In this document: positions 1 to 64,000 of the stretch, piece by piece | Layout: every line of letters starts with the position of its first letter | Position numbering within the stretch: position 1 is the first letter of the stretch | IMG/VR virus record: IMGVR_UViG_3300027260_000002 | Origin: a virus | Taxonomy: Duplodnaviria > Heunggongvirae > Uroviricota > Caudoviricetes | Strand: one strand, 5' to 3' | DNA: 64,000 bases | Notes under the pieces: generated by a model | Told to the model about the DNA's origin: nothing | Database searches by the model: none | Seen by the model: only the letters and a program-made list of their open reading frames with translations | Translations under genes and position numbers: made by a program

Positions 1-1552
1 CACCTACATAGCCGATAACATCGCCAGCATTAACTCGATCGCCTTTGCTATATCCCTTTAGTTTACTTAAGTGTGCGTACTTTGTTGTATATCCGTCGGC
101 ATGTTTTAGCTGTACAGCCATACCAAAACCTGCACTTCCGCCATCTCCACTTCTTCTTTCACTGTATACAACTTCACCGTCGGCTGTTGCGTAAATGGGA
201 GCTCCCATCGGAGCGAAGATATCCATACCTTGGTGGCGGCGTGTTCCGCCTGCTCTAGATTGCCCTAAACCTGGACCTGACCACTTACCGTTTGGAACAG
301 GATCTTTAAAGTTAGCAGCAAAATCTCCCATCGGTCCGCCAGACGGAGCTCCAACTCTTTCTACTCCCGTTGCAACGGGAGCTCCCGTTGCATTATTTCC
401 AGAAGATGGTTGGCTGCTCGAAGGTGATGAAGAAGTAGGAGAATAATTTGGCGCGCCTTCATCAGCAGGTGCAGATAAAAATCCAACTGCTCCGCCAATA
501 GCAGCACCAACTGGACCTGCTATTGCTCCTCCTACTGCAGCTCCAATAACCGTTCTTCCTAAACGAGCAGAGCCAGAACTCGGTTGTGATGGTGTAGCTT
601 GATTTGGCGTTGATTGTGTATTAACAACAGGCGTAGCATCTGCTTTATTCGGTTCGCTTGGCGCGACTTGAGCTGGAGCTTCTACAGTGTTCGGATCAGA
701 AGGTTGAAGATTTGACGATCCAGGTCCAGTTGGAAGAGATGCGGCTGAAGGCTTAGTAGAGCTAGTCGAAGAGCTGCCTGTAAAAGCATCGAGCCCATCA
801 GCAATAGTTCCAGCGACACCACTTACAAAATTCCAAACTCCTTTTACGCCATCGACAAGAGATTTAAATGCTTCTTGGACTGGTTCGAACTGCGCCGCTA
901 TTAGACCGCCTACAAGTAAAGCGGTAGCCATTGCCGCAGTATTATCTTTACTGGCGTCTTCGGTCTTTACTTCTTGTGCTGGAGATGCATCAGAAGGAGT
1001 TGCTTCGATAGCCATTTCTTTGGCCATCGATATATTTCTAGCAGCTATCTTTTTTTGATTATCAAGTTTCTGCTTCAGATAACCATCAATTGTAGCCAAC
1101 TTTTCTATCATCGTTACGATAGGAGAATTGATCTTAATATTGACCGGCATCTTCGCGCCGTCTGGTTTTTTGACATTCGATTTTGCGGCTTGTCCGATAG
1201 TACCCATTGCAGCGGTAATAGCAGGAGCAGCCGAAGCCTTTTCAGCTTCTAGTTTTTCTAAAACACCGTTGATAACTTTTTGAAGAGAATCGTTAACAGC
1301 ATCGCGAGTCTTCTTATTGATCCATTTTCCTTGATTAAGATCAAAAACATATTCTTCTCCTGCCAACGAAACAGGAGGTTTACTCGAGTCGATTCTGACT
1401 CTAAGTTTTTTATATTCGGTTGTCGATTCAGAAGTTAAAGAGTTGAGTAAAGTAAACAGTGATTCAGGTGCGCGCACCTTAGTTTTCTTATCTAACCAAC
1501 CTTCTGGCGTTTTAATGAAAGTCTGTCCGCCTATCGTGACTGGCTCTGCCAT
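1..1552 (-). CDS. Tape-measure/hub-associated virion protein with C-terminal M23 (LytM-like) peptidase domain; truncated by window edge
   Basis: Not in the ORF track because it runs off the edge. My translation from the ATG at 1552 (TAATG overlap with the upstream gene) stays open to base 2: MAEPVTIGGQTFIK..., a P/S/A-rich linker, then HQGMDIFAPMGAPIYATADGEVV...GMAVQLKHADGYTTKYAHLSK...GDRVNAGDVIGYVG. HxxxD is at 221-235 and YAHL at 68-79. The HxH motif would lie outside the window. Confidence 0.85.
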   Translation of the reverse strand, partial: MAEPVTIGGQTFIKTPEGWLDKKTKVRAPESLFTLLNSLTSESTTEYKKLRVRIDSSKPPVSLAGEEYVFDLNQGKWINKKTRDAVNDSLQKVINGVLEKLEAEKASAAPAITAAMGTIGQAAKSNVKKPDGAKMPVNIKINSPIVTMIEKLATIDGYLKQKLDNQKKIAARNISMAKEMAIEATPSDASPAQEVKTEDASKDNTAAMATALLVGGLIAAQFEPVQEAFKSLVDGVKGVWNFVSGVAGTIADGLDAFTGSSSTSSTKPSAASLPTGPGSSNLQPSDPNTVEAPAQVAPSEPNKADATPVVNTQSTPNQATPSQPSSGSARLGRTVIGAAVGGAIAGPVGAAIGGAVGFLSAPADEGAPNYSPTSSSPSSSQPSSGNNATGAPVATGVERVGAPSGGPMGDFAANFKDPVPNGKWSGPGLGQSRAGGTRRHQGMDIFAPMGAPIYATADGEVVYSERRSGDGGSAGFGMAVQLKHADGYTTKYAHLSKLKGYSKGDRVNAGDVIGYVG

Positions 1553-3843
1553 TATGCTGCCATTCTATATAGTTGTGATTTCACATAGTCGTCAGAACCG
1601 CCAGGATAGTTAGGATCAATACTTTCGAGTTTGCTATCGCTCGATGCGTTTCTTAGCGAGGCTTGAACAGAATTCGTTGGCATTTGATCAGCCGGATTGG
1701 ATTTAGGATTACCCATATCGATAGCCGATTGAATTTTTGCAGAAGCTTGCGCAATTTCTGAAACTTTCGTTGTATCTGCAGATATTGGTGTTGCAGGCAA
1801 ACTAGATGGAGGTCTTGGTGTCGAAGTAGAAGACATTGAGCTTAGAGATGCTGATGTACTTCGACCTGACATCGGACCGAGTCCAGCACTAATAATACTA
1901 CCTACAGATTCTATCAAACCTTTACCAAGATCCATGGCGCCTGCAGCCAATCCTGAACTACTGGCGCCTTGTGAATCATAAGATGAAGCAGCATATTTTC
2001 CACCAGTGTAATCGGACATCCATTTTGCTTGATATTCTTGTGGAGTCAGACCGTTATTTACTGCCAATGCCTTTGCAGATATTTTTCCTTGTATATTACC
2101 GGTATACCAGGCAAGAGGAACCTTCGAAACATCGCCTCCCGCTTTCTGTAATATCTCTTCGACATATTTTGCGGCAACAGCATCTTGAATAGGAGGAGGA
2201 GCGAGATAAGCACTACTATATTCTGTTCCTATTCCATACTTTTTAGTTAAACCTCGCCAAGAGCCGTTTGTAAATGCATAAGCACCAGATGCAGTTTGAC
2301 CCGGCATTCCAATAGGATGTGGAATACCATAGTTGCCTCCAGACTCTCGTGTTCTGATAGTAGCAAGGATCTTTTCTATATCTGCTGGAATTGTAGGAAG
2401 ATTTTGCATTTGTTCGGCAGAAGCTACAGGAGCACCAGCAATATTGCCTGAACCAATATTTGATGTGGCAGGAGAAGCATCGCTCGATGGTTTTGCAGAG
2501 TTTGCTGCATCTGCATCTTTACTAGCCGCTTCTTCATCTTGGAAATCCCACCATGCATCAAGTAAATCATACACCGTATAAAGCGCTAGTCCTACATTTA
2601 AAAGAGTCCATAGCAATCCTGGAATTGCGCCAACTCCAGTTGCGGTAACAGCGAGTCCAGCAAATACTCTTGCAAGCAAAGGCATTACTTTCTTGACAAT
2701 ATATGTTTTACCGAAGCGTTTAGATAGGAAAGCTACGAATTTTCTTCCTTTTGGGCCAGATAACCAACCTCCACCAGCTGAAGATGCTGCCTTATTTGCA
2801 ACTTTACCAGTAACAGGATCTTTAAATCCTAATCTTCCACCAGATGACGCAAGACTTGGTGCCGCCCGGGTAGAAGCCATCTTTGACATTCTGCCAGTGA
2901 CATCTTTGTATGTCTTAACCCCGCGCATAGCACCATAACCAGCAACTATTCCACCCATGGCATAGTCGAAACCGGTATTTGGTTCTCTTGCAGTAGCAGC
3001 AGTAGCATCAGTAGGAGTTCCTCCTCCAATGCCAAGAGAACTAAGTAAAGTATCGCCTATGCTAGAGCCAGTTAATCTCTTCGCCATCCAGTCGACTACA
3101 ACGCCAATAACTGCTCCGCGCCATCCGCCTATAAGATATCCGGCAGCGCCTCCAACACCGGTGATAGCCGAAGCAAAATCAGTTAACCAAGCATACTTTT
3201 CGGTGAATGCACTCCAACTTGTTTTTAATCGAGCAAGTTCGGTGTCTCCCATTCCAGCCAAACCTAATGCACCAAGTGCTGCCAGTCCAGTGGCGCCAAG
3301 AATCACCTTCGTAATATCACCTGCACGACTCTTCATCGTGCTATCTTCACCAGTTTTTAGAAGCCCGCCAAATTTATCTGAAAGTTTGGTGAAAACGCCT
3401 GTCTTCTTGTTTTCAATCGAAGACTCACGTTCTGCTTGAACTTGTTGATTAAAAGCTTGGCTCTCGAATTTGAGTTGATCTTGAAGAGTCTTATCGATAG
3501 ACGAGAGATAGTTAACTGCTACGACCAACAACTTTTCTGTAGGCATATTGGCATTGACAGTTGGTCGAGCAGATTTCTTTGGAGCAGGAAGAGTTCCAGA
3601 TCCTGTTATCTTCTTCTTTCCTGCTTCGCCTGCTATACCAACATTATTGACAATCACTTTTGGTGCTGGAGTTACTGCTCCGCCGACCGCAGAACCAATG
3701 CCTTGAGCGATACCACCGATTGCAGATCCTGCTCCTTGTGCTATTCCTCCGACTGCAGAACCGATTCCTTTAATAGCACCACCCAGCGCGTTGCCGAATA
3801 GGCCACCTCCTAAGAATACTGCTCGTCCAATTGCAGGAAGCAT
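1552..3843 (-). CDS. Tape-measure-like / baseplate-hub protein with lysozyme-like (lytic transglycosylase, Rpf-like) domain
   Basis: 763 aa with G/A-rich helical and hydrophobic stretches. Domain at ~2098-2385: ILATIRTRESGGNY...TASGAYAFTNGSW...AYLAPPPIQDAVA...AWYTG, matching the E-S-G-G-N-Y / GAYQF / APP.QD transglycosylase pattern. Lies downstream of gp26/gp51-like genes. Confidence 0.7.
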   Translation of the reverse strand: MLPAIGRAVFLGGGLFGNALGGAIKGIGSAVGGIAQGAGSAIGGIAQGIGSAVGGAVTPAPKVIVNNVGIAGEAGKKKITGSGTLPAPKKSARPTVNANMPTEKLLVVAVNYLSSIDKTLQDQLKFESQAFNQQVQAERESSIENKKTGVFTKLSDKFGGLLKTGEDSTMKSRAGDITKVILGATGLAALGALGLAGMGDTELARLKTSWSAFTEKYAWLTDFASAITGVGGAAGYLIGGWRGAVIGVVVDWMAKRLTGSSIGDTLLSSLGIGGGTPTDATAATAREPNTGFDYAMGGIVAGYGAMRGVKTYKDVTGRMSKMASTRAAPSLASSGGRLGFKDPVTGKVANKAASSAGGGWLSGPKGRKFVAFLSKRFGKTYIVKKVMPLLARVFAGLAVTATGVGAIPGLLWTLLNVGLALYTVYDLLDAWWDFQDEEAASKDADAANSAKPSSDASPATSNIGSGNIAGAPVASAEQMQNLPTIPADIEKILATIRTRESGGNYGIPHPIGMPGQTASGAYAFTNGSWRGLTKKYGIGTEYSSAYLAPPPIQDAVAAKYVEEILQKAGGDVSKVPLAWYTGNIQGKISAKALAVNNGLTPQEYQAKWMSDYTGGKYAASSYDSQGASSSGLAAGAMDLGKGLIESVGSIISAGLGPMSGRSTSASLSSMSSTSTPRPPSSLPATPISADTTKVSEIAQASAKIQSAIDMGNPKSNPADQMPTNSVQASLRNASSDSKLESIDPNYPGGSDDYVKSQLYRMAA

Positions 3844-4022
3844 TATTTTCTACTCTCTATCTCTCGTTTCTGATCTTCAAGGTAACCCATCAACATATCC
3901 ACATATATGTCTCTTTCGTACGGTATCAAATTCTCGACCTCTGTGATCGAATACTTATGATGTTGTGCTAATGCAAAAATCATACTATAGTAATTAGTTA
4001 ACGAAGTATGACTTAGCGCCAC
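3843..4022 (-). CDS. gp51: gp51-like baseplate hub assembly protein (small ORF missed by the track; possibly a -1 frameshift extension of gp26)
   Basis: Translation from GTG 4022: VALSHTSLTNYYSMIFALAQHHKYSITEVENLIPYERDIYVDMLMGYLEDQKREIESRK*. Matches the NYY..NFAL.QHHKYS..E.EN.IP.ER.IY pattern of gp51-like proteins in non-enteric T4-like phages. Ends in a TAATG overlap with the next gene. Confidence 0.8.
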   Translation of the reverse strand: MALSHTSLTNYYSMIFALAQHHKYSITEVENLIPYERDIYVDMLMGYLEDQKREIESRK

Positions 4023-4723
4023 ATAAAAAAATCTTTGAGATTATTTAACTCGATACTCCTATCGTTACCCTCTTCGTTCGTATACTCGATCTTATGATAC
4101 AGCTTAGGCATCTTTTCAAAGAACTCACGAATCTTTTCGAATGAAGTAACTGGTAATTGATCGATGAATTCTTCTAGCTCTGCGCTCGAATAGTCAGATG
4201 CTGGAAAGATTTCTTCTGGAGTCAAGATAGTATCGATGCAGTTGACGATAAAGAATGTCATGAGATCAATTTCATTTTCAAACTGCTGAAGCTTATCAGT
4301 GATGCTAGCACTTGGATACTTCATGATCATGGAAATTCCATCGGCTACATCAATAGTAGCATCGATATCTGTTGGCATCTCAACTTCAATAGTATCAAGA
4401 TCCAATTCAAAGTTATAGATCTTGCCATCTTCGTTATCACGATATGATAGTTTAACTACGTTGTTGACCGAGCGCGCTCTTAGTTTCAAAAACAAGTATT
4501 CAAGATCGAATGTAGTAAGATCATCGACATCAAAGTCTTCGTCTTGAACACATAAATTCAAGATTTGCTTGATGGCACGAATCACTTCAGTATCTTCTCC
4601 ACCTTGCTGAGAGATCAACAATATCTTCTCTTCCTTAACGAGGAAGGGACGAAACATTATCTTCTTTCCGTTTGATGGGACGATCACGTCAAATAGGGGT
4701 TGATCAATTTTTGGTAAAGGCAT
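4013..4723 (-). CDS. gp26: Baseplate hub assembly protein gp26
   Basis: MPLPKIDQP...PSNGKKIMFRPFLVKEEKILL...TFDLEYLFLKLRARSV...IEL..LKDFF, a typical gp26 signature. Confidence 0.9.
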   Translation of the reverse strand: MPLPKIDQPLFDVIVPSNGKKIMFRPFLVKEEKILLISQQGGEDTEVIRAIKQILNLCVQDEDFDVDDLTTFDLEYLFLKLRARSVNNVVKLSYRDNEDGKIYNFELDLDTIEVEMPTDIDATIDVADGISMIMKYPSASITDKLQQFENEIDLMTFFIVNCIDTILTPEEIFPASDYSSAELEEFIDQLPVTSFEKIREFFEKMPKLYHKIEYTNEEGNDRSIELNNLKDFFMWR

Positions 4724-4751
4724 TATATTCTCCTGGATTATAAATTATCTA

Positions 4752-6257
4752 TTAAGCTGGAATAGTAAAAGGCACGCCGCTTGGTAAGCGGTCTGTAGGT
4801 GCTCGAACTGTGGATGTAGAATTAGTATTCGTAGGTGCTGTGTCAGGCGGCGCGCCTAACGTGCTCGGCGGTTTATTTCCTCCTCCTATGATCAAAGGTT
4901 GCAACGACTGATCAGAAGGAAGAGAATCTAAAATAGAAGCTATATTTGTTTCTGAAAGTGGCAGATCTCCAAAATTTGATATCGCAATTGGCTCATAATT
5001 TAGCATTTCAGAAACTGGAATGAAAGAATCATTGTCAAAGTTGCTTTCCTTTGATCGAATTCGAACATCAGTAAATGAGAACGTTACGTTTAACTTCATC
5101 AATGAATTCTCTTCACTCCATGAAAGATTCATACTTTGAATACCAGTCGGGAATACGTCATAGATGTTATATTCTAATACTGTATTTTGAGCACGATCGT
5201 ATACAAAAACGTTTACAGAAGGACAAGCATAAGTGTCCTTATAAGCGACTTCGTAAGGTCTTTTATTATCTCCGACTACGTTGTTCATATTCGCACCGCC
5301 AAAAGAATCACGATTCACGATAAGATTCATCCACGATTCGAAGAAATCGATGATAGATGCTTGTTTGTCGACAATAAACTGGAGAGTAAAGTCGCCTACA
5401 TTGACGCCATAAGCAACGTTTTCTACAGGACCAAAGCCATATCTTCTGACGTTCTGTTCTTGTAGTAAGTTGATCGTAGGAAGAATAGCATTGTCACATC
5501 TCATCGTCAAATCAGGAAAAATCTCATTACGAATAGCTTTCAATGGAACCCAGTCCATTGGAGAGAATACTACTAAGAAACTGTGAGTGCTTAATACACC
5601 ATCATAGCCAACTACTTTCGATCTAAAACTGTTGATATCAAATCTACCAGCAGAAAATCGATTGTTGCTGAATGTTCGATCTTCTGTAGTATTTTGCCCT
5701 TCGAATGGATTATTTTTATCGAAATCTGTTGCAGCTCTATCTTTATCTTTAAATGCGGTAGGATTCTTTAAGAAGTCAGGTTCAGCAGCAGTCGACGTGC
5801 CTTGTTTTCCAGATCCTGTGCCCTGTTTTCCAGATCCATTTGTTGGAACCGACCCGCGGTTTGATCCTGAAGTGTTGGTTCCTGTTGGTTTTCCTTCATT
5901 TCTAACGTCGCGCGCGATACGAGCATTAACAAATGCTTTTCGATTGCGCTCAATTTGTGCATCAGTTTCAGCTCGCTCTTGATTTTCTCCACGGACAGTT
6001 CCAGCAAGTCCGCGTGTTTTATCCGCAGCGCGTTGTGATTTTAGAGTAGCTATACCTGCCGGGGATTGTTGCCACACTTCAAAAGCTTCATTGGCAGCTT
6101 TACCATATTTTTTTCGTTGTCTATCGGCTTCAGCTTTACGTGCACGATCTTCAGCTGCTTTCTTCTCGATAGCTGCCTTCCTAGCAGCTGCGGCTTTAGC
6201 AGCATCAGCAGCTTCCGAAGCTCGAAGTCTTTTCTGAATCTCTGCGTTGGTTGACAT
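4752..6257 (-). CDS. Tail tube initiator, gp54-like (tube-fold), with long charged N-terminal extension
   Basis: The C-terminal part has tube-family motifs (MRCDNAILP, GDFTLQFIVD, FFESWMNLI, YDVFPTGIQSMNLSW, LNVTFSF). The first ~195 aa are K/R/A/G-rich and low in complexity. Confidence 0.7.
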   Translation of the reverse strand: MSTNAEIQKRLRASEAADAAKAAAARKAAIEKKAAEDRARKAEADRQRKKYGKAANEAFEVWQQSPAGIATLKSQRAADKTRGLAGTVRGENQERAETDAQIERNRKAFVNARIARDVRNEGKPTGTNTSGSNRGSVPTNGSGKQGTGSGKQGTSTAAEPDFLKNPTAFKDKDRAATDFDKNNPFEGQNTTEDRTFSNNRFSAGRFDINSFRSKVVGYDGVLSTHSFLVVFSPMDWVPLKAIRNEIFPDLTMRCDNAILPTINLLQEQNVRRYGFGPVENVAYGVNVGDFTLQFIVDKQASIIDFFESWMNLIVNRDSFGGANMNNVVGDNKRPYEVAYKDTYACPSVNVFVYDRAQNTVLEYNIYDVFPTGIQSMNLSWSEENSLMKLNVTFSFTDVRIRSKESNFDNDSFIPVSEMLNYEPIAISNFGDLPLSETNIASILDSLPSDQSLQPLIIGGGNKPPSTLGAPPDTAPTNTNSTSTVRAPTDRLPSGVPFTIPA

Positions 6258-6856
6258 TACTTAGTAACTCCTAGCATTCTTTTCGTGTCCATCCAAACTT
6301 GATTCTTTCTTGCTTTGACGAAACGTTCTGTTGGTAAGAAGAGCGCGATATCCCATTCCGATGGATAAACGTACATAAATTTTGATTGCACGTGTGAAGT
6401 CAAGTAGTGTTTAATGCATGGAGCATACCATCTTAGCTTTGCGGCCTGTGTCATGAGTTCGTAGCTGAGTTTAAGCTTTGTGGACTCGTCGTAACGAGTA
6501 TTGTTTGCAAAGTCATATAGACCGTCCATCAACTTCGCTCTGAGTTGCAACGGCAAGTAGTGTAAGTTGAGTCCCATAAATCCGCCTTTGACTTTCTTAT
6601 ATGGAAAGATCAGAGGAAATCTATCGTAGTATGGAAGCTCTTCTTTATGTTTCGGATCATAGTAGAACATGTACATCGAGCCGAGCAGAGGCTGAGTAGT
6701 CATACGACTTACGTCGCCCTTCATCATCTCACGCTCATTGATACGATTCATTTTACCGGCAGTATCTCTGAACCACTCACGCGCAGAGTTCGTGCGCGCA
6801 GGAATCTGTCCTGAACGAACACCTTGTGTGATGATAGTATCAAATACAATTGCCAT
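6257..6856 (-). CDS. gp2: DNA end protector protein gp2
   Basis: GSMYMFYYDPKHK..LPYYDRFPLIF...GFMGLNLHYLP...IKHYL..HV.S.F...EWDIALFLPTE. Confidence 0.92.
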   Translation of the reverse strand: MAIVFDTIITQGVRSGQIPARTNSAREWFRDTAGKMNRINEREMMKGDVSRMTTQPLLGSMYMFYYDPKHKEELPYYDRFPLIFPYKKVKGGFMGLNLHYLPLQLRAKLMDGLYDFANNTRYDESTKLKLSYELMTQAAKLRWYAPCIKHYLTSHVQSKFMYVYPSEWDIALFLPTERFVKARKNQVWMDTKRMLGVTK

Positions 6857-7296
6857 TAAAACTTAATTCCTAGTTCTTTTTCGGTGAGTATCTCGAACTT
6901 CCAAGCGCGGTCGTTGCAGTATATTGCAGCTGCTCTCCACTTGGCTTCGTTGACACCCCATGTCATGACTTCATTAATATAACGCTTATTAGGCTTATTT
7001 ATCACCACTGGAGGCCGCGTCTGCGCATGAGGTTTTATTTCAACCACTACAGTATCGATCTTGCCTTCTGGTGTTTTCTTCTTGACAATGAAGTCTGGAA
7101 AGTATCGATGTACTCGATTGTCGATAGGTGAGCGATACGGAATGACGAGTTCTTCACTCCCCCATTGCACGACGTTAGGATGCGAATCTAAGTACATCAT
7201 GAACTTTAATTCCCATTGACTACGATATACGATATTGTTCGAATCCCCAAGATACTTCTTTGTATTCTTTGGTCGAAACTTTCCCTGATAAGCCAT
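6856..7296 (-). CDS. gp4: Head completion protein gp4 (TnsA-like nuclease fold)
   Basis: MAYQGKFRPKN..KY.GD..NIVYRSQWELKFM.YLD..PNV..WGSEE..IPY.SP.D...HRYFPDF...VEIKP. Confidence 0.93.
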   Translation of the reverse strand: MAYQGKFRPKNTKKYLGDSNNIVYRSQWELKFMMYLDSHPNVVQWGSEELVIPYRSPIDNRVHRYFPDFIVKKKTPEGKIDTVVVEIKPHAQTRPPVVINKPNKRYINEVMTWGVNEAKWRAAAIYCNDRAWKFEILTEKELGIKF

Positions 7297-7301
7297 GAAT
7301 C

Positions 7302-7313
7302 TATTTATAAATA
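7302..7313. promoter_or_regulatory. Bidirectional T4-type late promoter (overlapping TATAAATA on both strands)
   Basis: Perfect palindrome TATTTATAAATA between divergent gp4 (-) and gp48 (+). Confidence 0.85.
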
Positions 7314-7343
7314 AGATTGAAGACTTATAACCTGAGAGAAAAC

Positions 7344-8624
7344 ATGGCCTCGAGAGATAACAAACTAGTAAACCTAGACGGTTTTAAGAGAGATGTTGGC
7401 GGACTTGCAAACAGACTCGCAAAAAAGATTACGAATAAAATCGAAGATAAACTCGAGAACGCAGTCGAGGATCTCTTTGCTAAGGCTCTGAAAAAGATTG
7501 GTCTTTCAGATTCGATTGCTGCTGAACTCTCTGCTCGTTTCGGCGATGCTTTGACTTCTGGCCTCGAAGACAAGTATTTTCAGACATTTACCAGCGAGAT
7601 GAAGCGTGCTTCATGTGCTGATATTCGTAATAATTTTAATCCTAATACTGGTAATATTATTGGAGCGTCTGCTGCCGCGGAAACATATGTCGATGCTATT
7701 CAGCGTGCTTCAAATAAAGTTAGTATAGACGGTCTGCCTACTTTACAGTTTCCTAATCATATCAGTGATCGTTACTATATGGCGTTTAAGTTTAAGCAGT
7801 ATCAACGCCCTGCGCCAGAAACCAAAGGTACTTTGAAATTCGTTCAAGCTTTTGCTCTTCCTCTCCCAAAAGGAATCAGAGAAAGTTTCGAGATCTCAAT
7901 CGATCAAGAATCGACGGGCATGGCCGGAGGCGTGGCGGATGCCATACAGAAAGCGCTCGTTCCAGGTGCAAATAAAGCACAAGTTGCAAAAGAAGCTGCA
8001 ATCGCACTGATCTATAGTAAAGCTGTTCAGGCAACAGGAGATATCGGTAGCACTATTGGTCAGGTTACTGGAGCAGTTCCGAATCCTCACGTTCAAGCAC
8101 TGTTTAGTGGTGTTCCGCTTCGTCAACATCGATTTGAATGGACTTTCGCGCCGAGAAATCCGAGCGAGAGCCAACAACTTATGGATATTCTGAAGGCCAT
8201 GAAGGCTTTCTCTCTTCCAGCATTCAGTAGTCTTGGAACTCAAGTTCTAGCTTATCCGTTCCTATGTCAACCAGAAATGATCATTGGAAAAAATAAAGAA
8301 ATGATCATGTTTTCTCCGTGCCTTATTCAGTCGGTAGAGATCAACTATTCTCCACAGGGCTTGCCTTCATTTTTTGAAGGAACACATCATCCATCATTTA
8401 TCGAAGTTTCAATTTCGATGCTTGAAACAGAAATGCAAACAGCAGATCGCTATGGTCGTAAAGGCGGAGACAATATACAACCAATGTGGGACAAGTTAAT
8501 CGATGGTCTTGAAAAAGGTTCAGGTTTAGATCTAAGAGCTGGAGCAAAAGAGTTCTCAGATTCGGTTATAAAAGGAATACAACCTTCAACTAAAGCCGAA
8601 ACTCCGGCGAAGACAGGAACATAA
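7344..8624 (+). CDS. gp48: Baseplate tail-tube cap gp48-like
   Basis: FALPLPKGI..., PNPHVQALFSGVPLRQHRFEWTFAPRNPSES, LAYP, CLIQSVEINYSP. The ATG at 7344 is more plausible than the track start at 7317, which abuts the promoter. Confidence 0.8.
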   Translation: MASRDNKLVNLDGFKRDVGGLANRLAKKITNKIEDKLENAVEDLFAKALKKIGLSDSIAAELSARFGDALTSGLEDKYFQTFTSEMKRASCADIRNNFNPNTGNIIGASAAAETYVDAIQRASNKVSIDGLPTLQFPNHISDRYYMAFKFKQYQRPAPETKGTLKFVQAFALPLPKGIRESFEISIDQESTGMAGGVADAIQKALVPGANKAQVAKEAAIALIYSKAVQATGDIGSTIGQVTGAVPNPHVQALFSGVPLRQHRFEWTFAPRNPSESQQLMDILKAMKAFSLPAFSSLGTQVLAYPFLCQPEMIIGKNKEMIMFSPCLIQSVEINYSPQGLPSFFEGTHHPSFIEVSISMLETEMQTADRYGRKGGDNIQPMWDKLIDGLEKGSGLDLRAGAKEFSDSVIKGIQPSTKAETPAKTGT

Positions 8625-8626
8625 AG

Positions 8627-9469
8627 ATGGCGAGATATTTTGATAGATTTCCGGTAGTCGATTACGATGGCAAGATTGTCAAAAATATCTTGGCACGTGT
8701 TGACTTTACTGAACAATCTAAAAAAGAGATCTACTCTAACTTCCAGTTTACTCTTGAAGAAGGGTTCGAACGACCAGATCTATTGTCTTATAATTATTAC
8801 GGCTCTTCGCAGTTTGATTGGATGATATATCTTACGAATAATATCGTCGATCCTTATTATGATTATTATAAATCGACAGAAGATTTTAAAAAATATATCG
8901 ATAATAAGTACGGGTCGACAGCAAACGCCAGAGTTATTATTAAGTTCTATAGAAATGGTTGGCACACTGACGAAAGACTTATTACTGTTGCACAATTTGA
9001 AGCTTTACAGGCAGACGAAACATTAAACTTAAGAAAGTATTGGAAACCTAAATTAACTAATATTGGTGCAATACTTGGATATGAAAGAATCAAAGAAGAT
9101 TGGGTAGTATCTACTAATAAGATCGTTCTTCTTTCTCTCACTGTATCTCCTTCATCATTTGTTATTGGAGATAGAGTATCACAGACTAGTACAGGAGCAT
9201 ATGCCACTGTTGATTTCATCGATACAGAAAACAAGACTTTGACAGTAAAACATGTATCAGGAACCTTTGTAGCGAATACTACTGAGGGCATTAGTACAGT
9301 AACACTTCTAAAGCAAAATATCTCCGATGCAGAAGCTTCATATTGGTATGCAGTAAATGCATATGAAGAGGAACAAGAAGTTAACGAGATGAAGAAAAAT
9401 GTCACGCTTCTCAAGTCTTCTTATCTTGCGGAAACAGAAAAACAATTCATTCAACAGCTAAGTACATAA
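8627..9469 (+). CDS. gp53: Baseplate wedge protein gp53
   Basis: MARYFDRFP.VDY...KNILARV...ERPDLLSYNYYGSSQFDWMIYLTNNIVDPYYD (LysM-like gp53 motif). Confidence 0.88.
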   Translation: MARYFDRFPVVDYDGKIVKNILARVDFTEQSKKEIYSNFQFTLEEGFERPDLLSYNYYGSSQFDWMIYLTNNIVDPYYDYYKSTEDFKKYIDNKYGSTANARVIIKFYRNGWHTDERLITVAQFEALQADETLNLRKYWKPKLTNIGAILGYERIKEDWVVSTNKIVLLSLTVSPSSFVIGDRVSQTSTGAYATVDFIDTENKTLTVKHVSGTFVANTTEGISTVTLLKQNISDAEASYWYAVNAYEEEQEVNEMKKNVTLLKSSYLAETEKQFIQQLST

Positions 9470-9470
9470 T

Positions 9471-10739
9471 ATGAACTCGATTAGAGACGGACAATTTAAA
9501 CTCAACGAATTTATAATGATCGATGCTACAGCTAAAACAGCAGACTGTGGCAAAGCTCTTCAATTGACTCCTGTTTGCGTAAAAGCAAACATCTACGAAT
9601 CTGTTTTGAGCCCGACCGTGCGAGCAGATTTTGAGTTCTATGATTCAAAAGGAATGTTTGATAATTTTCTTTTTAAAAATAAAAAAATCATTATCGAGTT
9701 TACGACCAACGAATCTAATTCAAAGTCTGCTATTCGTTATGAATTTTATGTTCAAAATGACGATCCGGTTGTTCCTACAACAGATGATAAAGGCGTAGCA
9801 TATAAACTCAGTTGTACGACATATGAAGTATGGAAATCTCGTAATTTACGTGACGCACCTCTTTCGAAAAAGAAGATAGAGTGTGAAAAAATGGTGAAAG
9901 CGTATCTTAACGTTCTTGGTTCGAATAAAAACTTGTTCGCAGAAAAGACTCGTGGGCTGCATGCATTTAATCTTACTCTTAAAACACCGTTGCAATGTAT
10001 CGATGAGATTCGCGTCGAATATGCTATGTCTCAAGAATTTAAAGGTCATGCGTTTTATTTCTTTGAGAATAAGTATGGATTCGTCTTCAAGAGTATGGAG
10101 ATGATGATTAGAGAAGGCAAAGAGAATATTGGTGACAAATGTTTCATGCAATCTACATTAACAAACCTTGATTTTGAAGGTGCAAAATGGAGAAACATCT
10201 TAGCATTTAAATCTATTCAAAACGGCAACCAAGGCATCGCAAAAGTTGTTGTACAAGAAAGAAACACAGTTACTGGTGAAATTACTACGTATAGTGTAGA
10301 TCCAAAAAAATTAGAGTTTGAAACTTTAAATGAAAAGTCTATATCTTCTACTCTAAAAAGACAAAATCAGTTAGAAGAAAATGCAAGTTTATTAGTAAAA
10401 ATAGATCGTGATCCGACCACAGAAAATGCAGAAAGAGCCGAAAAGAAAAATCACGTTCCCATTTACATGGCGCATTTCTTAACGACTATCGCGCAGATAA
10501 CTATTTATGGAGATAGCACAATTACCGTCGGCGATGTTATTCACTGTCAACTTCCAGAATATAATGCTCGTACTCAAGGTGATAAAAATCCAATAAGAGA
10601 AGATAGTGCTATGACTTCAGGTAATTACATGGTAACTAAGTGCCGACATGTTTTAACTTTTAATGAGAAAGCAGAATATATGCAAGGCCTTGAGATCGTA
10701 AAAGACGGCATTGGCGGTACTCCGCGTGTGCACAAATAA
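9471..10739 (+). CDS. Probable baseplate hub protein (gp27/late-control-D-like)
   Basis: Sits between gp53 and gp5. C-terminal ITIYGDSTITVGDVI...SGNYMVTKCRH pattern and YFFENKYGFVFKS are typical of hub proteins. Confidence 0.6.
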   Translation: MNSIRDGQFKLNEFIMIDATAKTADCGKALQLTPVCVKANIYESVLSPTVRADFEFYDSKGMFDNFLFKNKKIIIEFTTNESNSKSAIRYEFYVQNDDPVVPTTDDKGVAYKLSCTTYEVWKSRNLRDAPLSKKKIECEKMVKAYLNVLGSNKNLFAEKTRGLHAFNLTLKTPLQCIDEIRVEYAMSQEFKGHAFYFFENKYGFVFKSMEMMIREGKENIGDKCFMQSTLTNLDFEGAKWRNILAFKSIQNGNQGIAKVVVQERNTVTGEITTYSVDPKKLEFETLNEKSISSTLKRQNQLEENASLLVKIDRDPTTENAERAEKKNHVPIYMAHFLTTIAQITIYGDSTITVGDVIHCQLPEYNARTQGDKNPIREDSAMTSGNYMVTKCRHVLTFNEKAEYMQGLEIVKDGIGGTPRVHK

Positions 10740-10753
10740 TAGAGGATGATAAA

Positions 10754-11563
10754 ATGCAAGCACCGTATTTTTTTGAAGGCATAGTAGCAGAAGATCCAAC
10801 ATCAGAACTCGGGCTTGGAGCTGACGAACCTCAAATCGGAAGAGTATTAGTAAGAGAAATTTTAGGTCACTCGAACCAAGTTTCATCAGACGATTTATTA
10901 CCGGCTCGCATCATCATGCCTCCAACAAGTGCTGGGACAGCAGGTATAGGATTAAGTCCGACTGGACTGCTTAAAGGCACGCGCGTGATGTGTATGAAAT
11001 TCCCTGACGAGAATGCATCATATGTAATAGGTGTATTAAATTATGCAGCTGAAGGCAATCACAGTGTATCTTCATATGCTCGTGGTCAAGGTGAACCAGA
11101 AGAAAAAACTCAGAATCGAATTAAAACTGATGATGGTTTCTACGTTGAACCAGAATCGAAGTATAAGGCGAGATATCCTTATAATAATACCATGACTACT
11201 CGCAGCGGTCACTTAGTAGAGTTCGATGATACTCCTGGATCAGAACGTGTACAGGTTTATCATAAATCTGGATCTTATCTTGAGATTTTACCAGATGGAA
11301 CCATCGTGACAAAGTCAGTAAAAGATCATATTCAATTAGCCTCAGGCAACATGACAATTTTTAATGTCGGCGATGAGAAGGGAGATAAGAATATTGAGAT
11401 CACATGTAATCAAGGTAAGATTACTATTACTGCGCAGTCAGATGTCGATATCTATGCAAATGAAGGCAACGTAGGAATCTATGCAAATAATGGCAGCGTG
11501 CAAGTTGTATCACAATCAGGCGCGGTGGATATTAAAGCTGCAATTGTTGGAATCAATGCATGA
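10754..11563 (+). CDS. gp5: Baseplate central spike gp5 (OB-fold plus short beta-helix, no lysozyme domain)
   Basis: FFEGIVAEDP...GRVLVR...IMPPTSAG..GIG.SPTGLLKG; YPYNN..TTRSGHL.EFDDTPG.ER..YHKSG.Y.EI.PDG. Only 269 aa. Confidence 0.88.
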   Translation: MQAPYFFEGIVAEDPTSELGLGADEPQIGRVLVREILGHSNQVSSDDLLPARIIMPPTSAGTAGIGLSPTGLLKGTRVMCMKFPDENASYVIGVLNYAAEGNHSVSSYARGQGEPEEKTQNRIKTDDGFYVEPESKYKARYPYNNTMTTRSGHLVEFDDTPGSERVQVYHKSGSYLEILPDGTIVTKSVKDHIQLASGNMTIFNVGDEKGDKNIEITCNQGKITITAQSDVDIYANEGNVGIYANNGSVQVVSQSGAVDIKAAIVGINA

Positions 11564-12891
11564 GACCGATAGTCTATGTTCCTGAAGTTCCTAACTTGGA
11601 ATGTGGTCCTAACGGGCAAATATCTTTCCGTCAAATGGAAGACTATTTCGTAGGCATTGCAAAGATCATTAGCCAACTGAAGTTACAAGCAAAGTTTATT
11701 CAAGACGAGTGCGGTAAAGAACTCATTGAAGCTATTCGAGACATGGAAAAGCTAGTCGATGATATTACTGGCATTCTGATGACTGACGTCTTTAAGAAGA
11801 TCAAGTCAAAAGAACAAGAGATGAAGTATAAGGTCCGCGAGTTCCTAAAAGAGATCGACGTATGGTTTCAGAAGAAGATCGTCGAAGCCCTGCTCAAGAT
11901 TGTTGATATTCTTGGTATTCCTGATGTATTGCAAACGCCAATTCCATTCGTCACAGCTGTCACCCTATTAGACGAAGCCGGTAATCCTGTTCGTTATCAG
12001 CCAGTAATCAAGGATTTGTTTACGAAAGAAGGTAAAGTCAAGATCAAAGCTGCAATTGCCGAAGACATTGAATCGGTTCGAAAGTTTTTTGGTGATGGCA
12101 AATACGACGGAACACTTGGAATTAAAAGCCCTGAGCATGAAGCCGAAGAATTTTGGCAGAAAGCTTTGGCGTGGATGAAAGAACTACTGAGCGATTTCAT
12201 TGCCGCCTGCATCAATGCAATGATCAAGTTGCTTACTAAGATTCCTATTATTGGTCCAATCATTGAAAGGATTGGAGTATTCATCGATCCTACGAAGCCT
12301 ATTAAAGCGCAATTAAAACTGAAGTATGAAGATTTTAAGAAACGTATTAAGAAGGCCAAAGAAGACGTCTTGTCGGGCAAAGCGGCAGAAGATCTCGGAG
12401 AGAAGTTACTCCAAGAACTGATAGACTTTGTCTTGAACTTACCGATCCCGCTCTTCGGAACTTTAGGTAATTTAATTGGTTTCGATAACGAAGAACGTAA
12501 GAAGAAAGAAACGATTCACTCGAAAGAAGAATTGTGGCATCGAATTGAAGATGCGTTCGAAGATGCCATGGAAAAGATTAAGAAGTTCTTTCAGACAGAT
12601 TTCATTGCCAAGATACATGATATCATACTCAAAGCTCCTGGTTGGATTCTACAGCAGTTTCCAATCGTCGACAAGATTATTAAAGCGATTAAGTTGATCA
12701 TCGACATCTGTCGTGGCAAAGTATCGATCTGTATGGTTTTAAATATCATTTTAAAACCGATATTTGGTATTCCAGATGCGATCTTAAAATTCATTCCGAA
12801 TTGCATCGAGATACGTAGAACGAAGTACGGACTAGAACCGAATCCAGACAACCTGCCAAAGTGGGCTCAGCCTGCTTCTGCAACTGTGTGA
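11560..12891 (+). CDS. Hypothetical protein, predicted largely alpha-helical
   Basis: 443-aa ORF with an ATGA overlap with gp5 and amphipathic I/L/K-rich helices. No family recognised. Confidence 0.7.
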   Translation: MRPIVYVPEVPNLECGPNGQISFRQMEDYFVGIAKIISQLKLQAKFIQDECGKELIEAIRDMEKLVDDITGILMTDVFKKIKSKEQEMKYKVREFLKEIDVWFQKKIVEALLKIVDILGIPDVLQTPIPFVTAVTLLDEAGNPVRYQPVIKDLFTKEGKVKIKAAIAEDIESVRKFFGDGKYDGTLGIKSPEHEAEEFWQKALAWMKELLSDFIAACINAMIKLLTKIPIIGPIIERIGVFIDPTKPIKAQLKLKYEDFKKRIKKAKEDVLSGKAAEDLGEKLLQELIDFVLNLPIPLFGTLGNLIGFDNEERKKKETIHSKEELWHRIEDAFEDAMEKIKKFFQTDFIAKIHDIILKAPGWILQQFPIVDKIIKAIKLIIDICRGKVSICMVLNIILKPIFGIPDAILKFIPNCIEIRRTKYGLEPNPDNLPKWAQPASATV

Positions 12892-12907
12892 GGTGGATTA
12901 GGCTAAC

Positions 12908-13483
12908 ATGTTAGATCAATATTCAGTATCAGAAAATGGATATTTCTTTTCAGATGTTAGCGAACCGACAGTTCCAACAGTTTCTTATGGGGATCTAAGC
13001 CCACCAATCGCAATACGATTTACTGTGCCAGAACCTGGAGTCACCACGGTTGAAATTGACGATTGGTATATGCCGACTTTCGTACGATGCGAACAGAATT
13101 GCGTCGATGATCTATTATTATGTGCAGTTTATGTATTTGCAACAGATCATGATGTTGTTGTTGATGATTGGTATCCTTTCAGACACGAAGTCAACGATAC
13201 GTTTGAGGTCGGAACAGTTGTTTCGTACGAAGATTGTGATATGATTTTGACTGATTTTGTGTATGATGGCAGCAACAAACTTCTTTCTTACATTGAAACG
13301 AATAAATCTACATTTGTAATGATACGATATGATTTTACTCGTTCGGCTGGTCCAGGATTAGATGCGATTGGTAGCAACGAAGATTATCAAAACTTTGCCT
13401 TTACTGGCCAGGTTGGGCTTCTCTCTGACGATGTTGCAAATGTCGACATCGAAAACTATGAGATATTAGAAACCATCATATAA
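12908..13483 (+). CDS. Hypothetical acidic protein
   Basis: 191-aa ORF, D/E/V/Y-rich, in operon orientation. No family recognised. Confidence 0.65.
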   Translation: MLDQYSVSENGYFFSDVSEPTVPTVSYGDLSPPIAIRFTVPEPGVTTVEIDDWYMPTFVRCEQNCVDDLLLCAVYVFATDHDVVVDDWYPFRHEVNDTFEVGTVVSYEDCDMILTDFVYDGSNKLLSYIETNKSTFVMIRYDFTRSAGPGLDAIGSNEDYQNFAFTGQVGLLSDDVANVDIENYEILETII

Positions 13484-13487
13484 TCAT

Positions 13488-13495
13488 TATAAATA
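13488..13495 (+). promoter_or_regulatory. T4-type late promoter
   Basis: TATAAATA about 20 nt upstream of the gp25 ATG. Confidence 0.8.
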
Positions 13496-13515
13496 AGATA
13501 AAGCAGTAGGGTAAT

Positions 13516-13944
13516 ATGACAGACAGAATAGATGCACTGACAACAAGGAAAACAACACAGCGTGATCCTGTGTTCACTGACTTCTATAACAATTTTAATA
13601 TTCATCCTCAGAACAAGAGACTTGCTCTCTATACCGATGAGCAAGCTGTCAGAAGATCGATGCGGAATATTTTATCGACCAATACAAAAGAACGTTTGTT
13701 TAATCCAGAATTTGGTGGTGGACTTCGTAGATTCTTATTTGAAGATATTTCTGTCATGACAGCCGACTTAATGAAAGACGCTATCAAAGAGTCTATCGGT
13801 AAATATGAGCCAAGAGCGAGAGTAGTAGATGTGTTAGTAGTGTCGAATGAATTCGCCCATTCTTACGACATATCAGTCTATTACGAGATCATAAATAATG
13901 CTAATCCGCAGACACTTCAACTCACCCTTTATAGAGTAAGATAA
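13516..13944 (+). CDS. gp25: Baseplate wedge subunit gp25
   Basis: AVRRSMRNIL.T...ERLFNPEFGGGLRRFLFE...I.KYEPRA. Confidence 0.92.
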   Translation: MTDRIDALTTRKTTQRDPVFTDFYNNFNIHPQNKRLALYTDEQAVRRSMRNILSTNTKERLFNPEFGGGLRRFLFEDISVMTADLMKDAIKESIGKYEPRARVVDVLVVSNEFAHSYDISVYYEIINNANPQTLQLTLYRVR

Positions 13945-15824
13945 TGGCAGCAAATTCCAGTATAGTCCTTACACAGCTAGATTTCGATTCCTATAAAGAT
14001 TCGCTCAAGACCTTCTTACGGTCTCAAGATCGATTCAAGGACTATGACTTCGACGGAAGCAACCTTTCAGTGCTTCTTGACGTGTTGTCTTACAACACAT
14101 ATCAGAACGCGTTCTACCTGAACATGATCAGCAACGAGATGTTTCTTGATTCTGCTAAGTTGCGCGATAGCGTAATTTCGCATGCCAAAGAATTAAACTA
14201 TCTTCCGAGATCCTTTCGATCTTCATCAGCTGTGATTCAACTCGTCATCACTTCTGCAGATGCATCAAAGCGCTCGATTGTTATTCCAAAGGGTACATCG
14301 TTTTCTTCACGCGTCGATGACTTCACTTATAACTTTAGTACTACTGAAAATTATGTGATTACGAACAGAACTCCGTCGGGATCAAACTTCGTATATGAAA
14401 GCGAAGCGATTCGAGTATACGAAGGCAATTATCTTAGCGATACTTACAATGTGAACTATAATAGTCCGCTAATATACAAGATCAGTAATAAAAGAGTTGA
14501 TCTTGAAAGTTTATTAGTTACAGTTTTTGAAGATAACGGCACAACAACTCACACTTACACTCGCGCAACATCTCTTTTTGGCCACGATCTTAACTCAAAA
14601 GTATTTTTCTTGCAGCCAGGAATTGGAGATGCATATGAAGTTGTCTTTGGAGACGGCGTTGTAGGTCGTAAACCAAAAAACAATTCGGTAGTAGTTATCG
14701 AATATCGTGTTTGCAATGGTGAACTTCCTAACGGAGCATTCAGGTTTATTAATACTGCCCGTATCGATGACGAATCGAATGTAGTTATTGAAACTATTAC
14801 TGCTGCTACAGACGGTGCTGTTGCAGAAGATCTCAACTCGATTAAGTATAATGCTCCTCGTGCATTCACTACACAAGAACGTGCAGTGACTTCAGAAGAT
14901 TATGAGAACTTACTCAAAGCAAACTTTCCTGAAATTAACGCAGTCGTTGCATATGGCGGAGAAGATGCTAATCCTCCTCAATACGGCAGAATCTTCTTGT
15001 CGATTGATCTCGATGAAGTTGATGGTCTTCCAAAGATTAAAGAAGCAGAATATAAGAAATTCTTGAGGTCAAGATCTTCTGTTGCTATCGAACCGCTCTT
15101 TGTTTCTCCTGATTACACATATCTGTATGTCAATACAAATATCAAATACAATATCAACCTGACAGGTTTGAATCCAGAAGATATTCGCACGAACGTTATC
15201 GATTCTATTCTGACACACGCTTCTGTCAATCTCAATAACTTTGGTCGCACTCTTCGCTACTCAAGATTTATTCGTGATGTCGATGCTGCAGAAAATAGTA
15301 TCATTAGTAACGAAACTCAGGTTGAACTCGTCAAGTATCTGACACCTGTTTTGAGTACGACGGTGACTTCTACTCCTACATCAACTTCTGGTTCGCTTGT
15401 ATCATTGGCGACTTCAGGTGTAGTATCATCTGGTCAGAATGTAACGATTGATTTTAAAAATCCGCTGAAGAACGATGTTCCAGGTAAAGGTGCAGAGCAC
15501 TTAATAGGTGATATTCATGTCGTAAGTTCTTCGACATTCACTTATAACGGATTGCCAAATTGTCGCCTTGAAGATAACGGTGATGGTATTATGCGTATCA
15601 TCAATACTTCTGGAACACAGCATAGAACCATTCTTGATATCGGCACTGTTGACTATGATACTGGTATCGTCAGAATCAACAACTTTAATATTACTAATTA
15701 CACTGGCACTTCTTTGAAAATCTATGCCAAGCCGCGTACTCTTGACATCACTTCTTCTCAGAACGTGATACTCAATATTCTTGAAAATGACGTCGACGTC
15801 ACAATTGAACAGATCAGAGAATAA
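13944..15824 (+). CDS. gp6: Baseplate wedge subunit gp6
   Basis: LDFDSYK.SLK.FL.SQ..FKDYDFDGSNLSVLLD.L.YNT..NAFY.NM..NE.FLDSA.LR.SV.SHAK.L.Y.PRS; NAP..F.TQ.RAVT.EDY. Confidence 0.95.
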   Translation: MAANSSIVLTQLDFDSYKDSLKTFLRSQDRFKDYDFDGSNLSVLLDVLSYNTYQNAFYLNMISNEMFLDSAKLRDSVISHAKELNYLPRSFRSSSAVIQLVITSADASKRSIVIPKGTSFSSRVDDFTYNFSTTENYVITNRTPSGSNFVYESEAIRVYEGNYLSDTYNVNYNSPLIYKISNKRVDLESLLVTVFEDNGTTTHTYTRATSLFGHDLNSKVFFLQPGIGDAYEVVFGDGVVGRKPKNNSVVVIEYRVCNGELPNGAFRFINTARIDDESNVVIETITAATDGAVAEDLNSIKYNAPRAFTTQERAVTSEDYENLLKANFPEINAVVAYGGEDANPPQYGRIFLSIDLDEVDGLPKIKEAEYKKFLRSRSSVAIEPLFVSPDYTYLYVNTNIKYNINLTGLNPEDIRTNVIDSILTHASVNLNNFGRTLRYSRFIRDVDAAENSIISNETQVELVKYLTPVLSTTVTSTPTSTSGSLVSLATSGVVSSGQNVTIDFKNPLKNDVPGKGAEHLIGDIHVVSSSTFTYNGLPNCRLEDNGDGIMRIINTSGTQHRTILDIGTVDYDTGIVRINNFNITNYTGTSLKIYAKPRTLDITSSQNVILNILENDVDVTIEQIRE

Positions 15825-18800
15825 TGAAGAATATAGAAAAAAGAATATCTCCGTTAATTCAGAGTCAATTCCCTTCTTTTTACCAAGAAGAGGGTGAGAA
15901 CTTCATTGCGTTCACTCGAGCTTATTATGAGTGGCTAGAATCGACTAATAATCCTTTGTATCATACTCGTCGACTACCGAGTTACAGAGATATTGACGAA
16001 ACTACTGACGACTTCATCGTTCACTTCAAAGAAAAGTATCTGAAGAACATTCAGTTCGACACTGCCACGAACAAAAAGCTTCTTGTCAAGAACTCACTCG
16101 ATCTGTATCGCGCAAAGGGTACAGAACGTTCGATCGATCTTTTCTTTAAGCTTGTATATGGTACGGCTGCTGAAGTACAATATCCTGCAGAAAAGATCTT
16201 TCGTCTTTCAGATGGTGTGTACGAGAAACCAGAATATCTTGAAATCGGATACTCAATCTATAATATCGACTATGTCGGCAAGCAAGTTGTGGGCCAGCTT
16301 TCAGGCGCCAAAGCTTTCGTTGAGAAGTATATTCGTAGAAGAGTTGGTAAAGGCTTCGTTAACCTACTTTATATTTCTGGAAGACAGGGCGAATTTCGTA
16401 ACGGCGAAGTCATCGGTCTAAATATCAATAATGAACCCGTATTCGATATTACCAAAAGATCGAAACTCGTAGGATCCGTAAAAAGAGTTACAGTTCAAAC
16501 TCGTGGTCGAGACTTTACTGTCGGAGACATCGTAAGATTTACGAACAGCGATCGCGGTCTCGGCGGTTTAGCACGAGTAGAATCTACGAATTCGGCAGCT
16601 GGCCTCGTAGATTTCATTTTTATAGACGGCGGATATGGATACACACTTAATGCCGAATCGATCGTCTCTGAGAAAGTATTAAACCTCAATGAAGTGACGG
16701 CAGATTTTACGGCGGAAAACTACTATCGTCTATTCGAACGCGGTGTTCAACCTGTAGTCAATATCGGATACAGTGCGGCCACATCAAACGTTTCTGTAGG
16801 AAATACTGTATATCGTTATGCTGCGAATGGCATGCTTGCTGCACAAGGAAGAGTACTCGAAGTTGCACCTTCTTCGAATACAAATGGTTTTATCTCGGTA
16901 TCACACACTTCAGGCGTATTCGTTCCATCTGCTATCTATTATACTGGAACGAATAACACAGGAACAAGCTTCACAGCAAGTACACTGACAGACAAGTCAA
17001 TGTCTGGTAAGTTCATGAACATACCGACAGATTATGCTGTTATTATTACTTCACCTTCAGCAACATTCAGTGTAGGTGATGTCGTACAGCAACAGAATGC
17101 AGGATATATTACTGCTTCTGGTACAGTGGCAAATGTGATCCAGCTAGAAGGCGAAGTTCAACTTACTCTTACCAATGCTCGCGGCGCTTTCAAGAACAGT
17201 AAGCGCATGGCGGATTGGGATTACAAAGTTGGAACAGGCACAATCACTACATCTACTACAAGCAATGTAGTCACTGGAACATCTACTGCGTTTAATAACA
17301 ACTACATCAACTCTACGCTTTATGTCACAGGCAACGTGGCGGTTGGTAACGTAATCAGTGTAACCAATTCAACTTCTTTGATACTTTCTGCAAATGCATC
17401 TGCAAATGCTGTCGGAAATGCTCATAACTACGGTTTAACATATAAGCTTATCAATCAAACCAACAATCAAATCTTTGCGAACGTCAGTTACGTCAATCTG
17501 AATGCTGGTTTATATGACATCAAGAAGCAAGTTCATGTCATTGCGTTTGATGAGTGCTCTTCGAATAACGTTACCTTTGCGAATAACATCTACATCTACA
17601 ATAGCGCGAATGCGATTGTTGCTGAAGGTACTGTAATCACTGCTAACTATGCTTCTGGATCAAACAGCGGAACGTTAACATTCCTTTCTCGTAAAGGATA
17701 CTGGAACGAAACAGATACGGTATACACCGCTGCAAACGCAGATAACTTTAAGATTACATCTTATTCGCTCGACATTACCGGTGGCGACTATGTTCGTTCA
17801 TTCCCTTCGAAGATCGTTGCTCCGCTTTCAAATACCACCGCAAATATATCATCGATTAGTTTTGGAACAGGCGCTGGTTTCGGTGTAGGTACGATCGGCG
17901 AAACAGAAGTCATCTTCATCGGTACGGATCTTATTGCTGCCAACAGCCAAGATACACTCGACTATAGTCGTCTTCAACTCTCTGTGACAGCGAATACTGG
18001 GTTCGATGAAGGTCAAAGAGTATATCAACAGATCCGCAAGGTTTCATTTAATCCTTCGACTGCTGCAAATGCAACGACAGGGTTTATTACTATTACAAAT
18101 GCTAATACTTACTATATTGCAGGCGATCGAGTTACTTATGAAGTAGCAACAGGTAATACAGTAATCAGTGGACTCGAAAGCGGTAAACCTTATTACGTCG
18201 CATTCTCAAATACCACTGGACTCATTCTTTCGAGTCCTGCGAACAAGTATATTCATATCAATAGCACGAGTTTTCCCGGAGAAAGCTTTGCTAATACATC
18301 GTTCAATATTCCGGCATTTGCTGCAACTCGAGCGAACGAGTCTGGTCACTTCTTATACAAGACTGCACATGCAACATTATATGATGTGACTGGAACGAAT
18401 CTTCTTATCAAAGATCCTATTCGCGACTTTGGTTTCACAAACACGACTTCTACACCATCAAATAGCAATATCATTGTCTATGGTAATAATCTTGTGAATA
18501 CTGCAATTACAGCGGTGACAGAATTATCGACGATTGCACAGGCGAATCAAGTGTTTGCTTCAGAGTTTATCTCTTCAGACGCATTCGGATTTCCAAAGAA
18601 TCCACAAGGCAACTTACTCGATAATCTGTATGCATGTCTGACGTTTGGTAGATTTGAGATCGGGATTATTGGATCACTCAATCAGATCAATCCAGGTGAA
18701 GACTATAACGTCGATCCATTTGTTCTTGCACATCAGCCATACATTTCAGGTTTCGATCGTAAAGACTTTGTAATTACGTTTGAAAATGCAACAAGAAACT

Positions 18801-21616
18801 TTGTTGCTGGAGAAATAGTAAATCAATCTCAAGCAAATCTCAAGTTCTACGATCTGAAGGTTTCTTCTGGTGCATACAGCAACACGTATGATGCCAAGAC
18901 ATTTAGTTTGCAATCTCAGTACGAAGCCAACAGCGCATCAGAATTTATCTTCTATCGTAACATCACATCGTCGTTTAATCCTACGGACGAAGTCAACTCG
19001 AATACAGATTTTATTACAATCACTGGTAATGAGTTTGCAGCGAATGATCTTGTTCGTTACTTTACTGATAATGCGAATACGGCGGTGACAGGCCTATCAA
19101 ACAACAGTTTCTACTATGTCTTGGCATCGAATTCGACTGGCGTCACTCTCACAACTCAAGCGGCAAACACACTTGCCAAAGTGAATATTACACAGAGTTC
19201 GAATGTCGCAGAGTTTAACTCAAATACTAACGTACAAAACAGTAATGATTTTATTCAAATCGCGACTGCGAATACTTTATTTGCCAATGGCGGTCAAGTC
19301 AGATATGTTGTGACAGATGGTGTTGCAGCAGTTGATGGTCTCGAAGCGAATGCTCTCTACTATGTTCGCTATGCAAATAGCACTGGCTTAGCACTTTCAT
19401 TGACAGCCGGTGGAGCCAACGTAGATTTGACAGCAGCAAATCCTGGAAGTAATGGGCACTTCCTCAGAAATTACAATCCTGACTTGATTGGTCATCAGCT
19501 ACGTAGCTATACGAACGAGTTCGCTAATGGTCAAATCGTTCAGTACAGAATTCCGAATGGCAATACTGCTATCAGCGGTTTGACAGCGAATGCTGTTTAC
19601 TATGTTGTTGCTGCGAACAACGTAGGATTTAAATTAGCTTCTACTCTCAGTGGATCCGCAATCAACATTACTGCTAACTCGACAGGTGGCGAATCACATA
19701 CGATCGCAACTCTTCCAGGATATCTGCCAAAAGATAAGCTATTCCAAAATGTAGTTTCAACTTTTAACTCGAATACACAAGTTCAAAATAGCAATGATTT
19801 TATTTCAATAACATCGGCAAATAGTATCTTTGCAAATGGACAACAAATTACATATTCGACTGCAGCTGGAAATACCGCTGTTACTGGACTCACAAACAAT
19901 TCTTTATATTTTGTAAGATACGCAAATAGTACTGGTCTTGCTCTTTCAACCACATCTACTGGTTCTAATGTTGATATTACAGCTACTAGTGTATCAGAAA
20001 CTGGACACTTCCTTACTGCAAGTGTAGTTAATGCTACTGTTTCTTCAATCTTCTCCAACACTCATGAAAGTGTTGTACGCAATTATGTCAGAGTGACTGG
20101 AAACACTGCACCTATTACAAATAACGCTTTACTATATTCTTATACAGTACCTACCGCAAACGCGCTTATTTCGAGCGTAAGTCTTTTCGAGATTGTATCG
20201 ACTGCCAAAGCGATTGTAAAATCAAGTAACAGTTCGCAGATGCTTGCCAAGAGAATCACATTCGAAAATACTTGGTTGCCAAATGAGCCGATGATCGGCG
20301 AAGTTTCTGGCGCCGAAGCTGACGTAATAGGTGTGACTGAAGATATCACAGAATTGTATCCTATCGGATTGAATGCGGATATCACAGCAAACGTTGTGAC
20401 GTCAAACGGTGAAGTCACTGCTCTTCAAGTCATCGATTCAGGTTTTGCATATTCGAATGCAGAAATCGTTGACTTTGTATCAGAAGATAATCTGAGATCT
20501 GGAACCGCAAAGATGGTTCTCGACGGCCATGGCCTTGGAATCGGATATTACAGAAGCTCGAAAGGGTTCTTGTCTGACGATATCTACGTGCACGACGGAG
20601 ACTATTACCAAGAGTATTCTTATGAGATTCTTTCGAAAATCTCGGTAGATAGATATTCTGACATGTTCAAGAAAGTCATGCATATGGCTGGAACGAAGTT
20701 CTTTGGATCTGCATTGATCGTAGAAGAATCGAATGCCGCACTCGCTTTGACAAGCATTTCTACTGGGCAAGAAATCCAATTTAACTCGAATGACGACGTT
20801 TCGACTGTGAATGATACTATTCAGACCGACTTCGAAGATGTCAGTTTCAAGTTTAAGGTAATGGATGTCAACAATGATACTGATCTGATATCGTTAGGGA
20901 CTAATCCTTATTATACCACATTCCCACTAAATGTACATGATTATTTACAATATACTACGTCAGAAGCACAAACACTTGGTGTAGGAACTTCTTCGAGCCT
21001 ATCAAATAACGAATACTATTACGTAGTGTTCGCAAATACGACAGGCATCAAGATCTCTGAAACAAGAGGTGGAGATGCTCTGAATCTCAATACTGTTGCA
21101 ATCAGTAACACACTGGCATTGCATACATTGACGAAGGTTATTAATCCGTTTGCAAATGGCGACTTGGTTCTTTACACCACATCGAATACGGCTGTGCAAG
21201 CAAACGTGTCTCTATCGTTTGTAACAAATGCAATTACTTCAAATACTATTAGCGTAGCAAACAATCTGTTTAGAATAGGTGATGTTGTTAAGTATACAAA
21301 GAATGGTGGATCTACTGCTGTTGGTCTTGCAGAAGGCAGTGAATACTTCATTCGAAGCGCAAACGCTACTTCAATAAAGCTTGCGAACTCTATCGGTAAA
21401 GCGGTTAGCATTTATTCTAACTCAACGGCAGAAACGCACATTCTAAGAATTGAAAAACTTGCAAATAATCAAAATTATTATATTGTAAATACTACTCCAA
21501 ATACGGTGAAACTATCGTTAACCGCGAATGGAAGTCCTATAAATATAACAGCGAATGGTAGCACTAGCGGAGATATTAACGCTGGTCACTTCTTGACAAA
21601 GACGATAGAGGAATAA
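15824..21616 (+). CDS. gp7: Baseplate wedge initiator gp7-like, enlarged by repeated inserted modules
   Basis: N-terminus QFPSFYQEEG.NFIAF..AYYEW...YRDIDET...KGT.RS..LFFKL.Y; near the C-terminus DGDYYQEYSYEI.S...Y....KK..H.AGTKFFG. 1930 aa. Confidence 0.8.
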   Translation: MKNIEKRISPLIQSQFPSFYQEEGENFIAFTRAYYEWLESTNNPLYHTRRLPSYRDIDETTDDFIVHFKEKYLKNIQFDTATNKKLLVKNSLDLYRAKGTERSIDLFFKLVYGTAAEVQYPAEKIFRLSDGVYEKPEYLEIGYSIYNIDYVGKQVVGQLSGAKAFVEKYIRRRVGKGFVNLLYISGRQGEFRNGEVIGLNINNEPVFDITKRSKLVGSVKRVTVQTRGRDFTVGDIVRFTNSDRGLGGLARVESTNSAAGLVDFIFIDGGYGYTLNAESIVSEKVLNLNEVTADFTAENYYRLFERGVQPVVNIGYSAATSNVSVGNTVYRYAANGMLAAQGRVLEVAPSSNTNGFISVSHTSGVFVPSAIYYTGTNNTGTSFTASTLTDKSMSGKFMNIPTDYAVIITSPSATFSVGDVVQQQNAGYITASGTVANVIQLEGEVQLTLTNARGAFKNSKRMADWDYKVGTGTITTSTTSNVVTGTSTAFNNNYINSTLYVTGNVAVGNVISVTNSTSLILSANASANAVGNAHNYGLTYKLINQTNNQIFANVSYVNLNAGLYDIKKQVHVIAFDECSSNNVTFANNIYIYNSANAIVAEGTVITANYASGSNSGTLTFLSRKGYWNETDTVYTAANADNFKITSYSLDITGGDYVRSFPSKIVAPLSNTTANISSISFGTGAGFGVGTIGETEVIFIGTDLIAANSQDTLDYSRLQLSVTANTGFDEGQRVYQQIRKVSFNPSTAANATTGFITITNANTYYIAGDRVTYEVATGNTVISGLESGKPYYVAFSNTTGLILSSPANKYIHINSTSFPGESFANTSFNIPAFAATRANESGHFLYKTAHATLYDVTGTNLLIKDPIRDFGFTNTTSTPSNSNIIVYGNNLVNTAITAVTELSTIAQANQVFASEFISSDAFGFPKNPQGNLLDNLYACLTFGRFEIGIIGSLNQINPGEDYNVDPFVLAHQPYISGFDRKDFVITFENATRNFVAGEIVNQSQANLKFYDLKVSSGAYSNTYDAKTFSLQSQYEANSASEFIFYRNITSSFNPTDEVNSNTDFITITGNEFAANDLVRYFTDNANTAVTGLSNNSFYYVLASNSTGVTLTTQAANTLAKVNITQSSNVAEFNSNTNVQNSNDFIQIATANTLFANGGQVRYVVTDGVAAVDGLEANALYYVRYANSTGLALSLTAGGANVDLTAANPGSNGHFLRNYNPDLIGHQLRSYTNEFANGQIVQYRIPNGNTAISGLTANAVYYVVAANNVGFKLASTLSGSAINITANSTGGESHTIATLPGYLPKDKLFQNVVSTFNSNTQVQNSNDFISITSANSIFANGQQITYSTAAGNTAVTGLTNNSLYFVRYANSTGLALSTTSTGSNVDITATSVSETGHFLTASVVNATVSSIFSNTHESVVRNYVRVTGNTAPITNNALLYSYTVPTANALISSVSLFEIVSTAKAIVKSSNSSQMLAKRITFENTWLPNEPMIGEVSGAEADVIGVTEDITELYPIGLNADITANVVTSNGEVTALQVIDSGFAYSNAEIVDFVSEDNLRSGTAKMVLDGHGLGIGYYRSSKGFLSDDIYVHDGDYYQEYSYEILSKISVDRYSDMFKKVMHMAGTKFFGSALIVEESNAALALTSISTGQEIQFNSNDDVSTVNDTIQTDFEDVSFKFKVMDVNNDTDLISLGTNPYYTTFPLNVHDYLQYTTSEAQTLGVGTSSSLSNNEYYYVVFANTTGIKISETRGGDALNLNTVAISNTLALHTLTKVINPFANGDLVLYTTSNTAVQANVSLSFVTNAITSNTISVANNLFRIGDVVKYTKNGGSTAVGLAEGSEYFIRSANATSIKLANSIGKAVSIYSNSTAETHILRIEKLANNQNYYIVNTTPNTVKLSLTANGSPINITANGSTSGDINAGHFLTKTIEE
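18040..21606 (+). repeat. About 8 copies of a ~70-85 aa beta-rich module inside gp7 (F-N...DFI.I...F.NG..V.Y....GL.NN..YYV..AN.TG..L...G..I.IT...H.L)
   Basis: Copies are visible in the translation at approximately 18040, 18970, 19210, 19510, 19760, 20850, and as a nested pair at 21140-21606. Confidence 0.8.
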
Positions 21617-24049
21617 ATGGCAGTAACTCAAAAACTCATTACGAGTAGTTTTAATGTAGCGGCAGCTGCAAACTTCATGAATAGCTTTGCTAACAATGAT
21701 TACTTTGTGTATGCCGCTCGTCATATTCCTTATGCTAACAGCGACACGATTATTCCTGTTCCGAATAATAGCATTCGTGATACAGACACGAACGTCTATG
21801 ACAATATGATCTTCGCGAAGAGAATTTCTTCTGATGATGTAGTTCATATGGCGAAAAAGAATCTGTGGGAATCAAACACACACTATGCGATGTATGATCA
21901 TCTTGACGGCGATCTTGAAACCAAGAACTTCTTTATCACTGTCGACGACGATACAGAGTACAACGTTTGGAAGTGCTTGTTCAACAAAAGCACTGATACT
22001 ATCAATGTAAATTCGACTGTTGCACCTTCTCGTGTAGGTAGTGCCGCCGATCTCAATCCTGTCGAAACAGGTGACGGATATGTATGGAAATACATGTACA
22101 CCATCACAAAATCTCAGTATGAAAAGTTTGCTACTTCGCAATACGTTCCTATCATTGCCAACACCTCGGTCATTGATGGCGCTACTCGAGGAACGATTGA
22201 AGTCATTAAGGTAGAAGATCCTGGTGCAGGTTATGACAACTATATTGCCAGTGCCACACTCTTAACAGCCGATATCACCGTACAAGGTATTCCTACATTT
22301 TATGGTGCACCAGCAACTGCAGTATCGATCGATGACTACTATCAAGGTTGTGTCATGAAGATGACTTCGGGTCTTGCTATCGGTGAGTATCGAAGAATCG
22401 TTAACTATGAAGGCACTTCTGCACAGAAGAAATTTATTCTTGATTCCTCGTTTATTAATACTCCTTCTGCTGGAGATACTTATGAAGTATATCCATATGC
22501 ATTCGTTTGGGGAGATGGCGAAGAATCGACTCCCGCAGAAGGAATTGTATATATCGATGCGGCATCTACAAATTCCGTGAATAGAGTCGAATTGCTAGCG
22601 GTAGGAGAAAACTATCGAAAGGCTGAATCATATGTTTCTGAACAGCCTATTACTATTCCTCCATCTATTTTCGACGAAACATTTATTCAGCTTCCACCGG
22701 TCGTATCAAGCTCTACGTACTTTGCACCAGCATCATTGCGTCCAATTATTTCTCCAAAGAATGGCCATGGCTCAGATCCTTACAATGAACTCTTTGCAAA
22801 AAGAATATGCATCAGCGCCAAGTTTAATAACAGCGAGAGCGGTATCATTTCAACAGAAAATGATTTTCGACAAGTCGGAGTAATTAAGAATCCGACCTTT
22901 ACAAAGGTCGATATGAATATCAACAATGTAATTGGACCAGGTTTTTCTGTTGGTGAGAAAGTCTATCAATATAGAAAGTTAAAGCTGCACGGCAACGTTT
23001 CAATTACAGCAGCTAGCACGACGATTGAAAAGACAGACTTCGGCCTTCTTTCGACTACTGCTACTATTGTAAGTGGTGGAACAGGATACAATAGCACTGC
23101 GAATAATCAACTCGTCTTTAACAATTCTGGAACTGATGGAACAGGTGCAGCAGGCACATTCGCAAATAACGGTTCAGGAGTTATTACATCTGTTACAATT
23201 ACTAACGCAGGTTCTGGATATACTTCAGCTCCTCTCGTTACGATCAACGGAGATGCAAGTGTATCAGGATCGAACGGAGTTATTACTGTAGCTCTTAGAA
23301 ATCCAGATGCTCCTACTTACAAAGATGCCTTTGAAGTTGGCGACTATGTTCTTGTCACAGACGGTTCGAACAACTATATCTCGACAGTAGCCAACGTTCC
23401 ACAAGACTATCGTATTACGACTGCAAATACCAACAGCTCGTTTACGGCAGAAGATTGTGAAGTGTCAGCTATCGTCGTAGAAGCGAGCGGCATCGTATCG
23501 TTCTCTGGATCAAGTCAAATTGAATTGTCAAATGTTGCAGGAGTATTTACTTCTGGAAGTCGTATCATCGGTGTTGGTGGTATGTCAGGAGACACCGTAG
23601 TTCCTGTGTCGGGTACGACAGCATCTATTACTGGAACGATTGAAATCAACGACAGAGTAGCGAGTTCATTCAACTACTCTCGCCAGCTAACTCGATTGAT
23701 TGGCACATTTAGCACCGGCGGAGTACCGTTCCTCGAAGACGAAGAGATTAAGCAAGAAAGTCTGATTTCATATGCGCAGCCGCGCGGCAGAGTCCACCAT
23801 CTCGATGAGATCGACGGCGCTTCTGATATATTGTGGATTAGTAATAAATCAGGCATCTTTAACCTTGATGCGCGTGGAGTCATAGATATCGCAGGAGTAG
23901 TATCTTCTGCAGAGCTTTCCCCATTATTGAATAAATACAATGGAGACTTTGTAGTCGGTAGCGGCGAGGTTCTTTACTTAGAGAATCTTGATCCTATCGC
24001 TCGTAACGATAACAAATCAGAAATTATAAAGATAGTATTGGAGTTTTAA
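21617..24049 (+). CDS. gp8: Baseplate wedge subunit gp8-like (with insertions)
   Basis: DNMIFAKRI...W...T.Y.MYD....FF..V....YNVWKCLFN...DGYVWKYMYTI...KF....YVP; GHGSDP..EL; ENDFRQVG.IKNP; C-terminal GEVLYLEN..PI.R...SE.IKIVLEF. Confidence 0.85.
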   Translation: MAVTQKLITSSFNVAAAANFMNSFANNDYFVYAARHIPYANSDTIIPVPNNSIRDTDTNVYDNMIFAKRISSDDVVHMAKKNLWESNTHYAMYDHLDGDLETKNFFITVDDDTEYNVWKCLFNKSTDTINVNSTVAPSRVGSAADLNPVETGDGYVWKYMYTITKSQYEKFATSQYVPIIANTSVIDGATRGTIEVIKVEDPGAGYDNYIASATLLTADITVQGIPTFYGAPATAVSIDDYYQGCVMKMTSGLAIGEYRRIVNYEGTSAQKKFILDSSFINTPSAGDTYEVYPYAFVWGDGEESTPAEGIVYIDAASTNSVNRVELLAVGENYRKAESYVSEQPITIPPSIFDETFIQLPPVVSSSTYFAPASLRPIISPKNGHGSDPYNELFAKRICISAKFNNSESGIISTENDFRQVGVIKNPTFTKVDMNINNVIGPGFSVGEKVYQYRKLKLHGNVSITAASTTIEKTDFGLLSTTATIVSGGTGYNSTANNQLVFNNSGTDGTGAAGTFANNGSGVITSVTITNAGSGYTSAPLVTINGDASVSGSNGVITVALRNPDAPTYKDAFEVGDYVLVTDGSNNYISTVANVPQDYRITTANTNSSFTAEDCEVSAIVVEASGIVSFSGSSQIELSNVAGVFTSGSRIIGVGGMSGDTVVPVSGTTASITGTIEINDRVASSFNYSRQLTRLIGTFSTGGVPFLEDEEIKQESLISYAQPRGRVHHLDEIDGASDILWISNKSGIFNLDARGVIDIAGVVSSAELSPLLNKYNGDFVVGSGEVLYLENLDPIARNDNKSEIIKIVLEF

Positions 24050-24053
24050 TTAA

Positions 24054-27000
24054 ATGGCTCTGGAAACCAACCTAAACGTATCTCCTTATTTTGATGACTT
24101 CGACGTCAAGAAGGACTTTTATAAAGTCTTGTTCCAGCCCGGTGTCGCAGTCCAAGCCCGTGAGCTTAACCAGCTCCAGTCAATCTTGCAAAATCAAATT
24201 GAGAAGTTTGGTGACAACGTATTTAAGCGTGGCACAATCATCGATGGTTGTACGATTACTAAGCATGATAAAGTTCCTTATATCAAGATCAACGATCTAA
24301 CGACCGATGGTCTACAAGTCGATGTCACTCTTTATAACAACCTATATGTCAAGAACGCCGCAAATGTCGAAGCATACATTGTAAAGACGACCGCTGGTCT
24401 GCAATCTCGTTCACCAGATTTGAACACGCTGTTTGTGAACTACATCAGTTCAGGAACAGATTTCGAAACAGATTCTTTTGCAGCAGATGAAACTCTTACG
24501 GTTTTCAATAAGTCTTATCCTATCTTCAATATCAAAGTAAACGATGGCGCTTCGAAGTTTAGTAATAGCGACACGGTTGTAGTGATGTCGGCACTTGCTG
24601 TACAAAATAGTACAGGTGGTGCTGCAGCTGCTGCAAGCTTTGTGGCCGGATCTGTAATTCAGAACGGCGTTGCAAATGCCGTGATTATCGAAGCGAATAC
24701 AACTGCTAATAGCTCTGCTCTTATCTTGAAGGTGAGACCAGAATATCCTGATCTTATTTCTGCAAATACGATTAAGTTCCGATTTGCAGCTGGCGAGCAG
24801 ATTCGTAATTTCGGATCTGGTGTATCTGCGAACGTAGTTGCAATTGTTGGTTCGGGTGCAGTTGGTTCACTTACAACAGACAGTCTAGGTAAAGTCACAG
24901 CTGTTCAGATCATTGGACAAGGTTCAGGTTACTACGTAGAGCCACATGTTACCATCGCAAATAACTCGACCACTTCTACATTTACTGCCACCGAATTAGG
25001 CGAGCTTGAGCTCGCAGCAGAAACATTCCTTGCTACGATTCAAGTGGCAAACGCAACAACCGTTCCTATCGGAACTGGTTATGGTGTTACGATCGGCGAA
25101 GGCACAATCTATCAGAAGGGTTTCTTCTCGAGAGTTGCTTCTCAGTTCGAGGTTGTAAACAAGTATTCGAATACTGGCTTTGATAAGTCTGTTGGTTTCT
25201 ATACAAATGAAAGCATTGTTAACTCAAATCAAGATCAGTCGCTTCTTGACAATGCCACCGGTACTTTCAACTTTGCTGCTCCTGGCGCAGATCGTCTGAA
25301 GTTGACACCAGTCATCAGCGTACTGACAAAAGCCGAAGCCGATGCAAACTCAGAATTCCTTCCAATCATCGAGTTCACAGACGGTCGTCCGTATCGTGTA
25401 AATCAAGACACTGTCTATAATGTCATTGGCCGTCAACTCGCAGCAAGAACTTACGAAGAATCTGGCAACTATGTCATCGATCAGTTCCTTACACTGACGA
25501 AAGATTCTGGAACGTTCTCAGATACTGCAAGTCTTGTGAAGATGAACATTGATCCGGGTAAAGCTTATATCAATGGTATTCGTATTGAAACTATCGACAA
25601 CTATAAGCAAAACATGAATAAGGGTACGACGAAGCTAAATGATCCTGCTTCGCAAACTCGTCTCGGTTACGGTAACTACTTCGAAGTCGACGAACTTGCC
25701 GGTTCGTTCAACTTTGACATTGGTGGTCAAGTAGATCTTTATGGATCTCCTGCAAATTATATTAGTACTGGATCGACTACAATTTCCCCGGTAGGAACGA
25801 AGATTGGTACTGCAAGACTTCGTACTTTTGCTTATCAGAGCGGAGATGTCGGTAATGCGAATGCCGTATACAGAATGTATCTCTTTGACATTAAGATGAA
25901 CGGCGGTTCAAATACTAAGGACGTAAGAAGCATCTACTATAGCAGTGGCAATAAAGCAATTGCTGACGTAGTAATTGATGCTACTCTTGGAGCAGTACTT
26001 CGAGATACTTCAGACTCATCGCTTCTTTTCAAGTTAAAGAATGCTACGTCGAATGTTTCTAACATCACATATCAATACAGAACCATTAACACAACTGAAA
26101 CTTCTAATTCTGACGGTTATGTTGTTTTAAATCTTTCATCAAATGAATATTTCCCGTATACAGAAGAGCTGAATACTTCTGAGAAACGCGATTTGATTGT
26201 AATTCCTAATGGTAACTTCAAGTCTCAGATAACCGCAACAGGCACTATTAGTACTGCTAATAATACGACTGCTAATGTTGTAGGAACTGGTTCATTATTT
26301 ACTACACAATTTTCTCCTGGAGATTATGTTCTTCTTGCAAATTCTACGGCTGGAAATACGGCTGTGGCCCAAATCGCATCAATTGCAAACAGCACCTTGA
26401 TGACTCTCGCCACTGCTCCAGGAAAAACATATTCTGGTGGTAGCATTACTCTTTATTATCCACAAAATATTCCGATCTCACTGACAAACAAAGCTACGAA
26501 GTGGGCGAACGTTGATAGTTCGAACAGTCAAGTCATGACGATCTACTTCGGTAATAATGTCGCGAATGCTACTTCAAATGCCGCCGCTTCGATGCCTGTT
26601 TCGGTTGTCTATAATGCGCAAAGAAACAATGTAAGCTCAGCGGCGAAGACGTCAAATCGTGGCAACTATGCAAGAATTCGTATTGCAAATAACAACAGCG
26701 CAGGTATTCAAGGACCATGGCCGCTCGGTGTATCTGACGTATATCGCCTTCGTGGAGTATACAAGAAAGACGCGACTGCTCAAGATATTACGTTTAACGT
26801 AGCCACAGATATTACAGGATCAGGAACCGCTAACGCGTTTATTACTATCACGAATAACCCATTCGCGAATGGTGATTCTCTTCTATATTCGAATGCTGCA
26901 GGTGTCGGAGTACTCGGCGGCCTTGCAAATGCTACCACATACTTTGCCGTATATGCAAATACATCTGGATTCGCACTCTCTGCTACTCGCGGTGGAGCAA

Positions 27001-29447
27001 ATCTTACACTGACTTCAAACAGTACTTCTGCGCATAAGTTTACTGGCAATACGATGTACTTCACCGAGAATACATTCGGTGTTACAGACGTTACGAATCA
27101 GTTTTATATTGACAGCGGACAAAATGAAGATTTCCTTGATATTTCGAAGCTTGTCAGAAAGCCAAGATACGATTCGCTTGCTGCGAATGATATTCTTCTT
27201 GTAAAGTTTGATGCGTTTCAATCTGCATCAGGTGTCAAGACGATCTCTTCCTATACCATTAACGACAGTGCAAATCTTGCTTCGCTTGTCAGCGATACAA
27301 GCATTAACACGATGGAACTTCCAGAATTTCAAGGAAAAACTGGAATTTATTATGACGTAAGAGATTGTGTAGATCTTCGTCCATCGGCTGCAAATACAAT
27401 TAACTATGTGACTGATATTTCTTCAGTTGCGGCTGGTGCAAACGCTGCGTCGATTATCAATCCTACGCTTCCTTCGAATACAAACTACTTCTCTTCGGCT
27501 AGCGCATTTTTCCCTGTGCCTAACTCTACATTGTCTGCAAATGTAAGTTCTTATCTTGGAAGAGTTGATCGAGTTATTATCAATTCGATAGGTGGTTTTG
27601 AAATCAAAAACGGCGAACCAGGCATTTCTCCTGTTCTTCCACCGGCACAAGATAGCTCGCTTACTCTACAAATATACAACATTCCGCCATATCCTTCTCT
27701 TCCAGAAGTGCTTTCTGCTGAGATGATTGCTATCACAGATACAAAGGTGACGAGCGCCATTTCTGGAAAAAGAAAGAGCACCTATACTATTAAGCCTTCA
27801 ATCAGCGCTTCTCAAAGAACTCGCATTCAGCAACGTCGTTATACGATGGCTGATATCGGTAGCCTTGATAGAAGAATTAAAGATCTGGAATATTACGTAT
27901 CGTTTACTCTTGCTGAAGCTTTGGCAAAATCAAGATTTATTCCGAGTGGTTTAGATGCGGCTCTTGATAGATTTAAGTTTGGATTCTTCGTAGATCCTTT
28001 CACCGACTATGTTTATGCAGACATCGGAAGCCCAGAATTTTATGCTACTATTAAAAACGACCAGCTTGGTCCATATCTGAGAGAGTTAAATCTTCAGTTT
28101 AAGCCAGATGGCACAGGACAAGAAGATGGCATTCTGACACTTCCATATAACGAGTTTGTGATTGGAGAACAGAGCGTCGCGACTGCAGGCCCTCTTCCAG
28201 TTGCAAATACTGCTGCAAATACTGCTGCAAATACAACTGGAAATGTGGTTGTTACTACTGTTACTCAAAGAATAGAATCAACAGTAGCAAGAGAAAGAAG
28301 CACGAGCGTTTCGGATTCTGGTACAGTGTTCGAAGAATTCGTTTATCGATTCAGCAGTCTTTCTGGACCAGCAGAACTTTATGTAGTTTCTCGCGACAAT
28401 GCCATTTCGGCAACTGTCTATCAAGGAGCTTCAGAAAATGGTCCATGGACAGCCACACAAACTTCTGCATCAGCAGCTTCTATTACTAGCGCTGATATTG
28501 CCAGACTCTATCAAATAAATCAACTGAATGATGGTCGCGGAGTCGAGCATGTTGGAAGCATAGAGCGTAAGTCATATCCAACCGGTATCGATTCTGGTAC
28601 TTTCCTTGAAGATCAATTTAAGATCACATGGACGCATGATCCTGCTGCAGGCCAATATGCAAAAGTGAGAATATACAAGGGTAAGAAACGCGGTGGTCTA
28701 TTTGGTGGACAAGGTAGAACAGGAACTTATGGTTATCTTCTACAATATCCTACAGATTCTGTAACAACTTCGACAATTACGGTAGCGAATCCAAATACGT
28801 TTGAATATACGGGCGCTGTACATAACATAAACCCGAGTTCATTCACAATTACCAATTCGATGTTTAATTATTTCGACTTCGACAGAGGATTTGATCAACA
28901 ATACATCGCTGATTCTCAGAAGTTTGTAATTTCTGTATCTGGCTTGAAGCCGAATACAAATCATACGTTTACGTTTGATGGAGAAAACAGAACTTCGAAG
29001 TGTTCACAAGTAAGAACGTCAACGACGAATACTACTGGTCTTCGAAGCGACGAAAACGGCATTATGACATTCGATTTTTATTATGATGCTGGTCTCGATG
29101 AAGCGGCAACTGATGTTACGGCACAAAACCGCATCATCTCTAATATTGCTGGACAAAAACGATTTGTAATTGAAAACACTGATGGAACTTCGAGAGCAGC
29201 AGGCGCAATTACTCTTGCCTACTACTCTAATCTTCCTGCTACAAACACTAATAATCTGAATGTTACTGCTTCAACCACTTCTACTTCTGTTGCACAAGCT
29301 GATGCCAGAACGAACACTCAGAGTGGTGGCGGAGGTAATGCAACTGAATCAGCAGTTGATACATTCATTGATCCAAGTGGTACTTACAACGTGCTTAGAC
29401 TCGATCTTCGAAACTTTGAATCGCAGATAAATTTCAATATACCATAA
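24054..29447 (+). CDS. VrlC/DUF4815-like large baseplate/fibre-attachment structural protein (N-terminal part)
   Basis: NLNVSPYFDDFD..K.FYKVLF.PG.AVQARELNQLQSILQNQIEKFG; APGADRLKL; RTYEESGNY; RRYTM.DIG.L..RI..LEYY; RFK.GFFVD.F. Confidence 0.85.
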   Translation: MALETNLNVSPYFDDFDVKKDFYKVLFQPGVAVQARELNQLQSILQNQIEKFGDNVFKRGTIIDGCTITKHDKVPYIKINDLTTDGLQVDVTLYNNLYVKNAANVEAYIVKTTAGLQSRSPDLNTLFVNYISSGTDFETDSFAADETLTVFNKSYPIFNIKVNDGASKFSNSDTVVVMSALAVQNSTGGAAAAASFVAGSVIQNGVANAVIIEANTTANSSALILKVRPEYPDLISANTIKFRFAAGEQIRNFGSGVSANVVAIVGSGAVGSLTTDSLGKVTAVQIIGQGSGYYVEPHVTIANNSTTSTFTATELGELELAAETFLATIQVANATTVPIGTGYGVTIGEGTIYQKGFFSRVASQFEVVNKYSNTGFDKSVGFYTNESIVNSNQDQSLLDNATGTFNFAAPGADRLKLTPVISVLTKAEADANSEFLPIIEFTDGRPYRVNQDTVYNVIGRQLAARTYEESGNYVIDQFLTLTKDSGTFSDTASLVKMNIDPGKAYINGIRIETIDNYKQNMNKGTTKLNDPASQTRLGYGNYFEVDELAGSFNFDIGGQVDLYGSPANYISTGSTTISPVGTKIGTARLRTFAYQSGDVGNANAVYRMYLFDIKMNGGSNTKDVRSIYYSSGNKAIADVVIDATLGAVLRDTSDSSLLFKLKNATSNVSNITYQYRTINTTETSNSDGYVVLNLSSNEYFPYTEELNTSEKRDLIVIPNGNFKSQITATGTISTANNTTANVVGTGSLFTTQFSPGDYVLLANSTAGNTAVAQIASIANSTLMTLATAPGKTYSGGSITLYYPQNIPISLTNKATKWANVDSSNSQVMTIYFGNNVANATSNAAASMPVSVVYNAQRNNVSSAAKTSNRGNYARIRIANNNSAGIQGPWPLGVSDVYRLRGVYKKDATAQDITFNVATDITGSGTANAFITITNNPFANGDSLLYSNAAGVGVLGGLANATTYFAVYANTSGFALSATRGGANLTLTSNSTSAHKFTGNTMYFTENTFGVTDVTNQFYIDSGQNEDFLDISKLVRKPRYDSLAANDILLVKFDAFQSASGVKTISSYTINDSANLASLVSDTSINTMELPEFQGKTGIYYDVRDCVDLRPSAANTINYVTDISSVAAGANAASIINPTLPSNTNYFSSASAFFPVPNSTLSANVSSYLGRVDRVIINSIGGFEIKNGEPGISPVLPPAQDSSLTLQIYNIPPYPSLPEVLSAEMIAITDTKVTSAISGKRKSTYTIKPSISASQRTRIQQRRYTMADIGSLDRRIKDLEYYVSFTLAEALAKSRFIPSGLDAALDRFKFGFFVDPFTDYVYADIGSPEFYATIKNDQLGPYLRELNLQFKPDGTGQEDGILTLPYNEFVIGEQSVATAGPLPVANTAANTAANTTGNVVVTTVTQRIESTVARERSTSVSDSGTVFEEFVYRFSSLSGPAELYVVSRDNAISATVYQGASENGPWTATQTSASAASITSADIARLYQINQLNDGRGVEHVGSIERKSYPTGIDSGTFLEDQFKITWTHDPAAGQYAKVRIYKGKKRGGLFGGQGRTGTYGYLLQYPTDSVTTSTITVANPNTFEYTGAVHNINPSSFTITNSMFNYFDFDRGFDQQYIADSQKFVISVSGLKPNTNHTFTFDGENRTSKCSQVRTSTTNTTGLRSDENGIMTFDFYYDAGLDEAATDVTAQNRIISNIAGQKRFVIENTDGTSRAAGAITLAYYSNLPATNTNNLNVTASTTSTSVAQADARTNTQSGGGGNATESAVDTFIDPSGTYNVLRLDLRNFESQINFNIP

Positions 29448-29463
29448 GATCAACAGAGTGGTA

Positions 29464-29471
29464 GATAAATA
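29464..29471 (+). promoter_or_regulatory. Late-promoter-like element (GATAAATA)
   Basis: One mismatch to TATAAATA, in the 46-nt gap before the 704-aa gene. Confidence 0.55.
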
Positions 29472-29493
29472 ATAAAAATAAAAGAGGAAATGC

Positions 29494-31608
29494 ATGTCTG
29501 GCTTTAACTATATTCAAACCTTTTACGTGAATCCGCAAACAGTGGCTAACGCTCCTGAAGTCATGCTCACATCCATCGACGTATTCTTTAAAGCTAAGCC
29601 TGTGCGTGGAGCCACCGTTTCAGGTGCAGTGGCTCCTACAGTAAACGCTTGGATTTGCGAAGTAGAAAACGATTCTCCTTTTGAGACTCGTCAGCTTCGC
29701 AACTCCATGACTCTTATTCAGTATGATTTGATTAATACTTCTCAAGATGCTTCTGCGGCAACAGTAATCGGATTTAAAGATCCTGTTCGTTTGGCCACTG
29801 GAAAACATTACGGATTAGTTCTTAAATTTAATGATCCAGGATTTGATGTATGGCAAAACGTACTCGGCGACAGACTTGTAACTGACGGCCAGATTACTAA
29901 TACGTTGTCTGTAGGTTCAAGAGGAACACACGGCGGCAAGCTATATGTCCCTACGAACACTTCTGCTCATCGTTCACTGAGCGACAGAGATCTCAAGTTT
30001 AAAGTCAAGGTGGCCAGATACACTGCCAATAACATTACAATCAGTCTTGTAAATAAAGATTATGAATTCTTTACGATCGACAATACTAACACTGGTGCTT
30101 TTATCGGTGGAGAATACATCTACCAAGACATCGCGAATGCCAGTGGCACTGTCACAGTTTCTACGAACAGTTTAAACGTAGTTGGTATTGCAACCACATT
30201 TACTAATCTTTTTGGCGGAGCTAAAATTTTAGTTCAAAGCGGCGGAGCGAAACAGATTCTATCTGTCAATGCTATCACGAATGCCACGCATATGACAATT
30301 GAAAGCTTGCCAGCTTTCTCTGCTTCTGGAATCGGTTATAAAGTTCCACCCGTAGGTTTAGCTTATAACATAGATTATCCAAAGTATAAGTTGATTTTGG
30401 CAGACTCTTCAGCAAATGCTACAAACAAATTTGCGGTGAGTGGCGGTAGAATTATAGGAGAAAGATCAGGAGCAACTGCAAATATCGCTTCTATCGATAG
30501 CTATCCTGTTGATAACTTTAAGCCTTCATTCTTAATCGGCAATCCTTCTGGATCTACATTTACTCTTAACTATAAGATTGCTAACTCTGCGAATCAGTTG
30601 TCTTCTACATCAACAAACATCAATCTTCTTCAAATGAATGATACGTCGGCGACAGGATATATCTTATCTCGCTCAGTCGAAGTTGATACCTCAAAGAGCT
30701 CGAATCTTTTTGGAGACAGAAGAAAATCAGTTGTCGCGAATCTGAATATTGCTGTAAGCAGTGCCGAAATCGACCGCTTCAGTGTTCCTTATGCAACGAC
30801 TCGCGAACTTGACTTCTACTTCTATCAAAACGACATCAACAACGTTTACACAGAAACAAGAACAGTAGGACTTAGTAGCATTGCTAGTTATGATACAGAA
30901 ACTGGTGCAAACGGCCTTGCTAAATCAAAGTATCTTTCAAAAGTTATTAGATTTGCTCAAGACAAGTATGCAGAAGATATCGTAGTATATCTGACAGGAT
31001 ATCGCCCAGCCGGAACAGAAATCAAAGTCTATGCCAAAGTGCATAACGCGGCAGACAGAGAATCATTCCAAAGTAAAGCATGGACTCCGCTTGTACTGAA
31101 AGATAATATCGATCGCTTTAGCTCGACAGATCCAAATGATATGTACGAATTTACATATGGATTTGATACTGCTCCTGAACTTCAAGTCGCTCTTCCAGGA
31201 ACTGGAGCAATTACTTACGGTTCGAATACCATTACTACAACGAACAATCATTCTGCGACAGTTACTGCTGGCGACTTGATTCGAATCAAAGATCAAGACT
31301 TTGGTAATCATGAAGTGTTCGTAGTCTCGGCAGCAAATACTACTGCGATCAGCACATATCGAAACATTACAACTTCAAGTCTCGTGTCGGCCGGAGTTAC
31401 AAGATCAGATATTGTTATCGATAAACTAAAGTACAGAAATGTCGCATGGAATAACGTTGAAAATGATAACACTGTAAGATATGTCAACTCAGAATACGTT
31501 GAGTTTGATCGCTATACATCGATGCAAATCAAGATCGTTCTTCTTGCAGAGCAATCTCATATTGTTCCAAAGGTAGAGGCTATTCAGGTTATCGGAGTTT
31601 CCGCATAA
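29494..31608 (+). CDS. Structural protein corresponding to the usual C-terminal region of VrlC/DUF4815-like proteins
   Basis: IQTFYV...MLTSIDVFFKAKP; DLKFKVKVARY; AKSKYLSKVI......A.DI.VYL..YRP.GT.IKVYAK; MQIKIVL. Confidence 0.7.
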   Translation: MSGFNYIQTFYVNPQTVANAPEVMLTSIDVFFKAKPVRGATVSGAVAPTVNAWICEVENDSPFETRQLRNSMTLIQYDLINTSQDASAATVIGFKDPVRLATGKHYGLVLKFNDPGFDVWQNVLGDRLVTDGQITNTLSVGSRGTHGGKLYVPTNTSAHRSLSDRDLKFKVKVARYTANNITISLVNKDYEFFTIDNTNTGAFIGGEYIYQDIANASGTVTVSTNSLNVVGIATTFTNLFGGAKILVQSGGAKQILSVNAITNATHMTIESLPAFSASGIGYKVPPVGLAYNIDYPKYKLILADSSANATNKFAVSGGRIIGERSGATANIASIDSYPVDNFKPSFLIGNPSGSTFTLNYKIANSANQLSSTSTNINLLQMNDTSATGYILSRSVEVDTSKSSNLFGDRRKSVVANLNIAVSSAEIDRFSVPYATTRELDFYFYQNDINNVYTETRTVGLSSIASYDTETGANGLAKSKYLSKVIRFAQDKYAEDIVVYLTGYRPAGTEIKVYAKVHNAADRESFQSKAWTPLVLKDNIDRFSSTDPNDMYEFTYGFDTAPELQVALPGTGAITYGSNTITTTNNHSATVTAGDLIRIKDQDFGNHEVFVVSAANTTAISTYRNITTSSLVSAGVTRSDIVIDKLKYRNVAWNNVENDNTVRYVNSEYVEFDRYTSMQIKIVLLAEQSHIVPKVEAIQVIGVSA

Positions 31609-31817
31609 TGTTAGTCAAGACTGAAACTGATGGATTCATGAAAGATACTTCTACTGGAGCTTTCATAAATACAGACGATGCATCTTATGCAAAGTTTGTA
31701 GCAGAGAGATCGAAAGCGAAGAATAGCAAAGATCTGTCAAATAGAATAAGTGCAGTCGAAGACGATCTCAAAGAAATTAAAACTCTACTCTTACAAGTAG
31801 TGAATGGAAGAAATTAA
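31608..31817 (+). CDS. Small conserved T4-like virion-region protein (C-terminal coiled coil)
   Basis: KD.STGA.IN.D...Y..F...R...I..VE.DL.EIK.LL pattern. TAATG overlaps on both sides. Confidence 0.7.
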   Translation: MLVKTETDGFMKDTSTGAFINTDDASYAKFVAERSKAKNSKDLSNRISAVEDDLKEIKTLLLQVVNGRN

Positions 31818-33871
31818 TGTCAAGACCAGTAGCTAATGTTGATGTAATTACCGACTCGTTTGAGATTTGGCTCCTCGAGACCAATGAACTTCTCAACGCG
31901 CTCTCGACAGAAATCATTACTGCAAACAGTACGTATGCAAACACGGGTAACACCGCGTTTCCAAGAACAGCTCAGCTATACGGAACATTTGGCGCTAACA
32001 ATCTCGTCGTAACAAACTGGATGAAGGGCGGAAACGTTAACGGTTCGTTTGCCAATCTGATGATCAGCACGAACACTGTTCTGAGCAATGTTAACTCGAC
32101 CGAGATTCGTCTCGAAGTTGCCAACGGTTCTTCGAACACATTCATGTGGCAGTACGGTCTACATGCTGGTTTGACTGGTGCAAATCTTGTCGCTAACACG
32201 ACGAAGCTGACGATTCAGTCGAACTCGACCACGAATACAACAGCAACTGCATTCGCAGTTGTTGCCGCGAATAGCACTAATACTGCTACGATGAATCCAA
32301 TCAGCTTTAGCACTGGATTGTTTGTAGCGAACACGATTCAGATTACATTAGGTGCCAACGTTACTGCCAATGCCACAAATGGTGGTACGATCCAAGTCAC
32401 AGGATCAGGTGCAGTCGGTAATAGTGTATCAAATAGCAGCGGTCTATATGTAGGCAACACTGTTACGAATAGCCAGATGACGAGCGTTCGATTCTTTGCA
32501 GCAGAAGGTAGCAATACCGTGCTCGCAAACAATCAGATCATCAGCATTGCCAATACAACATCATCTGCAAATATTGATCCTATCAGTTTCAAGACAGGCA
32601 TCTTTACAGCCAACACCATTCAAGTTTCACTTGGTGCTAATGTGACTGCGAATGCTACCAACGGTGGTACGATCCAAGTAACAGGAACTGGCACGGTCGG
32701 TAATACTGTCGCAAATAGCAGCGGTCTACACGTAGGTAATACTTTAAATTCTTCGCAAGTCACATCAGTTCGTTTCCTTGCGTCTGAAGGTTCGAATACC
32801 ACTCTTGCAAATACTCGAATCATTAGCATCGCTAACTCGAGTGCCACTGCAAACATTGAACCGAATGCATTCAAAACTGGCATCTTTACTGCCAATACTA
32901 TTCAGATTTCGCTCGGCGCCAATGTGACGGCAAATGCCACAAATGGTGGTACAGTTCAAATCACTGGAACAAGTGCGATTGGTAACGTTGTAGCGAATAG
33001 TAGCGGAGTATTTGTAGGTAATACGCTTAACGCTTCTGAGTTAACATCGCTTCGATTCTTCACCGCAGAAGGTAGTAATACCGTTTTAGCGAATACTCGA
33101 ATTGTTAGCATTGTCAATTCGACGTCGACATCTAACGTTACGCCGACAGGATTCTTTGCTGGTATTGTCGCTGCCAACCAAACAGTTGTCGCAGTCGGCG
33201 CGAATGTCTTTGCAAATGCTACTACGGTTCTTGTCGGAAACGCGACGTTTAACACAGTAGTTGGTAATGGATCGATCACTGCATCTGCGAATCTTACCAT
33301 TACGCCGACAAGCCATCTTGTTGTTGTAGGTGCTGCGACAGTCAGTTCGAACGTTGCTCTTGCAAATACGCTGACGGTTACAGGAAATACAAATCTTTCG
33401 AATACACTCACTGTAACTGGAGCTACAACGCTTTCGAGTACTCTTGGAGTAACAGGAGCAACTACTCTAGCGAATACGCTCGCAGTGACTGGTCCTGCTA
33501 CACATGCAAATATCGTGACTTTCAAGACTGAGCACGTAGTTGATATCTTTGCAAACGGAAATCTTGGAGCTACGACTGGTTCAGATCTTCTTGTCTTCGA
33601 ATATCCAAAGGCAGACTATAGCACAGCTAAACTTTTAATTCAATTGAAAAATGCCGGTAATACACAGATCTCTGAAGTACTACTTGCTCATGATAATTCG
33701 ACTGCGCAGCTTACAACATACGGCACAGTTTCTTCGCCGGTTGCAGCTAATTCCGGAGTCAGCTTACTTGGTACTTTCTCTGCTAACGTGGCTACTGCAA
33801 ACGTAAGAGTATATGTCAATCAAACAAGATCTAGCACTGCTGCAAAAGTTGTTGCTCAATTCATTAAGTAA
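31817..33871 (+). CDS. Fibre-like structural protein with three 94-aa tandem repeats
   Basis: N-terminal TDSFE.W...TNE motif; N/T/A-rich beta content; C-terminal domain Y..AK..IQ.....Q.SEVLL.HD...A.LT.YGTV. Confidence 0.7.
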   Translation: MSRPVANVDVITDSFEIWLLETNELLNALSTEIITANSTYANTGNTAFPRTAQLYGTFGANNLVVTNWMKGGNVNGSFANLMISTNTVLSNVNSTEIRLEVANGSSNTFMWQYGLHAGLTGANLVANTTKLTIQSNSTTNTTATAFAVVAANSTNTATMNPISFSTGLFVANTIQITLGANVTANATNGGTIQVTGSGAVGNSVSNSSGLYVGNTVTNSQMTSVRFFAAEGSNTVLANNQIISIANTTSSANIDPISFKTGIFTANTIQVSLGANVTANATNGGTIQVTGTGTVGNTVANSSGLHVGNTLNSSQVTSVRFLASEGSNTTLANTRIISIANSSATANIEPNAFKTGIFTANTIQISLGANVTANATNGGTVQITGTSAIGNVVANSSGVFVGNTLNASELTSLRFFTAEGSNTVLANTRIVSIVNSTSTSNVTPTGFFAGIVAANQTVVAVGANVFANATTVLVGNATFNTVVGNGSITASANLTITPTSHLVVVGAATVSSNVALANTLTVTGNTNLSNTLTVTGATTLSSTLGVTGATTLANTLAVTGPATHANIVTFKTEHVVDIFANGNLGATTGSDLLVFEYPKADYSTAKLLIQLKNAGNTQISEVLLAHDNSTAQLTTYGTVSSPVAANSGVSLLGTFSANVATANVRVYVNQTRSSTAAKVVAQFIK
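32291..33136 (+). repeat. Three 282-nt (94-aa) tandem coding repeats
   Basis: Units start at 32291 (MNPISF), 32573 (IDPISF) and 32855 (IEPNAF); the next partial unit starts at 33137. Confidence 0.85.
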
Positions 33872-33879
33872 GGTAATAT

Positions 33880-35589
33880 ATGTCAGGCGCAAATAATAGA
33901 TTTAAGGTTGATAACGGTCTAGTTGCTTCTGGCAACGCGATCTTCTATGATCGTGTCGACGTAGAAGCCAACGCGCACTTTAAAAACGACTTGTTTGTTG
34001 TATCTGGTAACCTTGTAGTAAATGGTTCTCTTGTATACGCCAACGTTACCATCGGTCAAGGCGGGGTTCTTCTGATTGCAGATCAGCAGCCACTCGGTAA
34101 TACTTCAAACCGTTTCAATGCTTTCGTATTTAATACGACATCTTATGGAACACTACGACCAGATGCAAACGGCGGCGCACTCGGTACTACCACGGCAAGA
34201 TTCGATGTCTTTGCAAACAATATCACCGTTACGAATACTGTTAACTTTCCAAGTGGAGCAGGCGTTAACTCGTCACTTTATACTGGTACAGCAAGCAATG
34301 CTAACACCGTATATAATATCTCGGCGAATGGTATCGTAGTCAGAACTGGTACAGGAACAGGTAATACGGTATCGATTGCTTCTACGAACGGCATTAGCGT
34401 AACAAACGGCGACGGGGTTTCTGGAAATCCGACGATTAGTTTCGTAGCGAATGCTGGTTTAACTGTGAACGCAGCAGGCGTATTTGTTGATGCATCTGCT
34501 ATTACTGTCGGTACACTTCCTACATCTCGAGGCGGTACAGGCGGATCGATCAATAACCTTCTACCTACACAATCTGCTGGAACAACAGGTTTCGTTCTTG
34601 CATCAAGTGGAGCGACAGCTAACTTGGTGTGGACGCAACTTGCTGGACCTCAAGGTGCGCAAGGCGCAACTGGTGCTCAAGGCTCTCAAGGTGCAACTGG
34701 TTCGCAAGGACCAACTGGTGCTCAAGGCGCAGCTTCGACAGTTCCTGGTCCACAAGGCGCGCAAGGAATAACTGGTTCCCAGGGTCCACAGGGAACAACT
34801 GGTTCTCAAGGACCACAAGGACCTTCGGTTCAAGGACCGACGGGACCACAAGGTGCACAAGGTATTCAAGGACCACAAGGACCACAAGGAACAACTGGTG
34901 CACAAGGTGCTGCTTCAACCGTTGCCGGTCCTCAAGGCGCTACTGGAGCTCAAGGACCACAAGGACCAACTGGTCCGCAAGGTCTTACAGGTGCACAAGG
35001 TGCAGCATCTTCAGTTGCTGGTCCTCAAGGTGCTCAAGGATTACAAGGCGCTCAAGGTGCAACTGGTTCGCAAGGACCAACTGGAATAAACGGAGCACAA
35101 GGTGCAACTGGTGCTCAAGGCGCGGCAGGTTCAACGGGTGCTCAAGGACCACAAGGTGCACAAGGAAGTGCATCTGGTGCCGTAGCTCCTATTCTCAGAC
35201 ACGTTACAGCTGGATTTACAAGTGGTGGTCAAGTTTTCGTAACAGGTTCTACACCTACTGCTTCTGCTGCTGGTGATATCTGGATCGATACGGCAGGAAC
35301 TACGGGATATACACAAAGTCTGTCATCAAATGGCTGGACTAAGTTGCCAAACGGAGCAATTATTCAGTGGGGAACAGTAACTGTTACTCCGAATACTACA
35401 GGATCTGGAACGTTCCCAACATCATTTACTACAGTCGGTCGAGCAGTGATGAATGGAGTAGGAGATCTGGGTGTATTTGGACAGGCTTCTAAAGGCGCAA
35501 CCATTTATAGTGTATCAACAACTGGTTTCAGTTGGTTTAACGGAGATGAAACTTCTCACACTGGTTACTGGTTAGCAATGGGATATTAA
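33880..35589 (+). CDS. Collagen-like tail fibre with C-terminal tip domain
   Basis: N-terminal NRFKVDNGL; a Gly-X-Y run; C-terminal [16 protein letters not shown]...GTFPTSF tip motif. Followed by a fibre chaperone gene. Confidence 0.85.
34645..35175 (+). repeat. Collagen Gly-X-Y repeat ([12 protein letters not shown]), roughly 55 triplets with short interruptions ([21 protein letters not shown])
   Basis: Directly visible in the translation and as 9-nt periodic DNA. Confidence 0.92.
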
Positions 35590-35593
35590 TAAA

Positions 35594-35965
35594 ATGACAA
35601 TTTACTACAGCCCAACAACAAAAGGTTTTTACGATACTGATTTTGGGTATCCGTCATTGCCTCAAGATATTATTGAAATTACCGCAGAGCAACACCAGCA
35701 GTTTCTCCATGGTATGAATATGCAAAATAAAGAATTGGTTTTGTCTGAAGGCAATCTTGTTTTGCAAGATCGTGTTGTGGTAATTACTTGGGAACAAATT
35801 AGGTCGAGAAGAAATAATCTTTTGACTTCATCTGACTATACTCAAATGGCAGATTGGCCTGGAGATAAAACCGCTTGGGCTACGTATCGTCAAGCATTAA
35901 GAGATCTTACTCAGACTTATACAAATGCCGCAGATGTCATTTGGCCAACTGCGCCGGGAGCATAA
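35594..35965 (+). CDS. Tail fibre assembly chaperone (Tfa-like)
   Basis: YYSPTTKGFY...EIT.EQH; IRSRRNNLL..SDYTQ..DWP...W..YRQALRDL.Q....V.WP..P. Confidence 0.85.
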   Translation: MTIYYSPTTKGFYDTDFGYPSLPQDIIEITAEQHQQFLHGMNMQNKELVLSEGNLVLQDRVVVITWEQIRSRRNNLLTSSDYTQMADWPGDKTAWATYRQALRDLTQTYTNAADVIWPTAPGA

Positions 35966-35968
35966 TAA

Positions 35969-36412
35969 GTGCCTCTAGCTTTTTCGACCGCCCAAGCAGT
36001 TAAATATTGGAACGGCTCATCATGGGTCGGGAGCCAAGATTTTGGCGCTGTTAAAATGTGGAATGGATCTTCGTGGCAATATGTAGGAATTCGTCCTTAT
36101 CAAGATATACCGTTGGTCACTTTTTCTCCTGACGGCGGAACAAGCGGATCACCGACCTATCTTTCTGATAATCAGTATAGCACTCAAGCGACAGTTACTA
36201 TTAGTGCTTCTTCAAGTGTAGTTTGGACTTATACCGGAGGAGACGGATTTAATGGATATGCTAGCTTCGGAAGCGGAGGCAGCGGTTCATCAATTACATT
36301 TTTTGCAGCATATACAGGCGGTTATAATAATCAACAATTTAATGTGTCGGCATCTAATGGCGCAACAACTAAATATTGGTTTATAGATTTAACATCAGAT
36401 AGTTTTTCATAA
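35969..36412 (+). CDS. Putative fibre-tip adhesin/accessory protein
   Basis: GTG start. Twin Trp motifs KYWNGSSW / KMWNGSSW followed by a G/S/Y-rich beta domain. Confidence 0.5.
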   Translation: MPLAFSTAQAVKYWNGSSWVGSQDFGAVKMWNGSSWQYVGIRPYQDIPLVTFSPDGGTSGSPTYLSDNQYSTQATVTISASSSVVWTYTGGDGFNGYASFGSGGSGSSITFFAAYTGGYNNQQFNVSASNGATTKYWFIDLTSDSFS

Positions 36413-36428
36413 CACGGTAGAAGAATAA

Positions 36429-36758
36429 ATGGCGCTGAAAGCAAATATAGTAATAGATCAAGGCACTTCATTTGCTACGTCTATTGATGTGACTGATGAA
36501 AATGGTAACATCGTAAATCTGACAGGATTTACAGGTGCAGCACAGATGCGTAAGCACTATACTTCTTCTGCTCAAACCGCATTTACAGTTTCTATTACTG
36601 CTGTGACTGGTGTCGTTGCTCTTTCGATGTCGGCAAATACCACAAATGGCCTTACAGCCGGAAGATACGTATATGACTGTGAGTTGACTGATGGCAGCGG
36701 AACAGTTTCTCGTCTTGTTGAAGGTATCGTCACAGTTACACCAGGAGTTACAAGATAA
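36429..36758 (+). CDS. Small Ig-like/BppU-N-like virion structural protein
   Basis: ANIVIDQGTSF...NLTGFT.AAQMRKHY...GRYVYD.ELTD..G.VSR.VEG.V.VTPGVTR, a motif common in T4-like fibre regions. Confidence 0.7.
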   Translation: MALKANIVIDQGTSFATSIDVTDENGNIVNLTGFTGAAQMRKHYTSSAQTAFTVSITAVTGVVALSMSANTTNGLTAGRYVYDCELTDGSGTVSRLVEGIVTVTPGVTR

Positions 36759-37003
36759 TGGCAGGTGCATCTCGTTTAGTCGCTACAATTACAAATAACA
36801 ACGGCAGATTATCATCTACTGGACCTATTACTCTGAAGAATCAAATTCAGGAAATAAGAAGTATTGAAAACATACTCGACGTCAGCGTCGTTGAAGCCGC
36901 CAATGGCGCTACATTAATCTACAATTCTCAAAATGATAAATATGAGGTGAGACAACTGTCATTCGCAGATCTAGCAGTAGATCTCGACGGCGGATCATTT
37001 TAA
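36758..37003 (+). CDS. Small hypothetical virion protein
   Basis: 81 aa with a TAATG overlap. Ends LDGGSF, like the next gene (LDGGTF). Confidence 0.6.
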   Translation: MAGASRLVATITNNNGRLSSTGPITLKNQIQEIRSIENILDVSVVEAANGATLIYNSQNDKYEVRQLSFADLAVDLDGGSF

Positions 37004-37021
37004 CCTAAAAGGAATAAAAAC

Positions 37022-38767
37022 ATGGCCGTAGATACCGGTAACTTAATTCAAATTAAAAGGTCGTTAACGACAGCTGATGCACCAGTATTAGCTAACGGTG
37101 AATTAGCATTTACAGCCAATGGAGATCACCTCTTTATTGGTTCGAATGGTGCGTCAATCACCATTGCAGGTAAGTTTAATCCCGGCATATTGACTGCCAA
37201 CCAAGCACTCGTTGCGAATGGTACTGGTTACCTCGATGCGGTGAAAACTGCAAACCTTACCGTTCAGTCGATTACTGCAAACGGTACATCATCGCCTGGT
37301 GCTGGCTATATGCTGGCAACCGATGCTGGCGGTAATGTTTTCTGGCAAGCGGCCGGTGCAGTATCTACCAATGCTGCTGCGACCTACGCTTGGACAAACA
37401 CACACAGTTTTGCCAACGTAGTCACATTCAACGGCGGCATTGTTGCAAATAGCTCGCTTACAGCGAATGGTACGACTGGTACTGCAGGACAAGTTCTTGC
37501 ATCGAACGGAACATCGGTATACTGGGTAACACCAACTGATGCTGATATCACAGCAGTTACTGCTGGTTCTGGTCTTACAGGCGGTGGTACATCAGGTGCT
37601 GTCACTCTTGACATTGGTGCAGGTAACGGTATTACAGTTACTGCAGACGCGATTGCGGTTGACGGCGCTAACGGTATCTCGGTTACTGCAGATGGCGTAA
37701 ATGTTCTTGCTGGTACAAATGGCGGTCTTGTATCCAATGCGACTGGCGTATTCGTTCAAGCCGGTGCTACTCTTGTAAGCAACGCTACTGGTCTGCATGT
37801 TAATACAGCCAACCTTTCGATTGCTACATCGCAACTGACAGGCGACGTTGCTCTTGGTTCGGGTACATCGGGCAACTATGTTGCGACTATTACAGCTGGC
37901 GACGGTATTTCTGGATCATCTTCTTCTGAAGGTGGCGCGGCAACAATCGCTGTTGTAGCAAACAATGGTATTGTATCGAATACATCTGGTGTCTTTGCAA
38001 AAGCTGCGAATGGTATTTCTGTTGATGCGGCTGGTATCAATGTAGTAGGTGGTGCTGGTCTTGTATCTAACTCGACAGGTGTTCATGTTGGTGCTGCTAA
38101 CGGTATTAATGTCACTGCAGATGCGGTTGGCCTTACAACTGGATCGACACTCACAGTCAACTCTGCTGGTTTACATGTTAACAGTGCACTCTCGATTACA
38201 GATCTTTCTCTTTCAGGAAATCTGACTGTTCTCGGTACGCTTTCGACAATCGATACTACCAACCTGACAGTCCAAGATTCGCTGATCGAGCTTGCAAACG
38301 GAAACGCAACAACCGACGTTCTTGATATTGGTCTTTATGGTCAATACGGTTCGAGTGGAGCTAAATTCACCGGTCTTTTCCGTGATGCTACAGATGGCGT
38401 TTATAAGCTCTTTGCTGGTTCTCAAACAGAACCTACAACAACTGTAGACACTGCAGCAGCCGGTTATACTACTGCTACATTACAAGCATATCTTAATGCC
38501 GGCGGTCTTGTTGCAAATGCGACTAACGTTACTCTTACTGCGAACTCGACACTCGCGGTTGGTATCACTGCGAATACATTGAGTCTTTCGACTCCTCTTG
38601 GTGTTGCTTCTGGTGGTCTTGGTCTATCAACTATCACAGCTGGTGCAATCCTTGTAGGTAACGGCGCTGGAGCAGCTACTATTCTTGTAGCTAATACAAA
38701 TGGTAAGGTTCTGCAATCAAACGGAACATCGGTAGTATACGGAACACTTGACGGAGGCACGTTCTAA
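37022..38767 (+). CDS. Tail fibre-like protein with Mtd-N-like N-terminus and AGxGI beta repeats
   Basis: IQIKRS...AP.LANGELAF; GQVLASNG..VYW modules; repeats GAGNGITVTADAI.V / ANGISV / GGLVSNATG. Confidence 0.7.
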   Translation: MAVDTGNLIQIKRSLTTADAPVLANGELAFTANGDHLFIGSNGASITIAGKFNPGILTANQALVANGTGYLDAVKTANLTVQSITANGTSSPGAGYMLATDAGGNVFWQAAGAVSTNAAATYAWTNTHSFANVVTFNGGIVANSSLTANGTTGTAGQVLASNGTSVYWVTPTDADITAVTAGSGLTGGGTSGAVTLDIGAGNGITVTADAIAVDGANGISVTADGVNVLAGTNGGLVSNATGVFVQAGATLVSNATGLHVNTANLSIATSQLTGDVALGSGTSGNYVATITAGDGISGSSSSEGGAATIAVVANNGIVSNTSGVFAKAANGISVDAAGINVVGGAGLVSNSTGVHVGAANGINVTADAVGLTTGSTLTVNSAGLHVNSALSITDLSLSGNLTVLGTLSTIDTTNLTVQDSLIELANGNATTDVLDIGLYGQYGSSGAKFTGLFRDATDGVYKLFAGSQTEPTTTVDTAAAGYTTATLQAYLNAGGLVANATNVTLTANSTLAVGITANTLSLSTPLGVASGGLGLSTITAGAILVGNGAGAATILVANTNGKVLQSNGTSVVYGTLDGGTF

Positions 38768-38770
38768 TTT

Positions 38771-38962
38771 ATGGAAGCTGAATTTGTAAATGAGTATATC
38801 AATCGATTACTCGCGAGTGTACATGATCTTACAAGTAAGAACGTAATGCTAGAAACAAGACTGGTCATGGCCGATAAAACCATGGCCAGTCTTCAAGCAA
38901 AAATTGTTGATCTTGAAAAGCTTGGAAATAAAAATAAAAAAGCTGAAGATACTTCTGTATAA
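38771..38962 (+). CDS. Small coiled-coil protein
   Basis: 63 aa with a heptad pattern. Confidence 0.6.
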   Translation: MEAEFVNEYINRLLASVHDLTSKNVMLETRLVMADKTMASLQAKIVDLEKLGNKNKKAEDTSV

Positions 38963-38965
38963 ATA
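38958..38965 (+). promoter_or_regulatory. T4-type late promoter
   Basis: TATAAATA at the end of the 63-aa gene. Confidence 0.75.
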
Positions 38966-39015
38966 GAATATTAGGGGTTACATAACCACTTCGTTGCTCT
39001 ATATAGAGGTTGAGA

Positions 39016-39861
39016 ATGGCAAACAAATTTCAATTTAAGCGTACGACAATTTCTGGTCGTACAGCTAATACTACTGACGTAGCAAATTCCGGTTTTATTG
39101 ATAACGGCGAATTTGCGGTTAATCTAACTGATCGTAAAGTCTTCTCTTCAGATGCTGCGAATGCCATCTTCGAAGTCGGTTCAAATCTCTCCTCTCTCGC
39201 TGTTACTACGATTGTCGCCAACGGTTCTTCAGGCACCGCGGGACAAGTTCTCACGTCAAATGGATCGAGTGTTTACTGGGGAGTAGGAGGCGGTGGAGGC
39301 AATACATATGCAAGTATTGCAACTTACACCTACACTATCGCTTCGAATACCACCGTCATTACTGGAGCAGATGATAATACAGATGTTCTTTCTTATACTG
39401 CTGGACTCGAAAGCGTATACCTGAACGGTTCGAAGCAAGTCCTTACAACAGATTACTTGGCAACAAACTCTGGTGCCATTACATTCACTTCAAACGTATT
39501 TGCTGCTGACGTCGTAGAAATTGTTTCTGTGACTCCTCAGCTTTCTGTTATTGTCGCAGATTCAAACACTCGAACAACAAACACCACATCAAATACTACA
39601 GTCGATTCTTTTAGTGCCGCTAATTATCGATCTGCTAAATATTATGTACAAATCACTTCGGGTACTGACTATCACGTGACAGAAGTTTTGCTTATTCATG
39701 ATGGTACAGAAGTTTATATTACTGAATACGGCACAGTTTATTCAAACACATCACTCGGCAACGTAAGTGCAAATATTAATACTGGTTATGTAGAGTTGCT
39801 CGTCGCTCCTTCCAATTCAGCGAGTACAGTAAAAACTCGCCGTCTTGCGATAGAAGTATAA
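39016..39861 (+). CDS. Virion structural protein (Mtd-N-like N-terminus; C-terminal domain paralogous to that of 31817-33871)
   Basis: FQFKRTT.SGR....I..GE.A.NL.D.K.F; VYLNG.K...DY.AT; YRSAKYYVQI....YHVTEVLLIHDGTEVYITEYG.V. ATG 39016 preferred over 39010. Confidence 0.7.
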   Translation: MANKFQFKRTTISGRTANTTDVANSGFIDNGEFAVNLTDRKVFSSDAANAIFEVGSNLSSLAVTTIVANGSSGTAGQVLTSNGSSVYWGVGGGGGNTYASIATYTYTIASNTTVITGADDNTDVLSYTAGLESVYLNGSKQVLTTDYLATNSGAITFTSNVFAADVVEIVSVTPQLSVIVADSNTRTTNTTSNTTVDSFSAANYRSAKYYVQITSGTDYHVTEVLLIHDGTEVYITEYGTVYSNTSLGNVSANINTGYVELLVAPSNSASTVKTRRLAIEV

Positions 39862-39864
39862 ATA
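39857..39864 (+). promoter_or_regulatory. T4-type late promoter
   Basis: TATAAATA 30 nt upstream of the 1064-aa fibre gene. I saw no further consensus promoter before the GT60-like gene. Confidence 0.78.
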
Positions 39865-39893
39865 AAGATAAAATCTGAGGGATAGGGAACCAG

Positions 39894-42800
39894 ATGGCAA
39901 CTCCAAATAATTTTCGCGTTAAGAACGGCTTAACTGCCGCAAATGGTGTAACGGTTACTACAGGAAACGTAGTAATTTCGAATGGTCAGCTCGTAATTAA
40001 TGGCACTGCCATTAACTCGACTAGCATCAGTCAATCTGCAAACAATGCATACGCTAACGGCGTGAACTATGCAGACGGTAAAGCCTCAGATGCTTACGGT
40101 AATGCCGTAGCAGTCGCGACAGGCTCATCGACAAATGCATATAATAATGCTGTTGCCTTCGCTGCGAATGCCGACAATCTCACAACTGGAACGCTTTCTC
40201 TGAATCGTCTTCCTGCGACAGTGAACGTATCTGTTGCGCTGAATGTTACAAACACTGTTAACATTTCAACAAGTAACTTAACAGTTTCACAAGCGAATGA
40301 TGTTGCCACTTTGACCGGAACACAGCTCGCAATCACTGATAGTTTGACTGAAACCGGGAACACCTATTACGCCGAGATATCTCATGATGAGTTGATTACA
40401 TCGAAGACATATGTTGTCGCTAATGTAACCTATGCAGATTACGGACAGATGTCACGAACAGGCATGTTTGCGGTTGTAGGTTTAAACACGACTAACAATT
40501 CGATCTATGTTCGAGGTGTCACAGTCAATACCTCGGTGATCGCAATCGGAAATACTACAGTATCCAGCTTCATCAACTCTACCGCTTTTTCTGGTAACGG
40601 CGCATCACTTACTTCTGTAAATGCTGCTACAGTTGGTGGCAACTCTGCTTCTGATCTTCGAACATATGCAGAAACGTATGCATCGAATGCCACGAATATT
40701 ACTTCAGGTACTGTGAATTCTGCACGTCTTCCATCAGCGAATGATACGACAGCGGGCGCAGTCATTCTTGTTAACTCAGTAACAAACACTTCTATTACCG
40801 CAGCAGCTTCTGCCAACTCGGTAAAAACTGCTTATGATGCTGCGATCGCCGCCAATACGGCTGGAGGAACTGCAGCAGCAACGGCTTATAGTAACGGTGT
40901 AACGTATACTGATAATAAGGCAGCAAACGCATACTCTAACGCTATTGCTATCGCAGCGAATGCCACGAATCTGACTTCTGGTACAGTAAACATTGCTCGT
41001 ATTCCAACAGTCGACGCAGTCAATAACACTTCGATTACACTGATTCCAGTGGCTAATAATGTGAAGACTGCTTATGACGCTGCTATTACTGCAAATACAA
41101 ATGCCGCTTCTGCTCTTGCAAATGCTGCCACAGCATATACGAATGCTATCGCAATTGCTGCGAATGCAACCAATCTGACTTCTGGTACAGTTAACGCCGC
41201 GCGCCTTCCATCAGCAAATGCTACTGTAGCAGGCGCAACACTTCTTGTCGATTCAGTATCGAATACTTCGCCGACTGCTGCAGCTTCTGCCAACTCTGTC
41301 AAGACAGCTTATGATGCAGCGATTGATGCTAATACTCGTGCAACTAGCGCTCAGACCGCAGCAACTTCAGCATATTCAAACGCGGTAACTTACACAGATA
41401 CGAAGATCGGAACAGCAAATACGGCAATGGTCGCGAATGCGGGAGCTGCATATACCAATGCAATTGCCATTGCTGCCAATGCGACCAATCTCACTTCTGG
41501 TACTGTAGCACTTGCTAGACTTCCAACAGTTGATGCGATCAATAATACTTCGATTACATTGATTCCAGTAGCAAATAACGTGAAGACTGCATATGATGCG
41601 GCTATCACTGCCAATACAAACGCTCAAACAGCACTCACTGCCGCAGGTTCTGCATATAGTAACGGTGTCACATATACTGATACGAAGATTGGAACTGCGA
41701 ATACTGCAATGGTAGCCAACGCTGCCGCCGCTTATACGAATGCTATCGCATTTGCAGCGAATGCTTCGAATGCAAACAACGGCACTCTTGCCGAAGCACG
41801 TCTTCCATATCGTATGGATCAAAATCTGAGAACAACAGATTCTCCAACTTTTGCGAATGGCTCGTTTACTGGTTCAGTGTCAGTCGGTGGAAGCCTTACA
41901 ATTACTGGTAACCTGATTTCAACTAACGTACAAACTCTTTCTGTTGCCGATCCTCTGATTAAATTAGCTGTGAATAACCCGAGCGACTTGCTTTGGATTG
42001 GATTCACTGGTCACTATAGTGGATCAGGTAATACAACAAATCATGCTGGTCTTGTTCGTAGTCCAGATACAAAAGAATTCATCCTCATGTCGACATATGG
42101 AGATGAAACGGCTGTTGCAAATAATAATACGATCAACGTCGCCGACGCATCGTTTTCGTATGCAAACTTGCAAGTCAGCTTATTAAAAGCTGGTAATGCC
42201 ACGGTATTCTCTACGATCAATTCTACGGCATTCAGTCAAACTGCTAACAATGCGACGAATCTTGGTGGACAAGCTGCAGCTTATTATACCGATGCTACAA
42301 ATATCAGTACAGGCACACTTCCTTTTGCAAGATTGCCTTCGTTGTTTATTGGAACAACTGCAATTCAGTCTACAAGTGCCGCCCAAGCAGTAAGCGGTAT
42401 CACTACACTTGCCGCTGGTAACACTACGATTACTGGAAACATTAGCGTTACGAGCGTTGGTAGTTTTGATAGAATAACTACTGCTAATAATGGTTCTGGA
42501 ACAAATATTGGCATCGGTGATGACGCGTGGTTCGGTGACATTAATCAGGCCGATACTGTCTCTATTCGCGGCAATCAATCTGCTAACAACGGTTATATCG
42601 TATTTGGTAATGCTGATAGCACCACTAAACTTGGTAGAGCTGGAACTGGAGCGCTTACTTACAACGGCGCATTCAGTGTTACAGGCGGACTAACTACACT
42701 GTCAGCAAACCTTGTGATGGCAAACAACAACATCACGAATCCAACTCTGACAGGTTACACCGAATCTGAAGTCTCGAATACAGCTGTCACAGGAACATAC

Positions 42801-43088
42801 ACTCTTAACTGTGTTGCTTCTAACTTCTGGGATCTTACACTTACTGGAAATACAACCATCTCTCCAACAGGTGTTCCACCGGCTACAAGAATGTGGGCAG
42901 GAACGATCGCCGCGAAGCAAGATGCAACAGGAGGTCGTACGATCACATGGCCTACAGGATCGAAGTATCCTGGAGGAGTTGCTCCTCCTGCAACGACAAC
43001 TGCGAATGCTATCGACATCTGGTCACTTATGACTTATGACGGCGGTACTTCTTGGATTGTTTCTCTGACGGTGAAGGGCGCCGCATAA
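39894..43088 (+). CDS. Long tail-fibre-like protein with ABAB internal repeats
   Basis: N-terminal NFRVKNGL; repeats ATN.TSGTV..AR.P...NTS.....AN.VKTAYDAA (fibre-repeat-like); C-terminal QDATGGRTITWP....YPGG..P..T..AN.ID...L.TYDGG..W. Confidence 0.78.
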   Translation: MATPNNFRVKNGLTAANGVTVTTGNVVISNGQLVINGTAINSTSISQSANNAYANGVNYADGKASDAYGNAVAVATGSSTNAYNNAVAFAANADNLTTGTLSLNRLPATVNVSVALNVTNTVNISTSNLTVSQANDVATLTGTQLAITDSLTETGNTYYAEISHDELITSKTYVVANVTYADYGQMSRTGMFAVVGLNTTNNSIYVRGVTVNTSVIAIGNTTVSSFINSTAFSGNGASLTSVNAATVGGNSASDLRTYAETYASNATNITSGTVNSARLPSANDTTAGAVILVNSVTNTSITAAASANSVKTAYDAAIAANTAGGTAAATAYSNGVTYTDNKAANAYSNAIAIAANATNLTSGTVNIARIPTVDAVNNTSITLIPVANNVKTAYDAAITANTNAASALANAATAYTNAIAIAANATNLTSGTVNAARLPSANATVAGATLLVDSVSNTSPTAAASANSVKTAYDAAIDANTRATSAQTAATSAYSNAVTYTDTKIGTANTAMVANAGAAYTNAIAIAANATNLTSGTVALARLPTVDAINNTSITLIPVANNVKTAYDAAITANTNAQTALTAAGSAYSNGVTYTDTKIGTANTAMVANAAAAYTNAIAFAANASNANNGTLAEARLPYRMDQNLRTTDSPTFANGSFTGSVSVGGSLTITGNLISTNVQTLSVADPLIKLAVNNPSDLLWIGFTGHYSGSGNTTNHAGLVRSPDTKEFILMSTYGDETAVANNNTINVADASFSYANLQVSLLKAGNATVFSTINSTAFSQTANNATNLGGQAAAYYTDATNISTGTLPFARLPSLFIGTTAIQSTSAAQAVSGITTLAAGNTTITGNISVTSVGSFDRITTANNGSGTNIGIGDDAWFGDINQADTVSIRGNQSANNGYIVFGNADSTTKLGRAGTGALTYNGAFSVTGGLTTLSANLVMANNNITNPTLTGYTESEVSNTAVTGTYTLNCVASNFWDLTLTGNTTISPTGVPPATRMWAGTIAAKQDATGGRTITWPTGSKYPGGVAPPATTTANAIDIWSLMTYDGGTSWIVSLTVKGAA
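40689..41810 (+). repeat. Four alternating (A-B-A-B) coding repeats plus a degenerate fifth start
   Basis: Units begin at about 40689, 40962, 41166 and 41481. A units read ARLPSA...AAASANSVKTAYD; B units read AR(I/L)PTVDA.NNTSITLIPVANNVKTAYD. Confidence 0.8.
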
Positions 43089-44968
43089 TGAGTATTGGTG
43101 GTGGTTCAAAGTTTACATTAGAGAAAACGTGGCGTGGAGCTGGAACTGGAACGACTAAGTTTAACAGTCCAGGAAACATCGCGATTCCTTATGGTAGAAA
43201 CAGCGTTCTTGTTTCTGGCCGAGGTGGCACAGGAACTGCACTCGTTCCTGGTCCTGGAACCGGCAACTTTAACATTGTAGCAGGTAATGCCACTGGAACG
43301 TTTAACGTAATTCCTGGTAATGCCACTGGCACTTTCAATATCGTACCTGGTAATGCGACTGGTACTTTCAACATCGTGCCCGGAAATATTGCCAACTACA
43401 ACATTATCTTTCCTCAGACCGGTACATTCAACATCATATTCCCCGGAACCGGTGTGTATAACATCATTCCTGGTCCTGGAACTGGCACCTTTAACATTGT
43501 GCCAGGAAATTCCACTGGTACGTTTAACATCGTTCCAGGAAATGCGACCGGTACGTTTAACAAAGTTCCTGGCACTGGCGTTAGTTTCAATATCGTTCCA
43601 GGTAATGCGACTGGTACATTTAACATTGTAGCTGGTAATGCCACTGGTACTTTCAATATCGTACCAGGAAATATTGCTAACTACAACATCATTTTCCCAG
43701 GAACTGGCACCTTTAACAAAGTTCCAGGTAATATCTCTGGTTACAACATCATTTTCCCAGGAACAGGTACGTTTAACATCGTTGCTGGAACAGGAACAGG
43801 TACGTTTAATAAAGTTCCTGGTCCTGGAACTGGCACTTTTAATATTGTGCCAGGAAATTCCACTGGTACGTTTAACGTTGTTCCAGGCAACGTGTCAGGA
43901 TATAACGTCGTTCCAGGTAACGTGGCAGGATATAACGTCGTTCCAGGTAACGTGGTAGGTTATAATGTCGTGCCAGGTACCGGCACAGGCAATTATAATG
44001 CTACTCCGGGCAATAAAGCTACCAATGCATTTGTCAGTCCAAAATATGGATATACACCGGCTTTTTATAATGCTCCATCTCCTGGGCCTCAGAACTTTAA
44101 CGCGCCTTCGAATGGTCCTGCAAACTTTAATGCTCCTTCAAATGGTCCAGCAAACTTCAATGCGGCTAGCAACGGCCCAGCAAACTTCAATGCGGCGAGT
44201 AATGGTCCTGCAAACTTTAACGCTGCAACGAACGGTCCTCAGAATTTCAATGCACCGACTAATGGCCCTCAAAACTTTAACCCTGCTACCAACGGTCCTC
44301 AAAACTTCAACGTAGCAAACGGTCCAGCAAACTACAATGCACCTACTAACGGTCCTCAAAACTTCAACGTAGCAAACGGTCCAGCAAACTACAATGCTCC
44401 GACTGGAGGTCCTCAAAACTTTAATGCACCTACAAATGGTCCTCAGAATTTCAATCCTGCTACCAACGGTCCACAAAACTTTAATGCACCAACCAATGGT
44501 CCTCAGAACTTTAACCCTGCGACTAACGGGCCTGCAAACTTTAATCCAGCTACCAATGGTCCTCAAAACTTCAATGCACCGACTAATGGTCCACAGAACT
44601 TTAACGTAGCAAACGGTCCACAAAACTTTAACGTAGCAAACGGTCCAGCAAACTACAATGCACCTACTAACGGTCCACAAAACTTTAATCCTGCTACCAA
44701 CGGTCCACAAAACTTCAATCCTGCAAACAATGGGCCTCAGAACTTTAACCCTGCTACCAACGGTCCTCAGAACTTTAATACACCAACTCCAGCTGTTCCT
44801 GGAAATCCATCGAATACGCTTGGTATTACTTTCCCAGGATCAAATGCTGGGGGCACACCTGCACCAGTAATAAATAGTCAGACGGCAAGTTACTATGCTT
44901 ATCCCGACGGAGCTACGCATTCGGTAACTGTAGCGCCCGGAGGATATATAGATATTACCATTGAATAA
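43088..44968 (+). CDS. Fibre-associated Gly/Asn/Pro-rich protein: small split domain enclosing two mirror-related repeat arrays
   Basis: True start is probably ATG 43088 (TAATG overlap with the fibre gene). N-terminal TTKFNSPGNIAIPYG..SV.VSGRGG and C-terminal GITFPG..AGG...VTVAPGGYIDITIE look like two halves of one Gly-rich adhesin-type domain. Confidence 0.85.
   Translation: MSIGGGSKFTLEKTWRGAGTGTTKFNSPGNIAIPYGRNSVLVSGRGGTGTALVPGPGTGNFNIVAGNATGTFNVIPGNATGTFNIVPGNATGTFNIVPGNIANYNIIFPQTGTFNIIFPGTGVYNIIPGPGTGTFNIVPGNSTGTFNIVPGNATGTFNKVPGTGVSFNIVPGNATGTFNIVAGNATGTFNIVPGNIANYNIIFPGTGTFNKVPGNISGYNIIFPGTGTFNIVAGTGTGTFNKVPGPGTGTFNIVPGNSTGTFNVVPGNVSGYNVVPGNVAGYNVVPGNVVGYNVVPGTGTGNYNATPGNKATNAFVSPKYGYTPAFYNAPSPGPQNFNAPSNGPANFNAPSNGPANFNAASNGPANFNAASNGPANFNAATNGPQNFNAPTNGPQNFNPATNGPQNFNVANGPANYNAPTNGPQNFNVANGPANYNAPTGGPQNFNAPTNGPQNFNPATNGPQNFNAPTNGPQNFNPATNGPANFNPATNGPQNFNAPTNGPQNFNVANGPQNFNVANGPANYNAPTNGPQNFNPATNGPQNFNPANNGPQNFNPATNGPQNFNTPTPAVPGNPSNTLGITFPGSNAGGTPAPVINSQTASYYAYPDGATHSVTVAPGGYIDITIE
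43268..43999 (+). repeat. Array A: 24 units of 10-11 aa, consensus GT(F/Y)NIVPGNAT
   Basis: Counted by hand from the first FN core (TTT 43268) to the last YN core (TAT 43994). Confidence 0.92.
44096..44779 (+). repeat. Array B: 24 units of 9-10 aa, consensus GP(Q/A)N(F/Y)N(AP/PA)TN
   Basis: Counted by hand from TTT 44096 to TTT 44774. One extra YNAPSP half-unit sits in the hinge. Confidence 0.92.
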
Positions 44969-44989
44969 GTGATTTGATAAGGATTTACT

Positions 44990-45583
44990 ATGCCATATAA
45001 TATCCCTAAGTATGGGAAACAATTGAACTGCTTCGCTGTATGGACAGGAGGATTTACTCCTGAAGAAGTCGATATGATTATCGACTTAGAAAAACTTCAA
45101 CAATTTGAAAAAGGTCAAGTTGGGCTCGATAAGAATGCTCCAGCTCCTGCTGAAACGCGAGATTCAGATATCTCATGGATACACCATGATCAACACAGCG
45201 ATTGGTTATTTCAGCGAATGTCAGGAATCGTTTCTGTCGTAAACTACGATAATTTTATGTATGACATCGAAGGCGTCGAAGCTTTTCAATACACAAAGTA
45301 CGGACCAAATCAACACTATACGTGGCACTGGGATGTCGAGTTCGGTTGGCAGAAATATATAAGAAAGATATCTGCATCTCTACTTCTTTCGGATCCAAGT
45401 GAATATGAAGGTGGAGAGTTAGAGATTGTAAACAACGGAAACTTTGAAGACAAAGTTTCGTTTAAACCGAATAAAGGTGATATCGTATTCTTCGCTTCAT
45501 GGATGCCGCATCGAGTGAAGCCAATTACGTCAGGAACTCGTAAGAGTCTTGTAGCATGGGTAATGGGTGAAAGAGAATGTTGA
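44990..45583 (+). CDS. 2OG-Fe(II) oxygenase, prolyl-4-hydroxylase/PKHD-like
   Basis: FQYTKY...HYTWHWD (HxD)...RKIS.S.LLSDP.EYEGGEL...GD..FF.S..PHRV.P.T.G.R.SLV.W (distal His and 2OG-binding Arg). Confidence 0.9.
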   Translation: MPYNIPKYGKQLNCFAVWTGGFTPEEVDMIIDLEKLQQFEKGQVGLDKNAPAPAETRDSDISWIHHDQHSDWLFQRMSGIVSVVNYDNFMYDIEGVEAFQYTKYGPNQHYTWHWDVEFGWQKYIRKISASLLLSDPSEYEGGELEIVNNGNFEDKVSFKPNKGDIVFFASWMPHRVKPITSGTRKSLVAWVMGEREC

Positions 45584-46314
45584 GTTGGAATCCTTTTAAG
45601 AAGAAACCTATCATTGAGTTTTATTGCCATCGTGATGATGTAGCTACATTGCCGCAACCAAAACCTGCAGCTAAACATATACCCGATTGGTATAAGAGAA
45701 TTCCTCCTCTTATTACAGATGGGAATAATGATCGTGACTGGTCTGGATCACACAGTTTTACTGCAAAAAAATGTATGCCAATGATAGACGCCATGTCATT
45801 AGGTTATGTTATTCCTCTTATCGGCGACTTGACAGTCAGATCAAATCACGATTGCAGTACGATTGAAGTGACATCTTCTCCACAGATCAACGTATGTGAG
45901 TTTCATGACATTCGACAACTGGGAGAAAGATCTGCTCCAGGATTTCCTGCGCCTCCTCTCAAGTTTGTCAATCCATGGATCGTAAAGACTGCTCCGGGTT
46001 GGTCTACTCTTTTCGTAGCACCGATTAATAACTTTGAAAGTCATTTTACTTGTCTGTCAGGATTAGTCGATACTGATACGTATCCAAAGGAAGTCAATTT
46101 CCCTGCAATCTGGCATACTCCAAATGCTGACGTACTTCTACCAGCTGGAACTCCATTGATAGTCGCAATTCCAATTAAGCGCGATGCTATCCCATCAAAG
46201 CCTACGGTAAGAGATATGAAAGAACCAGAACAACACTTGATCAATCTCATATCGAAGATGCAAAACACACGCCGAGGTGTATATACAAAAGAACTGAGAG
46301 TACCAAGAAAATGA
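45577..46314 (+). CDS. Conserved phage hypothetical protein (DUF6065-like, possibly dUTPase-like beta fold)
   Basis: P.PA.K.IPDWYK...T.KKC.P..DAM..GY.IP...KF.NPW..KT.PG.S.LF..P...SG.VDTD.Y...NFP...GTP....IP.KR. Confidence 0.65.
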   Translation: MLSWNPFKKKPIIEFYCHRDDVATLPQPKPAAKHIPDWYKRIPPLITDGNNDRDWSGSHSFTAKKCMPMIDAMSLGYVIPLIGDLTVRSNHDCSTIEVTSSPQINVCEFHDIRQLGERSAPGFPAPPLKFVNPWIVKTAPGWSTLFVAPINNFESHFTCLSGLVDTDTYPKEVNFPAIWHTPNADVLLPAGTPLIVAIPIKRDAIPSKPTVRDMKEPEQHLINLISKMQNTRRGVYTKELRVPRK

Positions 46315-47051
46315 AAGATCTGTTTTCTTTTTTAAAACCAAAGAAAGATATTCAATTCGTAGACACTAAAAAGTTATCTTATCATAACTTTTCTGTCGAA
46401 CGCGCCGTTGACGTTCCAACAAATACTCGTAAAGTCCAACAAGACAAGTATGGCAAACATCTGATGCCATACTGTCCTGGAATTTTAGATTATGCCCAAT
46501 TTGGGTATATCATTCCAGCTTGGGTAGACATTCATATCATGGCAAATAAAGCTGGCACTTCTTGGTATTTGGGTGATAGAGGCCCAAGAGGAGATCGTGG
46601 TTTTGACAATGGCGTGAAGATGGATGAAAAGTTTGTAGAAGGCGCATTTACTCCGATTGGAATTAATCCTACTGCAATCTTGTTTCCATCGCCTTGGAAA
46701 ATCTTTACACAAAAAAACATCAGCGCGTTGTTAATGCCTGCATTCTATCATTCTACTTTCCTTGAAGATTTATATGTAACCCCGGGTTTGGTAGATTATA
46801 AAAACTTTCATATCACAAACTTCATCTGTATGCCGAAGAGAGAATGTAATGTTCATATTAAGGCAGGAGATCCTTTGTTACACGTGATTCCTTTTCTCAA
46901 TAAGGATATCACTGCTTCTGTTGGTCCTGCTACTGATGAGATGATAGATAAAACTACAAATCTCATTCCTGGTGACGATAAGCAATACTATCGAAAGTTT
47001 ATGGGAGTGAAAAAGAAATTTAATATGCAAAAAGAAGAGAATAAACAATGA
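46311..47051 (+). CDS. Paralog of the preceding gene
   Basis: CPGI.DY...GYIIP.W...FPSPWKI.T....S.L..P...PG.VD...NF...GDPL..VIPF; same motif order as 45577-46314. Confidence 0.62.
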   Translation: MKDLFSFLKPKKDIQFVDTKKLSYHNFSVERAVDVPTNTRKVQQDKYGKHLMPYCPGILDYAQFGYIIPAWVDIHIMANKAGTSWYLGDRGPRGDRGFDNGVKMDEKFVEGAFTPIGINPTAILFPSPWKIFTQKNISALLMPAFYHSTFLEDLYVTPGLVDYKNFHITNFICMPKRECNVHIKAGDPLLHVIPFLNKDITASVGPATDEMIDKTTNLIPGDDKQYYRKFMGVKKKFNMQKEENKQ

Positions 47052-48070
47052 ACATTTTTGTTTCAGTATGCTCGTACCAAGATCCTTTACTTCCTCATAC
47101 TATCAAGAGTATGATGCAAACCAAATCAAATAGAAACAATGTAGTCTATTCGATCTTTGAACAGACGCGTTATGAGGATTCTTTGGCTTGTACAGAACCT
47201 GTACTCGTAAGCAGAGATGATGTCATCTATAAAAGAATCGATCCTGAATATTCCGATGGTTGTGTTTGGGCAAGATATATTAATATGCTAAACTTGACAA
47301 ACGAGTACGACTTCATCTATCAAGTTGACTCTCATATGTTACACGATCTCAATTGGGATCGCTCTCTCGTGGAAGATTATAAGAGAGCGATGGATATGGC
47401 TGGAACAAATAAAGTAATCATCACTGGATCATGCAAATCATTTTCAATAGAAGAAGTAGATGGCGAGATTAAAACTTATCCTCGTCATGATGAATATGAT
47501 GCTTGTCAAGTCAAGTACTACACTATCGATCCTTATAATTTTATTCCAGATGTTCACGGAGATCAGATTCCATCAACTGATATGCCTCGTCCGGCGTTTC
47601 ATATTATGGCCGGAAACTTCTTTACGCATACCGACTGGATCGATGAAGTCGGTTTAGATCCAAAGATCTTCTTTACAGGAGAAGAAATCATGATGACGAT
47701 GATGTCATATGCTGCTGGATATAAGATGTTTCATCATAGTAAGATAGTATCATATCATCTTGAGAACACCGGGAATTGGCATACGAAAACTCCTCCAGAA
47801 GATGCAAAAGCTGCTCGTAGAAGAGAAATTCTTGCTGAAATTGGTGTGTGGAGATGGAAGCAATATCTCGAAGCGTGTAGAGAAGATCTTCTTCTTGAGT
47901 TTCACAAGGAATTCGGAGTAGATTTTATTAATTTGGAAATTGAAGATCGCGCAAAGACTTATAGTCTTGATGTCATTCCTGGTAAAGTTGATATCCTTGC
48001 TATTTCGAAGAAACCAAAGAAGAAAGTAAAATTGCCTAAAACTCTTTTTATGAGTGAAGACGAAGAATGA
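47048..48070 (+). CDS. GT60 / Gnt1-like GlcNAc-transferase (Pfam GlcNAc family)
   Basis: IFVSVCSYQD (cf. IFVSIASYRD), GCVWAR, YQVDSHM...NWD..L (DSH motif), AGNFF...EVGLDPKIFFTGEEI...GY.MFH. Confidence 0.82.
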   Translation: MNIFVSVCSYQDPLLPHTIKSMMQTKSNRNNVVYSIFEQTRYEDSLACTEPVLVSRDDVIYKRIDPEYSDGCVWARYINMLNLTNEYDFIYQVDSHMLHDLNWDRSLVEDYKRAMDMAGTNKVIITGSCKSFSIEEVDGEIKTYPRHDEYDACQVKYYTIDPYNFIPDVHGDQIPSTDMPRPAFHIMAGNFFTHTDWIDEVGLDPKIFFTGEEIMMTMMSYAAGYKMFHHSKIVSYHLENTGNWHTKTPPEDAKAARRREILAEIGVWRWKQYLEACREDLLLEFHKEFGVDFINLEIEDRAKTYSLDVIPGKVDILAISKKPKKKVKLPKTLFMSEDEE

Positions 48071-48077
48071 TATCTTA

Positions 48078-48085
48078 GATAAATA
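48078..48085 (+). promoter_or_regulatory. Late-promoter-like GATAAATA embedded in an 8-bp inverted repeat (48073-48092)
   Basis: TCTTAGAT-aaat-ATCTAAGA upstream of the desaturase gene. Confidence 0.5.
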
Positions 48086-48121
48086 TCTAAGAAAACTTAT
48101 CAATAAAGAAAGCAATGCTCG

Positions 48122-48847
48122 ATGTTCTTAAGGAGCGTAGATAGAACGTATCATCTATTTGTATTACAACTAGCGATGCCTATCATCGCAGTATGGGCAA
48201 CCATAACATATTTTTCATGGCCATGGGTATTAGCTTCCGTAGTCATGTTTTTCCTTATGCGTTGTGTTGGATCTGTGGTAACTTATCATCGAATTCACGG
48301 GCATAGAACACATACGATGCATCCTATCGTAGAGTTTATTTGTACTGGTCTTGGATTTTATGGAAGTATCTCTTCACCAATAGACTTTTGCGCGGCGCAT
48401 GTTAATCATCACAAATACATGGATACAGAGAAAGATCCGCATTCTCCTAAGTATCTTGGATGGAAAGCTATGTTTCCACTCTTTTGGGTAAATCGTCAGT
48501 CCGGAGATCTTCGAACTATTATCAGATTAAGTAAAAACAAGATTACGATGTTCTATCATGATTATTATTGGCCTCTACTTCTTATTCCATTCTTACTACT
48601 TTTTGTATCTCTCGAAGCATTCTTGTTTTTGTTTGTAGTTCCTACAGGGATTTCTTTGTTTACACTTTCAATATCTACTCTGAATCATGATAAAAATGGA
48701 CCAAAAAGAATGTCATGGTGGTATGGAATATTAACAGGTGGAGAACATCATCATGACTGGCATCACAATCATGCAACAGACACGAGCGGAGAAGGCTGGC
48801 TCGATTATGTTGCCAATGCAGTAGGCACAAAAAGGGTTAAAAGATGA
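48122..48847 (+). CDS. Membrane fatty-acid desaturase (delta-9-like, di-iron)
   Basis: Three His boxes: HRIHGH (HX4H), HVNHH..D...DPHSP, HDWHH; hydrophobic transmembrane segments. Confidence 0.88.
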   Translation: MFLRSVDRTYHLFVLQLAMPIIAVWATITYFSWPWVLASVVMFFLMRCVGSVVTYHRIHGHRTHTMHPIVEFICTGLGFYGSISSPIDFCAAHVNHHKYMDTEKDPHSPKYLGWKAMFPLFWVNRQSGDLRTIIRLSKNKITMFYHDYYWPLLLIPFLLLFVSLEAFLFLFVVPTGISLFTLSISTLNHDKNGPKRMSWWYGILTGGEHHHDWHHNHATDTSGEGWLDYVANAVGTKRVKR

Positions 48848-49392
48848 ATATCGTAACTACTACAATTAATGACTTATCAGAAGTCGATTTCGATGATCTA
48901 TACGAGAGATCAAGAGATGCTATCGATGTAAATTGGCCAGCAGATTCTTCTCTTACGGGTGAAGAAAGAAAGGCTAAAATCATAGAAATCATTACGAGTG
49001 GGATTAATAATGAGTGGCCCGGTTTAAATGCTCATAGCCCAAATGATGAGTATTTTATGGCCAAATCTGTAGATACTGATACTAATAAAGTCATGGCACT
49101 AGTATGCGGATATATTATAGATGGAGATACTCATGATGGAAGACATTCACTTGCAGCTGCAGATGAAAATGGTTCAAGAAATTGGCTTTATTCAGAACAG
49201 ACTCGTGCCTCACAAAATCAATATCAAAGAGATAATGGTATAACTAAATTGCTTTTTAGAAATATTCCTACAAATTCTGTTATGCATAAAATTATTAAAC
49301 GCCGAGCAAATGCCGGAGATTATGAAGTTATAGAAGAAACTTTAGGATTTGGAGAAGGTTTTACAAATATAAAAGTATTACTAAATCTATGA
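48844..49392 (+). CDS. Hypothetical protein (weak possibility of a GNAT-like fold)
   Basis: 182 aa with ATGA overlaps on both sides. No firm motif. Confidence 0.6.
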   Translation: MNIVTTTINDLSEVDFDDLYERSRDAIDVNWPADSSLTGEERKAKIIEIITSGINNEWPGLNAHSPNDEYFMAKSVDTDTNKVMALVCGYIIDGDTHDGRHSLAAADENGSRNWLYSEQTRASQNQYQRDNGITKLLFRNIPTNSVMHKIIKRRANAGDYEVIEETLGFGEGFTNIKVLLNL

Positions 49393-50093
49393 AGTTTCTA
49401 TTGAATGTAGGTGCCGAGAAAGCTGGCACTACTTGGTTATATGATTATTTTCGAAACCACCCAGAATTCTATGATATGGGAAAAGAACTCAATATCATTC
49501 AGAGAGATGATTTGGTTCCTATCTTAGAAGACGTAGACGAATATAGAAAAGATATAGAGTCTTTCTTTCGAACAGTTTCAAGTGTAAATCAAGTGACAGG
49601 CGACTTCACACACTATGAAGGCTCGAGCGAAAACGTTTTTCGACTCGTAAAGAATGGCTTACTAAAATATGATATCGAAGTAGTGCCAGTTTATATTATG
49701 CGAGATCCTATTCGCAGAGCTTGGTCCGCTTGGAATTCTCTCGGAGGAGGTAAGATTTCAACTAAATCGACAGCTTCACAGTTTGTGATGACTAATTTTA
49801 TGTCATGCAAATATAGAGAAACGATAGAAGCTCTAGACAATGTTTTTGCCAATCCGCTCTATTTCTTCTATGAAGATTTTTTTACTCAAGACAATATCAA
49901 TAAGATATGCGATGAGTTGCAGATTTCTCATCTGCCGGCAGAATGCGACATCAAAATCAATGCTTCTCCGTATAAGAAAATACCAGACGCTTTCTTGAAA
50001 ACTTTTGGCAAATCTTCGAAGAACGTGACTGCAGTTAAATATATTTTTGAAAGATTTGAAAATGTACCATGGAAACTCGAGGATTATTCATAG
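49389..50093 (+). CDS. PAPS-dependent sulfotransferase family protein
   Basis: 5'-PSB loop VGAEKAGTTWL....HP...KE; 3'-PB motif IMRDPIRRAWS. Confidence 0.82.
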   Translation: MKFLLNVGAEKAGTTWLYDYFRNHPEFYDMGKELNIIQRDDLVPILEDVDEYRKDIESFFRTVSSVNQVTGDFTHYEGSSENVFRLVKNGLLKYDIEVVPVYIMRDPIRRAWSAWNSLGGGKISTKSTASQFVMTNFMSCKYRETIEALDNVFANPLYFFYEDFFTQDNINKICDELQISHLPAECDIKINASPYKKIPDAFLKTFGKSSKNVTAVKYIFERFENVPWKLEDYS

Positions 50094-50655
50094 ATCTACT
50101 GTCGACGAAGATGTTCGCCTAAGATTGCTTGAAGGTTTAAATAGTCCTACGCAAATGCATTACTTTGATCGTAACGAGGCTATGAACGCAACAGACGAAG
50201 CTGTACTCGAGTTTCTCGATAGAGAACAGTTTAACTGTAATAAAACTCACATCGAATATTGGTATCAGTCTCAACAAGGTTCTGGAGATCTGTGGCCTCA
50301 CGTGGACTTTAATGAGAAGCTTCGTTATAGAATTGATGCTGGAGAACAATTAAAACCAGAAGAACTGATGTCTCCAATCACCATCGCATGTTATTTAGAG
50401 GCAACTGATCTTGAAGGCGGAGAATTCTGCATCTCTGAAAGAAGTTGGTTAGACTATGAAAAAGAACTCAACGATCCAGTAGATTTAAAAGAAGAGTTGC
50501 TCAAATATACGCACGAATCTTTTCAACCCTTCGAAGGCGCAGTGTTATACTTCGAGGGCAGTCGATACTATCATTGGATCAACGAAGTCAAACGAGGATC
50601 TCGTAAAAGTATATTGATTAATTTCTGGGATGAGTGTAGCCTTAAGTCCACTTAG
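50062..50655 (+). CDS. 2OG-Fe(II) oxygenase-like protein
   Basis: WPHVD (HxD), I.CYL...LEGGEF, YYHWI..V..G.R.S..INFW. ATG 50062 preferred over TTG 50047. Confidence 0.78.
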   Translation: MYHGNSRIIHRSTVDEDVRLRLLEGLNSPTQMHYFDRNEAMNATDEAVLEFLDREQFNCNKTHIEYWYQSQQGSGDLWPHVDFNEKLRYRIDAGEQLKPEELMSPITIACYLEATDLEGGEFCISERSWLDYEKELNDPVDLKEELLKYTHESFQPFEGAVLYFEGSRYYHWINEVKRGSRKSILINFWDECSLKST

Positions 50656-51394
50656 TTCCATGGCGAGAACTGTATTTTGTTTCAGGATCGTATGCTGCAA
50701 AGTCTTCGTAGCGAGGATCTCCTGGTTCAGCTCGCTTACCGATGCTATACTCACCGATATGATTGACAATGTTATGGCCTTCTTCGGTCTTCAGCTTACA
50801 TGTCTGCATACCAAGTTGCTGCAATGATTTTGCTACAACATATTCGCTCAAGTTCTTCTCGCCTACTGATTCGGCATGAGGAAGATCTACTATGGCGCGC
50901 GGAAAAACACTTGCCAAACTCCAAAAATATGCCTCAGAAAGTTCGCCACGGTATTTTCCAAGTGTAATGTCTGTTTCATAAGCCTGCGTTTCCTCTTCAA
51001 AGTCATACCATTTCTGTCGTGTCAAACATACCTGAGAAACGTTACGATAATCATGTAAGATCTGAGTCATGTCGAGCATTCGAATCGGACAGTTGAATGT
51101 CACATCATCTTCTGACAGATACACATAGTCATAATCTCGTTCTCTTAGCAGTTCGAAGGTTCTATTCCATACGTATGGCAAACCCATATTCTGTTGATGT
51201 AAGAAGATCTCAGTAAAGCCAAAATTCTTGGCCAACTCGAACATCGTGCCATCATGACGACCTTTTGGCATGTCGTCGATAAAGATGCCTTCGACTTCAC
51301 AACCTTCAAAGTTTAACATGTCTCGCTGAGATTTGAGTGTAGGAATCAGATACTCGAGACGATTCGTCGACCATATTACTTTACAAACTTTCAT
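50642..51394 (-). CDS. Glycosyltransferase, GT-A fold (GT2-like)
   Basis: STNRLEYL..TL.S...IFIDD...NMGL...WN......YDYVYLSEDD. Confidence 0.78.
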   Translation of the reverse strand: MKVCKVIWSTNRLEYLIPTLKSQRDMLNFEGCEVEGIFIDDMPKGRHDGTMFELAKNFGFTEIFLHQQNMGLPYVWNRTFELLRERDYDYVYLSEDDVTFNCPIRMLDMTQILHDYRNVSQVCLTRQKWYDFEEETQAYETDITLGKYRGELSEAYFWSLASVFPRAIVDLPHAESVGEKNLSEYVVAKSLQQLGMQTCKLKTEEGHNIVNHIGEYSIGKRAEPGDPRYEDFAAYDPETKYSSRHGTKWT

Positions 51395-51942
51395 CGCGCT
51401 TGCTCCGTATCAAAGAAGAATGTTTGAAACAGACGACCATCATATAGATCTTTACCGAAGTAATCTAAGCTGGCATGGAAGAGATCGCCGCTATAAAGAA
51501 TCAATCGATTGTATTTGTTGCCTACAATATCAATCTTATCCCACTTGGTATAGTCATATGCCTCGTGTTCGTTTGTTGGAGCTCGATACTCGCCTGTTTC
51601 TTTATGTCGAAACATTCCTGTGCCTGCGGTATGTGGTGCATCTGGTGACAAGTAACATACACCAGCCCACATACTCGTATGATCGCAATGGATCCACGTT
51701 CTATCTGAAGCAGTAGCGTATTGAAAAGCACCAGTGTAACCCGAGTCTTCGTGCCAATTGGTAATCTTTCCAATCGGATTCATCCAATGCTGAATGCAGT
51801 CCTTGACATCTTGTGTCATGAACGAAGGTGTTCGTTTTCCTGGATAGTTGCCTGTGACGCTAAAGTCTTGTGTAAGAGCAAAGGCTCTGACCGCGTCGGG
51901 ATTAATATAGAAGTTATCGATAATCATCAAGTCTAAGTTCAT
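51391..51942 (-). CDS. DUF6445-like putative 2OG-Fe(II) oxygenase
   Basis: IIDNFY.NPD.VR..AL....GNYPG.R; WIHCD (HxD); WAGV.YL.P.AP...GT; NKYNRL.LY....FH; GRL.Q.FFF. Confidence 0.75.
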   Translation of the reverse strand: MNLDLMIIDNFYINPDAVRAFALTQDFSVTGNYPGKRTPSFMTQDVKDCIQHWMNPIGKITNWHEDSGYTGAFQYATASDRTWIHCDHTSMWAGVCYLSPDAPHTAGTGMFRHKETGEYRAPTNEHEAYDYTKWDKIDIVGNKYNRLILYSGDLFHASLDYFGKDLYDGRLFQTFFFDTEQAR

Positions 51943-51973
51943 AATATTTCAAGTCCTCATGCTGTACTCGTTG

Positions 51974-51994
51974 TATTTATACGGCTTATAAATA
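51974..51994. promoter_or_regulatory. Divergent late promoters: TATAAATA on the - strand (51974-51981) and the + strand (51987-51994)
   Basis: Both consensus octamers lie between the inverted oxygenase/GT pair and gp13; CATAAATA also occurs at 52003. Confidence 0.85.
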
Positions 51995-52027
51995 GCCAGA
52001 CACATAAATATAATAAAGAGGTATTCG

Positions 52028-52771
52028 ATGGCCATTCCTACTACAAAAGCAACATTTAAAGAGTATTGCCTTCGTAAACTCGGCAAACCAGTCATTGAGA
52101 TCAATGTCGACGAAGATCAGGTAGATGATCGTGTTGACGAAGCTTTACGTTACTGGTATGACTATCACTTTGATGGTTCTGAAAGAGTATACTACAAGCA
52201 TGCTATCACGTCAACTGACGTAACAAACAAGTATATCACTCTTCCAGAGAATATCATTGGCGCTGTCAGCATCTTCTCGATGGGTGATCCTTCGATTCGT
52301 TCTGACGACCTCTTTAATATTCGCTATCAGATCGCACTGAACGACCTCTATACTCTGACTAACGTATCGCTTGTTCCATACTACATGGTGATGGAACATC
52401 TTGCTCTGATGAACGAGCTTCTTGTCGGTAAACAGCCGATTCGTTATTCTCGCCATAAAGATCGACTACACGTTGATATGGATTGGAATACAGTTGCTGT
52501 CGGCGAATTCTTACTCGTCGAAGCTTACGAAGTAGTTGATCCAGAAACATGGACAGATGCTTATAACGATCGTTGGCTTCAGAACTATGCTACGACTCTG
52601 ATCAAAGAGCAATGGGGTTCGAACCTTACGAAGTTTACAGGCATGACTTTACCTGGAGGAGTGCAGTTCAACGGAGAGAAAATTTATGATGATGCTGTGG
52701 CCGAAAGAAAAAAACTCGAAGACGAGATGATTTCTTCTTATTCTCTGCCGGTTCTCGATATGATTGGATAA
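52028..52771 (+). CDS. gp13: Neck protein gp13
   Basis: P.T...FKEYCLRKLG.PVIEINVD.DQ.DDR.DEAL..W.DYHFDG; LIK.QWG.NL.KF.G..LPGGV.FNG. Confidence 0.95.
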   Translation: MAIPTTKATFKEYCLRKLGKPVIEINVDEDQVDDRVDEALRYWYDYHFDGSERVYYKHAITSTDVTNKYITLPENIIGAVSIFSMGDPSIRSDDLFNIRYQIALNDLYTLTNVSLVPYYMVMEHLALMNELLVGKQPIRYSRHKDRLHVDMDWNTVAVGEFLLVEAYEVVDPETWTDAYNDRWLQNYATTLIKEQWGSNLTKFTGMTLPGGVQFNGEKIYDDAVAERKKLEDEMISSYSLPVLDMIG

Positions 52772-52774
52772 TAC

Positions 52775-53503
52775 ATGTCGACCAATTTCTATTTCAACAA
52801 CTTTACAAATAGCCAAGAGCAGGTCTTAATTGAAGATCTGGTTCTCGAGTCTATTCAAATTTATGGGCATGATGTATTCTACTGTCCTCGTACACTCGTA
52901 GAAAAAGACGAAATCTACGAAGAAGATGCATTATCACAGTACAACAGTTCTTACTTAATTGACATGTATATTCGTAGCTATGAGAGTTATGAAGGTGACG
53001 GACAATTCTTGTCGAAGTTTGGTCTTGAAATCAGAGATCAGGTTACATTTACCGTGTCCGTTCGTAACTTTATGAATGAGATTGGCTCAGTAGAAATGAT
53101 CGATCGTCCTCAAGAAGGCGATCTCATTTATCTTGCCATGGCAGATCGTTTGATGTATGTCAAATACGTCAATAAAACTCCTGTCTTCTATCAGATGGGC
53201 GCCATTCAAATGTATGATCTCGTTTGCGAGATGTTTGAATACAGCAGCGAGCAGTTAAATACTGGCATTGAAGCCATTGATAGCATTGAGAAATTAAGCA
53301 GCCTCAGCCTCGACGAATTTGGAATCTTGACGAATGACGGTTTACTTCTGGTTACTCAAGAAGGAAATCCTATTATACAAGGCAGCTATGATTTTGGCAC
53401 ACAAGCCGGAGATGCATTCGAAGATAATATGGAGTTTGAGACAGGCGGCGACAGCATCCTTGACTGGACACAAATCGATCCGTTTAGTGAGGGACAAGTA
53501 TAA
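52775..53503 (+). CDS. gp14: Neck protein gp14
   Basis: N.YF......EQ.L.EDL..ESIQIYG.DV.Y.PR...SKFGL...D...RP.EGDLIY...FYQ.G....Y.L.CE.FEYS.E..NPF-type end. Confidence 0.95.
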   Translation: MSTNFYFNNFTNSQEQVLIEDLVLESIQIYGHDVFYCPRTLVEKDEIYEEDALSQYNSSYLIDMYIRSYESYEGDGQFLSKFGLEIRDQVTFTVSVRNFMNEIGSVEMIDRPQEGDLIYLAMADRLMYVKYVNKTPVFYQMGAIQMYDLVCEMFEYSSEQLNTGIEAIDSIEKLSSLSLDEFGILTNDGLLLVTQEGNPIIQGSYDFGTQAGDAFEDNMEFETGGDSILDWTQIDPFSEGQV

Positions 53504-54333
53504 TGTTTGGAAGAACATGGAATCATGACAGTTTAAGAAAATACATCATCGTATTTGGAACTGTCTTTAACGATATCTATATTAATCGCTTGAGCAATGC
53601 CGGAGAAGTGCTTCAGACGCTGAAAGTTCCTTTGACATACGGTCCAAAAGACAAAGTGCTTTCAAGACTCGAGCAAAGTCCAAGACTCGATAATCAAGTT
53701 GGTATCATTCTTCCTCGTATTTCTTTCGAAATGACGACCATGGAGTATGATCCTACTCGTAAGTTGAATACTCTGAATAAACTGACGAAGCAATCTACTA
53801 ATGCAGGCACAGACGACGAAGTCAAATATCAGTATCAACCTGTTCCATATGACATGCAGTTCGAGATGAACATCTTGGTCAAGAATGCTGAAGATGGCAC
53901 TCGTATCGTAGAGCAAATAGTTCCGTACTTTACTCCTGATTTTACAGTGAGTGTCAATCTTGTTCCTGAAGTCGATGGCCCACGAGACATTCCTATCATT
54001 CTAAATAGTATCACTTCTCAAGATGAATATGAAGGTAGCTTTGAACAAAGAAGAGCACTGATCTGGACGCTTAGCTTTACGATGAAAGGTTACTTGTATG
54101 GACCAACGAAGAAATCAAAATTAATCAAACTCGCAGAAACAACGTTCAGACTTCCAGAAGATGTCGAGACAGGAAACACCGATAATACCGCCAATACAAT
54201 AGTCGTGGCTTCGAGACCTGGACTTACTGCGAACGGACAACCTACTACCAACACTGCTTTAAGTATTTCATATGAAGATATTAAGAGCACGGATAACTAT
54301 AGCATTATCAATACAATTACTGAGAATATCTAA
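53503..54333 (+). CDS. gp15: Tail terminator/sheath stabiliser gp15
   Basis: RKYI..FGT.FN.I...VPL.YGPK.K.L.RL...LPR.SFEM..M.YD..RK; QIVPYF.P; W.L.F..KGYLYGP. Confidence 0.95.
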   Translation: MFGRTWNHDSLRKYIIVFGTVFNDIYINRLSNAGEVLQTLKVPLTYGPKDKVLSRLEQSPRLDNQVGIILPRISFEMTTMEYDPTRKLNTLNKLTKQSTNAGTDDEVKYQYQPVPYDMQFEMNILVKNAEDGTRIVEQIVPYFTPDFTVSVNLVPEVDGPRDIPIILNSITSQDEYEGSFEQRRALIWTLSFTMKGYLYGPTKKSKLIKLAETTFRLPEDVETGNTDNTANTIVVASRPGLTANGQPTTNTALSISYEDIKSTDNYSIINTITENI

Positions 54334-54722
54334 TGAGCAATGAACTTGATAAATTTTTAAACATCGCCTCTGGCGATAACTTACCAGCTGTGATCGAAAA
54401 GAAGATGAGCACTCAAGTCTCGGTAGACTTTGAATATGCTCGCGAGAACATGATGGAAGTCATCAATAAGGGTCAAGAAGCACTCTTTGATCTAATGGAT
54501 GTGGCCAAACAAAGTCAGCATCCTCGAGCATATGAAGTCTTGGCAACCATGATGAATACCATGGTGGCAGCAAGCAAAGACTTAGTCGATCTTCAGGCAA
54601 AAAAGAAGAAGATCATGGAAGACGATCCTTCGGCTTCTCCTCAGCAAGTCACAAACAATCTCTTCGTCGGCTCGACAGCAGAGTTACAGAAATATCTGAA
54701 GCAGCACAAAGATGGCGAGTGA
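54333..54722 (+). CDS. gp16: Terminase small subunit gp16
   Basis: D.EYAR.N....I.KG..A...L..VA..S.HPRAYEV; NNLFVGST.ELQK.L. Confidence 0.93.
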   Translation: MSNELDKFLNIASGDNLPAVIEKKMSTQVSVDFEYARENMMEVINKGQEALFDLMDVAKQSQHPRAYEVLATMMNTMVAASKDLVDLQAKKKKIMEDDPSASPQQVTNNLFVGSTAELQKYLKQHKDGE

Positions 54723-56385
54723 AAACTATCTCGGGAATCCGAGACTTAAAAGAGCAGACACAAAGGTCGAGTATACTCCCGAACAAGTCGCAGAGTACAT
54801 TAAGTGCTCTGAGGATCCGATCTACTTTATCTTAACTTATTGTAAGATCGTCAACATCGATAAGGGTCTGATCATGTTCCCGCTCTGGGAATTCCAGAAG
54901 GAAATGATCCTCGCCTTCGAAGCCAATCGATTCGTTATCTGTAAGATGCCTCGCCAGGTTGGTAAGACAACTACTGTTGCCGCTTACTTACTTTGGAAGA
55001 TTGTATTCAACGAAGAGTATTCGATCGCTATTCTGGCCAACAAAGACAGACAAGCGCGAGAAATCCTTGGTCGTATTCAGTTAATGTTTGAGCATCTTCC
55101 GAAGTGGCTTCAGATGGGTGTGACTGAATGGAATAAGGGTAACATTAAGCTTGAGAACGGATCTGAAATCCTTGCCTCAGCTACTTCATCATCTGCTATT
55201 CGTGGTACGTCTCAGAACATGGTTTACCTCGACGAGTTTGCCTTCGTTCCGACCAACATTCAAGACGAGTTCTTCGCGTCGGTTTATCCTACCATTTCAT
55301 CTGGTCAAAGTTCGAAGGTTCTGGTCACATCGACTCCAAATGGTATGAATATGTTTTACCGCATTTGGACCGAGTCCGAAGAAGGTAGAAATGCTTATGC
55401 TCGTGTCGACGTTCACTGGTCACAGATTCCTGGCCGTGACGAAGCATGGAGAGAACAGACGATCAGTAATACGTCTGAAGAACAGTTCAGACAGGAATAT
55501 GAGTGCGAGTTCCTTGGATCTTCGAACACTCTGATCCATCCTACCAAACTTCGTAATATGGTCTATAAACATCCGATTGCACAGGCAGACGGTGGACTCA
55601 AGATCTACGAAGAGCCAGAGCCAGATACAATTTATGCTATCGTAGTTGATACTTCTCGCGGAGCCGGAGCCGACTATTCTGCTTTCATTGTCGTCAACGT
55701 ATCGACGATGCCTTATCGACAAGTAGCAGCATATCGAAATAACCTGATATCGCCGATGATCTATCCGAACATCATCTATAATGCGGCCATCAAATATAAC
55801 GATGCTCTTGTTCTTGTCGAAACAAACGATATTGGTCAACAAGTAGCTGACATCTTGCACTACGATCTTGAGTATGACGGCGTTCTCGTGACTGCAAATA
55901 ACGGCAGAACGGGTCAAAGTCTGTCAGGCGGTTTTGCTACGACGACTCACTATGGTGTCAAGACTACGAAGCAGGTGAAACGAGTTGGCTGTGCCACACT
56001 CAAGACTCTCGTCGAATCTGATAAGTTCTTGATCTATGACTATGACACTATCTATGAGTTGACTCGCTTCTCGCTCAAGAATAGTTTGAAAGGCAACCAG
56101 TCATACGAAGCAGAAGACGGTAACGATGACATGGCCATGTGTTGTGTTCTCTTTGCTTGGTTGACTACGCAGCCTTATCTGAAAGAAATTACGAATATTG
56201 ATATTCGTATGCAAATTTACGAACAGAATGAGAAGATGCTTGAGCAGCAGATGCTTCCATTTGGACTCATGAGTACAGGCGACGATCAACACGATGAAGA
56301 AGTAAACGAATCACTCTTCGATGGTGGACCAAAAGATGATTTCTGGGTTGCCAAGAAGATGGGATTCTTTGAGGGGAACTTTTGA
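54712..56385 (+). CDS. gp17: Terminase large subunit gp17
   Basis: Walker A MPRQVGKTT; YLDEFAF; STPNG.N.F; RNase H-like VD.S.G.G.DYS; DDMAM. No intein or intron apparent. Confidence 0.97.
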   Translation: MASENYLGNPRLKRADTKVEYTPEQVAEYIKCSEDPIYFILTYCKIVNIDKGLIMFPLWEFQKEMILAFEANRFVICKMPRQVGKTTTVAAYLLWKIVFNEEYSIAILANKDRQAREILGRIQLMFEHLPKWLQMGVTEWNKGNIKLENGSEILASATSSSAIRGTSQNMVYLDEFAFVPTNIQDEFFASVYPTISSGQSSKVLVTSTPNGMNMFYRIWTESEEGRNAYARVDVHWSQIPGRDEAWREQTISNTSEEQFRQEYECEFLGSSNTLIHPTKLRNMVYKHPIAQADGGLKIYEEPEPDTIYAIVVDTSRGAGADYSAFIVVNVSTMPYRQVAAYRNNLISPMIYPNIIYNAAIKYNDALVLVETNDIGQQVADILHYDLEYDGVLVTANNGRTGQSLSGGFATTTHYGVKTTKQVKRVGCATLKTLVESDKFLIYDYDTIYELTRFSLKNSLKGNQSYEAEDGNDDMAMCCVLFAWLTTQPYLKEITNIDIRMQIYEQNEKMLEQQMLPFGLMSTGDDQHDEEVNESLFDGGPKDDFWVAKKMGFFEGNF

Positions 56386-56386
56386 T

Positions 56387-57094
56387 ATGGATGATTATAA
56401 TTTTGATATAAAACGCATGTTAAGAGCATTGAAGCCAGCGTTATCACATCCTACAAACGGATTGATTTTTATTGCTCAAGTAGTTAGATATGGAAGTGGA
56501 CCTTCTCTGAAGTATACATATAAAAAGATGCTGGAATCTCGACTCGGCGGAGAAATGGCTTTTAGTAATGAAGAAATTTCAAGCTATATTCCTACACTTT
56601 GTGATCGTCCAGAAGGTTCTGTTGGAAGAGTTTCTTATGAAAAGTTTAAAGAACAACAAATAAATGTAGTAAAAGTCAGCCGAAGACAGACAAACGACAA
56701 GTGGATTGAAGCCAAACACCCATATAGTTGGATGGCTAGACGTTATAGGGATACTCATGATATTTGGCATATTCTTACTGGTTATCCAACAACAGTAGAT
56801 GGAGAAATGTGCATTACTATGTTTTCGTTTGCTCAAACAAGAGCTTTAAGTTGGCTGACTATTAGTTTGACTATTCTTTTTAATGTAGGAGGACCATTAG
56901 GATTAAGAAATCTTACACCTACACATCTTAAAATGTTATACGAAGCATATCGAAATGGTAAAAAAGCTAAGTTCTTACTTGCAGAAGATTATGACAAACT
57001 ACTATCTGAAAATTTACAAGATGCTAGGGAAAGATTAAATATCAGAAGTCCACGCTTTTTTATAGATAAATCCCCTAATTTAATGAAGTTATAA
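56387..57094 (+). CDS. Coq4-like protein (ubiquinone biosynthesis COQ4 family)
   Basis: PEGSVG...W...RYRDTHDIWHILTGY.TT.DGE....FS.AQ (HDxxH...E zinc motif). ATG 56387 follows the gp17 stop; AT-rich relative to its neighbours. Confidence 0.8.
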   Translation: MDDYNFDIKRMLRALKPALSHPTNGLIFIAQVVRYGSGPSLKYTYKKMLESRLGGEMAFSNEEISSYIPTLCDRPEGSVGRVSYEKFKEQQINVVKVSRRQTNDKWIEAKHPYSWMARRYRDTHDIWHILTGYPTTVDGEMCITMFSFAQTRALSWLTISLTILFNVGGPLGLRNLTPTHLKMLYEAYRNGKKAKFLLAEDYDKLLSENLQDARERLNIRSPRFFIDKSPNLMKL

Positions 57095-57097
57095 ATA
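57090..57097 (+). promoter_or_regulatory. T4-type late promoter
   Basis: TATAAATA overlapping the Coq4-like stop codon, upstream of gp18. Confidence 0.8.
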
Positions 57098-57141
57098 AAG
57101 CAAATGCAACTTATATGACTAACCTTTAAAGGGAGATAACA

Positions 57142-59751
57142 ATGGCGTTTCAAGTCAGCCCAGGAATTAATGTTTCTGAAATTGATCTTACAACAACTGT
57201 TCCGGCACTTGCGACTACGGTCGGTGGTTTCGGCGGAGTATTTCGTTGGGGACCAGTAGGAAAGTTTGTTCTTGTAGATTCAGAAAATACACTCGCAAAT
57301 CGCTTCGGTAAACCAACTTCAGACAACTACGAAACGTTTTATACGGCTGCAAACTTCCTTTCTTATGGAAATGCTCTGTATGTTTCGCGTGCTGCGACCA
57401 CAACAGGTTTTGCAAACACTTCAACTATTACTCTTGACGGTGACGTATCGCTTGCCGCTAATGGTACTGCTCTTGGTCTTACAGCTGGACTTCGCGTACA
57501 AGGTGATGGCATTGCAGAAGATACTTTTGTAACAGCAGTAACTAACAGCGCTATTACAATTTCAAAGGCAGCAACCGCAAGCGCTTCAGCACTTCTTTCA
57601 TTCTTTGCTAATGCTACGACACTTTCTGCTTATGCTGGTAATACAGCTGCAGTTGTTGCATCAAACGTAGTTATTCGCAACTCAGAAGAGTTCGAAAACA
57701 AAGGTGCAACGAACACAGCATTTACAGGAACAGAGTTCGTAGCTCGTTATCCTGGTGCACTCGGTAACTCGCTGAAGGTTTCGATGTGCGATAGCGCAAC
57801 ACAATATGCCGAAACAGTTACATTCGAAACTAATACCACTTGGGGTTCAACAACTGCAAACACATATGCTCTTGCTGATCTTACAAGTGCCACTATGTCG
57901 ATCGCCGTAGGCAGCAACACTGCTAACGTTGTCTTCGTGTGGTCAGGTGATGATTTCGCCGATCGTGTAGCTGCTTCTGCAGGTGCTCGTGCAGTCGGTT
58001 CGAACGGCGTATCAGCCAACTTCATCTCGCTTGCAACAGCAAACACGCTGTTCACCAACGGTGATACAGTATGGTATGCTAAGGGAAATTCTTCGACTGC
58101 GAATAGCATTCAAGGTTTATCAGAAGGTACATCGTACTTCATTACTGGAGCGAATACAACCGGCTTTACTCTCTCGTTAACATCTGGTGGAGCAAACGTT
58201 GCCATCTCGAATGGCGCAGCCAACTCGGTTGTTTATTTTACAAAACAATCAGCGACTGACCTCGGTCTTACTCTTGCACAAGCTCGTCTTGCAGTGACCG
58301 CACTCAAAGATAAGATCACTGTCGGCGATTATATCGAAGTTGGTAATACTTCTATCGGTAAGCAAAACATGAAGGTCACTTCAGAAGGCGCACAAGCCGA
58401 TGACGGTACGAACATCTTCTTCAATATCGGTTTCGATACCACATGGAACAAGTCAACTAACTTCAGCGGTACTTCATTGAAGCGTCAATGGGAATACTTC
58501 AACGTTGTCGAGTCTGCTCCTGGTGTATCTTCATCGATGACAAACGCAGGTCGCACTGTTACTGACGAAGTTTCAGTTGTTGTAGTTGACGAAGACGGTC
58601 TGATCAGCGGAACACCTGGTCAAGTTCTTGAAATCTACCAAAACCTTTCACGTGCAACAGATGCCAAGAAAGATGACGGTACGACTAACTACTATAAGAC
58701 TGCAATCAACGACTTCTCACGTTGGATTTGGGCTACAAACGATCGTGATGGTGCAGCTTCTAATACTCTGTCAAACGTTGCTAATTCTACTAACACGACA
58801 ACTTACACACGTTCGTTCGTTCGTGGTACAGACGGCGCTAACGAAAGCACAGTGTCGATGGCAGCTCTTGGTTCTGCATATGATCTCTTTGCAGATGCAA
58901 GCACAGTCGATGTTTCTCTTATTCTTCAAGGTAAGGCAATCGGAACTAACGACGTTCAGCTAGCCAACTATCTGATCGATAACATTGCAGAAGTTCGTAA
59001 GGATTGCGTAGTATTCGTTTCTCCTGCATATTCTGATGTTGTAGGTATTAACGTAGAAAACCAACAAGCACAGAACATCGTAGACTTTAGAAATGCTTTG
59101 CGTAATACTTCATATGCATTCCTCGATTCTGGTTACAAGTATCAGTACGATAAGTATGCAGATGTATATCGCTACATTCCACTGAACGGTGATATGGCAG
59201 GCATTACTGCACGTAGCGATAGCGTAAGAGATCCTTGGTTCTCACCGGCCGGTTTCACCCGTGGCCAAGTAAAGAACCTTGTAAAGCTTGCTTTCAGCCC
59301 AAGCAAATCTGAAAGAGATCTTCTATATAAGAACGATGTCAATCCAGTTGTGACATTCCCAGGCCAAGGCACAGTTCTTTATGGAGACAAAACTCTTCTA
59401 GGTCGTACAAGCGCATTCGATCGTATCAACGTACGTCGTCTGTTCATCGTTCTTGAAAAAGCGATCGCTACAGCTTCTAACTCTACATTGTTCGAATTCA
59501 ATGACGAATTCACAAGATCGCAGTTTAGAAACCTTGTAGAACCTTACCTACGTGACGTTCAAGGACGTCGTGGAATCGTTGATTTCCGCGTGGTTTGTGA
59601 CGAAACAAACAATACTGCTGAAGTAATCGACAGTAATAGATTTGTTGGAGACATCTACATCAAGCCTGCTAGGTCGATCAACTTCATTCAGCTAAACTTC
59701 GTCGCCGTAAGATCTGGTGTCGAGTTCAATGAAATCGCTGGCCAGTTCTAA
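57142..59751 (+). CDS. gp18: Tail sheath protein gp18 with large internal insertions
   Basis: QVSPGINVSEIDLT; F.WGP....V.SE..L...FG.P; RKDC..F.SP; WFSPAG..RG; L.K..VNP; DRINVRRLF; PARSINFI.LNF. 869 aa versus ~660 aa for T4. Confidence 0.96.
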   Translation: MAFQVSPGINVSEIDLTTTVPALATTVGGFGGVFRWGPVGKFVLVDSENTLANRFGKPTSDNYETFYTAANFLSYGNALYVSRAATTTGFANTSTITLDGDVSLAANGTALGLTAGLRVQGDGIAEDTFVTAVTNSAITISKAATASASALLSFFANATTLSAYAGNTAAVVASNVVIRNSEEFENKGATNTAFTGTEFVARYPGALGNSLKVSMCDSATQYAETVTFETNTTWGSTTANTYALADLTSATMSIAVGSNTANVVFVWSGDDFADRVAASAGARAVGSNGVSANFISLATANTLFTNGDTVWYAKGNSSTANSIQGLSEGTSYFITGANTTGFTLSLTSGGANVAISNGAANSVVYFTKQSATDLGLTLAQARLAVTALKDKITVGDYIEVGNTSIGKQNMKVTSEGAQADDGTNIFFNIGFDTTWNKSTNFSGTSLKRQWEYFNVVESAPGVSSSMTNAGRTVTDEVSVVVVDEDGLISGTPGQVLEIYQNLSRATDAKKDDGTTNYYKTAINDFSRWIWATNDRDGAASNTLSNVANSTNTTTYTRSFVRGTDGANESTVSMAALGSAYDLFADASTVDVSLILQGKAIGTNDVQLANYLIDNIAEVRKDCVVFVSPAYSDVVGINVENQQAQNIVDFRNALRNTSYAFLDSGYKYQYDKYADVYRYIPLNGDMAGITARSDSVRDPWFSPAGFTRGQVKNLVKLAFSPSKSERDLLYKNDVNPVVTFPGQGTVLYGDKTLLGRTSAFDRINVRRLFIVLEKAIATASNSTLFEFNDEFTRSQFRNLVEPYLRDVQGRRGIVDFRVVCDETNNTAEVIDSNRFVGDIYIKPARSINFIQLNFVAVRSGVEFNEIAGQF

Positions 59752-59780
59752 TAAATAAAATAAACCTAGGAGGAAAGTAA

Positions 59781-60317
59781 ATGGCTTTTAATATCAATGA
59801 AATGAGAAGCCAACTAACTTACGGCGGTGCAAGACAAAACCTGTTCCAAGTGGATATTTTTAATCCTGCGAACAGTTCTGGAGATGCAAAAACCCGATTC
59901 ATGTGTCAGGCAGCTCAACTGCCTGGCTCTGACCTCGGTGTCATTCCAGTATTTTACTTCGGTCGTCAAATGAAGTTAGCTGGTGATAGAACATTCGCCG
60001 AATGGACAGTTACGATTATCAACGATGAAGACTTCCTGATTCGTAACGCCATGGAAGAATGGTCGAATGCTATCAATCGTCTACAACGTAACGTAAGAGA
60101 AATCAATCGTTATAAGTCACAGGCGACAGTTACTCAGTTTGCTAAGGATGGATCGAAGCTTCGTTCATACGATTTCAACGGTATCTTCCCAAGCAACATC
60201 AGCCCAATCGAACTCGATTGGTCTACAACCGATCAGATCGAACTGTTCCAAGTTACATTCCAGTACGACTATTGGAATGTTGGAGACAGTGTCACAGGCG
60301 ACGCCGGCGGTGATTAA
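59781..60317 (+). CDS. gp19: Tail tube protein gp19
   Basis: GARQNLF.V; C.AA.LP...G...V.Y.GR..KLAGDRTF..W.VT.INDEDF..R..ME.W; FP..IS.IEL.W; F.YDYW. Confidence 0.96.
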   Translation: MAFNINEMRSQLTYGGARQNLFQVDIFNPANSSGDAKTRFMCQAAQLPGSDLGVIPVFYFGRQMKLAGDRTFAEWTVTIINDEDFLIRNAMEEWSNAINRLQRNVREINRYKSQATVTQFAKDGSKLRSYDFNGIFPSNISPIELDWSTTDQIELFQVTFQYDYWNVGDSVTGDAGGD

Positions 60318-60319
60318 TA

Positions 60320-60350
60320 AGTAAAGGGTAATCATTCCCTTTACTTTTTC
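60320..60350 (+). terminator. Rho-independent terminator after gp19
   Basis: AGTAAAGGG-taatcatt-CCCTTTACT followed by TTTTC. Confidence 0.75.
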
Positions 60351-60371
60351 GTTATTTAAATTGGAGAACCC

Positions 60372-62015
60372 ATGGCCGAGTTATTTGGTTTTGAAATTAA
60401 AAGAAAGCAAGAAGAAAAAGAGCTTCCATCATTTGCCCCAAAACAGGACGATGATGGAGCTCTTGTTCTTGCCGAAGGTGGAGCTTATGGCCAGTATGTT
60501 GATATGGAAGGTGCCATTCGCACCGAGTCAGAGCTCGTCTCGAAGTATAGAGAGATGGCTCAGCATCCAGACATCGAACTTGCTGTCGATGATATTATCA
60601 ACGAAGCTGTTGTTATTGATCCAAAGAAAGAAGTCGTATCTTTAAATCTTGACGACTTAAAGCAACCAGACAAAGTCAAGAAACTTATCCTCGATGAGTT
60701 TGATAAAGTGCTCGAGCTGCTCGAGTTTAATCAGCACGCCTATGAAATTTTCCGCAAGTGGTATGTCGATGGTAGAATATTCTATCACTTAATGATTGAC
60801 GAGAAGGCTCCTCGCGAAGGCATTCAAGAACTACGCTACGTAGATCCTCGCAAGCTTCGTAAAGTCAAAACTTACAAGAAAAGAAAAGCTGCCAAGGATT
60901 CGAACGTCATTATTCCTGCGACGGGCGAAGAGTTCTATATCTACAATGAGAATGGTTTCGGTAAAGTACCAACTCAGCCTAACTATCAAGATCCTACTAC
61001 ACAAGGCATTAAGATAGCAGTCGATTCCATTATCAACGTATCTTCTGGCCTTGTCAACGTCAAAGGTGACATGGTTCTTGGTTATCTACAGAAGGCAATT
61101 AAGCCACTCAACCAGTTAAAGGCGATGGAAGACTCATTGGTCATCTATCGTATCTCTCGTGCACCTGAACGTCGTATCTTCTACATCGACGTTGGTAACC
61201 TACCTAAAATGAAAGCTGAGCAATATCTTCGTGATGTGATGACTCGCTTTAAGAATAAGGTAGTGTACGATGCAGGAACCGGAGAGATTCGCGACGACCG
61301 TAAGCACATGACAATGCTCGAAGATTTCTGGCTACCTCGTCGTGAAGGCGGTAAGGGCACAGAAATCACTACTCTTCCAGGTGGACAAAACCTCGGACAG
61401 ATCGACGATATCGTTTACTTCCAACGTAAGCTTTATAAAGCTCTGAACGTTCCTATCTCTCGTCTTGATCCTGAACAGGCGTTCAACTTCGGAAGAGCCA
61501 CGGAAGTGACTCGTGACGAAGTTAAATTTTCTAAATTCATTACTCGCCTTCGCGCACGATTCTCTGATGTTTTCAATAAGATTCTTGAGAAGCAACTGAT
61601 TCTGAAAGGTATTATTACCTCGGAAGATTGGTCAGAATTTAAATACAACTTTAAATATGAATTCACAGAAGATAATCACTTTGCTGAGCTAAAGAACACA
61701 GAGATCCTTCGCGATCGTATCTCGATGCTTCGCGATGTCGATGACTATGCAGGCAAATACTACTCACACGAATGGATCCGCCGCAACGTTCTTTATCAGA
61801 CTGAAGAAGATATGGAACAGATCGACAAGCAGATCGCCGATGAAATTGATAATCCTCAATATGCTCCACCAGAAATGGGTCCAGACGGACAGCCACTTCC
61901 TCCTGGAGATGCAGGCGTGCCGCCTACCGAGGATGATGCTGCTCCTCTGGCGCCTGGAAAACCTAAAGCGAAAGCTACTTCTATTCCAAATGTACCAGAT
62001 TTGGTAGGAAAATAA
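60372..62015 (+). CDS. gp20: Portal protein gp20
   Basis: LFGFEI; YR.MA.HP....A..DI.NE; WYVDGR..YH; YL.KAIKP.NQL...ED..VIYR.SRAPERRIFYIDVGNLP..KAEQY; EDFWLPRREGGKGTEITTLPGG. Confidence 0.98.
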   Translation: MAELFGFEIKRKQEEKELPSFAPKQDDDGALVLAEGGAYGQYVDMEGAIRTESELVSKYREMAQHPDIELAVDDIINEAVVIDPKKEVVSLNLDDLKQPDKVKKLILDEFDKVLELLEFNQHAYEIFRKWYVDGRIFYHLMIDEKAPREGIQELRYVDPRKLRKVKTYKKRKAAKDSNVIIPATGEEFYIYNENGFGKVPTQPNYQDPTTQGIKIAVDSIINVSSGLVNVKGDMVLGYLQKAIKPLNQLKAMEDSLVIYRISRAPERRIFYIDVGNLPKMKAEQYLRDVMTRFKNKVVYDAGTGEIRDDRKHMTMLEDFWLPRREGGKGTEITTLPGGQNLGQIDDIVYFQRKLYKALNVPISRLDPEQAFNFGRATEVTRDEVKFSKFITRLRARFSDVFNKILEKQLILKGIITSEDWSEFKYNFKYEFTEDNHFAELKNTEILRDRISMLRDVDDYAGKYYSHEWIRRNVLYQTEEDMEQIDKQIADEIDNPQYAPPEMGPDGQPLPPGDAGVPPTEDDAAPLAPGKPKAKATSIPNVPDLVGK

Positions 62016-62021
62016 ATACAT

Positions 62022-62029
62022 TATAAATA
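62022..62029 (+). promoter_or_regulatory. T4-type late promoter
   Basis: TATAAATA after the portal gene. Confidence 0.8.
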
Positions 62030-62053
62030 GTAAAAGAATTTTGGAGATTTTAT

Positions 62054-62371
62054 ATGGATATTGACGAACTAATTGGAGCAGCTGTCGAACAGCAGCCAAC
62101 TCGCTTTGCTACAGCGTTTGATGATCTCATGGGTCAGAAGATCGTAGCGAGATTAGAAGACGAGCATACCACATATGCTCAACAAATGTTTGCTTCTGAC
62201 GAACCTGAAGATACCGATGAAGAAGAATTCGAAGATGATTTGGATTTTGACATCGACGACGAAGAGTTCGAAGATGAGTTCGAAGACGAAGAATTTGATA
62301 TAGAAGATCTCGACCTAGAAGATTTAGATTTAGACACAGAGGAAGAAGACGACGATGGCGAAGACGCTTAA
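62054..62371 (+). CDS. Small acidic prohead core protein (gp67-like position)
   Basis: 105 aa with a D/E-rich C-terminal half, immediately after the portal gene. Confidence 0.65.
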   Translation: MDIDELIGAAVEQQPTRFATAFDDLMGQKIVARLEDEHTTYAQQMFASDEPEDTDEEEFEDDLDFDIDDEEFEDEFEDEEFDIEDLDLEDLDLDTEEEDDDGEDA

Positions 62372-63575
62372 AGATTTCTTAAATGAAAGACAGCTTGGGC
62401 CGATGGTCGTCAAGAATCCTGACGAGCAGAAGTTCATTGACAAGCACGTAGTTGCAAAAACTGACGATCGCAACGGCAATGACGACGAGCTTTTTAAAGG
62501 CTCGAAGGTCAAGATGGCTGATCGCAAGAAAGATCGTAAGGGTTACAATCCTGGCGAAGATGAAGAAGTTTACGAAGAGCTGAAAGGCAATCAGCACAAG
62601 ATCGATGCCAATCATAATGGCAAGGTCGATGCTCATGACTTCAAACTTCTACGTTCGAAGAAGAAAGTTGCTGAGGAAGCTGAAGAGCTAGAAGAACTTT
62701 CTCACGCTACCCTACGCGGTTATCGCATGAAAGCAAAGTCAATTGCTGACAATGAAGGCGGTAAGGATCGTACCGCGAGCCGCGATCTTGCAGGTCGTAA
62801 GTCATACGGCGGCAGAATGGCTGGTATTGAAAAAGCTAAAGTGATGGCTAAAGAAGAAGCCGATCAGATTGACGAACTCAGCGAACCTACTGTACGCACT
62901 TATTATAATAAGGCTGGCGAACAAGGCAAGAAGATAGCCGATAAGATGAAGATAGGCGGAGGAGATTGGTCAAAGGACGGATCAGATACTAAGACTCTGA
63001 AGAAGCGTGCAGCTGGTCGTACGATGGCTTTGAAGCGCCGTAGTGGCGAAATGAAGATGTCTGAAGAAGCTGAGCAGATCGATGAGATCTCGGCTGAAAA
63101 GAAAGATGCATACGCACAAAAAGCTGGTAAGCAACTTGGCGGTTTGTTTGCAAAAAGCAATAGTGCTGATGGAGCTCGCAAGTACTACAATCGTAAGAAT
63201 GCTGTTCGTAAGATTGCCAACGAAGAAGCCGAGCAAGTCGATGAAAAACTCGACATGAAGAAAGCTTCGATGGGAACCGTAGTCAAGGATTTCCAAAAGT
63301 CTGATGCTCCTCAGTTCCAAGGCAAGTCACAGAAGAAGCGCCAAGTCATGGCGATCGCCGCTAAGCTTTCAGCAGAGCGTGGTGGCAAACCACTTCGCAA
63401 AGAAGAGCGTCTACTTGCCAAGCTTGCTGACATTTCTGAAACACACAAGAGAACGATGGTATCGGTCTTTGAAAAACTCAACGAAGATAACCAACGTGAG
63501 TTCATGCTAGCATGCGATACAGCAGAAGGCATCGAGCAAATGTTGGACTTCTCTATTCAACACAGAGGTGAATAA
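62355..63575 (+). CDS. Prohead core/internal protein with repeated EE.EQ(I/V)DE junctions and an EF-hand-like loop
   Basis: Four EEA(E/D)(E/Q)(L/I/V)(E/D)E junctions separate basic modules; DANHNGKVDAHD is an EF-loop. Confidence 0.65.
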   Translation: MAKTLKDFLNERQLGPMVVKNPDEQKFIDKHVVAKTDDRNGNDDELFKGSKVKMADRKKDRKGYNPGEDEEVYEELKGNQHKIDANHNGKVDAHDFKLLRSKKKVAEEAEELEELSHATLRGYRMKAKSIADNEGGKDRTASRDLAGRKSYGGRMAGIEKAKVMAKEEADQIDELSEPTVRTYYNKAGEQGKKIADKMKIGGGDWSKDGSDTKTLKKRAAGRTMALKRRSGEMKMSEEAEQIDEISAEKKDAYAQKAGKQLGGLFAKSNSADGARKYYNRKNAVRKIANEEAEQVDEKLDMKKASMGTVVKDFQKSDAPQFQGKSQKKRQVMAIAAKLSAERGGKPLRKEERLLAKLADISETHKRTMVSVFEKLNEDNQREFMLACDTAEGIEQMLDFSIQHRGE

Positions 63576-63967
63576 TGGCCGTAACAGTTTCAAATAGAAA
63601 AAATGCCTCGTTCGTTCTTCACGTCTCTGCTGCGAATTCAGGCAACGTAGTTGTCTCTGGCAACAGCACGACGACTAACGTTGCCGGAACATCTACATGC
63701 ATTGCTACCGGTGACGAAGTTATCTCAGGTGCATACATCACTCAAGTTGTATGGGGTACTGACGGCGTCGGTTCGATCCAAGTTCTTAGAGGTTCAACTC
63801 TCGTAGCAGTATACGATTCTACTGGTCAGAAGGATTATGCAGGTTGCGGAATTCCGCTCAATGTAAATCCTACTGCAAACTTAGTAGTTAACTTCGTTGG
63901 TTCATCTAACGCTTACTGCATTGTTGAGCTGCAGAAACTAGGCACCACTTCAGAATATTTGAGATAA
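63575..63967 (+). CDS. Hypothetical beta-rich protein between core protein and prohead protease
   Basis: 130 aa with a TAATG overlap with the upstream gene. Confidence 0.65.
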   Translation: MAVTVSNRKNASFVLHVSAANSGNVVVSGNSTTTNVAGTSTCIATGDEVISGAYITQVVWGTDGVGSIQVLRGSTLVAVYDSTGQKDYAGCGIPLNVNPTANLVVNFVGSSNAYCIVELQKLGTTSEYLR

Positions 63968-63976
63968 GGTACTAAC

Positions 63977-64000
63977 ATGAAGCTAATCACAGAAGTTGTA
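63977..64000 (+). CDS. gp21: Start of prohead protease gp21 (truncated by window edge)
   Basis: AAGG RBS then MKLITEVV, the typical MKLITE start of gp21 in T4-like phages, in the expected position. Only 8 codons are visible. Confidence 0.65.

What the first reader, a model, noticed from the sequence alone, without database searches (positions are those of the whole stretch)
43088..44968. Mirror-symmetric twin repeat arrays (24 + 24 units) with unit-by-unit covariation: an encoded fold-back hairpin fibre
Seen in sequence: array A (GTFNIVPGNAT-like) and array B (GPQNFNAPTN-like) have unrelated consensus but exactly 24 (F/Y)N cores each, separated by a ~33-aa hinge (43997-44095). Their variants match in reverse order. 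The four IIFP units of A (5, 6, 14, 16) face the four shortened VAN units of B (19, 18, 10, 8), so i+j=24 in every case. All three Tyr cores of B (9, 11, 20) face Tyr cores of A (16, 14, 5), i+j=25. Both GPGT units of A face APTN units, and five of six GNAT units face PA(T/N)N units. At a fixed register the 4-of-23 match alone is 1/8855 by chance, though units are not independent. The flanks look like two halves of one small Gly-rich domain. Inference: the chain runs out along A, turns at the hinge and returns along B as an antiparallel zipper, so repeat gain or loss must be matched in both arms. The T4 gp37 needle is an established out-and-back fibre, but I know of no described family with paired mirror repeat arrays.
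Basis: partly seen in the sequence, partly recalled or inferred. Interest (0 to 1): 0.92.

Follow-up and report, generated by a model that had tools for sequence, protein, structure and literature searches.

The report
Fold-back phage protein with mirrored repeat arms
A gene beside a tail-fibre gene of an uncultured T4-like phage encodes a protein whose two different repeat arrays match unit for unit in reverse order, here and in every relative examined, which is strong evolutionary evidence that the chain runs out, turns and zips back on itself in a way not described for any known protein family.

Summary
ORF 43088-44968 (626 aa) has a conserved N flank, arm A (24 units of 10-11 aa), a 24-aa hinge, arm B (24 units of 9-10 aa plus a terminal unit) and a conserved C flank. 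The four IIFP units at A5, 6, 14 and 16 mirror the four 9-aa VAN units, counted back from the C flank.

The rule holds in all 17 distinct complete relatives from viral and metagenome contigs. They show eight different non-empty patterns, and 56 of 56 special units are matched. Six of these proteins were tested only after the rule was set. A second pairing also holds: 11-aa GNxTG units face PA-type units in 49 of 59 cases. Arm lengths track each other over 136-286 aa. A distant subfamily gains and loses repeats in lockstep (r = 0.99).

AlphaFold places both flanks in one small beta-sandwich but cannot fold the arms. A trimer prediction gave no answer. The Tyr-Tyr match is not conserved. Two relatives have a B arm three units short, possibly through assembly collapse.

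No Pfam, NCBIfam or PDB family fits. This scan has already noted the same mirror rule in related proteins on other genomes. Verdict: antiparallel, base-anchored arm pairing is strongly supported. The atomic fold and oligomeric state remain unknown.

The parts
43088..44968 (+). Whole gene: 626 aa plus stop. The ATG at 43088 overlaps the TAA stop of the upstream fibre gene (TAATG).
   Evidence: Relatives start MSIGGGSKF or MGIGGGSKF at the equivalent ATG.
43088..43267 (+). N flank (aa 1-60): the conserved half of the base domain, with the motif F.LEKTW...TFN.PGN..IPYG...V.GRGG.
   Evidence: Conserved in all family members. AF2 pLDDT is above 90 for aa about 20-50.
43268..43993 (+). Arm A, units A1-A23 (aa 61-302). 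Units are 10-11 aa, with the FNIVPGNATGT-type consensus.
   Evidence: AF2 draws one short strand per unit at low confidence.
43397..43456 (+). IIFP-type units A5 and A6.
   Evidence: They face VAN units B19 and B18.
43682..43711 (+). IIFP-type unit A14.
   Evidence: It faces B10.
43742..43771 (+). IIFP-type unit A16.
   Evidence: It faces B8.
43994..44065 (+). Unit A24 plus the hinge (aa 303-326), containing the conserved SPK(Y/F)GY turn motif.
   Evidence: The hinge motif recurs in relatives and always sits in the middle of the inter-flank region.
44066..44773 (+). Arm B, units B0-B23 (aa 327-562). Units are 9-10 aa, with the FNAPTNGPQN-type consensus.
44306..44332 (+). 9-aa VAN unit B8.
44363..44389 (+). 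9-aa VAN unit B10.
44600..44653 (+). 9-aa VAN units B18 and B19.
44774..44803 (+). Terminal unit FNTPTPAVPG, the anchor from which arm B is counted back.
   Evidence: Conserved as [FY]N[TA]PTPAV in all close relatives.
44804..44965 (+). C flank (aa 573-626): the second half of the base domain, with the motif LGI.FPGS..GG..AP...YY.YPD....V.V.PGGY..I.
   Evidence: Conserved across the family. AF2 pLDDT is about 90. VIA-align matches span 20..626 as a single small beta-sandwich.
39894..43088 (+). Upstream 1064-aa tail-fibre protein. Its C-terminal domain directly precedes this gene in nearly all related loci.
   Evidence: Phage_fiber_2 and phrog_9017 hits. Synteny.
44990..48070 (+). Conserved downstream cassette: a prolyl-hydroxylase-type 2OG-Fe(II) oxygenase, two DUF6065-like genes and a PF11397 GlcNAc transferase. 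These are possible modifiers of the Pro-rich arms.
   Evidence: Pfam hits. Conserved order in about 35 loci.

Best explanation
The gene encodes a tail-fibre-module protein with a hairpin topology.

- The N- and C-terminal flanks (about 55 aa each) fold together into one small beta-sandwich base.
- The roughly 510 residues between them form two chemically different repeat arms. Arm A runs away from the base, a short conserved hinge (SPK[YF]GY) reverses the chain, and arm B runs back.
- Unit A(k) therefore sits level with, and most likely packs against, unit B(T-k), where T is the index of the last B unit. The register is set at the base, and slack is absorbed at the hinge.

Rungs come in matched types:

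- a 10-aa aromatic IIFP/IIYP unit pairs with a 9-aa VAN unit;
- an 11-aa GNxTG unit pairs with a PA-type unit;
- other A units pair with AP-type units.

A change in one arm is therefore kept only with the complementary change at the mirror position, much like compensatory changes in an RNA stem.

Shown: the mirror covariation, the matched arm lengths, the co-folding of the flanks in the model, the conserved gene context, and the high variability of the arms compared with neighbouring genes.

Inferred:

- direct A-B contact;
- a cross-beta-like ladder of about 4.8 A per rung, about 11-12 nm here and 6-13 nm across relatives;
- docking of the base on the C-terminal domain of the upstream fibre protein;
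- a role as a length-tunable distal fibre or adhesin element, possibly hydroxylated and glycosylated by the downstream enzymes.
For: **Mirror rule.**
- In the window, IIFP units sit at A5, 6, 14, 16 and VAN units at B19, 18, 10, 8.
- The rule holds in 11 distinct close relatives from viral contigs. Patterns are {5,6,14,16}, {5,6,13,15,17,19}, {5,6,13,15,17}, {5,6,10,15,17}, {5,6,7,11,15,17}, {9,10} and none.
- It also holds in 6 further distinct proteins from metagenome contigs, examined after the rule was fixed. These add the new patterns {7,9,11,13} and {5,12,14,16}.

**Register control.**
- IIFP-type units face VAN units 42/42 at the anchored register, against 0-14/42 at shifts of 1-3 units.
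- GNxTG units face PA-type units 49/59, against 16/131 for other A units.
- Mutual information is 1.18 bits, against at most 0.57 at other shifts.

**Arm lengths and hinge position.**
- Arm lengths correlate at r=0.998 over 136-286 aa.
- The hinge is central in single-hinge members whose inter-flank region ranges from 147 to 587 aa.
- In the distant four-Cys subfamily (21 proteins), the N-flank-to-Cys1 and Cys2-to-Cys3 lengths vary by about 30 aa in lockstep (r=0.994, difference 70.6 +/- 1.6 aa). Tip length is uncorrelated with either.

**Flanks as one domain.**
- AF2 pLDDT is above 90 in both flanks, in two independent models.
- Structural matches of 62-81 residues span model residues 20..626.

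**No nucleic-acid explanation.** There is no inverted DNA repeat between the arms.

**Context.**
- The gene start overlaps the fibre gene stop (TAATG).
- Gene order is conserved in about 35 loci. Downstream neighbours are mostly 85-99% identical in the close relatives (65-85% in L010), while this protein is 52-93% identical.
Against: - No structural model supports the arms. AF2 gives pLDDT 25-57 for arm A and below 45 for arm B. Its low-confidence drawing makes arm A a stand-alone solenoid.
- Two of the 17 relatives (L046, L049) have a B arm about 30 aa (three units) shorter than arm A. Both lack IIFP/VAN landmarks, have runs of near-identical units and lie on contigs of 2.5-3.2 kb. Assembly collapse is possible but unproven.
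- The IIFP-type class was widened after the fact to include two Asn-containing units at A6 of L001 and L022. With the strict definition, 40 of the 42 VAN units in the first set face an aromatic unit.
- The sequences are related, so counts of pairs overstate the number of independent events. At least 8 changes of state are required.
- Covariation shows that A(k) and B(T-k) share an environment, not that they touch.
Confidence: 0.85

Rival explanations
1. The arms do not touch each other. Both run, in opposite directions, along a third partner such as the shaft of the upstream fibre protein or other copies of the same protein. Each arm adapts rung by rung to the same local features of that partner.
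For: Covariation only shows a shared environment at equal height. The gene is coupled to a fibre gene whose C-terminal domain is co-conserved. Phage fibres are usually oligomers.
Against: The rung types change often (eight non-empty patterns), which would require a third component to change in step each time. The arm lengths range over 13-27 units while the adjacent fibre C-terminal domain keeps its size. No partner was tested.
Confidence: 0.09
2. Arms A and B are two independent beta-solenoids (two units per coil) that stack or lie side by side. Matched length is needed only so that both span the same distance between base and tip.
For: The low-confidence AF2 model draws arm A as a generic solenoid. 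The best matches are CsgA fibril, antifreeze beta-helix, LRR and phage 7-7-1 tail fibre, at Z 7-8. IIFP units often occur at alternate positions (13, 15, 17, 19), which fits a two-unit period.
Against: This does not explain strict one-to-one covariation at both odd and even positions (5,6; 9,10; 5,6,7), nor the second GNxTG:PA pairing. All Z scores are below the level the tool treats as meaningful, and the model confidence is about 50.
Confidence: 0.04
3. The mirror pattern is a by-product of chance, of higher-order repeats within each array, of a DNA-level palindrome or of metagenome assembly, with no protein-level constraint.
For: Both arrays have internal higher-order repeats. Within the window alone the degrees of freedom are few. 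A many-class mutual-information test on the window alone was not significant.
Against: The rule holds in 17 distinct proteins from independent assemblies, with eight non-empty patterns. That includes an out-of-sample set. Shifted registers fail. There is no inverted DNA repeat, and the two arm consensus sequences are unrelated.
Confidence: 0.01

Closest known systems
Needle domain of the phage T4 long tail fibre tip (gp37 C-terminal region)
   Same: It is a phage fibre element in which each chain runs out to a distal tip and returns, so N- and C-proximal segments lie side by side (established knowledge, Bartual et al. 2010, recalled from memory; iron sites along the needle are cited in PMC6957217). 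It belongs to a tail-fibre gene module.
   Different: gp37 has no tandem repeat arrays, is held by seven His-coordinated iron ions in an obligate trimer, and shows no sequence similarity. Here there are no His-x-His motifs in the arms and no PDB sequence match. The arms are two unrelated 9-11-aa repeat families with rung-by-rung covariation.
Gp38 adhesin of T2/S16-type Straboviridae phages
   Same: It is encoded directly downstream of the distal fibre gene. It has conserved termini flanking a repetitive Gly-rich, highly variable middle. It is a monomeric adhesin at the fibre tip (PMC12032242). There are weak structural matches to PP01 and S16 gp38 (Z 6.2-6.5).
   Different: gp38 has five Gly-rich motifs forming a three-layer polyglycine-II sandwich with four hypervariable loops. 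It does not have two long mirrored arrays. The structural matches come from model regions with pLDDT about 50 and are no better than generic solenoids. There is no sequence similarity.
SMC/Rad50-type antiparallel coiled-coil arms
   Same: The topology is the same. N- and C-terminal segments form one globular domain, and two long arms of matched length pair antiparallel and reverse at a hinge. Interruptions must be matched in both arms (textbook knowledge).
   Different: Those arms are alpha-helical heptad coiled coils of ATPases. Here no helix is predicted, the units are 9-11-aa Asn/Pro/Gly-rich repeats, and the base is a roughly 90-aa beta-sandwich.
Narrow beta-solenoids with aromatic or Asn ladders (CsgA curli, insect and bacterial antifreeze beta-helices)
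   Same: They have short tandem units with a conserved aromatic-Asn core and Gly/Pro turns. They are the best, though weak, structural matches of arm A.
   Different: In those proteins one continuous array forms the whole solenoid. None is known to need a second, different array in reverse order.

Membership tests
T4 gp37-type fold-back needle | His-x-His iron-binding motifs spaced along the out-and-back segments | tested here: not met
   The only His in the translated protein lies in the C flank (ATHSV). There is none in either arm.
T4 gp37-type fold-back needle | Sequence or profile similarity to solved gp37 tips | tested here: not met
   A profile of 19 family members found no PDB chain at E<=1.
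T4 gp37-type fold-back needle | Obligate homotrimer | tested here: inconclusive
   A three-copy prediction of the 247-aa family member P0044 gave no verdict.
Gp38 adhesin (polyglycine-II sandwich) | Five conserved Gly-rich motifs alternating with four hypervariable segments | tested here: not met
   The sequence has 48 regular 9-11-aa units with an [FY]N core, not GRM/HVS alternation. The family definition is taken from PMC12032242.
Gp38 adhesin (polyglycine-II sandwich) | Fold similarity to S16 or PP01 gp38 | tested here: inconclusive
   Z 6.2-6.5 over about 95 residues of a region with pLDDT about 50, tied with many unrelated solenoids.
Gp38 adhesin (polyglycine-II sandwich) | Gene immediately downstream of the distal fibre gene | tested here: met
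   There is a TAATG overlap with the 1064-aa fibre gene, conserved in related loci. This is a positional analogy only.
Pentapeptide-repeat (Rfr) beta-helix | Uninterrupted 5-residue A(D/N)LXX periodicity and a Pfam pentapeptide match | tested here: not met
   There is no Pfam pentapeptide hit at E<=0.01. The 11-aa and 9-aa units break a 5-residue register. The only tblastn hits were 27% identity to Caulobacter phage genes annotated as pentapeptide repeat proteins.
Collagen-like fibre | Gly at every third residue | tested here: not met
   Gly falls at positions 6 and 10 of 11-aa units. There is no G-X-Y period.
SMC-like hairpin topology (analogy, not homology) | N and C termini form one domain, and antiparallel arms have matched length | tested here: met
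   AF2 and VIA-align place both flanks in one domain. Arm lengths are matched and mirror covariation is present.
SMC-like hairpin topology (analogy, not homology) | Alpha-helical coiled-coil arms and an ABC ATPase head | tested here: not met
   No helices are predicted and there is no ATPase domain.

The most novel reading that the evidence does not exclude
This would be a new protein architecture: a hetero-repeat ladder hairpin. Two unrelated tandem arrays in one chain pair rung by rung under a small 'pairing code' (IIFP:VAN, GNxTG:PA-type, others:AP-type). The protein would then evolve like an RNA stem, by compensated unit changes and matched gain or loss of rungs. That would give phages a fibre element whose length is tunable from about 13 to 27 rungs. 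The element may also be the dedicated substrate of a co-inherited prolyl-hydroxylase and GlcNAc-transferase cassette.
Probability: 0.55. Interest if true: 0.92.

Novelty: categorically new. Interest (0 to 1): 0.86.

Why it matters
Unit-by-unit compensatory evolution between two different repeat arrays in one protein has, to my knowledge, not been described. It offers three things:

- a natural, sequence-readable contact map for a fold that structure predictors cannot yet model;
- a system for studying how tandem repeats change copy number under a pairing constraint;
- a candidate modular scaffold of adjustable length.

For phage biology, it defines a widespread and highly variable component of the tail-fibre module of uncultured T4-like phages. 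No Pfam, NCBIfam or PDB family matches it and its one PHROG family has no assigned function. The linked modification cassette suggests the component may be glycosylated.

Tried and rejected
- **AF2 monomer of the window protein.** Run with a 40-sequence alignment. Only the flanks were confident; the arms had pLDDT 25-60.
- **AF2 of the 394-aa relative L023.** Run with a 19-sequence alignment. The result was the same, with arm B below 40.
- **Three-copy complex prediction of the 247-aa family member P0044.** No answer (score 0.00). This is neither support nor evidence against.
- **Foldseek against viral models.** Only meaningless matches (TM about 0.1).
- **VIA-align.** Generic beta-sandwich hits for the base and generic solenoid hits for arm A, all at Z 8 or below.
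- **Family searches.**
  - The Pfam DUF3224 hit (E 5e-6, no stretch passing on its own) was judged a repeat artefact.
  - NCBIfam gave nothing.
  - PDB gave nothing.
  - PHROGs gave only an unknown-function family.
- **Cultured phages.**
  - tblastn of the whole protein found only low-identity repeat hits.
  - tblastn of the N flank found nothing.
  - No DNA match was found.
- **Own genome.** No whole genome is held for this window.
- **Mutual-information test on the window alone.** With many unit classes it was uninformative.
- **DNA palindrome idea.** Rejected.
- **Tyr-Tyr covariation.** Rejected after comparison with relatives.
- **Literature searches.** No description of this family was found.
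Full report
**The gene.** ORF 43088-44968 (+) encodes 626 aa. Its ATG overlaps the TAA stop of a 1064-aa tail-fibre protein (TAATG). Relatives begin at the equivalent Met, so the upstream TTG at 43052 is not the start. The window carries a T4-type structural module: a gp6-like baseplate wedge and fibre proteins. Its terminase is about 55% identical to that of Synechococcus T4-like cyanophages. No cultured phage shares DNA with the region or has the N flank of this protein.

**Anatomy.** There are 50 [FY]N cores.
- One lies in the N flank.
- Cores 2-25 (aa 61-303) form arm A, with units of 10-11 aa and an FNIVPGNATGT-like consensus.
- The last A unit runs into a 24-aa hinge containing SPKYGY.
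- Cores 26-49 (aa 327-562) form arm B, with units of 9-10 aa and an FNAPTNGPQN-like consensus.
- Core 50 begins a terminal FNTPTPAVPG unit that leads into the C flank.

Counted from the flanks, the arms are also 24 and 24.

**The mirror pattern in the window.** IIFP units are at A5, 6, 14, 16 and 9-aa VAN units at B8, 10, 18, 19, so i+j=24 in all four cases. For random subsets this has probability 1/10626 at a fixed register and 26/10626 for any register and either orientation. Both arrays have internal higher-order repeats, so the window alone is suggestive rather than decisive. A many-class mutual-information test on the window alone was not significant. No inverted DNA repeat links the arms.

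**Close relatives.** A scan of viral contigs with a family alignment found 45 loci. Of these, 25 encode close relatives (52-93% identity, 394-685 aa), which collapse to 10 distinct proteins besides the window's.

I counted arm A forward from the N flank and arm B backward from the terminal unit. Counted this way, the IIFP/IIYP-type units and the VAN units occupy identical positions in every protein:

| Proteins | Positions |
|---|---|
| window, L001, L002 | {5,6,14,16} |
| L003, L007 | {5,6,13,15,17,19} |
| L008 | {5,6,13,15,17} |
| L022 | {5,6,10,15,17} |
| L010 | {5,6,7,11,15,17} |
| L011 | {9,10} |
| L021, L023 | none |

One caveat applies. At A6 of L001 and L022 the unit facing a VAN unit has Asn instead of the aromatic residue. 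I widened the class to include it after seeing this.

**Out-of-sample test.** With the rule fixed, I scanned metagenome contigs. This gave six further distinct complete proteins, and all obey the rule. They include two new patterns, {7,9,11,13} in L050 and {5,12,14,16} in L052 and L053. In total 56 of 56 special units are matched. There are eight distinct non-empty states plus the empty one. So at least eight changes in one arm were accompanied by the mirrored change in the other.

**Register control and a second pairing.**
- At the anchored register, IIFP-type units face VAN units 42/42. At shifts of 1-3 units the figure is 0-14/42.
- The 11-aa GNxTG units face PA-type B units 49/59, against 16/131 for other A units.
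- Mutual information between facing unit classes is 1.18 bits, against at most 0.57 at other shifts. It remains highest at shift 0 when IIFP and VAN units are removed.
- The rung lengths are 11+10, 10+10 and 10+9, so both halves of an IIFP:VAN rung are short.
- The Tyr-Tyr facing is not conserved.

**Arm lengths.**
- Arm lengths in residues correlate at r=0.998 over 136-286 aa in the first 11 proteins and at 0.96 in all 17.
- Two proteins, L046 and L049, have a B arm about 30 aa short. L046 is 96% identical in DNA to L021, apart from a 90-nt gap inside a region that repeats with a 90-nt period. Both lie on contigs of 2.5-3.2 kb.
- These may be assembly collapses, or real variants tolerated where units are uniform. 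I could not tell which.
- L010 and L048 differ by one unit between arms next to the hinge. This suggests that the register is set at the base and slack is taken up at the tip.

**The wider family.**
- Sequence searches found more than 200 proteins with the same two flanks. Full-length members range from about 200 to 660 aa in the protein searches (685 aa among the contig-derived relatives), and the middle varies from about 100 to about 590 aa.
- Many carry Cys-containing aromatic domains at the tip or within the arms.
- In 21 proteins of a four-Cys subfamily, the distance from N flank to Cys1 and the distance from Cys2 to Cys3 each vary by about 30 aa. Their difference stays 70.6 +/- 1.6 aa (r=0.994). 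The tip length (Cys1-Cys2) is uncorrelated with either.
- In a small clade (P0044, L033, L034) the arms have 5+5, 6+6 and about 6-7 each, by eye.
- In members with a single hinge, the hinge lies at the centre of the inter-flank region over a fourfold size range.

Matched gain and loss of units is therefore a property of the whole family.

**Structure prediction.**
- AF2 gives pLDDT above 90 for aa about 20-50 and 570-626 of the window protein, and for the equivalent parts of L023.
- With low-confidence stretches trimmed, VIA-align matches of 62-81 residues span model residues 20..626 and hit small beta-sandwich or jelly-roll domains at Z 5-6.
- The arms are not predicted with confidence. Arm A is drawn with one short strand per unit (pLDDT 50-57 in L023) and resembles generic solenoids at Z 8 or below. 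Arm B is modelled as coil.
- A three-copy prediction gave no verdict.

**Interpretation.** The simplest reading is a hairpin: a split base domain, arm A out, a hinge, and arm B back, with A(k) level with B(T-k). One-to-one covariation occurs at both odd and even positions. This argues for one A unit and one B unit per rung, rather than two independent two-units-per-coil solenoids.

Two atomic models fit the data:
- two single-layer sheets facing each other;
- two very narrow one-unit-per-turn coils packed side by side.

Both imply roughly 4.8 A per rung, which is an inference. Whether pairing is within one chain or between chains of an oligomer is open. So is the alternative that both arms follow a third partner.

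**Context and likely role.** The fibre C-terminal domain upstream is conserved in about 35 loci. So is a downstream cassette: a prolyl-hydroxylase-type 2OG oxygenase, two DUF6065-like genes and a PF11397 GlcNAc transferase. In the close relatives the downstream genes are mostly 85-99% identical (65-85% in L010), while this protein is 52-93% identical. It is thus a variable spot in a conserved setting, as expected of a host-contact element.

I infer a distal fibre or adhesin component whose reach is tuned by rung number. Its base probably docks on the fibre's C-terminal domain. Its Pro-rich arms may be hydroxylated and glycosylated. None of these functional steps is shown.

**Comparison with known systems.**
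- The T4 gp37 needle shares the out-and-back principle but not repeats, sequence or iron sites.
- gp38 adhesins share gene position and conserved termini around a variable Gly-rich middle, but have a different motif plan.
- SMC arms share the topology but are helical.

No Pfam, NCBIfam or PDB family matches, and literature searches found no description.

**Earlier notes of this scan.** Earlier AI notes report the same mirror rule in related proteins on other genomes. I treated these as leads only. All counts here are my own.

Noticed in passing
window 44990-48070: A prolyl-hydroxylase-type 2OG-Fe(II) oxygenase (PF13640), two DUF6065-like genes and a PF11397 (Skp1-type) GlcNAc transferase follow the repeat gene in the same order in about 35 related loci. 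This suggests a hydroxyproline-GlcNAc modification cassette acting on the Pro-rich arms.
   Followed up: partly
L046 and L049 (whole genes): These two relatives have a B arm three units (about 30 aa) shorter than arm A. L046 differs from L021 by a 90-nt gap within a 90-nt-period repeat. This could be either assembly collapse or a real unmatched deletion.
   Followed up: partly
P0002-P0022, P0008/P0009, P0023 and others (family members): Distant members carry 50-100-aa aromatic-rich domains, many with a Cys pair (CP.P ... C[TS]P), at the tip or within the arms. These are probably globular heads displayed at the end of the hairpin. The window's clade has only a 24-aa hinge.
   Followed up: partly
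P0029 and P0040: In these members the second arm is a direct-order copy of the first. In P0029 each arm has PG-type units followed by PPTYP-type units. In a fold-back this would still place PG-type units opposite P-rich units, which hints that heterotypic pairing is general. This was counted by eye only.
   Followed up: no
window 43160-43190 (aa 24-33): The N flank contains a unit-like stretch (KFNSPGNIAI) that AF2 models with high confidence as strand-turn-strand. The base domain may act as 'rung zero' that templates the ladder.
   Followed up: no
window 39894-43088: The upstream 1064-aa fibre protein has its own long internal repeats (the ...NAIAIAANATNLTSGTV.ARLP... modules recur several times). 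Its C-terminal roughly 110 aa match phrog_9017.
   Followed up: no
window 43320-43958 (+), 43414-43656 (-), 44138-44710 (-): Long alternative-frame and minus-strand ORFs inside the arrays are by-products of the repeats, not genes.
   Followed up: no
window 49389-50655: A sulfotransferase-like ORF and a second 2OG-Fe(II) oxygenase lie a little further downstream. More modification enzymes may belong to the same late-gene block.
   Followed up: no

Follow-up and report, generated by a model that had tools for sequence, protein, structure and literature searches.

Organization of the locus

The window, which is the whole 64,000-nt stretch of DNA that was analyzed, corresponds to the structural module of a T4-like myovirus known only from uncultured material, and it contains a tail-fibre gene, a repeat gene, an oxygenase gene, two DUF6065 paralogs and a GT60-family glycosyltransferase gene, arranged in that order in one late transcription unit (Table 1). 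The ATG of the repeat gene overlaps the TAA of the 1064-aa fibre gene in the sequence TAATG (43086-43090), 21 nt separate the repeat gene from the oxygenase gene, and the overlaps that follow are 7 nt (oxygenase and DUFa), 4 nt (DUFa and DUFb) and 4 nt (DUFb and GT60), so that both the order and the spacing are those of the original prediction, in which a mirror-repeat gene was followed after 21 nt by four overlapping enzyme-block genes.

Exact matches to the T4-type late promoter consensus TATAAATA occur on the + strand at 38958 and 39857 and next at 51987, which bears out the earlier claim that no consensus late promoter intervenes between 39857 and the end of the GT60 gene. Because the site at 39857 is the last one before 51987, transcription of the fibre gene, the repeat gene and the enzyme block probably starts from it. 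The window as a whole contains 10 TATAAATA sites compared to 3.1 expected, and the 51-nt gap after the GT60 gene contains GATAAATA, which has one mismatch to the consensus. Beyond this gap are an accessory island and a convergent pair of genes, of which the GT-like member is a weak match to phrog_2456 and the 183-aa member is DUF6445 / 2OG-FeII_Oxy_5-like.

Table 1. Features of the locus and their coordinates in the window
Feature	Position	Strand	Basis or remark
T4-type late promoter consensus TATAAATA	39857..39864	+	exact match
Tail-fibre protein, 1064 aa	39894..43088	+	phrog_9017 tail fibre, 8.9e-12
Repeat protein, 626 aa, candidate substrate	43088..44968	+	about 48 units, sequence repeats
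PHD/PKHD-type 2OG-Fe(II) oxygenase, 197 aa	44990..45583	+	PF13640, structure model, catalytic residues
DUF6065 paralog a (DUFa), 245 aa	45577..46314	+	PF19541; dUTPase/dCTP-deaminase-like fold
DUF6065 paralog b (DUFb), 246 aa	46311..47051	+	phrog_7084; modelled heterodimer partner of DUFa
GT60-family (PF11397 GlcNAc) glycosyltransferase, 340 aa	47048..48070	+	PF11397, D94-S95-H96
His-box membrane desaturase/hydroxylase-like protein	48122-48847	+	accessory island
Unknown protein	48844-49392	+	accessory island
Sulfotransferase-like protein	49389-50093	+	accessory island
Second 2OG oxygenase	50047-50655	+	accessory island
Convergent pair: GT-like 250-aa protein and 183-aa protein	50642..51942	-	behind TATAAATA at 51974-51981

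The oxygenase and the glycosyltransferase

The identity originally proposed for the oxygenase, that of a prolyl-hydroxylase-like 2OG-Fe(II) enzyme, is supported by its match to PF13640 (2OG-FeII_Oxy_3, E 2.9e-18), by its catalytic residues and by its structural neighbours. The residues H113-x-D115 ... H175 and R184 are intact; H113, D115 and the 2OG-binding R184 are invariant, and H175 is kept by every main-line copy and is replaced solely in the P4H' paralogs described below. The 50 best Foldseek matches of the structure model (pLDDT 89.7) include PPHD, PHD2, Trichoplax PHD, Dictyostelium PhyA and PiuC, with TM scores of 0.63-0.75, and among solved structures the closest are P. putida PPHD (E 1e-12), PHD2 and Dictyostelium PhyA (6t8m, 9e-11), followed by PiuC. 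Those top neighbours with a known substrate are all prolyl hydroxylases, and the same 50 matches contain no Asn or Asp hydroxylase and no TET/JBP or AlkB structure. With its conserved HxD...H and Arg, the enzyme looks like an active protein prolyl hydroxylase, and its fold, together with the Pro-rich neighbour, suggests peptidyl proline as the target. Its nearest relatives by sequence, the PiuC/YbiX-type hydroxylases, count against a role in the modification of the repeat protein, and its NCBIfam scores are far under the equivalog cut-offs (64.7 vs 143 bits).

The glycosyltransferase was predicted to be of the GT60 type, and a search against PF11397 (GlcNAc) gave 91.9 bits compared to a 21-bit cut-off (E 7.3e-26, profile positions 94-305 of 352). 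All 114 GT60 homologs carry PF11397, and the GT-A type metal-binding motif D94-S95-H96 is invariant, as are H185 and H237, in 35 sequences with 35-89% identity to the protein. A sequence search for a solved GT60 structure retrieved none. As far as is known, the GT60 family has two characterized activities, and each is an O-linked transfer of GlcNAc to a protein, in one case to Hyp of Skp1 and in the other to Thr of T. cruzi mucins; by analogy, the phage enzyme would use UDP-GlcNAc as donor and a protein hydroxyl as acceptor.

The DUF6065 pair

The two genes between these enzymes had been described as paralogous unknowns, which agrees with their common match to phrog_7084 (1.9e-53 for DUFa and 1.5e-19 for DUFb); the two are 19% identical to each other. 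DUFa also matches PF19541 (DUF6065; E 1.3e-11, 44.9 bits vs a 26.6-bit cut-off), and DUFb matches solely via phrog_7084 and the DUF6065 HMM built here (3e-35). The fold is dUTPase/dCTP-deaminase-like (VIA Z 10.7, rmsd 3.3-4.2 Å over 118 residues): the matches span Z 10.1-10.7 and 118-133 residues, and the top 22 all belong to the dUTPase/dCTP-deaminase superfamily, whereas the DUF6065 proteins are about 100 residues longer than members of that superfamily, are about 12% identical to them, and have no Pfam dUTPase match at E <= 0.1. Of the five dUTPase sequence motifs, a reading by eye brought out only a stretch that resembles motif III, the DUF6065 consensus S-G-x-V-D-T-D-x-Y, and the modelled assembly is a heterodimer, where a dUTPase would form a homotrimer.

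This fold is what would be expected if the genes formed a nucleotide or DNA hypermodification cassette, in which the oxygenase would hydroxylate a base, the glycosyltransferase would glycosylate it and the dUTPase-fold proteins would handle nucleotides. In haloarchaeal viruses DUF6065 adjoins thymidylate synthase and DNA polymerase, an arrangement which favours such a cassette and counts against modification of the repeat protein. The occurrence of DUF6065 in cyanophage isolates without the oxygenase or the repeat protein also counts against that modification. We nevertheless regard hypermodification as very improbable, given the PHD/PKHD type of the oxygenase with TET/JBP and AlkB absent from its top 50 structures, the position of the cassette among the fibre genes of a late structural operon rather than in a replication module, the fact that the GT60 acceptors known so far are proteins, and the constant presence of the repeat protein as a neighbour.

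DUF6065 occurs either in tandem, with an a/b pair, or fused into doublets, and the DUFa/DUFb heterodimer model has an ipSAE of 0.72 compared to 0.00 for the best control, a mark which 58 of 80 solved complexes but just 2 of 110 mismatched pairs attain; the runs have at least 77% of contacts in common, with a partner pLDDT of at least 69. An association of this kind, the oligomeric nature of dUTPase-fold proteins and the usual position of assembly factors directly after fibre genes are all consistent with a scheme in which the pair, and perhaps the oxygenase-like proteins, would be non-catalytic fibre-assembly chaperones comparable to gp38/Tfa, and no covalent modification would take place. That scheme appears highly unlikely: the main-line oxygenases all have an intact catalytic triad and 2OG-binding Arg, the GT60 keeps its DxH motif, and the Cys, Asp, His and Arg residues that are invariant in both DUF6065 paralogs cluster at the modelled interface.

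The repeat protein

The repeat protein is rich in Pro, Asn and Gly and consists of about 48 units of 10-11 aa between a conserved Gly-rich N-terminal domain and a conserved C-terminal domain, each of about 55 aa. Array A is built of 23 units of the form FN-IV-PG-NATGT, each 10-11 aa long, and array B of 24 units of the form FN-AP-T-NGPQN, each 9-10 aa long; the periods are 33 nt and 30 nt respectively. The 21 X-Pro-Gly motifs of array A (VPG 15, FPG 3, IPG 2, TPG 1) agree with the count of about 20 given originally, and array B contains 22 NGP, 45 prolines and a single X-P-G. The collagen-type argument built on this motif fails across the relatives: in one ortholog 91 prolines include just 4 Pro-Gly, the motif is not conserved between lineages, and what recurs in them is proline and asparagine only. 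A collagen-type P4H system, with its conserved X-Pro-Gly substrate motif, was rejected on the basis of this ortholog and of array B. Lysine is rare in the protein, with 8 in 626 residues, and its match to Extensin_1 is weak (E 0.046) and far below the cut-off.

Proline itself is found in 44 of 47 units and is plentiful in every ortholog, which counts in favour of modification, and three units with VAG instead of VPG count against it. The protein may also be the substrate of a different chemistry, in which the GT60, like the T. cruzi GT60 enzymes, would attach O-GlcNAc straight to Thr or Ser, and the oxygenase would separately hydroxylate Pro or, for instance, Asn, for example stiffening a polyproline-II-like fibre. 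Thr or Ser is present in 38 of 47 units, in most lineages [FY]-Asn, rather than proline, is the steadiest element of the repeats (it is nearly missing from one lineage), and two lineages have the oxygenase and the repeat protein with no GT60. This version is rather unlikely, since the structural neighbours with known substrates are all prolyl hydroxylases, with no Asn or Asp hydroxylase in 50, and since the pairing of the GT60 with an iron-site-defective oxygenase paralog suggests a common recognition site.

Identity among relatives is 51-93% for the repeat protein compared to 85-99% for the enzymes, and this much faster evolution is what is expected of an exposed or receptor-binding part. To judge by the position of its gene, the repeat protein may be a virion component. 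No isolate phage with the N-terminal domain was found, and the relatives are all uncultured.

Conservation of the module

The repeat protein, the oxygenase and DUF6065 lie side by side in no fewer than 10 diverged phage lineages, despite duplications, inversions and insertions, and the GT60 is present in most of these. In 43 of 44 IMG/VR loci, which were found via the repeat-protein N-terminal domain and had sufficient flank, with HMMs built here, the oxygenase lies at most 3 kb downstream, and in relatives the tail-fibre C-terminal domain is kept upstream of the repeat gene. The architectures include rep-P4H-D-D-GT60, rep-rep-P4H-D-D-GT60, rep-P4H'-GT60-rep-P4H-D-D, rep-P4H-sulfotransferase-D-D and rep-x-sulfotransferase-P4H-D-D-GT60; one lineage has an extra inverted copy, rep2-x-D-P4H, on the opposite strand, and a high-GC lineage has P4H-oxygenase-rep...DUF6065. 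Sulfotransferases recur within the module in relatives. In the split architecture, the oxygenase paralog that adjoins the GT60 (P4H') carries Ser or Ala where main-line copies have the distal iron-binding His, which fits a hydroxylase-derived substrate-binding partner that would guide the transferase.

In every GT60-clade context examined (39-95% identity) the cassette was present, and the clade was never found outside the module in these contexts; the one match in 185,579 species genomes is on a 4.4-kb contig binned as a MAG, again with the cassette. In two lineages the GT60 is absent within 5-6 kb downstream, which counts against the modification of the repeat protein.

The enzymes could instead be morons or auxiliary genes of a hypervariable fibre region that modify host proteins, for instance by prolyl hydroxylation of the EF-Tu type, or that modify the host envelope or phage proteins other than the repeat protein. 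The top structural match of the oxygenase is PPHD, which hydroxylates prolyl residues of EF-Tu, DUFb, GT60 and the downstream island are AT-richer than the structural genes (GC 0.36-0.38 vs about 0.44), sulfotransferase-, desaturase- and GT-like genes are close by, and T4-like cyanophages carry numerous 2OG oxygenases of unknown role (PMC3037559, PMC9301287). Since several 2OG oxygenases occur in the hypervariable region of T4-like aquatic phages, some of the adjacency could be hitch-hiking. An origin of this kind is nonetheless unlikely for a set of overlapping genes in a late unit: in at least 10 lineages repeat gene and oxygenase have stayed neighbours even where genes were duplicated, inverted or reordered, and no member of the GT60 clade was found elsewhere than in the module.

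A proposed modification pathway

That this linkage recurs in many diverged relatives suggests self-modification of the fibre protein by the phage, a reading which the late-unit operon structure and the start/stop codon overlaps also favour. On balance we lean towards a phage-encoded post-translational modification of the tail-fibre-associated repeat protein, by hydroxylation and then glycosylation; we regard the protein-modification module as real and probably new. Part of the earlier interpretation stands, including the enzyme identities and the functional link between the enzymes and the adjacent repeat protein, which the co-occurrence in rearranged lineages upholds, while the X-Pro-Gly argument falls, as does the treatment of DUF6065 as filler, because DUF6065 is nearly always present and is more constant than the GT60, with which some lineages can dispense.

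The repeat protein would be made late, translationally coupled to the upstream fibre gene, and the PHD-type oxygenase would hydroxylate residues, most likely proline, in its approximately 48 units. The GT60 would then glycosylate the new hydroxyl with HexNAc, most likely GlcNAc donated by UDP-GlcNAc, a Hyp-O-GlcNAc chemistry that we infer from two eukaryotic precedents and that would parallel the action of PhyA and Gnt1 on Skp1. The DUF6065 heterodimer would be a core part of the pathway, either as another modifying enzyme or as an assembly factor specific to the fibre. The accessory enzymes at 48122..50655 may act on the same substrate, with the sulfotransferase-like and oxygenase genes further decorating the product. 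What results would be incorporated into the virion as a hydroxylated and glycosylated adhesin or fibre segment that resembles extensins or mucins. Self-modification of this kind is a possible role for the abundant phage "prolyl hydroxylases", which still await an explanation.

Comparison with known systems

The PKHD-type hydroxylases PiuC and YbiX, which are closest to the oxygenase by Swiss-Prot structure models as well as by sequence, are bacterial, are tied to TonB-dependent iron uptake and have no known substrate. The P4H of PBCV-1 (vCPH, PDB 5c5t), a weak sequence match to the oxygenase (E 1.8e-3), is likewise virus-encoded, and its proposed substrates are proline-rich repeat proteins of the virus itself, but PBCV-1 is a eukaryotic giant virus whose repeats, of the PAPK type, are unlike those of the phage, and we know of no GT60 or DUF6065 linked to its P4H.

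Mycobacteriophages encode glycosyltransferases that decorate their own structural proteins (Freeman et al. 2023, cited in PMC12801897); these systems use other GT families and are not known to involve a hydroxylase step, and they modify the C-termini of capsid and tail-tube proteins, not a repeat protein dedicated to the purpose. The hydroxyproline-rich glycoproteins of plants and algae (extensins) and T. cruzi mucins are likewise repetitive Pro/Ser/Thr-rich rods with many sites, on which a P4H acts before glycosyltransferases, but their pathways are secretory, use other glycosyltransferases (Hyp-Ara/Gal) and involve proteins with no real homology to the repeat protein.

The Skp1 pathway of Dictyostelium, Toxoplasma and Pythium likewise combines a cytoplasmic PHD-type oxygenase, PhyA, which is among the nearest solved structures to the phage enzyme (6t8m), with a PF11397/GT60 transferase, Gnt1. 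Skp1 itself was rejected as the substrate: no Skp1 domain is present in the 17 window proteins scanned from 29.5 to 51.9 kb, and the candidate substrate is unrelated. The phage cassette differs from the Skp1 pathway in its bacteriophage setting, in the two DUF6065 genes between the enzymes, and in having a repeat protein with about 48 units and potentially dozens of sites where Skp1 has one. In Pythium the hydroxylase and the Gnt1-type transferase are fused in one protein, an arrangement that is echoed by the P4H'-GT60 pairs of the phages.

Genomic setting of the repeat-protein gene and the enzyme block

Sequence matches identify the window as the structural module of a T4-like myovirus that is uncultured. 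The portal protein reaches only about 53-55% identity to the portal of any isolate, with cyanomyoviruses and a Stenotrophomonas phage as the closest. All elements of the gene layout described in the original prediction are present. The ATG of the repeat-protein gene shares bases with the stop codon of the 1064-aa fibre gene before it (TAATG), the expected 21-nt gap separates it from the oxygenase gene, and the enzyme genes overlap by 7, 4 and 4 nt (DUFa on the oxygenase, DUFb on DUFa and GT60 on DUFb). The predicted lack of an intervening late promoter was borne out as well, and a sequence one mismatch from the late promoter, GATAAATA, lies directly after GT60. Gene position and translational coupling to the fibre gene are what point to a possible incorporation of the repeat protein into the virion.

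Within positions 46001-50000 the GC content is 0.36-0.38 over DUFb, GT60 and the downstream enzyme island and about 0.42-0.45 in the structural genes on either side, a difference compatible with a separate acquisition. For the desaturase-like gene and the unknown gene of the island, identity to relatives is only 46-57%, compared with 80-98% for the other genes of these relatives. A megablast search of the cassette block against 50,697 phage records returned zero matches.

Coordinates of features in the window and in related loci (mostly IMG/VR, L handles)
Feature	Position	Strand	Remarks
Baseplate wedge proteins	13944-24049		PHROG matches
Large fibre-like proteins	up to 43088		PHROG matches
Collagen-like tail-fibre protein	33880-35589	+	PF01391, 4e-22; gp53-like C-terminal domain
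Late promoters, exact TATAAATA	38958, 39857, next only at 51987	+
Repeat protein	43088-44968
Antisense ORF in repeat array	44138-44710	-	190 aa
Oxygenase	44990-45583		PF13640, E 2.9e-18; 197 aa
DUFa	45577-46314		PF19541 (DUF6065)
DUFb	46311-47051		paralog of DUFa, 19% identical
GT60	47048-48070		PF11397; 340 aa
Enzyme island	48122-51942		His-box membrane desaturase-like (weak DesA match, 1.7e-7), unknown, sulfotransferase-like, second PF13640-like oxygenase; minus-strand part: GT-like and DUF6445 (1.4e-14) proteins
Neck proteins (gp13/gp14 type), tail-sheath stabiliser, large terminase, sheath, portal	after 52028		PHROG matches
Sulfotransfer_2-type genes	L045:5305-5970; L079:10665-11366; L053:9996-10808		in diverged lineages, located in the module or adjoining it; L079: PF03567, 4.8e-10
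Second, inverted module	L016:11682-16618	-	one lineage
Repeat-protein ortholog with insert	L085:8974-11193
Overlapping next ORF	L085:11178-12578		different frame
Oxygenase paralog P4H'	L085:12628-13188

Conservation of the cassette

In 41 closely related IMG/VR loci the gene order is unchanged, and the enzymes are 85-99% identical to those of the window whereas the repeat protein is only 51-93% identical. Contigs with distant GT60 homologs (39-54% identity) were located for another five lineages, all of which carry an oxygenase of ~197 aa (PF13640) and two DUF6065-type genes of ~240 aa 5' of GT60, with a large ORF upstream of the cassette. In four of these lineages the translated DNA places the large ORF in the window's repeat-protein family, with shared N- and C-terminal domains of ~55 aa each (alignments A3 and A4); the contig of the fifth, found in IMG/VR as L086, has the same pattern. 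The repeat interiors differ strongly among these lineages.

An IMG/VR search with the N-terminal domain of the repeat protein yielded 48 loci, which were scanned with HMMs built here. The oxygenase lies downstream of a repeat gene in 43 of the 44 loci with sufficient flank. The architectures include two tandem repeat genes followed by the cassette, a split form (rep-P4H'-GT60-rep-P4H-DUF-DUF), two forms that lack GT60 (rep-P4H-Sulfotransfer_2-DUF-DUF and rep-P4H-DUF-DUF), a fusion of GT60 to a methyltransferase and, in a high-GC lineage, P4H-oxygenase-rep...DUF6065. Among 185,579 species genomes, the sole match to this GT60 clade is a 4.4-kb contig reading repC-P4H-DUF-DUF-GT60. The linkage of repeat gene, oxygenase and DUF6065 thus outlives rearrangement, and because of the architectures and contexts seen across relatives, the invariant core is the repeat protein, the oxygenase and DUF6065, with GT60 frequent and not universal. 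It is against this linkage that a rival explanation must be set, in which the enzymes act on host targets and the adjacency arises through hitch-hiking.

The second, inverted module of one lineage encodes a Gly/Asn/Pro-rich repeat protein of GNAGNPG type, followed by a 101-aa ORF, DUF6065, a P4H-like oxygenase, a Cys-rich 152-aa protein and two proteins of ~200 aa. Copies of the module occur under cellular MAG names, namely P0004 (a GT60-homolog entry labelled Nitrosarchaeum sp.) and L103 (the short 4.4-kb contig mentioned above, labelled Chitinophagaceae bacterium); these are most likely mis-binned viral contigs, uninformative on the host.

The repeat protein as candidate substrate

The repeat protein of the window has about 47 units bounded by [FY]-Asn. 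Array A, with a period of 10-11 aa, contains 21 X-Pro-Gly motifs, close to the figure of about 20 given previously, and array B, with a period of 9-10 aa, contains 22 Asn-Gly-Pro motifs. The argument from collagen-type X-Pro-Gly preference did not hold up, since the motif is confined to the window's lineage and is not conserved across the family: one ortholog has 4 Pro-Gly among 91 Pro, another consists of 25% Pro with NPPNPG-type units in which [FY]-Asn is nearly absent, and a third is rich in GNPGN. Common to the repeat proteins across lineages are proline and asparagine, with lysine scarce. Because X-Pro-Gly is limited to one lineage and only Pro and Asn are shared, the repeat pattern fits a prolyl hydroxylase whose specificity is relaxed or co-evolving, and not a collagen-type enzyme. 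The collagen-like tail-fibre protein was considered as an alternative substrate and rejected; it has a true collagen triple-helix region, but its prolines occupy the X position (G-P-Q) and X-Pro-Gly is absent, which disqualifies it as a classical P4H substrate.

A search of isolate phages with the N-terminal domain gave no match, and an ESM Atlas search with the repeat protein gave no usable match. The antisense ORF inside the repeat array owes its open frame to the composition of the repeats and does not represent a gene. One ortholog (in L085) carries a Hint/intein-like insert, starting C-F-V-A-G-T-L-V and ending near N-G-V-L-V-G, and its repeat sequence continues in the overlapping next ORF; by its sequence features the insert is an intein or self-cleaving module within a fibre-region gene.

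The oxygenase and GT60

The predicted identities of both enzymes were confirmed by profile search, GT60 scoring 91.9 bits against a threshold of 21 bits. The structure model of the oxygenase (pLDDT 89.7) is nearest to protein prolyl 4-hydroxylases (P. putida PPHD, human PHD2, Trichoplax PHD and Dictyostelium PhyA), followed by PiuC; by sequence and by comparison with Swiss-Prot models it groups with the PKHD-type YbiX/PiuC hydroxylases, for which the literature consulted gives no substrate. GT60 has an invariant D-S-H motif and falls in a large, mainly viral PF11397 population. Among phage isolates, tblastn found only two distant matches, in Xanthomonas jumbo phages (24.6-26% identity); the one examined, in Xoo-sp13, adjoins a carbamoyltransferase and does not belong to this module. 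Searching PDB sequences with GT60, either as a single query or as a profile of 35 sequences, returned nothing meaningful.

H113, D115 and R184 of the oxygenase are invariant, and H175 is kept in all main-line copies. Ser or Ala stands in for H175 in precisely those paralogs that lie beside GT60 in the split architecture (L082-L085, L094, L095 and L097: WMPSRI or WMPARV vs WMPHRV), so that P4H' has lost the distal iron-binding His and retained the HxD and Arg. P4H' is therefore probably a hydroxylase-derived pseudo-enzyme that serves as a binding partner of GT60. A rival explanation is that GT60 glycosylates Thr/Ser directly and that hydroxylation is independent; the probable partnership of P4H' with GT60 favours the action of GT60 at the hydroxylase's site.

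The DUF6065 pair

Both members of the pair are matched by phrog_7084. The DUF6065 model (pLDDT 93.8) has a dUTPase/dCTP-deaminase-like fold: in the VIA comparison Z is 10.7 over 118 residues with an rmsd of 3.3-4.2 A, the top 22 rows all belong to the dUTPase/dCTP-deaminase superfamily, and Foldseek ranks dUTPases first (E 2.5e-3), with further comparisons in agreement. This fold is the one feature that suggests nucleotide or DNA modification, a rival to modification of the repeat protein; pure chaperone roles are a further rival. The modelled complex of DUFa and DUFb gives an ipSAE of 0.72, against 0.00 for the best control; 58 of 80 solved complexes attain this mark, as do 2 of 110 mismatched pairs; the runs have at least 77% of contacts in common with a partner pLDDT of at least 69, and conserved residues from both chains line the interface. 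The models support a heterodimer, a result to which a memory effect from dUTPase oligomers may contribute.

The family comprises 2118 clusters at 50% identity, including fused doublets, and occurs in haloarchaeal viruses and cyanophage isolates without this oxygenase or repeat protein. The neighbours of the doublets gave no guidance: one context, which seems to be haloarchaeal, offered no useful genes, and a second contig did not extend far enough. A literature search found no report on DUF6065.

Interpretation and relation to known systems

The best-supported reading, to which we give somewhat better than even credence, is a phage-encoded modification pathway for the fibre-associated repeat protein, and within it Hyp-O-HexNAc is the most likely candidate chemistry. 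The recurring Sulfotransfer_2-type genes suggest that the product may be sulfated. A more specific reading, which we consider rather unlikely, is that these T4-like freshwater phages make an extensin-/mucin-like adhesin: dozens of prolines in a dedicated, fast-evolving repeat protein at the fibre tip would be hydroxylated by the phage-encoded pathway, the protein would then be glycosylated and possibly sulfated, and the pathway core would include the DUF6065 heterodimer of dUTPase fold as a previously unknown enzyme type that performs a new kind of protein modification.

Genes for prolyl-hydroxylase-like 2OG oxygenases rank with the most abundant "auxiliary" genes of aquatic phages, in a role that has been called cryptic (PMC9301287); such enzymes were earlier proposed to act in DNA repair or to draw down 2OG (PMC3037559). 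The module offers them a concrete, conserved candidate substrate, and were the adhesin reading true, much of this cryptic gene load would be explained. As a short pathway, the module can be tested by co-expression in E. coli without phage culture. Confirmation would give the large DUF6065 family a biological setting and would indicate that phage fibres use glycans for shielding or to mimic receptors. A literature search brought up no description of a P4H-GT60 module in a phage, and a confirmed pathway would be, as far as that search found, the first hydroxyproline-based glycosylation in a bacteriophage. Phage virion glycosylation is known in mycobacteriophages, a viral P4H is known in PBCV-1, and PhyA/Gnt1 is a cytoplasmic pathway of protists; if confirmed, the module would extend a pathway of this last type from the protist cytoplasm to viruses of prokaryotes.
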